Shown in pieces: positions 1 to 39,999 of a stretch of 39,999 bases of DNA. Each line of letters opens with the position of its first letter. Position 1 is the first letter of the stretch. The position numbers and the translations under genes were made by a program. The stretch covers positions 1 through 39,999 of the IMG/VR virus record IMGVR_UViG_3300037423_000619. The stretch is one strand, 5' to 3'. This DNA comes from a virus (lineage: Duplodnaviria > Caudoviricetes). A model generated the notes under the pieces. It did not search any database, was not told the DNA's origin, and was given only the letters and a program-made list of their open reading frames with translations.

Positions 1-127
1 GTGTTGTTGACCCCGCCGATGGTCTGCTTGAGCGAGGCGATTTCGTTGCGCAGTTCGCGAATGGTGGCGTCGTTCTGGCTTTGCACCTGGTCGGGCTGCT
101 GGCCCATGATGTGCGCCGCCACTTCGC
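1..127 (+). repeat. Terminal direct repeat, copy 1 (identical to 39873-39999); circular assembly overlap
   Basis: gtgttgttgaccccgccg...gccgccacttcgc occurs at both ends; lies mid-gene. Confidence 0.95.
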
Positions 128-806
128 GCAGCGAAAAGCCCATGTTGTTCGCGATCTGGTTCAGGCCGGCGATCGGGTCCTGCCGCAGCATCATTTCGAT
201 GCCGACGTAATTGGACATCGCGGCCTGCATGGTGGTGCCGCTCTTCTTCGCCAGTTCGTCGAAGGCGCGCACGTCGTTGAAGGCCTGCGCGTCGGCACGG
301 TGCTGCTCGATGCCCTTTTCCAGTTCGCGCACGGTACGATGGATGGCGGCCTGCACGGGTGCCGGCGTCTTGCCCCATTCCTGCATCGCCGCGGCGTCGC
401 TCTTGAAGCGGGCGGGAGCTTCACCGAATTCGCCCTGTGCCAGCGGCGTCTTAGGCTGCTGCTGCGTCTGCTGCTGCTCGCCAGGCTTCGGTTGAGCGGT
501 TTGCTGCTGAGGCGGCGTCTTCGGCGGCGGCTGGTTGTCCTTCGGCGCCTGTGGCGTGTCCTTGCCCTTGAACTGACCGGTCGCCGGGTCGCGCTCCTGC
601 TCGCCGTTCAGCTTCGCCATGGCGCGCTCGATGGCGCTGCGCGGCGATGCTTCAAGCTTCGGCTTGGCCGGGGCGGTGTCCTTCCCTGCTTCCGTTCCCG
701 GCTGCTGCGTGTTCGTGTCGATCGCGGGCTGCGCGACGTCAGCAACGGGTGCAGTCGCGGGCATAGCGCCGGTATCTACCGACGCCCCAAGGGCTTCGTC
801 AGTCAT
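1..806 (-). CDS. Capsid scaffolding protein, 5' part (continues across the junction to 39536; 380 aa in total)
   Basis: ATG at 806 with GGAGA RBS; in frame with ORF 39536..39994 through the overlap; acidic/low-complexity N-terminus; directly upstream of the major capsid gene; missed by the ORF track. Confidence 0.8.
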   Translation of the reverse strand, partial: MTDEALGASVDTGAMPATAPVADVAQPAIDTNTQQPGTEAGKDTAPAKPKLEASPRSAIERAMAKLNGEQERDPATGQFKGKDTPQAPKDNQPPPKTPPQQQTAQPKPGEQQQTQQQPKTPLAQGEFGEAPARFKSDAAAMQEWGKTPAPVQAAIHRTVRELEKGIEQHRADAQAFNDVRAFDELAKKSGTTMQAAMSNYVGIEMMLRQDPIAGLNQIANNMGFSLREVAAHIMGQQPDQVQSQNDATIRELRNEIASLKQTIGGVNN

Positions 807-833
807 CAGTTTCTCCGTCTGAGGGAATGCGGG

Positions 834-1169
834 TTAGGCTTGCACAGGCTTTGGATCGAACCGGCGCCCGTTGTTGAAATCCGATGCCGCTTTGCGGATC
901 GTTTCCCTGATTTTCTTCCGGTCAGGGGTTGGCCGCTCGCGCTTGAAGCGCTGCGGATCGTCGCCGACTTCAACCACGCCGGCCTCACGATAGGTCTGCC
1001 GAAGCCTGGACTTCGACGTGTAGATTTTGCCGTCCAACATCGACTGCGTTTCGGACATGGTGTCCGAATTGATCATTGGCGCGGCCAGATGCGAGCGCTT
1101 CGGTACGCTCGTTTCAATCTTACGATAAACCTGCCGGCCGTTGCCGACGTCCACCCACGCGTAGCTCAT
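834..1169 (-). CDS. Phage hypothetical protein (head module)
   Basis: 111 aa ORF coupled to the upstream gene (TGATG), in the late-strand operon. Confidence 0.75.
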   Translation of the reverse strand: MSYAWVDVGNGRQVYRKIETSVPKRSHLAAPMINSDTMSETQSMLDGKIYTSKSRLRQTYREAGVVEVGDDPQRFKRERPTPDRKKIRETIRKAASDFNNGRRFDPKPVQA

Positions 1170-1420
1170 CAGAGGCCGCTGGTCCGCTTCAAAAGGCCGG
1201 CGACTGAGGGGTGCACGCTGGCGAGCGCGAGCTTGTTGGCGTCGAAGGCACCGGCATTGATCTGCCTGGCAATCTCCTTTGCCTGCTCGCCCGGGATGCC
1301 GACAGCGGTCAACCGCTCGGTGTTGCCATTCGACACGCCGGCATTCATCTGGCGCGCCACTTCGATAGCCACCGGGTAAGCCATTCCACCCCGGCAGAGT
1401 TCATCCGCACTGACTGGCAT
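1169..1420 (-). CDS. Hypothetical protein with internal repeat
   Basis: 83 aa; AGGAG RBS; EVARQMNAG/EIARQINAG repeat. Confidence 0.75.
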   Translation of the reverse strand: MPVSADELCRGGMAYPVAIEVARQMNAGVSNGNTERLTAVGIPGEQAKEIARQINAGAFDANKLALASVHPSVAGLLKRTSGL

Positions 1421-1447
1421 GTCACGCTCCTTTTCGTTGATGGTTTC

Positions 1448-1696
1448 TCAGCGGCCCGCCATGAAGAGCAGCAGCGCCAAGCCAGCCAGCACGAAGCCAG
1501 CATAGGCGGCGTAGATCGAAGCCTTGAAGGCGCGCTGGTCCTGGCCGACGAACTGCGAAATGCAGCCGAAATAGGCCGCCGCAAGCGCTGCATCACGCGA
1601 GAACGCACCGCCATAGACGATGACGCCGCCGAGGAAGATGACGGCGAACACACAGGCGCTCAGCACGAAGCCAAGCCACGTTATCGGGTTCATCAT
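1448..1696 (-). CDS. Small membrane protein (2-3 TM)
   Basis: 82 aa, hydrophobic segments, AGGTG RBS. Confidence 0.7.
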   Translation of the reverse strand: MMNPITWLGFVLSACVFAVIFLGGVIVYGGAFSRDAALAAAYFGCISQFVGQDQRAFKASIYAAYAGFVLAGLALLLFMAGR

Positions 1697-1706
1697 TTCA
1701 CCTGTC

Positions 1707-2105
1707 CTAAGCGGCGAGCAGCAGCACGGCGATTGTCTCGTCGTCCTGGTCCTGCTCGATCCTCTGTTGCGCCAGATCAGCGATCATGCGTCGGTAGGCG
1801 TCACGAACAGCTGGCGGCGTGTTGACCGGCAGCGGCACCGCGGCCATGGCCTGCCATGCCATCTCTTCGGCATCGAGTTCGCCGTTCGCCTTTCGGAACG
1901 CATTGCGGACCGCTTGACGGCGAGCCTCAGCATCTTCTCGAGCCGTAAGCCGGCGCCGTTCCTCGTCGCGCTCGCTTTCGGTGAAGTCCCAGACTTGCGG
2001 CTTGCCATCGTGCGTGTCGTGCAGGAACGGCTGAAGCGCACTTCCGACCGGCCCGAAGTACCGGTTGCCGAAGTACCGGGGACCGAAAAACCGATCTGCG
2101 AACAT
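1707..2105 (-). CDS. Hypothetical protein, N-terminal F-x-x-R-[FY]-F-G repeats
   Basis: MFADRFFGPRYFGNRYFGP start; coupled to the upstream gene. Confidence 0.7.
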   Translation of the reverse strand: MFADRFFGPRYFGNRYFGPVGSALQPFLHDTHDGKPQVWDFTESERDEERRRLTAREDAEARRQAVRNAFRKANGELDAEEMAWQAMAAVPLPVNTPPAVRDAYRRMIADLAQQRIEQDQDDETIAVLLLAA

Positions 2106-3226
2106 CAGCTCGGGTCCAGCGTGACCGAATACCTGTTGCCGTCCGCGTCGACCTGAGCGGAAATCCGGTCCTTCGTGTCGTTCGTGTCGCGGAACTTGAC
2201 CGTTGACGTTGCCAGGCCGTTAGCCTTGCCGAGCAAGGCCGCCGCGAAGAGCCGGAGCCCTTGGCGTACAGTCAGTCCGCTCTCCACGCCGGCCGCGCCA
2301 TCGAGCAAGGCCGCCGCGTTCGCCGCTGCGGTCGGAACGTCGCTCACGGCGGCGGGCGCGGCCGGCAGGTTGTCCGTCTTGCCCTTAACCAGCAGCACGT
2401 TGCCATTGATGGTGTTGTCGTTCGTGGCAAGCGTCGAAAACTGCGTGTCGAGATTGGCCGCAGCGAGACCGACGGCGGCGCGCATACCGGGCGCGTCCAA
2501 ATCGTTGAAGCCAGTCACGCCAGTGCCCTTGGCGAGCACGATATTCGTTCCGGCCGTCAGAACACGGGTCGCGGTCGACCAGACGGCATCGAGGGCGTTC
2601 GCCGCGAACTTCGCCGCGGTGATTGCGCCGGCCGCGAAAGTATTGGCGCCGATCGCGCCCGAGTTCCATGCGGTGCCTGCGGCCGACACGACGTTGACGC
2701 CGAGCTGCGCGCTGGCCGTGTTCACCGCTGAACCGGCGATCTGCGTGGCATTCGCCGCCACTACGCCGGCAGCGAGGCTCACCTGGCCCGTTCCGGTACC
2801 TGACGACAGCAGCACGCTCGCGCCGATGTCCCTGGCCGTCTGCACGGTGCCCTGAAGGCTTCCAACGTCAACCCTGCCGTTGGCGTCCACAAGCTGGGTG
2901 CGGCCGCTCGTAGTGTCGCGGCGGAAAAGCTCTATGACGCGCGTCACGGGCGCCATGCTGGCCTGAGTGATGTGCACCGTGTACTCTTCGGCGTCAGACG
3001 TTGACGCGACGGTCGTGTCTTCGTCGATGGTCAGGCAGTAAACGCCCGGCATGTTGGCCGCCGACAGTTCAGTGATCGTCGGCGTGGTGTAGACGGTTGC
3101 TGTGCCGCCGTTGCGGCTGCGATAGACAGTGAACGAGGTCAGACCCGTTTTGCGCGTCTTAAGGTCGGTTGCGTCTACCGCAACGAAGTAGATGTTCTGG
3201 TCGATCTTGCCGCTTGGGATCCTCAT
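2105..3226 (-). CDS. Putative virion structural protein (head fibre/appendage-like)
   Basis: 373 aa, Ala/Thr/Gly-rich, beta-sandwich-like N-terminus, between portal and scaffold. Confidence 0.6.
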   Translation of the reverse strand: MRIPSGKIDQNIYFVAVDATDLKTRKTGLTSFTVYRSRNGGTATVYTTPTITELSAANMPGVYCLTIDEDTTVASTSDAEEYTVHITQASMAPVTRVIELFRRDTTSGRTQLVDANGRVDVGSLQGTVQTARDIGASVLLSSGTGTGQVSLAAGVVAANATQIAGSAVNTASAQLGVNVVSAAGTAWNSGAIGANTFAAGAITAAKFAANALDAVWSTATRVLTAGTNIVLAKGTGVTGFNDLDAPGMRAAVGLAAANLDTQFSTLATNDNTINGNVLLVKGKTDNLPAAPAAVSDVPTAAANAAALLDGAAGVESGLTVRQGLRLFAAALLGKANGLATSTVKFRDTNDTKDRISAQVDADGNRYSVTLDPS

Positions 3227-3993
3227 AGCCAGGCCCCTCCAACCAGAGCTGCGTTGCCCGAAGATTGTGTTTGAGTTTCGGTGTGCGGCGTCTGCGCTGC
3301 CAATCCTATCGAATGCGCAAAAATGAAATTGCGCCCGTTACCGTCCGTGACGTCATAGTCGATTACCTGAGCAGTACTAAGAACCGCGTCAAAGATGCCT
3401 AACGCCCCATAAACAGACACACCGCCAGCCGCCTGATTGTGGGTAATGGACAAACTTGTATTGGCAGCAGCACGGTTGCCGCCTGTCCCGGTCGGGGTAT
3501 TGCTTGCCGCGAATCTGAGAGCAAATGCACCGATGGCCTGAGACGATGACGTGCCGTTGCTCCCGCTCAGTGTAGTTGCGGCTGCATACGTTCCAGCGCT
3601 GACAGCCAAAGAGAACAGACCGTACTTGATTGCGTTGCCCGAAGCGCTGGCTTGATGCGCCGTCATGGCGCTCCCGCCAAGCGTGCTTCCCGAAACAGCG
3701 CTGGTGCCGGTGCCAAGGCCGCAATAGGCAAGAATGGCCAGGCAGTCGTTGGGGAATGTGAAACTCCCCCAGTTCATGGTCGACCAGCTGTTAGTGGTGT
3801 TTGCGAACTGACCGATATAGTCGACGGTGATACCCTGGCCCGCTCCGATGGGCGGGTTCAGCAGCCCATCCATAAACTGGATCGGTTGATACGGGTAGAA
3901 CTGCCCGTCGAACATGCGCAAAGGCTTCAGCAGCCGCCACGGTTCGAACTGTGGAAGCCTGAACGCCTTCGGTGCGAGTGCGAGCGCCGTCAT
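3223..3993 (-). CDS. Putative virion appendage/adhesin-like protein
   Basis: 256 aa, Ser/Gly/Ala/Thr-rich beta-type C-terminus, visibly more AT-rich DNA, ATGA overlap. Confidence 0.6.
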   Translation of the reverse strand: MTALALAPKAFRLPQFEPWRLLKPLRMFDGQFYPYQPIQFMDGLLNPPIGAGQGITVDYIGQFANTTNSWSTMNWGSFTFPNDCLAILAYCGLGTGTSAVSGSTLGGSAMTAHQASASGNAIKYGLFSLAVSAGTYAAATTLSGSNGTSSSQAIGAFALRFAASNTPTGTGGNRAAANTSLSITHNQAAGGVSVYGALGIFDAVLSTAQVIDYDVTDGNGRNFIFAHSIGLAAQTPHTETQTQSSGNAALVGGAWL

Positions 3994-4274
3994 CAGCCGA
4001 GGTTCGCACCTGCTACGGCGTCGGTGACGGTCTTCAGGGCGTTGAATTCTGCCGTCAGCTTGGCAAGCTTGGCCTTCGTCGCCGCCTCGTATGGATCGGA
4101 CGTGCCAAACGCGTTGACAGCGGCAAGGACAGCCGAAAAGTCCGTCGGGATCGCCGCCAGCGACGTGGATGCGCCCGTGGCGTTCTGCTTGACCTTCAGC
4201 ATCACCTGCCGTTGGTCGTAGATGCGCTGCGCGATGGCATCCATGCCAACGTCGATTTCACTGGTTGTAGCCAT
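3993..4274 (-). CDS. Hypothetical helical protein
   Basis: 93 aa, CAGGAG RBS, coupled to neighbours. Confidence 0.75.
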   Translation of the reverse strand: MATTSEIDVGMDAIAQRIYDQRQVMLKVKQNATGASTSLAAIPTDFSAVLAAVNAFGTSDPYEAATKAKLAKLTAEFNALKTVTDAVAGANLG

Positions 4275-6591
4275 TTGCCTGTGCTCCTGTGTTCTGGGTC
4301 GGGATCGCTTCGACGCCGACAGGCTTGCCGGTGCCGTCCCTCACGATGCGCTTGGGTGCGGTCAGCGCCTGGGTGAGCGCGGCGAGCAGTGCATTCGTCT
4401 GTTGGCGGTCCTGCGCCATCTGCGCCATCATCGCGCGGTGATCGTCTAGTTCGGTATCGGGCTGAGGCGGCAGGCCCTGTGCGATCAGGGCGTTGTTCTG
4501 GTCGATGTTTGCCTGCTGCCGCTTCGCCCTCAGATCCATGGTCTTCTCGGCCATGGTCATCTGATGGTCCTGCTTGCGGAATTCGAGCTCCTGAGCGCTG
4601 GCGGCCGCTTTCTGCTCGGCCTCCTGCTGCTTGAACTGCATCTCGCGCTGCTGCGCCTCAGCGTCGGCCTGTGCGCGTGCCGCGTTCGGGTCCGGCTTCG
4701 GCTGCTTGGCGTATTCCTGCATCTGCTCAACCAGGTCATCGATCGCGCCATCAAGCGCGCGGCCGGCCCGGAAGGGCGAAGACACGAATTTCAGCATCTC
4801 GCCTACGAACGGGGCGAGTTGCGGGGCGGCCTGCACCATCGGGAAGGACTGAGCGATGAAGCCACCCACCGCGGTCGTGTATTCTGTGACACGCTGCTTG
4901 GCGGCATCCTCGTCGGGCTGGATCGTGGAATCCGTCTCGATGTCCATTATGAACGGCCGCAACCGCTGATCCCGCAACAGCGCCGCCACGGCCTCGATGG
5001 TGACGGTGTTTTGCAGGTCCTGGATTTGACCCTGAAACGCGCTCATCTGCTGCTGAGCCTGTTGCGCAAGCTGGCCGGCCTGCTCGGGGTTCTGCTGAGC
5101 CATCTGCATGGCTTGCGGATCCTGCGACGCCATCCTGACCTTGCCCTGAAGCTCGATCATCTGCTGATGGATGCCGTTGGCCTTTTCCTGCAACTGTTGA
5201 ACGGTCGGGATATCGCTCTGCGACATCGCCAACAGCGTCTCGGGCGTGAAGTTCTCCGCGATGATCTCGCCCTGAATTCGGGTGATGTCGCGGGCGATGC
5301 GCACAAGCTCGAACTGCTTGTCGCGAACGCGGATCGAACCATACTGGCTCTTGAGCTGCTGCGCGCCGAGCGTTTCGTTCGGGTTGGTCGCGCCGCGCAT
5401 CACGTCCGAAAGGCCGGTGATCTGGTAGATGTCGTCGATCAGCTGCTTGCGGATGTTGATACAGGCCTGGATGGTGGTCGCCACCACGTCGAGCGGAAGC
5501 CAGACGATGGATTCCTTCATGCCCTGGCCGCCGATCGCCGCGAAGTTCGAAACCGGGATCAGGATGGCGTTGTTGTTGCTGGTCTTGACCGCCTTTTCGA
5601 TGGCGTCGGCCAGGTCTTCCGCGCCGCCGGCATAGAAGCCTTTGAGCCGCAAAGCCTCAGACAGCGACGAGATGCGCGCCGTCAGTTCGTTCACTTCCTC
5701 GATCTGGTCCTTGTAGTAGAGGAAGTCGGGAACCGGCTGCAGGGTGTCCTTCTTCAGGGTGCCGAACGACGGACGCGGGCACGGGTAGAAGTCGTCGAGC
5801 TGCAGCATCTCTTCGGGTGAGGCCTCGTCGAGCACGTTTTCGCAGCCGGGACTCACCCACACGATGCGCTGTTCGCCTTTGTGCCACAGTTCCCAGAACT
5901 CGGCCGTCGCCGTCTGCTCGGCGTTGCCGTCAGCATCCTTCTGTTTCGCAAAGGCCGCGTCGGAATAGGCATTGCCCGAATACTTGCCGAAGCGCTTGCG
6001 GGCCTCCTTGCGGGTCAGCCACGTACAGCGGGCCACCCAGCCGACTTCAGACCAGTACCGGGCCGATGCGTCGTGCAGGAAGTCCTTGCGGTTGATGTGC
6101 GCAACGCGGGCGCGCTGCTGGCCCTTGGCGTCGATCTCATACCAGCACCAGGCTACACCGCGCGCGTTCACCACGAGGTCATCGCGGACCAGCCTCATGG
6201 TGCTGTCGATGTCTTCCCGTTCGAAATTGACGATCGAGCAGCGTTCCAGCACTTCGCAGGCTTCACGGTGCGCCGGCCGACGGTCATTGAAGCGGGTCGT
6301 CACCACCGGCACGGGCGGGCGCGAGTAGACGGACGGCTTCAGGACTTCAAGGTTTGCCCAGAACATCTGGTATTCACGGTCACGCGTCGCCTTTGCCAGG
6401 CGTTCCAGATTGGCAAGCTGAAGCTCGATGTTGTCGCATCGGTCGTTGTACGGTTTGAACACGCGCCGGGAATGGGCGATCAGCGCCAGATAGGACTTGG
6501 CCGAACGCCCGTTCTTGACCGGCGCCGCGCTGTCGTCGGCGGCCTCGCCGTCGGGCGCAGCGCCGGACGCTTCGTCGTAGGTATCAGCCAT
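4258..6591 (-). CDS. Portal protein
   Basis: ~777 aa after the terminase; ITGLSDVMRG..ETLGAQQLK podoviral portal-like motif; Gln-rich C-terminal coiled coil. Confidence 0.88.
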   Translation of the reverse strand: MADTYDEASGAAPDGEAADDSAAPVKNGRSAKSYLALIAHSRRVFKPYNDRCDNIELQLANLERLAKATRDREYQMFWANLEVLKPSVYSRPPVPVVTTRFNDRRPAHREACEVLERCSIVNFEREDIDSTMRLVRDDLVVNARGVAWCWYEIDAKGQQRARVAHINRKDFLHDASARYWSEVGWVARCTWLTRKEARKRFGKYSGNAYSDAAFAKQKDADGNAEQTATAEFWELWHKGEQRIVWVSPGCENVLDEASPEEMLQLDDFYPCPRPSFGTLKKDTLQPVPDFLYYKDQIEEVNELTARISSLSEALRLKGFYAGGAEDLADAIEKAVKTSNNNAILIPVSNFAAIGGQGMKESIVWLPLDVVATTIQACINIRKQLIDDIYQITGLSDVMRGATNPNETLGAQQLKSQYGSIRVRDKQFELVRIARDITRIQGEIIAENFTPETLLAMSQSDIPTVQQLQEKANGIHQQMIELQGKVRMASQDPQAMQMAQQNPEQAGQLAQQAQQQMSAFQGQIQDLQNTVTIEAVAALLRDQRLRPFIMDIETDSTIQPDEDAAKQRVTEYTTAVGGFIAQSFPMVQAAPQLAPFVGEMLKFVSSPFRAGRALDGAIDDLVEQMQEYAKQPKPDPNAARAQADAEAQQREMQFKQQEAEQKAAASAQELEFRKQDHQMTMAEKTMDLRAKRQQANIDQNNALIAQGLPPQPDTELDDHRAMMAQMAQDRQQTNALLAALTQALTAPKRIVRDGTGKPVGVEAIPTQNTGAQANGYNQ

Positions 6592-6781
6592 GGGCAAGTC
6601 CTAGTTGCTGCGCCAGCCAAACCGGCAGCTCGTGGCCGGTGCGCGGCTGCGGCGCGCCGTTCAGCGGCTTGAACTCGCACGCCATGATGGGCCGCCCCGA
6701 AATGACATCGTTCAGCAACTCGTAAGCCTGACCGTCTGGCCCTTCGAAGCGATGGCCGGCGCGATATAGCGGTTCTGTCAT
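6584..6781 (-). CDS. Hypothetical protein (65 aa)
   Basis: ATGA overlap with the terL stop; GAGGA RBS. Confidence 0.65.
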   Translation of the reverse strand: MTEPLYRAGHRFEGPDGQAYELLNDVISGRPIMACEFKPLNGAPQPRTGHELPVWLAQQLGLAHG

Positions 6782-8286
6782 ACGCTGATCCTCGTGCCAG
6801 TTCGTTCCTCTGGCGGGCCGGGCAGAAGCACCTGGCCGGGCTGAAGCTTCGGCTTCGGCTTCGCGGGTGGCTTGGCCGTCCATGGCCGCGACATGCAGGC
6901 GTAGCGGGTTTCGTCGGCCGCGTGGTCTTCCTGCGTCGTGTCCAGGTCTTCCGGCTTGTTCTCGTCGTGCTGAAGCGCCGGAATCGTTCGGATGGTGTGA
7001 ACGCAGGTTTCGAAGAAGAACAGCATCGGCCGTCCGTCTTCGTCGCCTGTGAGCCGGCCGCGCATCTGATCCCAGCCGCCCATCGCGCCGCGACCGGCAA
7101 CACGGGCATTGTCCGCTGGCCGGAACGTCGATCCGTTCCTGCCGGTCGTTCCCCTTGCCATGCGCTCGGCGATCGATGGTCCGCCGTCCTGACTGAACGC
7201 GGCCGGGTCGAGAACGCCGTAGCTGATGACGTCGGTTCCGTCCCTCTCACGCACGCCCGCGCCGACGGCATCGGCATGCATCTTCAGGCCGGTGTCCGGC
7301 TTGTACTGGCCATCTTTGTCCGTCTGGATCCCATACCACTCGCGGTACTTGACCAGCGCGCCGCGCGGGATCACGACGCCCGGCCCTACAATGGTGTCAT
7401 CGGAGGCGACCGCATACCAGCCGAACGAGAACGGCTTGGCGCTGCCCCAGTCCCCCGCCCTAAAGCGCGTCCAGTGCTCGGGAATGGTGAAAGGCCGGAT
7501 GACATGCCGGCGCCGGTCGAAATTGTCGAAGAATGCGCCCTCGATGACGTCCCAATCGCCATAACGCATCGCCCGCACCAGGGCTTCCGATCCCAAGCCG
7601 TGCAGACGGTTCTCATAATCGGGATCGTTGTCGTTCATCGACGGATTGTCTTCCAGCAGCGCCGGGATGAACTGCCGACGCATGCCGCCTTCCGATTTCG
7701 CGGTCTGCCTGATCTCCATCGGCCGCGCGTTGTCGACGAACGTCTGCTTGACGAACTGGTGGCCGATCCCGCCCGGATTCGCGCCGCACAGGATGCGCGG
7801 GAAACACCCCTTGTACTTCTCGGGAAGCTTGATGCCGACCATGCGCACGCGCATGCGCAGATATCGGTAGATGACTTCCGTGAAGTGTGTCAGCTCGTCG
7901 ATGAGCAAGACGTGGATTTCGGCGCCCTGGTATTTGAAACGGTGCTTCTCGTCCTTGCAGTGGCAGAGGAAGATTTTTGAGCCGTTCCAGAACCTGATTT
8001 CGTCCTCGATGATCTCCACCCAGCCACAGGCCACCCAGCCGGCGAGCAGCGCGCGAAACCCTTGCGGGCCTTCCATGTGGTTCTTGGTCAGATCGTCGCT
8101 GATGCGCCGGAACAGGTACACCTGAAGGCCCGGGATCTCCGAGCACCACATGATTGCAGCCTGCCGCATGAGGTGGCTTTTGCCGCCACCCGCCGCGCCG
8201 CCGTAGAGGATTTCCGTGGCGGTGCTGTGAAAGGCGAGCGTCTGCTTCTTGTGGAAGTGAAGATCAATCGCTGCTGAAGCTGGCAT
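6778..8286 (-). CDS. terL: Terminase large subunit
   Basis: Walker [11 protein letters not shown], Walker [10 protein letters not shown], coupling motif GANP, C-terminal nuclease with DWG and DHAADETRY. Confidence 0.95.
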
Positions 8287-8722
8287 TGATCGTCGGCATC
8301 AGCGGCGAGCCGTCCTTACCGGTCAACTCGGTCTTGTCGGCCAGGCCGAGGTCGCGGGCGATGATGTTGGCGTTCAGCAGCTCGGCGGCAGCGCCTTCGA
8401 ACTTCTGCGACCGAATGATATCCTCCACTCGCGTGGTGATGGCCAGAAAGTCTTGCCGTTGCCGGTAATTGTCCCACGTGGCACGGCTGATATCGAGGAA
8501 GATGCACAGGCCCATGATCGTCATGGCGCGCATCTTCGGCAGTTCCTTGATCGTCACTTCGCCCTGGTATGCGAAGGCCTTTGCCTCATACAGCGGGTTC
8601 GCCTCCACCCAATCGAAATATTCGCAACACGCCACGAACAAATCGTCGGGGGTAGCGAAGATCGGGGCGCGCCCGTGTGAGCTGCGCGCCTCCCAGAAGC
8701 GATTTCCAACTGGTGCTGCCAT
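8264..8722 (-). CDS. terS: Terminase small subunit, P22 gp3-like
   Basis: [18 protein letters not shown]...[13 protein letters not shown]...KMRAMT...[18 protein letters not shown] closely follows P22 gp3 as recalled. Confidence 0.93.
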
Positions 8723-8861
8723 GGTGGTCTTTCCCGGTCTGAGCGGGTGCAATAGAGCGCGGCAGGGTTGCGAGACTTGGCTTACTCGCTGTCCGGGCGG
8801 CGTGATGCCTGCCCATTCCCCTCTGCCGCGCGATCAGGCGGTTTGCGGCGCCCGCCCGATG

Positions 8862-9161
8862 TCAAAGCCGGTTATGTATGCGCTGCATGTCACCCATGAT
8901 CCGGCTGGCATGGGCGTTCACAGCTTCGGCAATGTCGTCGATCTGGCCGAAGAAGCTGGCGGCCTGGGATGCAGGCTCCTTGCCGACCGCTTCCGGCTGA
9001 CTGCCGCAAAGCTGATCGGCAGTGGCCCTCGCCATCAACCCGGCCTCGGTCAGGCGCTTGAGCGCTTCGTATAGATTTGCCATCGGTGTCGGCTTCACCT
9101 GTGAGGCGGCCTCGCCACCCAGAGGGTAATGCCGTTGGTCTGCGGATGCCTTGATGTCCAC
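8862..9161 (-). CDS. Hypothetical protein (99 aa)
   Basis: GTG start with AGGAG RBS in frame with ORF 8862..9227. Confidence 0.6.
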   Translation of the reverse strand: MDIKASADQRHYPLGGEAASQVKPTPMANLYEALKRLTEAGLMARATADQLCGSQPEAVGKEPASQAASFFGQIDDIAEAVNAHASRIMGDMQRIHNRL

Positions 9162-9319
9162 GACTTTTCTCCTGATCTGGAATTGAGATTTCCGGCGCCA
9201 CCGCTTCCCCGGTTCAGCCGACGGCACCGCCGCCCCGGCCGGGTTCTTCTTAGGATCGAGCGAGAGGCTTTCCGCGCATAGCCGGCATCAGCGCTCCAAA
9301 GTCCCGGGGCAGGGATCAG

Positions 9320-9357
9320 AAAAGCGAAAGCCGCCCGGTTGGACCCGAAGCGGCTTT
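9320..9357 (-). terminator. Intrinsic terminator (possibly bidirectional)
   Basis: aaagccgc...gcggcttt stem; TTTCGCTTTT follows on the minus strand and ttaatttt on the plus strand. Confidence 0.7.
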
Positions 9358-9364
9358 AATTTTT

Positions 9365-9416
9365 CCACGAACTTCGTGGTTTTTCTCTTGCAATTCCACG
9401 GAGACCGTGGGATAAC
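9365..9416 (+). promoter_or_regulatory. Promoter with two palindromic operators CCACG-N5-CGTGG
   Basis: CCACGAACTTCGTGG (9365-9379) and CCACGGAGACCGTGG (9396-9410), 31 bp apart, flanking TTGCAA (9388-9393). Confidence 0.7.
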
Positions 9417-9461
9417 AGCATTACCGAAGCAATTCCGCTTCGGGAGGACTAGGAGGTCCCT

Positions 9462-9530
9462 ATGAGCTTCAAGCTCACCTTCCAAGTCCGGATCGGTCGC
9501 TGGAGAGTAGCTATCTCCATAGGCCGCTAA
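9462..9530 (+). CDS. 22-aa peptide MSFKLTFQVRIGRWRVAISIGR
   Basis: Strong AGGAGG RBS at 9451-9456, ATG..TAA; below the ORF-track cutoff. Confidence 0.7.
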   Translation: MSFKLTFQVRIGRWRVAISIGR

Positions 9531-9598
9531 AACCGGAGCCGGGTGGGGGTCCAAACCTCACCCGGTCCCGGATATAGCAAACCAGCGAGGTTCTTTCA

Positions 9599-9901
9599 AT
9601 GAAGCCGATGGCCATGCCGCTGCATCTGACCGGGCCGATGCTCGACACCTACCGCAAGATTGCCGGGGTCTCTCAAGCCGAAATGGCTCAGGCCATGCGC
9701 CTGCCGCTTCGCACGTTCGAGGATATCCTGGCCGGGAAGTCTCAGCTGCGCGAAGTCCATTTGCGCGCCGCCGAAATGGGGATGCTCGCCCTCGCCTGGA
9801 AGAACGACGACGCCAGCAAGTTGCCCAAGCACCTGAAGGATCTGGTTCGCGAAGTCGCCGCGCTGCTCGACGCTGAAGACGCCAACAAAAAACCCGCCTG
9901 A
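9599..9901 (+). CDS. XRE-family HTH transcriptional regulator
   Basis: LDTYRKIAGVSQAEMAQAMRLPLRTFEDILAG helix-turn-helix. Confidence 0.85.
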   Translation: MKPMAMPLHLTGPMLDTYRKIAGVSQAEMAQAMRLPLRTFEDILAGKSQLREVHLRAAEMGMLALAWKNDDASKLPKHLKDLVREVAALLDAEDANKKPA

Positions 9902-9912
9902 TTTGGCGGGTT
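9887..9912 (-). terminator. Intrinsic terminator (tR'-like)
   Basis: aacccgcc/ggcgggtt stem followed by T6 on the minus strand. Confidence 0.8.
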
Positions 9913-9939
9913 CGCGACGCAATTTTGCGCATGGCGTTC

Positions 9940-9968
9940 TCAATAGGGGGTTTCGTGTCGAAAGTCAA
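9940..9968 (-). promoter_or_regulatory. Putative late promoter (pR'-like)
   Basis: TTGACT-N17-TATTGA overlapping the stop of the putative late regulator, ~30 bp before a terminator. Confidence 0.55.
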
Positions 9969-10597
9969 CGTTTCGGCGCGCGACCTGTGAAGCGGAAGTG
10001 AGCGGCGCAAGCCCGCAGATCATGGTGCAGGACCGATGCCATTTCGCGCTCGGTAGCGCCGTGCTTGCGGGCGATTTCCTTGGACGTCATGCCGCCCACG
10101 CAATAGTCGACCAGGCGCGCCGCCGGTTGTCGGCCGAGTTCGACCACGAACCCGTCCAGCCTGTCGACCGCAGCCACCCGGCCATCCGAGATTCCGGTGG
10201 CATAGCCGGATGATGTGCCGCGAAGGAAATTGGCGGAACTGGCGATGGTGAGCCCGGCGCGCTCCCACAGGATCGCCAGATGACTGCCGGCATGGAACAG
10301 CGCTGACTGCTTGTTGCGGCCATAGCGCCATTCGAATGTTCCAGGCTTCGCCCGGATCGTCTGTAGATCGTTGCGCTTTCCTGAAATGCGAAGCTTGACG
10401 GTCGTGACCTTGGCGCCCTCCTTTCCGCCGTCGAGAGCCTTTAGCCTGGTGATGGCGCGGGGCTCCCGCTTCCGACCGGCCTTGCGCTCGTCTGCGGTGA
10501 TCGCGTGCGAGATCGGTCGCTTCTTCGGCGGGGTAAAAGGCACTTCGTCGAACAGCTTGGCTGACGGACGCATTTCAGTTTTCGTCCGTCGCTTCAT
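9965..10597 (-). CDS. Putative late-gene regulator/antiterminator (DUF6456-like)
   Basis: Last gene of the early-right operon; LFHAG..LWERAG motif, C-terminal HTH-like MTSKEIARKHG; Q-like position. Confidence 0.6.
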   Translation of the reverse strand: MKRRTKTEMRPSAKLFDEVPFTPPKKRPISHAITADERKAGRKREPRAITRLKALDGGKEGAKVTTVKLRISGKRNDLQTIRAKPGTFEWRYGRNKQSALFHAGSHLAILWERAGLTIASSANFLRGTSSGYATGISDGRVAAVDRLDGFVVELGRQPAARLVDYCVGGMTSKEIARKHGATEREMASVLHHDLRACAAHFRFTGRAPKR

Positions 10598-11451
10598 GCT
10601 CGCTCCCGCGCGTCTTTGCCGGCGTAGGGGATCAGTCGACGAGCCGCCTTGGCTGGCTCGGCCTCGCTGACAACGTTGGCGGTGGCGGACCGCCGCTTCT
10701 TGCACTTCTGGAACCAGGTCGATGCAAGCCCTTTCCAGAACGTCACGCCGTGGGTGGCGGCGAACCGGCGCGCTTCCTTGTCGAGCGACGTGCCTACCGT
10801 CTTGATGGTATTCGCCAGATCCTCCGCCGCGATGTGTGGCGCGAACTCGCGATCGGTAAGCAAATGCTCGACGGCCTTCAGATGGTTCGCAGTGATCGGC
10901 TTGAAGCCGCCGGCCGCGACCGTCGTCAAGAACTCGGCCACGCGGCTATCCACATAGCCGGCGACGAGCTTCTGCAGCTCGCCGACGGCGATGGTGTCAT
11001 TGGCCTTGAAGTTGCCCGGAAACTTCGGAATGCGGATGCCCGCCTGGCTGGCCGCCTTCAGCGTCTCGGCCGCGCTACCTGTGCCGGCCGCCAACTCGGC
11101 GAAGAACAATTCCAGCGCCGAGACGTTCTTGCGGTGCTTGTTCACGTCAACGAAGATCGAGGCTTCGACCGCGATGTTTTCCGCTTGCACGATGACGGCA
11201 GGAACGTGCGAAACCAGCGGATGAAGCTTCGCCGCTTCAAGGCGATGCTGACCATCGGTCACATGGAAGCCATCGCCGGCAGGAACCACGACGAGCGCGC
11301 CGAACGAGCGCCACGTGAAGGCCTTGACGATGTTGTTCACCCGCTGCTCGTCGAGCGGGCGCTGATATAGGGGATCGACAGTGATCCGGCCGGTTTCGAT
11401 CCAGTCGAGAACCGGCACCTCGCCGGGATCGGGAAAGTTTTCCTGCTCCAT
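10594..11451 (-). CDS. ParB-like N-terminal domain protein (DGQHR/DUF6551-like)
   Basis: VDPLYQRPL and VTDGQHRLEAA motifs; GAGGG RBS. Confidence 0.8.
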   Translation of the reverse strand: MEQENFPDPGEVPVLDWIETGRITVDPLYQRPLDEQRVNNIVKAFTWRSFGALVVVPAGDGFHVTDGQHRLEAAKLHPLVSHVPAVIVQAENIAVEASIFVDVNKHRKNVSALELFFAELAAGTGSAAETLKAASQAGIRIPKFPGNFKANDTIAVGELQKLVAGYVDSRVAEFLTTVAAGGFKPITANHLKAVEHLLTDREFAPHIAAEDLANTIKTVGTSLDKEARRFAATHGVTFWKGLASTWFQKCKKRRSATANVVSEAEPAKAARRLIPYAGKDARERA

Positions 11452-11453
11452 GG

Positions 11454-12206
11454 CTATGCCCTCACCGCCAGCTGCTGCTCGATGAGCGAGGGCTTCAGCA
11501 CCATTTCCCGGCCCATCAGCGAAAGCTCGTCGGCGCGCTCGTTGCCGATAATGCCGGCGTGGCCTTTGCACCATTCCAGTTCGATCGGGTGCAGACCCAG
11601 GGCGCCGTCGAGACACTTCCACAAATCGAGGTTCGCGACGTCCTTCTGCCCACGGCGCCAGCCGTTGCGCTTCCACTTGTGCCGCCACTCGTTGCAGCCG
11701 TTCACGGTGTAGGCGCTGTCGGAAATGATGCGCGGCGTCTTTTCGGGCTGGTTGTTGGTGATCCAGTCGAGCGCTTGCAGGACCGCCGTCAGCTCCATCC
11801 GCTGATTGGTTGCCTCGTGGTCGCCACCCTGTGCCGCGGCGATTTCCTTGCCGTCGAGATAGACGACAAATCCCCACCCGCCGATGCCGGGGTTAGGCTC
11901 GCAGCACCCATCGGCATAGATGATCAAGCCCATCGGCACAGCCCGCGCATGATGCGGCTTGTCAACACGATGTTGACTTTTGGCCATGTCAAATCTGTTT
12001 GACTTTGCCTTTACCGCGTCGACACCGCCCGCTGCCGCCAGCAGCCGGTCGGCCTCTCGGCGAAGCTGCTCCTTCGTCGGCTGCTTGCCCTTGCGGGGCA
12101 GGCGAATATTGGCTGGCCAACTGCTGTCGTCAGAGGCCGATTCCGAACCGTTGCGCTGTATCAGCTTGCGCATGCGGTGATTATCCCAATGGCTTCGCTT
12201 GCTCAC
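11454..12206 (-). CDS. rnhA: Ribonuclease HI with ~90-aa basic N-terminal extension
   Basis: IYADG..PNPG.GGWG, TNQRMELTA, ISDSAY, W..KWKRNGW, NLDLW, KGHAG..GNERADELS. Confidence 0.93.
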   Translation of the reverse strand: MSKRSHWDNHRMRKLIQRNGSESASDDSSWPANIRLPRKGKQPTKEQLRREADRLLAAAGGVDAVKAKSNRFDMAKSQHRVDKPHHARAVPMGLIIYADGCCEPNPGIGGWGFVVYLDGKEIAAAQGGDHEATNQRMELTAVLQALDWITNNQPEKTPRIISDSAYTVNGCNEWRHKWKRNGWRRGQKDVANLDLWKCLDGALGLHPIELEWCKGHAGIIGNERADELSLMGREMVLKPSLIEQQLAVRA

Positions 12207-13090
12207 AGCTGTTCTCCCGCAAGCTTGCGGTGCAGCAGATCGGCGCGGGCGATGATGCTCACACTTTCGGCCAGCCGGGTCAGCTCCCTTTCGCTCGCAA
12301 TCTTTGTGAACACGCGCGTCATGCGCGGATCGTCAGGCCAGGTCTTCATCCGGTCGAGACAGACCGAAAGCGCCTGGCTGGCATCCAGGAACGTCTCCGG
12401 TGTGAAATTACCTTCGCAATCCCGCAACTTCTGGACCGCCCTTGTGTAGCTGAGGGGCATAGGATTGGCCGCCGCGTCCGTCAGGAAGGGGCAGTCGTCT
12501 TCCAGCAGTTCATCCCTGACGATGCTGAACTGGCGTTCGCTCGCCGGTATCGGCAGCATCTCATCGACCGCGTACCAGACCGGGCTGAAGAAAGAGCCGT
12601 CCTCACGCTTGATCGCCTCGCCCCTGATCGGGCGCGCGGTTTCCTCACCGGTATCTGCCGCCTTGTCGAACAAGAGCACGTTGAAATAGCCGTCGATCGC
12701 TGCCGGCGTCACGAACACGACCGGCTGGTGTGGCGTCTCGGCTTCGTGCCAGCCGATGCAACCGATGATCAGCGTTTCGTCGGTGGCCGGTAGTTTTCGC
12801 TTCGACAGATAGTCCAGGGCGGCCTTGATGCCGCCAAGTTCGGACACCGTGTCCGCTGCGATGCCGGAGCGGGCAAGCTGCATCAGCCGACGCGCCTGCC
12901 GTTCATGCACGCTCGCGCGATCAAGAAACGATGTCCATTCGCCATGCGCGCAGGATTCCTTGGCTTCGCAGAGCAGGCGGCCGGCGACCAACGCCTTTTC
13001 GATGAAAGCATGCTCGGCCGCCGCCGATTCCTCATTCGCCGCTTTGACGCGTTCGGCCAGATCAGCCAGGCTGTTAGAGAGATCGGTCAT
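12203..13090 (-). CDS. DUF3102-like domain protein
   Basis: AGRLLCEAKESCAHGEWTSFL...ERQARRLMQLA motif. Confidence 0.7.
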   Translation of the reverse strand: MTDLSNSLADLAERVKAANEESAAAEHAFIEKALVAGRLLCEAKESCAHGEWTSFLDRASVHERQARRLMQLARSGIAADTVSELGGIKAALDYLSKRKLPATDETLIIGCIGWHEAETPHQPVVFVTPAAIDGYFNVLLFDKAADTGEETARPIRGEAIKREDGSFFSPVWYAVDEMLPIPASERQFSIVRDELLEDDCPFLTDAAANPMPLSYTRAVQKLRDCEGNFTPETFLDASQALSVCLDRMKTWPDDPRMTRVFTKIASERELTRLAESVSIIARADLLHRKLAGEQL

Positions 13091-13389
13091 GCTGCACCTT
13101 TGGACGGCTGGCCGTTGTCGTTGTCGCTCGGGATGATGAATTCGGGCTCGATCTCGATCCGATCGCCAGCGAACCGGAACCAGATTTTCAGCAAGCCCGC
13201 GTTGATGAGCTCGCGCGTGGCGTCCCACAGTTCGCGGTCGTCGAACGGTGCATCGGGGCCGGTGAGACGGCGAAGCATCGCCATCATAATCTTGCGCGCA
13301 TCCTCGCCTACGGTTTTGGCAAATTCATCGAATGGCAAATGAGGGTTGAGACGCGCCCATTTCTCGGCGCGCCGCCGCTTCCTGTTCAT
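13087..13389 (-). CDS. Hypothetical protein (100 aa)
   Basis: ATGA overlaps at both ends, AGGAG RBS. Confidence 0.7.
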   Translation of the reverse strand: MNRKRRRAEKWARLNPHLPFDEFAKTVGEDARKIMMAMLRRLTGPDAPFDDRELWDATRELINAGLLKIWFRFAGDRIEIEPEFIIPSDNDNGQPSKGAA

Positions 13390-14324
13390 GCTGCTCTCCT
13401 GGCTTTGGTAAGGACGTCGTTCCAGTCCTCGCCGACCATCGGCGGGATCTGAACGCTGGTGATCAGGCCGGCACAGGCCAGCCGATGGGCGAGGGCGTAG
13501 GCCGCAGCCTGGCCGCCGAATTTCGGATCGTTGTCGCCGTAGATGACGACTTCGGTGACGCCGGCAGGCGCCTGCCATTTCTCGAGCCCGGTCGAGTTGA
13601 CGGCTGACCAGCACGGAACGCCGAAGAGCACTGTCGCAGCCAGGGCCGTTTCAATGCCTTCGGCGATGCCGAGCGTTGAGCCGTGTGGGGCGAGGCGAAT
13701 GGCGGCGCCGGCAGGGAAATCGCCCGGCATCATCTTGCGCACCTCGTCGACATCGGCCTTTCGGCCGTCGGCGGTGAGATAGGTCCGATGGATGTTGACG
13801 GCGGTTCCGCCCGCGTCGATCAGCGCCGCCAGCATCGCCGGATGGTTGCCGCGCCGGCCTGTCTCGTCGCGGTATGCCGCCGACGGCGCAAACCGCAGCG
13901 TGTGCGGATAAAAGTCGAGCCCGACGGCGCGACCGCGCAAGTAGCGGTCAACCGGGTCGCCGCGCGTGATCCTGCCGGCGCTGTCCCACAGGCGCGCCAG
14001 TGCTGCCTCTCGCTCCTGCGAGGTCTGTTCCTTTTTTTTCTTGCCGATCGGTGCCGAGCCGATCACGCCTTCAATGGCTGTGGCTGCATCCTTGAAGTCG
14101 AGCCCGAGCAGTTTCATTACGAACTGCACGCCGTCGCCGGCCCCGCATTGCGAGCAGAAGAACGTACCGTTGCCGCCCTTGTCGTCGAAGCGGAACCGAT
14201 CCTTGCCGCCGCAGCCTGGGAGCGGACAGGGGCGATGTCTGCCGGTCAGCACCGATGACGGAACGCCGAGCGCAGTCATGATGCCGGGCCACCGGCCGCG
14301 TGCACGGTCCCTGATCTTTTCCAT
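13386..14324 (-). CDS. DNA primase (P4 alpha-type Zn finger + Toprim)
   Basis: HRPCP..CGGKDRFRFDD..G.G.FFCSQCGAGDG; IAEGIETAL; YGDND; GEDWND. Confidence 0.9.
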   Translation of the reverse strand: MEKIRDRARGRWPGIMTALGVPSSVLTGRHRPCPLPGCGGKDRFRFDDKGGNGTFFCSQCGAGDGVQFVMKLLGLDFKDAATAIEGVIGSAPIGKKKKEQTSQEREAALARLWDSAGRITRGDPVDRYLRGRAVGLDFYPHTLRFAPSAAYRDETGRRGNHPAMLAALIDAGGTAVNIHRTYLTADGRKADVDEVRKMMPGDFPAGAAIRLAPHGSTLGIAEGIETALAATVLFGVPCWSAVNSTGLEKWQAPAGVTEVVIYGDNDPKFGGQAAAYALAHRLACAGLITSVQIPPMVGEDWNDVLTKARRAA

Positions 14325-14926
14325 CAGGCCGCGCCCTTGTTGAAGGACACCCGTCCAAGGGACGAAAGAGCCTGCTGCTTAAGCTTACTCTCGGGGGTTT
14401 CTTCCTCTTGGATAGGAAGGGATGTTCCTTGTTCTTGGTCTTGTTCCTGTTCTTGGCTTCGAAGGGCCTTGGAAGCCCCTTTGGAGCCCCTTACGAATTC
14501 GGCGAGGTCGGGACGGGGCACAAGATGGAAATCGTCGCTGTATCGCAAAAAAAAGCAGTGCGATATCAAGCATTTCGGCAGTGCCGCGAACTCTTTCTTG
14601 ACGGCAACAACACGGTTGTCGTTGGCCTTCAACGCGGTTCCGACCTGAAACCGGGCCATCTCATGGACCCAGACCAGATCGATGCCCTCATCGAAGCTAC
14701 ACCAGGACACTTCGCAGAGCCTTCGAAGCCCCTTCGAAGCCCCTTCCAAGGGGAGACCGGTATCGGTTGCGATGTAGGCGACGGGGCAGTGAAAAACCCC
14801 GGTCATGGTCGAGTGCGGACCGGTCAACAGATACATGGCGACCAGCTGCGCGTCGCTGTCGCCGCGAAGCAGCCGGCCGGTTCGACCAGTCCAAAAGCTC
14901 GGAGCCACGGTGCCGTAAGCTCTCAA
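14324..14926 (-). CDS. Phage replication initiator-like protein
   Basis: FWTG..LVAMYLLTGPH..GVF..P..YIA.DTG winged-helix-like N-terminus; QEQEQDQEQ linker; internal DNA repeats; upstream of the primase. Confidence 0.7.
   Translation of the reverse strand: MRAYGTVAPSFWTGRTGRLLRGDSDAQLVAMYLLTGPHSTMTGVFHCPVAYIATDTGLPLEGASKGLRRLCEVSWCSFDEGIDLVWVHEMARFQVGTALKANDNRVVAVKKEFAALPKCLISHCFFLRYSDDFHLVPRPDLAEFVRGSKGASKALRSQEQEQDQEQGTSLPIQEEETPESKLKQQALSSLGRVSFNKGAA
14457..14753. repeat. Iteron-like GAAGCCCCTT repeats in two clusters (candidate replication origin)
   Basis: 14457-14497 cttcgaagggccttggaagcccctttggagcccctt; 14721-14753 cttcgaagccccttcgaagccccttccaagggg. Confidence 0.6.
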
Positions 14927-15216
14927 CGCTTGCCCCCGATCTGCGCTTGAAGCGCGGCGATCAGGGCTGCAACGGCGTCGTCGTCGCGGAGAACGACGAA
15001 CATGTCTTCGTCCGGGCCGTCCGGGTGCTCCTGGCGGATGACAATGCCGTCGACCCGGTTCCGGTACACGGCAACGGCGCGCTGCTCGTCGACCACGATG
15101 TCGTCGCGGTCACGCCACGAGAACGGGTCATTGTCGAAGCCGATCTCGGCCACGACAACGCCGCCGACCTTGATTTCCGCTATCTTGGTTTCGCCTGTCT
15201 CGAAAAGGTCGCTCAT
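14923..15216 (-). CDS. Hypothetical acidic protein (97 aa)
   Basis: TGATG coupling, GAGGG RBS. Confidence 0.7.
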   Translation of the reverse strand: MSDLFETGETKIAEIKVGGVVVAEIGFDNDPFSWRDRDDIVVDEQRAVAVYRNRVDGIVIRQEHPDGPDEDMFVVLRDDDAVAALIAALQAQIGGKR

Positions 15217-15392
15217 CAGAGTGCCCTCGCGCGGATCAGGTTCGCTTGGCGGATGGCCTCGCACGCCTGTGAGGCCGAAAGCCCGAACTGCTCTTTCAGT
15301 TGAGGGACCGCGGGGCGATTCTTGTCTCGGTTGCCGGTGGCGAGCCACGTAGCCGCGGCGGACACCGTGTCCGTTTCGGGCCGGCCGCTCAT
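15216..15392 (-). CDS. Hypothetical protein (58 aa)
   Basis: ATGA overlap with the cro stop; VPQLKEQFGLSASQACEAI helical motif. Confidence 0.7.
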   Translation of the reverse strand: MSGRPETDTVSAAATWLATGNRDKNRPAVPQLKEQFGLSASQACEAIRQANLIRARAL

Positions 15393-15643
15393 GGCGTCAC
15401 CGACCGCTGCTGTTCGGTCTTCAACTGGTTCAGCAGGCGCAAGCTGGCGCCTTCGATACCGGCCTTGCCGTTTTCCATGCGCCACACGGTCGTATAGTCG
15501 CAGCCGAGGTAGTCAGCGAGGTTTGACCGCTTCCAGTTCCTGGCGTTGCGGATGGCCACCATGTCAGCCGGAGTGATCGGCTGTAGAGGGGCGATCGGGA
15601 GCGGCTTGACGCCATCGTGTAGGTGAGTTGCTTCGGTCTGCAT
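15389..15643 (-). CDS. Cro-like XRE HTH repressor
   Basis: IRNARNWKRSNLADYLGCDYTTVWRMENG; divergent from cI. Confidence 0.85.
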   Translation of the reverse strand: MQTEATHLHDGVKPLPIAPLQPITPADMVAIRNARNWKRSNLADYLGCDYTTVWRMENGKAGIEGASLRLLNQLKTEQQRSVTP

Positions 15644-15673
15644 TGGCCCTTTCCTATGCGGGTTGCACAATTC

Positions 15674-15746
15674 AATGCGTTAAGCATAGCACAAGATCGA
15701 GCAAAAACAATGCAGCGTGCATTACCATTTTCATGCATAATGCATG
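15674..15746. promoter_or_regulatory. OR-like operator triplet ATGC-N5-GCAT
   Basis: aatgcgttaagcata 15674-15688, aatgcagcgtgcatt 15709-15723, catgcataatgcatg 15732-15746. Confidence 0.8.
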
Positions 15747-15773
15747 GAAACCATGGTTTTTGGGGATAAGGGA

Positions 15774-16622
15774 ATGCAAAACGAAGAAGCCACGCCGGCG
15801 GGTCGGTTGCGAAGCGCGAGGTTGGCCGCAGGCTTTAAGTCGGCAACCAAGGCGGCTGATGCGCTGAAAATCAGCTTGGGCACCTATGCCGGTCACGAAA
15901 ACGGGTCACGGGCGTTCGACCGGGAACAGGCGCAGAAATACGCTCAGAAATTCAAGGTGCGGGAGGCCTGGTTGATGTTCGGCGAACCGCCGCGTTCGCA
16001 GATCGCCAAGGATCTGATGGTTGGCGGGATCAATGAAGAGACGATCAAGCGCATCCCAATCGACGTATGGGACCCGGCCGAGCCGGATCACGCCAGCCAT
16101 ATCGATAGTGGCGATGTCGGAAATGATGAGGGAGTGCTGTCCGGCGCACACCAATACACGCCTAAGCTGGACGGTGCTATTCCAGAGATTGACGTTCGAC
16201 CAGGTGCCGGGCAGGGGCAGGCGGGCGCCGAGGTCGTTGCGATTTCCAGCGGCGGAGCGATCACCGGTCACAAGGTGGTCAGCGAATGGGTGCTGCCGGC
16301 GTCGTTCTTCCGGCATGAGCTGCAAGCCTCGCCTACTGGCTCGATCTTCATGGCGGTGGTTGGTGACAGCATGGCGCCCACACTTCAGCCGGGGAACAGG
16401 ATCATCGTAGACACCCGGCAGAATACGTTCGGAGCCGACGGCATCTATGTCTTCGATGACGGCGATGGCGAACCGCGGGTGAAGCGTCTTTCCAAGGTGC
16501 TTTTCAGTAACCCGCCAGCCGTAACGATCCTCTCCGACAATCCCGCGCATCCTGCGCAGAACGCATTGCTCGGCGATGTGCGAATCATCGGCCGTGTCGT
16601 GGGTCAGGTGTCCCGGCTCTAA
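15774..16622 (+). CDS. CI-like repressor, XRE HTH + S24 autopeptidase
   Basis: RLRSARLAAGF..YAGHENGSR HTH; cleavage-site-like GAGQG; VVGDSMAPT catalytic Ser; RVKRL catalytic Lys; IIGRVV. Confidence 0.93.
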   Translation: MQNEEATPAGRLRSARLAAGFKSATKAADALKISLGTYAGHENGSRAFDREQAQKYAQKFKVREAWLMFGEPPRSQIAKDLMVGGINEETIKRIPIDVWDPAEPDHASHIDSGDVGNDEGVLSGAHQYTPKLDGAIPEIDVRPGAGQGQAGAEVVAISSGGAITGHKVVSEWVLPASFFRHELQASPTGSIFMAVVGDSMAPTLQPGNRIIVDTRQNTFGADGIYVFDDGDGEPRVKRLSKVLFSNPPAVTILSDNPAHPAQNALLGDVRIIGRVVGQVSRL

Positions 16623-16681
16623 TGCGCGGGCATTGAATTAATGCGATATGCATTGACTTAGTTAATGCGCTGTGCATTAAT
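16621..16681 (+). promoter_or_regulatory. OL/PL-like region
   Basis: aatgcgatatgcatt 16640-16654 and aatgcgctgtgcatt 16664-16678, plus an N4 variant at 16621-16634; TTGACT at 16653-16658. Confidence 0.8.
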
Positions 16682-16710
16682 CGGCTCCAACGAAGCAGTT
16701 GGAGCCCACC

Positions 16711-17040
16711 ATGAACCTCTTGGCCAAAGCCTTCTCTGATCTCTCCCGGCCGGTCGATGGTGAATTGCTGGCGGCAGCATGGCGCATCGCCTCGCAAGAC
16801 GTGGCCGACGATCTGCGCTTCATCCGCCAGTATGCCAAAGTGATCGCTGAGCGCGACGAATGGCTTTCGACCGGCGCGCTTGTCCATCGTCCGGCCTATG
16901 TCCAGCAGTGCCGCCATTGGCTGGCTGAGACGATCAAGCGCTATCTACGCAACGTCCGCACCATTTCTGAGACGGAAGCCGCCATGACCGACATCGGCAT
17001 GGCCTTCGCCAAATCTTCCTATGCGTGGGATGCAGCGTGA
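16711..17040 (+). CDS. Hypothetical early protein (109 aa)
   Basis: GGAG RBS, first gene after the PL-like promoter. Confidence 0.7.
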   Translation: MNLLAKAFSDLSRPVDGELLAAAWRIASQDVADDLRFIRQYAKVIAERDEWLSTGALVHRPAYVQQCRHWLAETIKRYLRNVRTISETEAAMTDIGMAFAKSSYAWDAA

Positions 17041-17044
17041 TGGC

Positions 17045-17647
17045 TCACGGCTTCTGCTTACCCGTAAATATAGCTCCCCCACCGCGGTGTCCGCCGCGTT
17101 CCAACCGTTCACGGAATGTCAGTTCGTCCCTTAGTTCTTGGATCGACAGGGGAGATTTGAATGCCGCGACGGCTCGGCGTAGCGCGGCGTCGTTTCCCTC
17201 GGCGGCGCCGCTTAAAAGCTCTTCGAAGGCCGCGATCAAATGGCTAACGCGCCGCAGCTCGCGCTTCATGTCCTCTGTTTCCGCCGTCTGTCGTTTGAGG
17301 CTGGCAAGCTCGCTCTGTGCCTCCCTCAATTCGAAGTTTTGCATGCGATACTTGTCTTCGATCCCAGCCGATCGCTCTTCGACTTCATGGAGCATCTTCG
17401 CAACGCGCTCCATGTCCGCGATGTATTTCCGGGACTGCTCGCGCTCAGTCGCTAATTCCCGCTCTTTCCGTTCGAGTAGGGCGCTGGTTTCCGCGTACCG
17501 GCGCAGCAGCTTGTCGAACTCCTCCAGGCGGAAAACGATCTCGCCGTTCATCGACCTGGAGCTTTGGGTCGCGGCTTCGGTCAGCGCGTCTCTCAGGACG
17601 ACGGGCAATCGCAAGGTGATGCGCGTCTCTAAAGGGTCTTCAGCCAT
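17045..17647 (-). CDS. Arc/Mnt-family ribbon-helix-helix protein with long coiled coil
   Basis: RITLRLPVVLRDALTEAATQSSRSMNGEIVFRLE. Confidence 0.85.
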   Translation of the reverse strand: MAEDPLETRITLRLPVVLRDALTEAATQSSRSMNGEIVFRLEEFDKLLRRYAETSALLERKERELATEREQSRKYIADMERVAKMLHEVEERSAGIEDKYRMQNFELREAQSELASLKRQTAETEDMKRELRRVSHLIAAFEELLSGAAEGNDAALRRAVAAFKSPLSIQELRDELTFRERLERGGHRGGGAIFTGKQKP

Positions 17648-17709
17648 TTCATCCCGGCCAGTTATTCACAGGTATCGGGCGAATAGCACCGTTTTGATGC
17701 CATGCCAAC

Positions 17710-17743
17710 TTGACACCAAAATGGTGCGACACTAAAGTGGTGT
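17710..17743 (+). promoter_or_regulatory. Sigma70 promoter overlapped by tandem 16-bp operators
   Basis: TTGACA(17710-17715)-N17-TAAAGT; gacaccaaaatggtgc/gacactaaagtggtgt. Confidence 0.75.
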
Positions 17744-17768
17744 CATAGTTAACGAGAGAGGAAAGGAA

Positions 17769-17939
17769 ATGGACAAAACAACCCTCTCGCTCCGCCTTCC
17801 CGCCGACGTGAAAGCGTTCTTGTCGGCCCAGGCAGAGCGAAATGGAAGCAGCCAGAACAGCGAAATCCTGCGGTGCATCCGCGACCGGATGGACCGCGAA
17901 ACGAAAACGGCGACCAGCGAGCCGGCAAGCTCAAACTGA
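17769..17939 (+). CDS. Arc-family repressor (56 aa)
   Basis: MDKTTLSLRLPADVKAFLSAQAERNGSSQNSEILRCIRDRM; GAGGAAAGGA RBS; not in the ORF track. Confidence 0.85.
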   Translation: MDKTTLSLRLPADVKAFLSAQAERNGSSQNSEILRCIRDRMDRETKTATSEPASSN

Positions 17940-18008
17940 TCGCCGTTCTGAAACGAAACCGCCCGGCAAGGCGGCTCCCCAATCAATCATCAAAGCTTGG
18001 AGCACAAG

Positions 18009-18725
18009 ATGATCAAGACGACACATAGCACCGCTGCGGCGGAAATTCCAGCCTTGTCCAGGCGCGGCCTCTTGGCAGGCGCGGCAGCAACAGCTGCCAT
18101 GGCTGCAACGGTCAAGTCGGCGCCGGCCTCCGAAATCTCGCCCGAACTGGAGCGGCTGATCGCGGCGAAGCGCAAGGCGCATGGTGCGTTCGACGACGCG
18201 CTGGAAGCCTACTACGAGATCGAGACGGCGTATTTCAAGGCCCATCGGAAAGAGCTGTTCGTTGATCTCTCGATCGGCGGCGCGCAGTCTTTTCACCCGG
18301 ACTTCGACCGGGATTACTTCCACCACGACGTGCGCAACGACATCATCAAGCGGTACGAGGATCACATCCGCAAGCTGACGGGTCTGGAGAAAATCCACCC
18401 GGTCCTTGCCGCGGAAGCGGCTGACGCCCTGAACTCTGCGCTGATCAAAGACCTTCGCACCTTCCGGCAGGTGCTGCGCGACGAGATCGGCCGTCGCAAG
18501 GCCTTCGGTTTCTGGCAGGTCGAAGAGGCGAAGGAGAAAGCCTCGCGGGCCGATCTGGATGCTTTCACCGACCTCTGCGCCTACCGCTGCACCAACTTCG
18601 CCGAGTTGGCGCGCAAGGCGGAAGTGATCGCGCACTACACCGGCCCACGGTTCGCCGAGATACAGGCCGATGATTTCCGTGTCCTGCTTGCGTCCATGAT
18701 GGACGAGGAAGGCGGTGCAGCATGA
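18009..18725 (+). CDS. Hypothetical protein with twin-arginine-like N-terminus
   Basis: LSRRGLLAGAAATAAMAA; GGAG RBS. Confidence 0.75.
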   Translation: MIKTTHSTAAAEIPALSRRGLLAGAAATAAMAATVKSAPASEISPELERLIAAKRKAHGAFDDALEAYYEIETAYFKAHRKELFVDLSIGGAQSFHPDFDRDYFHHDVRNDIIKRYEDHIRKLTGLEKIHPVLAAEAADALNSALIKDLRTFRQVLRDEIGRRKAFGFWQVEEAKEKASRADLDAFTDLCAYRCTNFAELARKAEVIAHYTGPRFAEIQADDFRVLLASMMDEEGGAA

Positions 18726-18973
18726 GCGCCGCCCAATCTGAAATCGAAGCCCTGCGCGACCTCGAGCCGTTGATCTGCGACGCGGACAACATGCTCGACG
18801 TGTTGATGAGCATGTTGGAGGACCGTTTCAGTTCCAACGGTGACGACAATCTCGTGCTGACGTCGACTGAGCGCGATCGCATCTTCTTCACCGCCTGCGT
18901 CGCGTGCGACATGTCGAGAAAGGTCCGCAAGGCCTTCTATGCCACGGGTCGCAAGAAGGGAGGTGCGGAATGA
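18722..18973 (+). CDS. Hypothetical protein
   Basis: ATGA-coupled early operon gene. Confidence 0.7.
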   Translation: MSAAQSEIEALRDLEPLICDADNMLDVLMSMLEDRFSSNGDDNLVLTSTERDRIFFTACVACDMSRKVRKAFYATGRKKGGAE

Positions 18974-19206
18974 GCACCCCCAAGCAAGACCCCAGGTTCG
19001 AAGCAGTCTGCTCACTGGAAGAGCCGCTAGCCACCGCCACTGACATTTGCAAGGCGCTGGCGTTCATTGCCGAGACAATGAGCAACGATGTCGGCAGTGT
19101 CGTTCAGAGACTGGCATGGCTTGCCATCGGACAGATCGACGAGGCCGAAAAGATCAGGGGCGAGCTGTTCGACTTGACCCATCCCACGAAAGGCGGTGCG
19201 AAATGA
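18970..19206 (+). CDS. Hypothetical protein
   Basis: GGAGG RBS, ATGA coupling. Confidence 0.7.
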   Translation: MSTPKQDPRFEAVCSLEEPLATATDICKALAFIAETMSNDVGSVVQRLAWLAIGQIDEAEKIRGELFDLTHPTKGGAK

Positions 19207-19502
19207 CCGCCGATCTTTCCCCGACGATGCAGGCCATAGCGAACCACATCAACGCCAGCGCCGAGTGCCATCGTCAGTGCGAACTTTCAGATTGGGGTGT
19301 GATCCCGAAAGAATCCGAGTTTGCAGCTTGCGATGCGATGGACGAGGCCTTGGTAGCGGTTTGCGCCGCACGCCCGTTGGCCGAGGACGATCTGAAGGCG
19401 TGGCGGAGGTATCTGCGCTCCGTCGAAGTCGCCAAGCGGATCGAGGGGCAGGATGGGTTGACGGCGCGCGTCGTCGCGGCGCTGATCGGAGGGGAAACCT
19501 GA
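19203..19502 (+). CDS. Hypothetical protein
   Basis: ATGA coupling. Confidence 0.7.
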   Translation: MTADLSPTMQAIANHINASAECHRQCELSDWGVIPKESEFAACDAMDEALVAVCAARPLAEDDLKAWRRYLRSVEVAKRIEGQDGLTARVVAALIGGET

Positions 19503-19744
19503 TGGCCAGCGCCCTTGAACATGCAATGGCCGAGATAGAGCAGAAATGCCTCATCATGGGCGAAGAGTTGTTCGATCTCGGCATTCCGCTCGACGACGCC
19601 ATGAAGGAGTTCTGCGTCAAATTCCTGATGGACCGGTTGTCGGACGGCGCTCGAGAAGCCGTGATCGAGGAAGTCAGGGCCGGTCGCTCGGACGAACTCA
19701 CGCAGCGGATAGCTGACCAGATCGCGCGGAGTGGCCAAGCATGA
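19502..19744 (+). CDS. Hypothetical protein
   Basis: GGAGG RBS, TGATG coupling. Confidence 0.7.
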   Translation: MASALEHAMAEIEQKCLIMGEELFDLGIPLDDAMKEFCVKFLMDRLSDGAREAVIEEVRAGRSDELTQRIADQIARSGQA

Positions 19745-19884
19745 GGCTGATCCGCTCCCTTCGCGCCCTGTATCACGAGACCATGGCTTGGCGGCACCAC
19801 CGCGCTTATCAACGCCACGTCGACCAAGCTGACCGAATGGTTGCTGAAATCCGGCTGGACCGCCTCGCCCGGAGGGCAAGCTGA
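19741..19884 (+). CDS. Hypothetical 47-aa basic protein
   Basis: MRLIRSLRALYHETMAWRHH...; exactly fills the gap with ATGA and TGATG overlaps; not in the ORF track. Confidence 0.65.
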   Translation: MRLIRSLRALYHETMAWRHHRAYQRHVDQADRMVAEIRLDRLARRAS

Positions 19885-20102
19885 TGGCCAGCAGCATGGC
19901 GGAGTACAAGCGCCAGACGCGGGCGCACATCGCCGGCTTGCAAGGACAGGTGACGGCGGCCGAATACAAGGCCGCCCAAGCCGACCAGCGCGCCGAGAGG
20001 GCCGAACGGGCGGAACGGCAGATCGCGATCGAACGCGATATCTGGAAGCACCGCGCGCTGGATGCCGAGGCAGCAGTGAAATCGCTTAGGAGGCCGGAAT
20101 GA
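19884..20102 (+). CDS. Hypothetical coiled-coil protein
   Basis: GGAGG RBS, coupled. Confidence 0.7.
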   Translation: MASSMAEYKRQTRAHIAGLQGQVTAAEYKAAQADQRAERAERAERQIAIERDIWKHRALDAEAAVKSLRRPE

Positions 20103-20392
20103 AGCCGGCCACCTTCGAATCGTTGCCGATGTTCGCCTCCGACCAGCAGATCGCCGAAGCCATCGTCGGTAAGGATAGAGCGCAAAAATGGCTAGCCGAG
20201 CGCCTTCCGACCCTTGCCAAGAAGCCAGGTTTCCCGGCTATTGATGAATTTCACGGCGGGCGCCCGGTCGCTCTCGTCGCCCGATGGTACGAAAACTATC
20301 TCGGAATCGGGTCGACGACAGCCACGGCGCCGCCAGGTAGGGCAGACGCAAGCGCATGGAAGAGCAAGAGCAGATCAAGGCCACAGGCCTGA
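20099..20392 (+). CDS. Putative excisionase/recombination directionality factor
   Basis: Small protein overlapping the integrase start; AlpA/Xis-like IAEAIVG...GFPAID..GGR...VARWY pattern. Confidence 0.6.
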   Translation: MKPATFESLPMFASDQQIAEAIVGKDRAQKWLAERLPTLAKKPGFPAIDEFHGGRPVALVARWYENYLGIGSTTATAPPGRADASAWKSKSRSRPQA

Positions 20393-21591
20393 AATGGATC
20401 AAGCGCGCGAACACCAAGACGCCATTCTGGGTCGCCGACGAGGTTGACGTGAAAAACGGCTATGAGCCGAAGACCGTCAACCTCTCCCATCTTCGCGACC
20501 AGCCGGAAATGCTGAAGGCCAAGTGCAACGCGCTGCAGGCCGACATGATCCTGTGGCGCACGGGGTACCGCGCCGATCCGCTGAAGTTCGACGGCACGCA
20601 TAAGTCTCTGCTCGTGATCTACGAGACGCACCCGAAAAGCCCCTACAAGAAGCTGAAGCCCGGCACGCTCCGGCCCTACAACCACTACCTAAAGCAGTTG
20701 AAAGGCCACATTGGTGCCGTTCGAATCGACGACACGACCGGCGTGGACCTGATGGATTGGCACGATGTCTGGTCCGAAGACGGGCGGTATCTCGCCGCGG
20801 CGACCACATGCCGAGCGGTGCTTTTCTCGGCAGTCGGCTTCGGAATTATGATGCGCCTACCAGGCTGCGCGGAATTGGCGGCTGTCATGAAGGAAACCGC
20901 CAAGAAGCTCCCGCATCCGAAGCCCCGAAATCAGTCGGCGACCGCCGCGCAGATCATTGCTGCCCGCACAGCCGCTCACAAGCATGGCCGGCCGTCGTCG
21001 GCGCTGGCCTACGCGATCTGCTTCGAAACGGTTCTCCGTCTCTGGGATGTCATTGGTCAGTGGTGGCCGATGGATATGGGCGGTATCTCGGAAGTGCTCG
21101 ATGCTGACCGGGATCTGAAATGGTTCGGCCTGCGTTGGGAAGACATCGACGCGGACCTAGTGCTGCACTTCACTCCGTCCAAGACCGTCGACAGCTCGGG
21201 GGCCAGCATTTCCTATTCGCTGAAGAAGGCGCCGATGGTGCTTGAAGAGCTGAAGCATTGGCCGGCCGAAAAACGCAAGGGACCGATCATCGTCTCCGAG
21301 GAAAATGGACTGCCCTGGCGAGCGCAAATCTTCGCGCAGCGCTGGTCGGTCGACAGGAAGGCGGCGGGCCTGCCGGCGACCTTGTGGGCTCGCGATCTGC
21401 GAGCTTCCGGCATCACAGAGGGCAGGGCATCAGGCGCCCGGCTCGACGACGCCAGCAAGGTCGCCGGGCATACCGCGACCAAGACGACGGAGCGCTACGA
21501 CCGCGCCGTTTTGGAGGCCGCTGATCGCTTCGCTGACGCACGCGTCAAGCGCCGTGAACAGAGCGGTAACAGCAGCGGTAACGGGCGGTAA
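20356..21591 (+). CDS. int: Integrase (tyrosine recombinase)
   Basis: ETVLR.WDV (R), PSKT (K), RDLRASG, VAGH, TTERY (Y). Confidence 0.9.
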   Translation: MEEQEQIKATGLKWIKRANTKTPFWVADEVDVKNGYEPKTVNLSHLRDQPEMLKAKCNALQADMILWRTGYRADPLKFDGTHKSLLVIYETHPKSPYKKLKPGTLRPYNHYLKQLKGHIGAVRIDDTTGVDLMDWHDVWSEDGRYLAAATTCRAVLFSAVGFGIMMRLPGCAELAAVMKETAKKLPHPKPRNQSATAAQIIAARTAAHKHGRPSSALAYAICFETVLRLWDVIGQWWPMDMGGISEVLDADRDLKWFGLRWEDIDADLVLHFTPSKTVDSSGASISYSLKKAPMVLEELKHWPAEKRKGPIIVSEENGLPWRAQIFAQRWSVDRKAAGLPATLWARDLRASGITEGRASGARLDDASKVAGHTATKTTERYDRAVLEAADRFADARVKRREQSGNSSGNGR

Positions 21592-21689
21592 CGCGTTTAG
21601 AATTTCGTAAGGGAATTCAACAGGCTGCATAAACCCTGCTTTAACGCGCCTTTAAGGGTAAGTGCTTGTTTTTGTTGGGTAGCGTTACC
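21563..21689. other. Putative attP region
   Basis: GCGGTAAC x3 (21563, 21575, 21585), inverted GTTACC (21684), AT-rich centre, IHF-like taagtgcttgttt. Confidence 0.6.
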
Positions 21690-21700
21690 ATTAAGGGGCC

Positions 21701-21913
21701 ATGAAAGCGACAGCGACTTACGATTCGACGGCCGGCACCTTCACGCTTGAAAAGGGGATATGGAAAGGAACTTTCCCGATCACCGACCTGACGAAGTGGC
21801 TGAATTTCTATCGCGGGCAGATGGAGCGATATCCGGCCCACGCCGCAAACTATGCGCCCGATGTGGAGGCCCTTGAAGCGCTCGCCAGACAGATTGGCGC
21901 GAAATTGCGCTGA
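21701..21913 (+). CDS. Hypothetical protein (70 aa)
   Basis: AAGGGG RBS, plausible globular sequence. Confidence 0.7.
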   Translation: MKATATYDSTAGTFTLEKGIWKGTFPITDLTKWLNFYRGQMERYPAHAANYAPDVEALEALARQIGAKLR

Positions 21914-22214
21914 TCACCGATCACCGCGCCGCCTTCCGGATCATTCGTGTACAAACGAAAGTTGCGGGGAAATGGGATTTCTCGCAAAAAAGTTGCGTCG
22001 AATCCTTGTCAGTAGCGTGACAGGACACTACTTAACAAAAGTTTACCGGCGACTGTCGGGAAGACATAGGTCGGCCCGGCGGTGTTACCAGCACCAACCG
22101 GGCCTGAAAGCAACCACCGAAGCGGTGGAGGAAGTGCACTTGACGTCTAAATGGGACTCCTCCCTCCCCATGTCAAGCACTTTCTCTGCCGCATATTGAC
22201 AGGAATACGTCTAT

Positions 22215-22985
22215 ATGCAGTACGCAATGCAAGTGTTTGAATACGAAGACAACGACGAGTTTCGCGTGATCGACCGGAATGGTGAACCGTGGTTCATCCT
22301 GACGGACGTGGCTAAGCGTCTCGGGATCGGAAATCCTAGCGACGCGGCCTCTCGCCTCGACGACGACGAGAAGGGGGTCGCTACTATCGACACCCTTGGC
22401 GGTAAGCAGGCGGTTAGGATCATCAACGAGTCCGGCCTCTACAGCCTGATTCTGACCAGCCGCAAGCCCGAAGCGAAGCGGTTCAAGAAATGGGTGACGT
22501 CCGAAGTTCTGCCGACCATCCGCAAGACGGGTGGCTACCACGGCAAAATCCCTGCGTTCATCCGCCGCTACAATGCCAACTGGGATCGTGTCGACAACGG
22601 CTATTTCTCCGTGATCTCCGAACTCACCATCCGGCTTTGGGGCCGGTTGGAGCAGGTCGGCCACATCATGGCAGACAAGGCGCCGAACGGTTGCGAAAAC
22701 CGGCCGGACGTTAGCGTTGGCCGGCTCTTTTCTGACTGGCTGAAGAAGAACCATCCGAAACTGGCAACGATGCACAAAATGTACATCCACGTCACGCCGG
22801 AATGGGAGGGCGAGGCTCGGCAGTACCCGAACTCTCTCCTGCATCTGTTCATCGAGTTCGTGGATACCGTCTGGATCCCCGAGCACTCTGAACGCTACTT
22901 CAACACCCGCGACCCTGCCGCGCTTCCTTATCTGCCCCGGCTGCTGCCCAAGCCTGGCAAGGCGCTGCCCGGCAAAGCGGCGTAA
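22215..22985 (+). CDS. BRO-N domain protein with BstA-like C-terminal domain
   Basis: BRO-N: FRVIDRNGEPWF..DVAKRLG, INESGLYSLILTSRKPEAKRFKKWVTSEVLPTIRKTGGY; C-terminus GYFSV..E, PDVSVG, Y.H..P, ARQYP. Confidence 0.85.
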   Translation: MQYAMQVFEYEDNDEFRVIDRNGEPWFILTDVAKRLGIGNPSDAASRLDDDEKGVATIDTLGGKQAVRIINESGLYSLILTSRKPEAKRFKKWVTSEVLPTIRKTGGYHGKIPAFIRRYNANWDRVDNGYFSVISELTIRLWGRLEQVGHIMADKAPNGCENRPDVSVGRLFSDWLKKNHPKLATMHKMYIHVTPEWEGEARQYPNSLLHLFIEFVDTVWIPEHSERYFNTRDPAALPYLPRLLPKPGKALPGKAA

Positions 22986-23209
22986 CAACAGCGCCGCCGT
23001 CAGGGGCAACCTTGGCGGCGGCTTCTCCCTGTGGATAGTAACGGGATATTCACCATGCGTCGGCATCCCGATTGAAGGCGCGAACAGCGGGCCTAAGCTG
23101 GCCTTGCGTCAATTGAGACGCGCCCCCCGCCCAATGCTGGCGGCCGACGCTTTCATGTCCCGGACCCCAAATCCTCGTATGCGTCGGCCGCTGGATTTTT
23201 CAGGCGGGG

Positions 23210-23533
23210 ATGTTCGCGGGGGCGAAGATGCAATGGCTTGAGCGCATAGCGGAACGTATGGCCAGCGGCATCGCCGCGAAGCAGTTCCTCGTTGTTCCTC
23301 CAAGGGAACCACGCTACGAAAGCATCACCTACAGATCGCGGATGGAAGCCGCCCTTTCAGCGGCGATGCCTGGGTACATCTTCACGGTGACCATCGAACA
23401 CCCGCAGCGCCAGGATAAGGAAGACATCTTCATCGAACCCGATGGGATCATTCCCGACTATGAGGATTTCCTATTGCGAGTGATGACTGTCTTGGCTCCG
23501 TTCGTTGCCGATCAGGCGCCTAGGCTCAACTGA
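23210..23533 (+). CDS. Hypothetical protein, paralogue A
   Basis: Shares VVPPR / PGY.F / F.EPDG..PD motifs with the next gene; start uncertain (23210 or 23228). Confidence 0.7.
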   Translation: MFAGAKMQWLERIAERMASGIAAKQFLVVPPREPRYESITYRSRMEAALSAAMPGYIFTVTIEHPQRQDKEDIFIEPDGIIPDYEDFLLRVMTVLAPFVADQAPRLN

Positions 23534-23534
23534 G

Positions 23535-23816
23535 ATGGTACCGCGCCAGCAGGCCACGAACATGATCGTCGTGCCACCTCGCATGTGCCTGGTCACGGCC
23601 GCCTTTGTCGACGACCTGACCGACGATCTGCGCGTGGCGCTGCCCGGCTATCAGTTCCAGATCGTGCCGGACTACATCGGCCGGCACAGCCACGAATTCT
23701 TCGTCGAGCCGGATGGCTGGGTGCCGGATGATGCAGTTGCAGCGCTTCGCAAGGTGCTGGCGCGCTATGGCGACGACAACAAAAAAAGCCCGCCAGCCGA
23801 AGCCAGCGGGCGTTAG
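23535..23816 (+). CDS. Hypothetical protein, paralogue B
   Basis: Same motifs as the previous gene. Confidence 0.7.
   Translation: MVPRQQATNMIVVPPRMCLVTAAFVDDLTDDLRVALPGYQFQIVPDYIGRHSHEFFVEPDGWVPDDAVAALRKVLARYGDDNKKSPPAEASGR
23781..23811 (-). terminator. Intrinsic terminator at the end of the late/lysis operon
   Basis: gcccgc/gcgggc stem followed by T7 on the minus strand. Confidence 0.7.
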
Positions 23817-23869
23817 CAAGGTTGGAGTTGGCGGGAAGGAATGCAGACGGCAGGAGTATGGTTCCACGG

Positions 23870-24268
23870 TCAGCGTGATCGCTTATCCAGTTCGCGCTGC
23901 TGGGCCTGTATCATGGCCGTGAGCGCCGCCATCTGCTGGGCAAGGCCCTGCTGCTGAGTGATGACCTGGCTCATCTGTTCCCGCATGAGCTGCTGAAATT
24001 CCTGCCGCTCCTGCCGGCCGCGATCCTGGTTGATCTCTACCGCCTTTGTGCGATCCTTCAGCATCTGCTGCTCGTTGCCCAAGTCGTTCACGTCCGATCG
24101 GAGCTGCGTCGAGATAGCAGCCTGAGCCTCAAACTGGCTTTCGATCCAGAACCGTCCGAAGAAGATCAGCAGCGTAAGCATGACCGGCGTGGCGAGCATC
24201 GCCAGGCGGGACAGCACGAGCACCGTCTGACTTTCAATGATCGCTTCTTTGGCCGTCGATGCATTCAT
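23870..24268 (-). CDS. Membrane-anchored coiled-coil protein (lysis cassette)
   Basis: One TM helix then a Gln-rich coiled coil; ATGA overlap with the o-spanin. Confidence 0.7.
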   Translation of the reverse strand: MNASTAKEAIIESQTVLVLSRLAMLATPVMLTLLIFFGRFWIESQFEAQAAISTQLRSDVNDLGNEQQMLKDRTKAVEINQDRGRQERQEFQQLMREQMSQVITQQQGLAQQMAALTAMIQAQQRELDKRSR

Positions 24269-24489
24269 GGCTTCCATCCGCACCATTTAACGCCAAGAGC
24301 GTTGTGCTGGTTCATGTCGTCGAGTTCCGGTCGAGTCATTACGGCGAAGACGGCCGCACTCGGACGGATCGGCTTGTTGTTGTCGCACCAGGTCTTGCGC
24401 GGGTCGCTGTCCTTGGTTGTAACGGAACAGCCTGCCGCGAGAGACAAGACCACTAGGCTTGAGCAGAGGAACCTCAACGGCGCACCCAT
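24265..24489 (-). CDS. Putative o-spanin (Rz1-like lipoprotein)
   Basis: Lipobox LAAGC, additional Cys residues, overlaps the 3' end of the i-spanin candidate. Confidence 0.7.
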   Translation of the reverse strand: MGAPLRFLCSSLVVLSLAAGCSVTTKDSDPRKTWCDNNKPIRPSAAVFAVMTRPELDDMNQHNALGVKWCGWKP

Positions 24490-24734
24490 GGAGCCGCCTC
24501 CTTGCGCGCCTGGTCGTCCGTCATCCCGGCTGTCTGCCGCTCGATGTCGGTGGCTTCCCGGTTCATCTCGACGCGATCCTGTGCCGCGGCGAGGTCTTTG
24601 GTGGCCTGCCTATTGCGTTCAGCCCTTGCGCCGGCCAGGCGCTGCTGGAAACCGAAGCCGAGCGCGCCGATGATACCAGCGCCGATCGCCAGCACGGTCG
24701 GGTTGCTGAGAAGCCAGACGATGAGGGCGCTCAC
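24474..24734 (-). CDS. Putative i-spanin (Rz-like)
   Basis: GTG start with GGAG RBS; N-terminal TM then charged helix. Confidence 0.65.
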   Translation of the reverse strand: MSALIVWLLSNPTVLAIGAGIIGALGFGFQQRLAGARAERNRQATKDLAAAQDRVEMNREATDIERQTAGMTDDQARKEAAPWVRR

Positions 24735-24868
24735 AGGAAATGCTCCGCGACGAAGTACCCCGCCATTCCGCCGACGAACAGGAGAGCCAGGATCAGCGCT
24801 ATGAAGGGTAGAATGCGGCCCTTCCCCATCTCCGCCGCAGCCGAAGACGCAAAGCCAGGTCCGATCAT
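24731..24868 (-). CDS. 45-aa single-TM peptide
   Basis: MIGPGF...RILPFIALILALLFVGGMAGYFVAEHFL; ATGA/GTGA overlaps; not in the ORF track. Confidence 0.6.
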   Translation of the reverse strand: MIGPGFASSAAAEMGKGRILPFIALILALLFVGGMAGYFVAEHFL

Positions 24869-24975
24869 AGCCAGATCCCCACGATGACGCCGGCAACGAA
24901 ACACGAGCCGCCGACGATCAAGTAAGGCCTGCTCTGCTCGATGATCTTGGTAAGGACGGACTTCAGATTTTCCAT
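24865..24975 (-). CDS. 36-aa single-TM peptide
   Basis: MENLKSVLTKIIEQSRPYLIVGGSCFVAGVIVGIWL; GAGGAG RBS; not in the ORF track. Confidence 0.65.
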   Translation of the reverse strand: MENLKSVLTKIIEQSRPYLIVGGSCFVAGVIVGIWL

Positions 24976-24976
24976 G

Positions 24977-25201
24977 TCACTTCTCCTCTGCCGGCGGCGG
25001 CGGCGCGATCATGCCTTTCGGCCCGTCGCGGAAGGCGTTGATCAGCAGCTTGGCAAGCGCGAGCGTGCCGCTGATCTGCAAAGCCCGGTGATCGGTGATG
25101 CCGAACATCGTCCAGTCGAAGCCGGCGAGCGCACCCGACGTGATGATGAAGATGAGGGCGTTCAGCACATTGTGCAGGAAGTTCGTGTTGAGCCATTTCA
25201 T
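24977..25201 (-). CDS. Putative holin (2 TM)
   Basis: 74 aa, two hydrophobic segments, directly after the endolysin (ATGA). Confidence 0.65.
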   Translation of the reverse strand: MKWLNTNFLHNVLNALIFIITSGALAGFDWTMFGITDHRALQISGTLALAKLLINAFRDGPKGMIAPPPPAEEK

Positions 25202-26124
25202 TGGAATAGTCCTTCGATGAAGCTGACGACGTGATGCCACCAGCCTGCGACGGCCATGGCGGTAAGAGCGAGTGCGGCGACGACGCTGGCGACGATGCCG
25301 GAGCCCGTAGCGGGCGGTGTTGGGGTGATGACGGGAGGCGCCGGAATCGGCTCGGATGCCGCAGGAATGCTCGGTTTCTGGTCGATGACGGGTGGCGCCG
25401 GCTGAGGCGGTTGCGCCTGGATTGACGGCGCGGGCTGAGCGGGCTGGATTGGCAGCGGGTTCACCGGCTGCGGTGTGTTGCTGAGCTTCGGAAATTCGAT
25501 CTTCGATCCATCGTCCGGCCAGATCTTCGCAGCCTTGGCGAGCCAGGTCCTTTGATCGGCGAGGCCGTTAGTGCCGCCGTTCACCGCCTTACAAACGCCG
25601 GTCACGTCGTTCTTGTCAGCCAGGGCATTGATGTTGCGCTTCGTCCAGAAGATGGTTGCAGCCTCAAGCGCGCCCGGGAAGGTGCGCAGCAACTCAGGCT
25701 GGTCGACGACGGGCAGGCCGGTCGCGTCCTCGACGAGCTCGAAATTCTCCCGGCCGGTGTTCTGCAGCAGCCCCGAACCGCGATAGGTCCAGCCGTCATT
25801 CGGCTTGAAGTTGCCGAGCCGCCCGCCATAGACCCTGTTCGCCAGCTTCTGCGGGTTCCTGGCGAAGGGAGTAGCCGCGGCGATGGTCGGGAAGCGGTTC
25901 GGCCAGACCTGTGTCAGCCGTTGCGCGGTGTAGCTCAGATCCTCCTCGAGACTGCGAAGGCCGCCCGTCTCTACGCAGACGCGCGCCAGGAAATGGCGAA
26001 GCCGGATCGGGGTGTTGATGCCGGCCTCGTCGAGCAGGCGCGAGTTGTCGGCAATTCCTTGGACTATGGCCTTCGATGCCGTGGGGGATAGCCGCAGCAA
26101 GTCGGCCGCAAACGTTGCGGTCAT
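25198..26124 (-). CDS. Endolysin, glycoside hydrolase family 19, with Pro-rich linker and C-terminal TM
   Basis: HFLA...ETGG...EE.L.Y, ANRVYGGRLGN, DGWTYRGSGLLQNTGRENF, VNGGTNGL.DR-like motifs. Confidence 0.9.
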   Translation of the reverse strand: MTATFAADLLRLSPTASKAIVQGIADNSRLLDEAGINTPIRLRHFLARVCVETGGLRSLEEDLSYTAQRLTQVWPNRFPTIAAATPFARNPQKLANRVYGGRLGNFKPNDGWTYRGSGLLQNTGRENFELVEDATGLPVVDQPELLRTFPGALEAATIFWTKRNINALADKNDVTGVCKAVNGGTNGLADQRTWLAKAAKIWPDDGSKIEFPKLSNTPQPVNPLPIQPAQPAPSIQAQPPQPAPPVIDQKPSIPAASEPIPAPPVITPTPPATGSGIVASVVAALALTAMAVAGWWHHVVSFIEGLFQ

Positions 26125-26189
26125 GGTAAGCCTTTGGATTGTGAGGGGACACCGTTGGTTTCGCGACGGTACTGCGCTATCGAAGTGGA

Positions 26190-26774
26190 ATGGCAATGTT
26201 CAGAGAATTACGGACCAAGCTGGGCCTAAGAAAGCCGTACCCGGGCAGACACGTTACTGTGGGACGTAAAACCTATGGCGTTGATGTCGCCAATGTGTTT
26301 CAAGCGACGGCTGAAGCGCCTGTTGTGATCGGCGCTTATTGCTCCATCGCTGCTGGTGTCTTGTTTATCGCTGCCGGTGAGCACCCCATGTCGCTGGTTT
26401 CGACCTATCCTTTCGCCGGAGCTGATCGAGATCTGACCAAAGGGCCGATCACCGTTGGCAACGATGTTTGGATTGGCTCCCGCGCCATTGTGCTTTCCGG
26501 CGTCACAATAGGCCACGGAGCAGTTGTCGGCGCCGGGTCTGTTGTCACCAAGGACGTGCCGCCCTACGGAATTGTCGCTGGCAATCCGGCTAAGCTGATC
26601 CGGTATCGGTTCGAGCCGGAAACTATAGCCGCTCTGCTTGGCATTCGTTGGTGGGATTGGCCTGATCGCCAGATCGAAGCCGCAATGCCGGACTTTCACA
26701 AATCGGTGGCGGACTTCATCTCGAAATATGGCCAAGTCGCTCTCGCTAGGAGCACCGCCGCGCAGAGTGCCTGA
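26190..26774 (+). CDS. CatB/Vat-related hexapeptide-repeat O-acetyltransferase (moron)
   Basis: IGAYCSIA.GV, H....VSTYPF, VGNDVWIG...LSGVTIGHGAVVGAGSVVTKDVPPYGIVAGNPAKLIRYRF, WWDW. Confidence 0.9.
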   Translation: MAMFRELRTKLGLRKPYPGRHVTVGRKTYGVDVANVFQATAEAPVVIGAYCSIAAGVLFIAAGEHPMSLVSTYPFAGADRDLTKGPITVGNDVWIGSRAIVLSGVTIGHGAVVGAGSVVTKDVPPYGIVAGNPAKLIRYRFEPETIAALLGIRWWDWPDRQIEAAMPDFHKSVADFISKYGQVALARSTAAQSA

Positions 26775-26781
26775 GCGGTTT

Positions 26782-27867
26782 TTATGCCCATGCCCTTATG
26801 ATGAGTTTCCAAGTCGAGGCGGGGTTCGATTTGTAATTGTACCCGCCAGTGGCAGATACCATTACGAGGCCGTTCGAGCCCATAGAGACGGTGATATTAG
26901 TCGCGTCAGGGCGCAGGTTGACGCCTCGACCATCGGCGGCGTCGGAAGCCCAAGTGGCGAGAAGTACTTCATCATTTTGGGCGTAGCCGCCATCCCCCGC
27001 AACAGCAATGCAAACTGCATAGGCGTGATACATTTTTGGCTGGACACCTAGCCCATGTGCCAAGGTCAGGGTTCCACCGTTGGTCCAAGTCTGCTGCGCG
27101 CTCTCGTAAGCCTTGATGAACGGGACGGTCGCCCACTGTGGCGCGGTCGCGCCAGCGTTCATTTGCAGCACCTGACCTGCGGTGCCTTTCGGTAGCCGCG
27201 CTAGGGCTTTAGCGCTGGTCGCGTAGAAGACATCGCCAACAGCGACAGAGGCGGGCAGCGGAACGAAAATCTGCTGCGCTGCGCCGTCACCGATGACAAG
27301 CACATTGTCATCCGTATCCCACTGGATTTCGCCTTCTGCCGTCGGTGTCGGCGCGGCGCTCTGCTTCAAGATAAGCGTTTGTGACACTGCCTGTCCGTTG
27401 GCGCGCTGATAGGACATGCAGCGCCAATTGCCACCACCCAGCGACCGGAACCGCGCCACGTCGCCGGCCGCCGTCTGGATATTTGCCGCACCGGGCAAGA
27501 TGAGCGTTGTGGCATTGTGGGTAAGCGTCAGAGAGCCGGCAAAAATCAGCTCGCGCAACGCGCCGGCCGCTACAGAGCCCAACCCGGTAATGGTAGTGGT
27601 GCCAGTGACGTTGATCTGCGTGCCTGTTGCCGCCGCAAGGTTCAGCGTCGCGGCCGATGCCATGTCGGTGCTGGCCTTGCTGAGATTGTCGCTGCCACCG
27701 ACAGCAGTGGCCGAGCCCGTACCGCCGGCAACCACAGGCCGTGCGGTGTTGAGATCCTGCTCAACGTCGGCAGTAAAAGCGTTCCAGTCGGCGCTTTCGA
27801 TGGTCGTGTTAGGCGATGCGTCGATGCCAGCAGGCTTCGAATACACGCCGCTTCCGTCGCGGGGCAT
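26782..27867 (-). CDS. Tail fibre / receptor-binding protein
   Basis: MPRDGSGVY..P.G anchor-like N-terminus, RLPKGTAGQVL and LAHGLGVQP fibre motifs; last structural gene. Confidence 0.75.
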   Translation of the reverse strand: MPRDGSGVYSKPAGIDASPNTTIESADWNAFTADVEQDLNTARPVVAGGTGSATAVGGSDNLSKASTDMASAATLNLAAATGTQINVTGTTTITGLGSVAAGALRELIFAGSLTLTHNATTLILPGAANIQTAAGDVARFRSLGGGNWRCMSYQRANGQAVSQTLILKQSAAPTPTAEGEIQWDTDDNVLVIGDGAAQQIFVPLPASVAVGDVFYATSAKALARLPKGTAGQVLQMNAGATAPQWATVPFIKAYESAQQTWTNGGTLTLAHGLGVQPKMYHAYAVCIAVAGDGGYAQNDEVLLATWASDAADGRGVNLRPDATNITVSMGSNGLVMVSATGGYNYKSNPASTWKLIIRAWA

Positions 27868-27926
27868 TAGGCATACTCCGATGATCTTGTTTCAGGAGGC
27901 GCGGAAATCCGCTATTGAGGCCAGCC

Positions 27927-28361
27927 ATGGGCTGGGTGAGACGTCTCTTTTCGCGAAGGAGGCCGGTGCCGACTGCGGAAGTCGGCATCCCGGATGCGAT
28001 CTATCACGAGGCAACCGAGGCTCATCAGGAGAAAGAGGCCTGGCTAAAAAAGGTCCGCGCTCAGGATTTGGAGCGCCAACGGGATTATGATTTCAACATT
28101 CGCATGGCGTCCGCGATGAAGCGGTATTGGGCTTTCCGCAGCCAGGATGAGAACGACAGCGAGGAACTGGACGATCTTGATTTGCGGGTGATCCGGTTGC
28201 CGCCGCGGCTTCTGCCATCAAACTTCTATGGCGTGCACTTCAAGGACACCGACGAATATGGCGTCTGCGAGTCGTACCGATTTGACAACGGAAGTTTCGG
28301 TCACAGCTACCGAAGGGTTGCGGACGATACCTTCGAGGCTGACCGCTACGAGCGCCTCTGA
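27927..28361 (+). CDS. Hypothetical protein (moron)
   Basis: Opposite strand within the tail operon; GAGG RBS. Confidence 0.7.
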   Translation: MGWVRRLFSRRRPVPTAEVGIPDAIYHEATEAHQEKEAWLKKVRAQDLERQRDYDFNIRMASAMKRYWAFRSQDENDSEELDDLDLRVIRLPPRLLPSNFYGVHFKDTDEYGVCESYRFDNGSFGHSYRRVADDTFEADRYERL

Positions 28362-28401
28362 GCCATAGCTTTCCATTTTCTGCGCGCCTATATTCTGCGC
28401 C

Positions 28402-28620
28402 ATGCAGATCGAGCACGACCCGAACGAACGCAGGCCTACGAACGCTATCTGGTGGGCACTGCTGGCCGTCGTGGCGCTCCAATGGGCCTGGTATTTCTAC
28501 TTTTTCAAACCCGACTGGATCGCCGTCGGGATGGGCGCTTTCACTGCCGGCGTCCTGATCAGCTGGGTTGTCGACATCACCGGCAATAGATGGCCGTTCT
28601 CAGGGACCGGTCAGCGCTGA
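28402..28620 (+). CDS. Small 2-TM membrane protein (moron)
   Basis: Trp/Phe-rich hydrophobic segments; CTATAT just upstream. Confidence 0.7.
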   Translation: MQIEHDPNERRPTNAIWWALLAVVALQWAWYFYFFKPDWIAVGMGAFTAGVLISWVVDITGNRWPFSGTGQR

Positions 28621-30732
28621 AGTCTGCCGGGACGACAAGGCATTGATGATCGAGGCCAAAGCCGCCCGATTTCCGCTCTTCGTCGCATTGCGGGTAGCAC
28701 CAGCAGTCAAGGCCTGAACAGCCGCGGCCGGGTCGGTGAGCATCAGGGTATTGCCGACCCGCGATAGAACGCTCGGCGGCAGGCCCCGGGCCTCGTTCAG
28801 TGTGCGCCCGAGCGCGCCAAGGGCCGCCCCGGCGAAGTCACCCCGGAACAGACGCGCCAACACGGTCGGGTCGAACTGCGCCATGCCAGCAGCGTCAGCC
28901 AGGTTGTCAGCAGTCCGCGAGCCGCCGATCGCCGCGTTGCGGGTTTCGAACATGGTCTTTTCGCGGCCAAGCTGATTCCACAGGCGCGGCCCACGACCGG
29001 GGGCCGTCACAACCGGGAACTCCATGCCGGTGGCGTCGGAAATCAGCGGCCGGGACTTGTCCACACCGACGGCGGCCGATTGCGTCTGTTCGATCAGAGG
29101 ATCTGCGTAGCCGACACGGAAAGCGGCTTGCTCTTCCGGCGTCATGGCGTTGTAAACGGACACCGTGTCCGGTGCCCGACCGCGCATCGCCGCTGATTTG
29201 CCGGCACCCACTGCCTCGATACGCCGGGAAGCCGCCGCAAAGGCGTCTCGAGCCCGGGCATACGGCGCTGAGGCGTTCGCAAGGGTGTTGTCCAGGATGC
29301 GCTGCACGTTGCTGAGGTAGTGTGCCCGATTACCGGCACCCTGGCTCTCTGCGCGGGTGATCATGTCATCAAGATCGAGCTTCGCGCGGAAAACTGCGTT
29401 GAAATCCGTCAGGTTCGACCGGCCATCGGTCAGCATCGACCGGACCCGCGCCAGCGCTCCCTCGATGCTGTCATGCGCGATCTGGTTATTCGGCCGAGCG
29501 ATGGAATGCACGCCGGGCTGAAGAACGTCGTCGATCGCCTGGACGGCCGGAGAGACATCGACCGGGGTGGCCTGCTGGCGCGCCTGACCATAGAGCGCGT
29601 TCGCTTCGGCAGCGCGGGCGTTTTCGAGCGTCGCCGTGCGCTGCGCTGCCGTGTCGGGCGCGTCGAAGGCTTCCGTGAGCGCGTTGGTGATGCGCCGGCC
29701 CTGACCGGCCTGCCTGTTGTTCAGCGCCTCGATAACGGCCTGGCGTGCCTCGTTCGGGTTGCGCGCGACCGTGGAAAGGGCACGCTGCCCGGTCAGGCCA
29801 AGAGCATCCGCCACGTTGTAAACAGGCTGGTTGTCGGCCTGAGCCGCTGCCAGGCGGTTGCCGATCTCTTGCGGCGTCGTGCCGGCCTTTTCGAGCGCGT
29901 CGCCGATCGCCGCCGACGCATACTTGCCGGGCTGAAAACGGGCCATGATCGAGGAGACGACGGGGCTGGCGAGCGCCTGCGCACCGGCTATAGCGTACGG
30001 GACAGCGCCGCCTGTAAGGCCGCCGACAAGCGAACCGACGCCGCCCTTATAGAGGCGGTCTTGCACGTCTGTGCCGCTTCCCAGCCCGTAGACGCCACCC
30101 ATCAGCGAGCCGTCGAGTGCGGAACCGGCCGCAAGCCTGCTCAAGCCTTTGCCGGCCATCCGCGCGCCGACGGAAAGGCCATTCTTTGCCAAAGCCAAGC
30201 CGCTACCCACACCGCCCACGCCCATGCCCGCGATATAGGACTTCGGGTTCATGTCGTAGGCTTTTTGCTGGTCGCCGCGGATGTCCTGAACGATTTCGGA
30301 ATATGGCGTCTTGCCGCCGCGTGCCCGGTCCAGGGCATAGCCGAGACCAGCAGCGGCCTCGTCTGCAAAACCCATGCTCGCCATATCGGTCAGGCCCATC
30401 AAGGCCGATCCGGTCTTGCTGAAGCCGTTCACCTCGCCGGTTTTCGGGTCGTAGCCTTTCATGCCCGGGTTGAACGCTGGCACCCTCGCCGGCTGGCCCG
30501 TGACAGGATCGATGCCGGCGTGTGCCGCCTTGGCGTCCGGGGAGAGGCTTTCGAGTTCCTGCGCCTTGGCAATGCCAGCACGAGCTCGTGCGGCAGCATC
30601 ATCGGCGGGAGGCGTCAGGGCCGGCAGAGACTTCGAAATCTCGTCGACCGCCGCATTCTGCTGGTCCGGCGACATCGACAGAAAACTGTCGTCAACCGTG
30701 ACCTTATGGCCCTGAATGTTGAGCGTAGGCAT
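28600..30732 (-). CDS. Putative internal virion / DNA ejection protein
   Basis: 710 aa, Ala/Gly-rich helical, podoviral ejection-protein position. Confidence 0.75.
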   Translation of the reverse strand: MPTLNIQGHKVTVDDSFLSMSPDQQNAAVDEISKSLPALTPPADDAAARARAGIAKAQELESLSPDAKAAHAGIDPVTGQPARVPAFNPGMKGYDPKTGEVNGFSKTGSALMGLTDMASMGFADEAAAGLGYALDRARGGKTPYSEIVQDIRGDQQKAYDMNPKSYIAGMGVGGVGSGLALAKNGLSVGARMAGKGLSRLAAGSALDGSLMGGVYGLGSGTDVQDRLYKGGVGSLVGGLTGGAVPYAIAGAQALASPVVSSIMARFQPGKYASAAIGDALEKAGTTPQEIGNRLAAAQADNQPVYNVADALGLTGQRALSTVARNPNEARQAVIEALNNRQAGQGRRITNALTEAFDAPDTAAQRTATLENARAAEANALYGQARQQATPVDVSPAVQAIDDVLQPGVHSIARPNNQIAHDSIEGALARVRSMLTDGRSNLTDFNAVFRAKLDLDDMITRAESQGAGNRAHYLSNVQRILDNTLANASAPYARARDAFAAASRRIEAVGAGKSAAMRGRAPDTVSVYNAMTPEEQAAFRVGYADPLIEQTQSAAVGVDKSRPLISDATGMEFPVVTAPGRGPRLWNQLGREKTMFETRNAAIGGSRTADNLADAAGMAQFDPTVLARLFRGDFAGAALGALGRTLNEARGLPPSVLSRVGNTLMLTDPAAAVQALTAGATRNATKSGNRAALASIINALSSRQTSALTGP

Positions 30733-33317
30733 TACGGTTCAATGCTCCACTTCAGGCCGCCGCTGGTGGTGCGAGAGCCATCCTGCGACTGCGGCTGACC
30801 AGCGCCAGCCTCCGGCACGCCAGCCTGCTTGCGAGCACGAGCCAGGCCAGTGCGAATGACGCCTTCGAAATCGTCGATCGCGCGCAGATATTCCTCGTCG
30901 CTGATCCGCTGGTTGCCGAGACGCGACAGTGCCTGCTCTGCCTTCGCGCCTTCCGCTTCGCTGATCTGGCCAGCGCCCTTGAGCGTCTGGTAGGCCTGCA
31001 AGAAGGCTTGGCCTTTCGTCTCGTTGACGAGCGACTGGAAATCGACCTGATCGGCAGTGCGCGACGGCAGCATGCCTTCGATGAAACCAGTCGAACCGGC
31101 GCGGCCGGGATGCGTCTTCATCCGGTCAAGGATGCCCGTCATCATCGCCGCATTGTCCTCTATGCGCGGCAGATCGAACTGAGCGGCGCCCTGCGACTTG
31201 CCGATCTCCTTCTGCGCGGCTTCGCCGGAAACGTCCTTCGGAACGTCGCCGATGATCGCGCCAGCGCGGTCCCGGATGCCGAACGAAGTGCCGAGGTCCA
31301 GTTGGCCAACACCGGGCGGCACAAGGTCGATGCCATCGGGCGCGGCGGCCGGGGCAAGACCGCCAGCGTTGTTGAGCTGGAACAGCACCCACTTGCCGTT
31401 CTTGTCCTTGCCCCACACCGGATTGTTGCCGAACTTGTCGCGGGCGTTCGGGTCGTTGCGCTTGGCGATTTCGGATTCGATGTTCTTGATCTGCGCGCGC
31501 TTGTATTCGGTATCAAGAGCGGCGTCGGGATCGATCTTCTGCTTGATCAGCGCGCCGAGAATGGCCTTCTGCGTGTCGTTCATGTAGGGCGCGGAATTCG
31601 CCGCCTGCATCAGCGTCTGGACGCTCGGGCCACCGTTCTGATCCCACTGAATCGCCCCAGCGTCGCCGCCAGCCATCACCGGCAGATTGTCCTGCATAGC
31701 CTGCACGATGCGCTGCTGTGCCGGCGCGGCGGGCACGGGGATTGCAGATGGCGCGGCGTCAGGGACAGCGCCAGCGGAGGGCTGTAGGCTCGCCACAGGG
31801 CCGCCCATGGGCTGCTTGCTCATCATCGCGGCAAGAACGCGCTGTCCGGCCGGCGTAGTGGCACCGGGCGCGCCGGGCGCGTAGCCGGTAACGCCCGCCG
31901 ACGGATCGAGACTGGCCACCTGCACGCCGCCGCCGTCACCAGGACGGGGCGTCGGGATCGGAGCGTTGTCGAGCGGGGTCTGCCCGACCATGCCGAAGTG
32001 CGGGACGTCCTTGAAGCGCGACCAGTCGGCGCCCGGATCGAGGTCGACGCCCTTTTCCTTTGCGGCCTGTTTCATGGCCTGCACGATCTGTGCCTGCTTC
32101 TGCGGGTCGAACACGACCTGACCATTTGCATCCACCGGCCACAGGTCCACGGCACCGCCGCCGAGATGGTCGGAATCGTTCGTCTTCGACCAGCCCCAAT
32201 CGACCGCCTTCTGCTGCATGCCGGCATCGCGCCGGCCGGAGCCGATGACGAAGTTCGTTCCGGCGATCTGCTTGGCGCGATCGACCACGCCGGCCAAGGC
32301 CGGGTCTATCGCGGCTTCGTTTGCGGCCTCGTTCGCCACAGGGTTCGAATTCCACTGGCGGAACTTCGCGCGCTGATCCTCACCGCGGGTGTCCGTGGCG
32401 GGAATGCGGCCATAAGGATCGATCGACGACACGCCGGCAGAGGGATCGAGCGACGCGACCTGTACGGGCTTGGGCTGCGTCGTCTGCTGCGCAACCGCGG
32501 TAGCCTGTGCCGGCGTAGCGCCAGCGCCTAGCGCGCGCTGATAGGTGGCCACGAAGCGATTAACATTCGTGCCCTGCTCGATGCCACCCGGAAGGCTCGT
32601 CCAGATGCCGCTCAACGCCGACCCGACACCTGCAATGGCTTGCGGATCGCCTGACTGCAGCACGGTCGCCAGGTCCTGCCCGGTCTTGGCCTTGTAGGTC
32701 TCTGCGGCGAGGTTCCAAGCCGCCTTGTCCTGGTTGACCGGCTGGAAGTCGGGAAGGCCGAGCTTCTTGGCCTGATCGTCCCAGGTCGGGCCGAGGAACT
32801 GATACTTGCCCGCTGCGCTCGACGTGCGGCCGGCGTTCGGCCCGGTCTGGATTCGCACCGGCTGGTTAGGATGATGCGAGAAGTCGTCGAACGTGCCGCC
32901 ACCATAGATGACGTTGTATTTGCCACCGCTTTCCGGCCCGGCGATGGTGTTCAGCAGCGCCTTCTGATAGGGCGCGGCGTCCGTCCATGCCAGCTGGTCG
33001 CCGTGATAATCCGCCCCGCCAGACGAGGCGGCGGCCGACGAGGATCCAGGCGCGGGCGGGAAAGCGCTCTTGCCGGCCATTGCACCCGCGATGTTGCCGA
33101 AAGCGGCGTCGCCAGCAGCCTTCGCCGCGGCTTCCTTCTTGGCGAGCGCCGCATAGCCGAGACGCGCCGACAGGGCTTGGCCAATCGATGCGATACCCTC
33201 GCCGAGCGTCTGCGGCACGCCCTGCGAATTCTGCAGCATCGCGTCGAGAATGGCGCGCTGCCGGGCTAGCGTTTCGGGCGTCTCGCCCTTGGACGGATCG
33301 AAGATGAAGGAAGCCAT
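30732..33317 (-). CDS. Putative ejection protein with lambda-lysozyme-like and M15 peptidase domains
   Basis: ALLNTIAGPES..YNVIYGG..HP..SSAAGKYQF..TW; R...Q..SDHLGGGAVD..GADW.RFKDVPHF. Confidence 0.85.
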   Translation of the reverse strand: MASFIFDPSKGETPETLARQRAILDAMLQNSQGVPQTLGEGIASIGQALSARLGYAALAKKEAAAKAAGDAAFGNIAGAMAGKSAFPPAPGSSSAAASSGGADYHGDQLAWTDAAPYQKALLNTIAGPESGGKYNVIYGGGTFDDFSHHPNQPVRIQTGPNAGRTSSAAGKYQFLGPTWDDQAKKLGLPDFQPVNQDKAAWNLAAETYKAKTGQDLATVLQSGDPQAIAGVGSALSGIWTSLPGGIEQGTNVNRFVATYQRALGAGATPAQATAVAQQTTQPKPVQVASLDPSAGVSSIDPYGRIPATDTRGEDQRAKFRQWNSNPVANEAANEAAIDPALAGVVDRAKQIAGTNFVIGSGRRDAGMQQKAVDWGWSKTNDSDHLGGGAVDLWPVDANGQVVFDPQKQAQIVQAMKQAAKEKGVDLDPGADWSRFKDVPHFGMVGQTPLDNAPIPTPRPGDGGGVQVASLDPSAGVTGYAPGAPGATTPAGQRVLAAMMSKQPMGGPVASLQPSAGAVPDAAPSAIPVPAAPAQQRIVQAMQDNLPVMAGGDAGAIQWDQNGGPSVQTLMQAANSAPYMNDTQKAILGALIKQKIDPDAALDTEYKRAQIKNIESEIAKRNDPNARDKFGNNPVWGKDKNGKWVLFQLNNAGGLAPAAAPDGIDLVPPGVGQLDLGTSFGIRDRAGAIIGDVPKDVSGEAAQKEIGKSQGAAQFDLPRIEDNAAMMTGILDRMKTHPGRAGSTGFIEGMLPSRTADQVDFQSLVNETKGQAFLQAYQTLKGAGQISEAEGAKAEQALSRLGNQRISDEEYLRAIDDFEGVIRTGLARARKQAGVPEAGAGQPQSQDGSRTTSGGLKWSIEP

Positions 33318-34349
33318 TTACGCCGCCTTTCCGAGGCCGAAAGTCGTGCCGAGAGCCTTGGAGTAATCGACCGCTTTGAAGCCGCCGATTTCGACCACGG
33401 CGCCTGGATGCTTGCGCTCGACTTCCTGAGCCATCAGGCCGATCTGCGGCCGGTTGTCGCCCTTGTAGCGATAGGCGTAGAGGTTCTGGCCGTCGTTGGT
33501 CTTGCCAATCTTTTTGACGTCGGTTTTCAGGCGACGGTCAGAGAAGGACAGAGCCGGGTTACCGAGGAACGCAGAACCGAGGCCGAACAGGCCGCCAAGG
33601 ATGCCGCCGGTCGCGGCCTGCTGCTGCTGGAAAGCCTGCAATTTTTGCTGATAGTTTTGGTTGATCAGCCCCGCCACGTCGGTCGTGGGGATCGTCGGCA
33701 TGTTGGTGTTGACGAAATTAGGCTGGCTGACCTGAGAGCCGTTCAACAGTGCCGAGATTTCATTGATCGGCTGGTTGCGCTCAGCCATGATCGACTGCTG
33801 CGCCTGGCCGTAAGCATTGCCATAGAGATTGTCGCGAGCATTGGCGCGCTGGGTGGAGAAGTCGCCGAGCGCCCGGGTGTAGGCATCCGAACCGATGTTG
33901 ATGCCCTTGTTGGCAAGCTGGGTTTCGAGGCTCGACTGGTTCTGATCCCAGGTCTTGTTGAAGTCGTCCATGAAATGCGTGTCGATGTACTTCGACACGT
34001 TGTCGGACGAGAGGTCCACCGGCTTGCCGAGATAGTCGTTCAGGAACGCCGACTGGCTGTTGGCAATCTTACCAAGGTTGAGCTGCGCGGCGTCGGTCTG
34101 ATCCTTGATCGCCTGTCCGGTCGGCGAAAGCGTCTGCGTCGCCGTAAAGGTCGGGATGTCGTAGCTCTTCCCCGTATAGGGGTCGTTCCACTTATAGGTG
34201 CCGGTCTGGCTGTAGCTCAGCGAGCCGTCGGGCGTGTTCTGATTGACGTTGCCCATGAAGGCATTCGCAATCGCGGTGCCCACGTTCGTCGAGGTGGAGG
34301 CCGCCGATGTTTCTTTCGGATCAGGCGGCTTCGGCGCGCTTTTGCCCAT
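33318..34349 (-). CDS. Virion/ejection protein with C-terminal S74-like chaperone domain
   Basis: MGKSAPKPPDP start; SDRRLKTD...IGLMAQEVE..P.AV...VDY. Confidence 0.8.
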   Translation of the reverse strand: MGKSAPKPPDPKETSAASTSTNVGTAIANAFMGNVNQNTPDGSLSYSQTGTYKWNDPYTGKSYDIPTFTATQTLSPTGQAIKDQTDAAQLNLGKIANSQSAFLNDYLGKPVDLSSDNVSKYIDTHFMDDFNKTWDQNQSSLETQLANKGINIGSDAYTRALGDFSTQRANARDNLYGNAYGQAQQSIMAERNQPINEISALLNGSQVSQPNFVNTNMPTIPTTDVAGLINQNYQQKLQAFQQQQAATGGILGGLFGLGSAFLGNPALSFSDRRLKTDVKKIGKTNDGQNLYAYRYKGDNRPQIGLMAQEVERKHPGAVVEIGGFKAVDYSKALGTTFGLGKAA

Positions 34350-34809
34350 CGGCAGGCTCCTTGTTCTCACGGTGGAAGCCATTGGCTCGCCACGCGTCGT
34401 CGTAGAGGATGAAAATCAGGTCATCCTGGTCGCGGCCTCGTAGCCGCCTGATGCGGGTTTCCTCGTAACCGTAGGCCCGCAGGATGCGCTGAATTCGGGT
34501 ATTCTCCGGCGCCACGCGCATCACCAGCGCCTGGCATCCAAGTTGATTGAACACGTAGGAAAACAACTCGAAGAGCACGCGACGAGGGAGCCATCGCGCC
34601 GAACTGGACGCGCCTGAAACTTCGATCACGCCGGCTTCCGGGTCCCAATTGTGGAAGACCGCGACGCCGAGCAATTCCCCATCGTCATCGAAAACTCCAA
34701 GCGACGTGAAGCTGACGAATGGCCGGGCCAGCCCGACCTTGCGCCTGCACCATTCGCCGAGCGCGATGTTCAGATCCGGCTCTGCCGTCGAGCCCCAGAT
34801 GATGTTCAT
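34321..34809 (-). CDS. GNAT-family protein of the tail/head-completion module
   Basis: GVAVFHNW, FSYVFNQLGC, N.R.QRIL..YGY.E; conserved podoviral position. Confidence 0.75.
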   Translation of the reverse strand: MNIIWGSTAEPDLNIALGEWCRRKVGLARPFVSFTSLGVFDDDGELLGVAVFHNWDPEAGVIEVSGASSSARWLPRRVLFELFSYVFNQLGCQALVMRVAPENTRIQRILRAYGYEETRIRRLRGRDQDDLIFILYDDAWRANGFHRENKEPADGQKRAEAA

Positions 34810-36413
34810 CCGGTCGACAGCTGGCCGTTTTCATAGAGCAGATCGAGCGACACGAGTTCGGCATCCGGCGAGGCCGTCACGCCGCACGTCACCTGCACCT
34901 GATAGGAGATGGTGAAGCCGGTTTTGCCGCCACCGCGCCAGCGGACAATCGTCTGCCGCTCGGCCTGTGCCGCGTCCCATTTCGCCTGATCCCATAGGCC
35001 GACATCCCACAGATCGAGCGCCGTTGTGTCGGGCGCGGAGTTGGGAGCGACAGGCCATTGGGTTTGGTAGTTCACCGACAGCGAGAGCTGCGAAAGGAAG
35101 TCTCGGCTCGCGCGCCAGGTCTCACGGATCATGCGCACCGTCTTGGTGATGCCAGGATTGCGCAGATGATCGAACTGGCCGGCGATCTGTGCGGTGTAGA
35201 TCTTGCCGTTGTCGTTGCCGCCGATTTCGGCCTGCATCACCTTGCCGTCTGACGTCCCGAAATACGCCCATCCGGCGTGCATGACGAGGCATTGCGTGTC
35301 CCAGCCGCTATATTCGGCCCAAGCCCCTGTTTCGAGGTTTACGACAAAGCATTTTGGTTCGGTCGATGTCGTCTTGGGCAGCGACACGATTCCCATGCTG
35401 AAGTTCGGGAACTTGACCATCTCCCACGGATTGCCGTTGCGTGCGCTCACCTCAGAACGCCAGTCCGGTTCGATGTTGCGGCTGATCGCGGCGAGCGACA
35501 ATGCCGCCGGGTCTTTCGTTACCACCTGAGACAGCGGCACGATGCCATCCTGCGTTTCCAGCAGCAGATCGCCTGCGATCGGCAGCATGGCGCGCTTGCC
35601 CATAAGAGGCGAGATGTCATAGCGGCCGACCAGGTTCCAGTTGTTCGCGTCGGACGGGTCCGAACCCTCGTAAACGGCAACCTCGCCATTGTCAGAAATG
35701 AACACGCAACGGTCATCGATACCGTCGCCAGCATCGAGCGACCAGGTTGCCCCGGTCAGCAGCGAGCCGCCGTTCTGAAAGATGCCGGCCAAGCTGATCT
35801 GCGTCGCGGCGCCGCCGATGGAATCGACTGGCAGCGCCCATGCGTACATCGAGCCGGCTTGAACGAAGAACAGGCGCTTTCGGTAAACCCAGACGTGGCT
35901 GAGCGTGCTCGTGGTCACTCCGGTGATGGCCGGCGTTGATGCGTTGTCGATCGCCGTCCAGGTCGTTCCGTTGTAGAGCCTTGGCTTGTCGCTGCCGTTG
36001 ACGATGTAGAGGAAGCTGCCGCCCGACGTGGCGAACTGTGCGAACGAGTAGTAGCCTGTAGTCTGACCCGAAAAGGCAGCGGCCGGGATGATGGTCGGAT
36101 CGGCCACCGAAGAGACATCGAACACCTTGTCGGCTGTGGCTGCGAAATGCTTATGCACACCGCCCGAGACATAGGTGAACATCGACAGGCAGGCCGCAGC
36201 GTTTGCGACGGTCGCGATGAGCTTGGACCCGCCGCGAATGCGGATGCCAGTCTGCGTTGGAAACGCGTTCACGAGAACCTTGGCGCCAAGCGGCTGCGCG
36301 CCGGCCAGGTTCTCGTTTGAAATCTTGCCGCGGACCGGCGCGGGGAAGGTCGCCAGCACGCCCTGCTGTTGCTGAGGCGCTGCGACGGGGACGCGGCGAT
36401 AAGCTCGCCTCAC
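34806..36413 (-). CDS. Tail nozzle / DNA stabilization protein (P22 gp10 / tubular B-like)
   Basis: 535 aa, beta-propeller-like; WDVGLWDQAKWD motif; position after the adaptor. Confidence 0.75.
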   Translation of the reverse strand: MRRAYRRVPVAAPQQQQGVLATFPAPVRGKISNENLAGAQPLGAKVLVNAFPTQTGIRIRGGSKLIATVANAAACLSMFTYVSGGVHKHFAATADKVFDVSSVADPTIIPAAAFSGQTTGYYSFAQFATSGGSFLYIVNGSDKPRLYNGTTWTAIDNASTPAITGVTTSTLSHVWVYRKRLFFVQAGSMYAWALPVDSIGGAATQISLAGIFQNGGSLLTGATWSLDAGDGIDDRCVFISDNGEVAVYEGSDPSDANNWNLVGRYDISPLMGKRAMLPIAGDLLLETQDGIVPLSQVVTKDPAALSLAAISRNIEPDWRSEVSARNGNPWEMVKFPNFSMGIVSLPKTTSTEPKCFVVNLETGAWAEYSGWDTQCLVMHAGWAYFGTSDGKVMQAEIGGNDNGKIYTAQIAGQFDHLRNPGITKTVRMIRETWRASRDFLSQLSLSVNYQTQWPVAPNSAPDTTALDLWDVGLWDQAKWDAAQAERQTIVRWRGGGKTGFTISYQVQVTCGVTASPDAELVSLDLLYENGQLSTG

Positions 36414-37120
36414 GGCGTCACCGTGATCGGCAGGGCCATGTCGACATTGCTAGGCGTTCGCACGTTGCCGATGATCATAGTTCGGCCGCCCTTGTCCTTC
36501 GCGATGAGCTTTTCCTTCAGCTCCTCGTAATTTTGCATGTCCTCGCCGTAGGCCAGGCCCTTGTTGGCCTTCCACTGCCAGATGATGCCGAGCTTCAGCA
36601 GCTGGTCATCGAGCCGAAACATGTCGGCATCCGCCGTGAACGTCTGCTTGACCGTCACGACGTCGTTTTCGTCCTTGGACTTCACGAGATTGACGCTCTG
36701 ATACCAGTGCTTGGCAGTGGCACCGGCACCGAGCGCTGTCTTGATGTGGATCTGGCCGCCGAAGATAGTCCATGCCCCGAAAACAAGGCTGATGTTCTGC
36801 ACCTCGTAGGCCAGCCAGGTATCGCGGTCAGGGATAGCGCTGAGCGGGCTCTGGATGCTTGTCGACCAGACTTTGGCCGATACCGGCATGCGGTCGAAAT
36901 CCGACGGCAAGTCGAAGTCTTCCGTCACGCCGTCGCCGGTATAGGTCGCGATGGCCGCAAGCGCCTGCCAATCGTAGGCGCGGCCGATCCTCTCCGCCAT
37001 CTCATTGGCGAGCGACGCCAGTTCGACGTGCTCGCGCTCTTGGGACGTCATGAACACGGTCGGCACGTCAATGCCGATGACCGTGGCCACGTCCTTGATG
37101 ATGGAGAGGATCGAAGCCAT
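36410..37120 (-). CDS. Head-tail adaptor (tail tubular A-like)
   Basis: 236 aa; DLPSDFDRM, LLKLGIIWQWK..KG..Y; position. Confidence 0.7.
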   Translation of the reverse strand: MASILSIIKDVATVIGIDVPTVFMTSQEREHVELASLANEMAERIGRAYDWQALAAIATYTGDGVTEDFDLPSDFDRMPVSAKVWSTSIQSPLSAIPDRDTWLAYEVQNISLVFGAWTIFGGQIHIKTALGAGATAKHWYQSVNLVKSKDENDVVTVKQTFTADADMFRLDDQLLKLGIIWQWKANKGLAYGEDMQNYEELKEKLIAKDKGGRTMIIGNVRTPSNVDMALPITVTP

Positions 37121-37893
37121 CAGGCGGCAACCTTCTTCTTCGCGGCAAGCTCGGTATTGGCTTCATCAGCCTTCGCGATCAACTCTTCCCTGGTCCATGT
37201 CGGATCGGCGCCGAAGCCGCCCGACTGAAGCCAGTTGCGAATGTCGTCATCCTCGTAGCTTTCGAAGGGCGATGGCTCGCCATTCTCCCGGGCCGGCGCC
37301 GCAGATGCCTTGGTCGCCTTGCTGGCTTTTGCCGGGGCGGTCTTGGCGTTGCTCTGCAGTTCGCCCATCTGCTTCTGAAGATCGGCAATGAGCGCCCGCA
37401 TGGCATCGTTTTCGGCGGCGAGACGCGTGACGTCGGCCGAGCCGTTCGCCTTGTCGAGATAGGCTTGCGCCTGGTTCTTCAATTCGCGCCCGCCCATGCC
37501 CAACATCTTCAGCGGGCCGCCGTCGAGTTGCGCCAAGGCTTCGGCCGACTTGATGTTGAGGGCCTTCAACTCGGCGCGCTTCGATTCCGTCAAGAACGGC
37601 AGTTCGGAAAGCGGCGTGCCAGTGCCCTGTTCGATCAGGCCCTGCTTGAACCGCTCATAGATCGGCTGGAATTCCTGCGCGTAGGTGATCCACTCGCTAT
37701 CGCCGTTCGGGAGGCTGCGGCGCTTATAGTATTCATGCGCGGGAGCGACGTGCACGCGCAGCTTGTCGCCTGCGAACTTCACTTCCACGAATTCCTTGTC
37801 TTCGAAGATCGGCCTGCCCTGCTTCTTGCTCTCGACAGGGTTTTCAACAGCCGCGGTGTAGAAGCGCGGCGCGATAAGGTCTTGGTTCGCCAT
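37120..37893 (-). CDS. Phage hypothetical protein (head module)
   Basis: 257 aa; GTPLSELPFL..AELKALNI...EALA helix-hairpin-like segment. Confidence 0.75.
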   Translation of the reverse strand: MANQDLIAPRFYTAAVENPVESKKQGRPIFEDKEFVEVKFAGDKLRVHVAPAHEYYKRRSLPNGDSEWITYAQEFQPIYERFKQGLIEQGTGTPLSELPFLTESKRAELKALNIKSAEALAQLDGGPLKMLGMGGRELKNQAQAYLDKANGSADVTRLAAENDAMRALIADLQKQMGELQSNAKTAPAKASKATKASAAPARENGEPSPFESYEDDDIRNWLQSGGFGADPTWTREELIAKADEANTELAAKKKVAA

Positions 37894-37930
37894 TGGGGAA
37901 AAATCCTTTTCCGTCTGAGGGAGTGCGAAA

Positions 37931-37960
37931 GCGAAAAGCGGAGCCCCGAAAGGCTCCGCT
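37931..37960 (-). terminator. Intrinsic terminator after the capsid genes
   Basis: agcggagcc-tttcgg-ggctccgct then TTT on the minus strand. Confidence 0.8.
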
Positions 37961-37973
37961 CAGGTTCGAAGGA

Positions 37974-38483
37974 TCAGACGATCTGACCCTGGAGGAACGG
38001 ACGGTTGATCTGGATCACCGCGAGACCGGCCGACGGCGTGCCGGTGGTGGTCGACACTTTCGCGTTGAGCACCTGCTCGCCGTTCACCGGAGCATCGTCC
38101 ACGCTGCCGGGCGTTGCCGCCAGCATGAACACATCCGCGCCGGGAACCATGGCGTTCGGCGCCTTGACAACCGCCGCGCCGCCGATCTGGTACCAACCGT
38201 ACTGGTTGGCCACATTGGCGGACATGGCGGCAGCGACGGGACCGTTGCCACCGGTGGCCGGGGCAATGGTCGTCGTGCCAAGATACTGGTCGTAGGTGAC
38301 CAGCGTGCCGACGCCAGTGCTGGCGACGCCTTTCAGGTAGATGAACTCGCCAACGCCATAGACCGGATCGACGGCACGGACGATATCGCCAAGTTTCCAC
38401 GGCACGCGTCCCGCCTGATCGGCCGCCTGGGTGACGGCGATCGGCGGCAAGCCGAGGTGGGGAGTTTCGAAAACGTAAGCCAT
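37974..38483 (-). CDS. Capsid decoration/cement-like protein
   Basis: 169 aa directly after the MCP; GEFIYLKG, NQYGWYQI.G; GGAGGA RBS. Confidence 0.7.
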   Translation of the reverse strand: MAYVFETPHLGLPPIAVTQAADQAGRVPWKLGDIVRAVDPVYGVGEFIYLKGVASTGVGTLVTYDQYLGTTTIAPATGGNGPVAAAMSANVANQYGWYQIGGAAVVKAPNAMVPGADVFMLAATPGSVDDAPVNGEQVLNAKVSTTTGTPSAGLAVIQINRPFLQGQIV

Positions 38484-38496
38484 GTTCGGGTCCTCC

Positions 38497-39510
38497 TTAC
38501 GCGGCCGGGTTGCTGTCGTAGATCTTGATCTGCGAAAGCGGGTTGACCATCGTCAGCTCGCCCATCAGACCGATGTACTGAACGACACCATCCTGGTTGA
38601 TGGGCATCATCGCCTTGCCGATCTTCGAGAAGTTGCGTTCCGGGTGATAGCGGAAGCGCAGCGAGTCGGTATCGAGCAGGTAGGAGACATTCGACGGCAT
38701 GTTGGAGCCGATGCCACCTTCCAGAACGATGTCCATCTGCTTGCCGGCGCCGAAGAACTTCAGCGACGTGAAGCCGAGCTTGCCCAGCTTGTTCTCGTCG
38801 TTGATGCGCTGAATGGCGACGGTGGCGGCGTCGTAAGCCTGATAGTGCTCCGACGATGCCAGGATGAGGTTCGGGCCACGCTTGCCGCGCGAACGGGCAA
38901 TGATGGCCTGCTGATAGATCGAGCGGACGGTGGTCGAGTTCACCTGCGTGATGCCGGAAAACGCCGAGTTCGCGTCGTAGCTCGTGGTGCGCCAGATCGG
39001 ATTCGCAGCGCGGTCGATGCCGCCATACGTGCCCGAGTTGACGGTGGTCGGAACAGCCAATTGCAGGCCGCCGAGTTCCTTACCGCCGAAGCCGGTACCG
39101 GCCGAGTGCAGTGAGGCGTCGGTGAGGTCCTGCAGTTCCTGCTCAGCAGCCGCGATGTGAACTTCCATCACGTCTTCAAGCTGGCCATCGCCGGAGTTCT
39201 GCAGGATCTGCTCGTTGCTCAACGCCACCGCGACAGCCGCCATTTTCGGCGTGTATTCGGCGTCGTTGATCAGTTCCGCCGGCACCGGGTTGAGGAAGTC
39301 CCAACCATTGTACCAGACGCCGGAACCGGTCTCGTTGTAGAGCAGACGTTCACGGATACGCGGTCCCGAATAAGGCTTCCACAGACCCTTCTCCTGAAGG
39401 GTGTAGAGAAGCACATTCGAGTTGGAAACCAGGTCCTGGTACCCTGCGGAACGATCCTCAAGGGCCAGCGACAGGATTTCCTGATTTTTTTCTACGGAAG
39501 TGAGCGCCAT
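38497..39510 (-). CDS. Major capsid protein
   Basis: 337 aa after the scaffold; GGLQLAV, TYGGIDRA...WR, GFTSLKF, GELT..N HK97-fold capsid-like motifs; AGGAG RBS. Confidence 0.88.
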   Translation of the reverse strand: MALTSVEKNQEILSLALEDRSAGYQDLVSNSNVLLYTLQEKGLWKPYSGPRIRERLLYNETGSGVWYNGWDFLNPVPAELINDAEYTPKMAAVAVALSNEQILQNSGDGQLEDVMEVHIAAAEQELQDLTDASLHSAGTGFGGKELGGLQLAVPTTVNSGTYGGIDRAANPIWRTTSYDANSAFSGITQVNSTTVRSIYQQAIIARSRGKRGPNLILASSEHYQAYDAATVAIQRINDENKLGKLGFTSLKFFGAGKQMDIVLEGGIGSNMPSNVSYLLDTDSLRFRYHPERNFSKIGKAMMPINQDGVVQYIGLMGELTMVNPLSQIKIYDSNPAA

Positions 39511-39535
39511 TGTGGCGTTCTCCTATCGAATGCGA

Positions 39536-39999
39536 TTACCCGATAGCCGCACGGGCGTTTCGGATGGCATCGCGGATTGAGGTGGAGGAACCCCGCTTGC
39601 CCGGGTTTGAGCCGGCATTCGGTGCTCCTTGGGTGGTGAGTGAGCCCTTTCGCGTCTGAGGCGCGGGATCGGTTGCGAGCGTCTGAGGCTCTGCGATGAC
39701 CGGAGCGGCGGGGAGCGGATTCAGCATCTCCGCGCGCCGGTAAGCTTCCGGCAGATCGAACCCTGCGTTGATCTGCCGAACTATTTCGTCTGACAGTTCC
39801 TCGATGCGAGGGTGATCAGCCGTGAATTCCGTAAGCTGCTTTTCGAGGGCCGTCTGAGCCTGCTGCGAAAGCGTGTTGTTGACCCCGCCGATGGTCTGCT
39901 TGAGCGAGGCGATTTCGTTGCGCAGTTCGCGAATGGTGGCGTCGTTCTGGCTTTGCACCTGGTCGGGCTGCTGGCCCATGATGTGCGCCGCCACTTCGC
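39536..39999 (-). CDS. Capsid scaffolding protein, 3' part
   Basis: Continuation of the ORF starting at 806; LPEAYRRA and terminal SIRDAIRNA helix. Confidence 0.8.
   Translation of the reverse strand, partial: EVAAHIMGQQPDQVQSQNDATIRELRNEIASLKQTIGGVNNTLSQQAQTALEKQLTEFTADHPRIEELSDEIVRQINAGFDLPEAYRRAEMLNPLPAAPVIAEPQTLATDPAPQTRKGSLTTQGAPNAGSNPGKRGSSTSIRDAIRNARAAIG
39873..39999 (+). repeat. Terminal direct repeat, copy 2
   Basis: Identical to 1-127. Confidence 0.95.

Follow-up and report, generated by a model that had tools for sequence, protein, structure and literature searches.

What is a block of some 550 bases, packed with palindromes, a very short open reading frame (ORF), stems, minus-strand promoter boxes and a gene for a helix-turn-helix (HTH) protein, doing ahead of the terminase genes of a temperate phage? 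The window, by which we mean the whole stretch of DNA analysed here, is a lone virus record of 39,999 bases whose gene content (integrase, Arc-like regulators, primase, terminase, portal, lysis) is that of a temperate phage. The plus-strand cassette is flanked by the terminase genes and by a minus-strand DUF6456-like gene (9965-10705) that has weak Q-like and sigma matches. The palindromes, -35 box, AGGAGG site, 22-codon ORF, hairpin, minus-strand boxes and HTH gene listed in the original prediction are all present where it had placed them (Table 1), and a 5′ hairpin and two stems inside the ORF, which it had overlooked, are added here.

Table 1. Positions in the window of the parts of the cassette and of phage features discussed in the text.
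Feature	Position	Strand	Remarks
Module extent	9323-9875		stretch absent from a close relative
Terminator-like hairpin, predicted antisense 3′ end	9320-9357	-	-18.5 kcal/mol; 6 T behind on the minus strand
Operator 1	9365-9379		5-bp arms, 5-bp spacer
Predicted sense promoter	9388-9416	+	-35 at 9388-9393, -10 at 9411-9416; operator 2 occupies the 17-nt spacer; start near 9422
Operator 2	9396-9410		between -35 and -10
Hairpin 1	9424-9443	+	predicted mRNA 5′ end; two-sided changes at 5/7 pairs; 99% of cells paired
Stem 2	9446-9489	+	ribosome site and start codon paired with codons 4-9
AGGAGG ribosome site	9451-9456	+	
Peptide ORF	9462-9530	+	22 codons; cationic amphipathic; predicted beta-hairpin, turn at residues 12-13
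Stem 3	9494-9526	+	second half of ORF; 96-100% of cells paired; one pair with two-sided change
Hairpin 4	9533-9571	+	behind the stop codon; variable loop; two-sided changes at 7/13 pairs
Predicted antisense promoter	9572-9600	-	-35 at 9600-9595 (over HTH start codon), -10 at 9577-9572; 17-nt spacer
Predicted antisense RNA	9321-9566	-	~245 nt; covers hairpin 4, ORF, leader and sense promoter
XRE-type HTH repressor gene	9599-9901	+	100 aa; recognition helix at residues 36-44; own ribosome site 9587-9590
Phage's own flank, outside the cassette	9887-9969	-	promoter-like boxes 9969-9964 and 9946-9941; terminator 9913-9890; kept in the empty allele
Integrase	20356-21591		

A portable unit and its distribution

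By comparison of sequences, the cassette is a portable unit of about 550 bases. DNA contigs of runs X1 and X3 carry an empty allele in which position 9322 is connected directly to 9876, with the right-hand terminator retained, and since a close relative thus lacks 9323-9875, the module has been gained or lost. The overlap of the final HTH codons with the right-hand terminator suggests an insertion; a deletion between short look-alike ends is also possible. It had been proposed that terminators bound the cassette on both sides, and for the right-hand one this needs correcting. None of the 8 nt that follow the right-hand hairpin (9890-9913) on the plus strand is a T, and as its U-run is on the minus strand only and it persists in relatives without the cassette, it belongs to the phage and is not a demonstrated end of the sense mRNA, for which we found no terminator. 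We infer that this hairpin and the promoter-like boxes of the same flank constitute a late promoter with an attenuating terminator. In the deposited phage RHph_TM3_3_3, a NusG-like antiterminator occupies the place of the DUF6456-like gene.

Elsewhere in the window, a non-coding stretch ahead of the terminase genes (9188-9310) is nearly identical in the related locus L001, and part of it (9242-9292) recurs in contigs with unrelated flanks; it has no stable minus-strand fold (z +1.8) and no Rfam match. The minus-strand ORF at 8862-9227, between the cassette and the terminase small subunit gene, has no family match and is absent in L001, which marks a second variable slot. Beside the integrase gene, the plus strand at 22215-22985 encodes a Bro/Ant-type N-terminus and a region matching the BstA abortive-infection model (E 4e-16), a candidate prophage defence gene.

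With hairpins 1 and 4, the codons of the peptide and the helix of the HTH as anchors, searches yielded 64 distinct copies, and four more (L186, L192, L201 and L202) were found after these. The order of all elements is repeated in the 64 copies analysed, including the succession of peptide, hairpin, antisense box and HTH whose conservation the original prediction had left to be checked. Together with the fold and the scarcity of the palindrome described below, this recurrence shows that the arrangement is not a chance one. Most copies are in Rhizobiales prophages; the named carriers are Mesorhizobium, Aminobacter, Chelatococcus and one Rhizobium phage, and relatives of the HTH are named from Rhizobium, Ensifer, Neorhizobium, Shinella and Agrobacterium. 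As most of the anchors favour close relatives, this range is a lower bound. The cassette is rare: with few candidates scored per genome, the RNA model matched two genomes out of 151 at family level and one out of 151 at class level, each of them already in the set. A word-index protein search returned only the query itself and an exhaustive search 79 relatives, whereas tblastn of the 22-residue peptide found one phage and no plasmid, and tblastn of the L063 peptide gave no match. Chance explained 11 of the 16 genome matches to a degenerate peptide pattern and 7 of the 8 to the antisense-promoter pattern. Loci found by the HTH alone carried the full cassette in 14 of 17 cases from metagenomes (one was truncated by the contig end and two were without it), and among 21 viral loci all 19 true HTH matches carried it, many of them re-finds. 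The 22-residue ORF is unannotated even in RHph_TM3_3_3.

At the 32 loci with flanks, an antiterminator gene converges on the HTH gene in at least 7, and terminase or HNH genes lie on the other side in 9; other copies adjoin tape-measure, endolysin (lysis), primase or methylase genes. Of 116 neighbouring ORFs picked, 73 were scanned. On the strand opposite to the cassette, tRNA genes are frequent at its flanks (L003 2914-2989, L062 1128-1201, with look-alike stretches in L011, L027, L053 and L180), and the window contains none. In L060, L170, L174 and L175/L178/L190, a second small ORF of 19-35 residues, hydrophobic and helix-like, lies upstream of the operators and has its 3′ end at or within the left hairpin; the one in L060 is followed by an HTH of the cassette family that has no beta-type peptide. 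These second ORFs are possibly stacked type I-like modules.

Decayed copies were also found. The start codon is broken in L095, the ORF has collapsed in L074, the HTH occurs without the peptide in L060, L064, L073, L171 and L179 (the last with its operators present), and an intact peptide is absent from three of six new full-length HTH matches in genome samples. A copy on plasmid pMspAR02b (L002 2945-3500) has lost the peptide and operators, leaving hairpin 4, the antisense boxes and a frameshifted HTH gene. In L074 (genome G762, which carries cas1), a CRISPR-like array with repeats of 29 nt immediately precedes the HTH with its collapsed peptide region, around 1100-1500.

A conserved peptide and its predicted control

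The peptide had been described as beta-hairpin-like, and comparison strengthens that prediction. Its ORF is under purifying selection (pN/pS 0.45 over 54 alleles, and 0.47 in loop codons), and the five other frames have stops in 2 to 54 of the 54 alleles, with values of 0.68-2.1 where they could be tested. Between this ORF and the peptide gene of the closest relative there are six synonymous changes and a single Ile-to-Leu replacement. Positions 3, 5, 7, 9, 11, 14, 16, 18 and 20 are hydrophobic in 399 of 405 cells and the alternate positions in 0 of 405, a pattern that we read as one face of a hairpin with a two-residue turn. The beta moment of this peptide (GRAVY 0.25) is 3.2 and its alpha moment 1.7, and the beta moment was the larger in all eight peptides examined. 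Seven divergent peptides found only via the HTH share just 2-10 identities with it and keep the alternation, the net positive charge and the larger beta moment; one of the divergent peptides, that of L202, starts at CTG. Trp14 is invariant and is followed in most copies by an A-rich Arg codon. No family match was obtained in Pfam, PHROGs or NCBIfam, in which short queries have low power. We consider the peptide a likely toxin.

Leader and ORF fold into four stems, and the fold of 9405-9620 has a z of -5.2. Over 50 distinct rows, 94.5% of cells pair and two-sided changes occur in 16 of 40 pairs, values that all shuffles and slid controls fell below; the structure was derived from the same 50 rows, which favours it. 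The probability that the ribosome site is paired is 0.94, against 0.67 in synonymous shuffles, and was higher than in the shuffles in 51 of 55 cases. In 6 of the 50 rows, a G-C pair of stem 2 is replaced by C-G, and all seven copies with a C behind GGAG carry a Ser codon at position 6, which restores the pair; RNAalifold alone under-calls this stem because of register shifts. The ribosome site is thus predicted to be sequestered by codons 6-9 of its own ORF. In L202 and L072 it is hidden instead by a long-range pair behind hairpin 4, and in L062 (0.56) and L192 (0.28) it is poorly hidden.

Hairpin 1 is likely a stabilising leader. Among 65 distinct matches, it also heads nine unrelated phage genes, 15-30 nt before the ribosome site (L096, L101, L114, L115, L149, L158, L089, L110 and L142, around the match at 1501), in several of them just behind a -10-like box, and the two of these that were compared with Rfam gave no match. 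Possibly, then, it is a general 5′ leader hairpin of phage transcripts.

On the minus strand, both antisense boxes are present at exactly 17 nt in 58 of the 64 copies and absent in the other 6. Their columns are 84-96% conserved, compared with 31-67% for most spacer columns, and they match what we take to be the rhizobial sigma70 consensus, CTTGAC-N17-CTATAT. Behind the operators, 53 copies have a terminator-like hairpin on the minus strand and 11 have none; in the 53, the predicted antisense RNA is 234-258 nt long (fold z -4.1), and its first stem-loop is the complement of hairpin 4. These counts are in keeping with the earlier proposal of minus-strand boxes driving an RNA of ~240 nt that ends at 9320-9357. 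As the predicted start is ~33 nt upstream of the HTH start codon, the HTH gene's own ribosome site, which is present in 60 of 64 copies, would be spared. RNA run X5, which is unstranded, has two exact contigs within positions 1-20000 (9386-9533 and 19491-19660) and a contig of a related cassette over 9445-9578. The first of these is uninformative on the antisense RNA, because it reaches ~35 nt upstream of the predicted sense start and fits either antisense RNA or stray DNA.

The third predicted layer of control is the repressor. The exact palindrome occurs only three times in the window, and the arms of operators 1 and 2 agree at 87% within a copy and at 57% between copies. A TTG stands between the operators throughout the copies listed, and the sense promoter was missed by a strict scan for the E. 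coli consensus. The HTH has a weak match to HTH_31 (E 0.008, below the curated cut-off), and its predicted structure is an XRE fold with two extra C-terminal helices (mean pLDDT 89). Foldseek with this model gave no match at E 0.001, and the nearest folds are generic XRE proteins that tie with one another (Aca10, C-proteins, HigA, ClgR and others).

Among 49 HTHs of less than 70% identity, residues of the recognition helix go with bases of the operator: Glu41 with an outer C in 19 of 19 and a non-Glu residue with a non-C base in 29 of 30, Asp42 with an inner G in 32 of 34 and Asn with C in 2 of 2, and Pro36 with a middle A in 29 of 29. L180 is an exception to this code, and the operator finder misplaces the operators in L015 and L014. 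Distances between operators correlate strongly with those between recognition helices (rho 0.74, or 0.72 as a partial correlation controlling for the RNA part); the corresponding values are lower for the RNA part, at 0.27, and for the C-terminus of the HTH, at 0.40. In a phylogeny from which the helix was left out, the Glu state changed about nine times, at least five of which are forced by well-supported branches, and the members of sister pairs such as L019/L170, L097/L162 and L026/L137 have different residues as well as different bases. From this covariation, the HTH is predicted to bind both palindromes. In 14 of 64 copies, the HTH exceeds 110 residues through unrelated C-terminal extensions (L006, L013, L019, L099, L127, L170, L175, L179, L180 and others), which in L013 contain Cys pairs; such extensions are possible cargo or sensor domains.

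Candidate functions

We favor, at roughly even chances, the explanation that this portable two-gene prophage module is a moron that resembles a type I toxin-antitoxin system and carries a repressor of its own. The core of the original prediction, an autoregulated combination of type I-like antisense control with an HTH repressor, is well supported by the comparison, while the attenuator and the late gate that it offered as alternatives are not. The favored explanation rests on three predicted layers that would all silence the first cistron and leave the second translatable, as would be expected around a harmful peptide. Peptide and HTH would be made from one mRNA, with HTH dimers on the two operators damping the sense promoter and the antisense RNA pairing with the peptide half only, so that repressor would be made and peptide would not. 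The 5′ hairpin would let the mRNA outlast the antisense RNA, and when transcription stops, through prophage loss or take-over of the host by another phage, leftover mRNA would yield peptide. The peptide, as a cationic beta-hairpin, might then damage the inner membrane or block a host protein by strand addition, and the outcome would be addiction or abortive infection.

More tentatively, and with the odds in our judgement against it, the cassette could be the founding member of a three-part class of phage addiction or abortive-infection modules. Its effector, a cationic beta-hairpin of the cytoplasm, would assemble in the inner membrane and represent the first class of non-helical peptides to be controlled by antisense RNA, and the one-residue-one-base operator code of its repressor family would have been rewritten repeatedly to keep co-resident prophages orthogonal.

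Several observations speak against the type I-like explanation. No activation route for the peptide is evident, the anti-SD has an unusual position, a sense terminator was not found, the peptide is not of the alpha-helical membrane type, L180 departs from the operator code, and there are decayed copies, copies without boxes or terminator, and the poorly hidden ribosome sites mentioned above. Furthermore, since the RNA half is near-constant while the operators diversify, antisense RNAs of different copies might cross-silence, which one would not expect of addiction modules in competition. Specificity of the antisense RNA may reside in the variable loop of hairpin 4.

Alternatively, the cassette could be a burst operon akin to acr-aca operons, the main rival, which we regard as unlikely and still worth serious attention. 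In a naive cell, without repressor or antisense RNA, a pulse of peptide would disable a host defence or another host protein before HTH and antisense RNA shut it off, and operators would diversify to escape resident prophages. In acr-aca operons (Aca1, Aca2, Aca10), an inverted repeat overlies the promoter, transcription starts 10-15 nt behind it, a hairpin comes right after the start, the start codon has a fixed position, and the HTH gene is last (PMC13551039); the cassette matches this layout and likewise has a small gene ahead of the HTH. The burst reading explains the promoter layout and the repeated operator switching as well as, or better than, the type I-like explanation does, and strong promoter-like boxes followed by hairpin 1 also stand before other phage genes. 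On the other hand, a hidden ribosome site and one CTG start oppose a burst, and the antisense RNA is left unexplained; neither "antisense" nor "peptide" occurs in the text of PMC13551039. Aca10 is among the nearest folds of the HTH (Z 7.6, rmsd 2.3 over 56 aligned residues; profile E 0.001), but it ties there with the C-proteins, HigA, ClgR and others, and Aca models in NCBIfam or PADLOC did not match the HTH, which has no Aca family assignment. Hairpin 1, whose position would suit an RNA site for the HTH, stays constant while the recognition helix changes, and it heads the nine other genes as well. Cas1 was found in one of eight host genomes with an intact cassette, genomes that may be incomplete, and no known acr was among the 73 scanned neighbours. 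The cassette further differs from acr-aca operons in having an antisense promoter and a partner of only 20-25 residues.

A role of the peptide as a regulatory partner, binding its own HTH or another phage regulator in the manner of an antirepressor while the antisense RNA sets the ratio of peptide to HTH, is improbable. Peptide and HTH nearly always travel together, the HTH has two extra C-terminal helices, and beta-strand peptides are able to add to protein sheets. Nevertheless, the peptide is almost fixed while its HTH partners fall below 70% identity (49 clusters), the predicted HTH model has no strand to pair with, and L179 and L060 have operators and HTH without the peptide.

Less probable again is a leader-peptide attenuator or translational sensor controlling HTH synthesis, which had been put forward in the original prediction and is suggested by a short ORF in a strongly folded leader with Trp14 and the Arg codon behind it. 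Hairpin 4, behind the ORF, has a sense-strand U-run in 0 of 64 copies, the HTH ribosome site is free in 60 of 64, the codon table of the 54 alleles shows no tandem or run of regulatory codons, stem 3 accounts for the Arg codon, and selection preserves the physical pattern of the faces and not particular codons. Finally, late transcription has to pass through the module in antisense orientation, but a gate on it hardly merits consideration as the module's purpose: the converging antiterminator gene, seen here and at the sampled loci above, and the terminase or HNH genes opposite would suit such a gate, but close relatives do without the module at this very site, presumably a usual landing place for morons, and other copies have quite different neighbours.

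Relation to known systems and significance

Type I toxins are usually of the alpha-helical membrane type, with a single hydrophobic alpha-helix, whereas the cassette peptide is predicted to be a beta-hairpin. Protegrin and arenicin are cationic beta-hairpin antimicrobial peptides of ~20 residues with hydrophobic and basic residues alternating around a central turn; the cassette peptide has no disulfides, is cytoplasmic and is phage-encoded, so that the comparison is an analogy only. The prophage operons P22 arc-sar-ant, P1 c4-icd-ant and P4 CI-kil combine an autorepressor with RNA silencing of one cistron. In the cassette, by comparison, the silenced gene comes first and the repressor last, there is no antirepressor, and the unit is portable between sites. 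In the three-component type II systems omega-epsilon-zeta and paaR-paaA-parE, transcription is controlled by a separate third, DNA-binding gene; they differ in that the antidote of the cassette is predicted to be RNA and not protein.

A sequestered ribosome site is a key determinant of type I toxin mRNAs, with the anti-SD described upstream or at the 3′-end (PMC8594479), and the toxins are small hydrophobic membrane-damaging proteins (PMC5367252). The cassette resembles systems such as hok/Sok, Ibs/Sib, Fst/RNAII, AapA/IsoA and TxpA/RatA in its ORF, which falls within their 20-60 residues, its sequestered ribosome site, 5′ stem-loop and mobile location, and an antisense RNA, predicted to act in cis, that has a promoter and a terminator of its own (PMC8594479). 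It differs in that the anti-SD lies inside the ORF, in an antisense RNA of ~245 nt where 60-200 is usual, and in a dedicated repressor, predicted to be co-transcribed, with an evolving operator code. No Rfam family, type I antitoxins included, matched at gathering score. We thus regard the cassette as type I-like by layout and in no described family by profile, with a predicted toxicity.

The original prediction did not recognise a described system here, and we likewise obtained no match in Pfam, PHROGs, NCBIfam or Rfam and no published description of this arrangement in the mostly open-access main texts searched; the 2,000+ toxin ORFs that Fozo 2010 predicted (cited in PMC8594479), or the tables of the Aca study, could include these ORFs. 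Neither rhizobia nor Alphaproteobacteria are named in the T1TAdb text (PMC8594479).

The prevailing view of type I systems is one of a narrow range and of mostly helical membrane peptides; an effector of the beta-hairpin type, accompanied by a dedicated repressor, would broaden it on both counts. We point out that, because its layout mimics that of acr-aca operons, guilt-by-association searches for anti-defence genes should meet this cassette. The 49 pairs of HTH and operator constitute a natural and directly testable recognition code, and possibly an orthogonal set of repressors for rhizobia.
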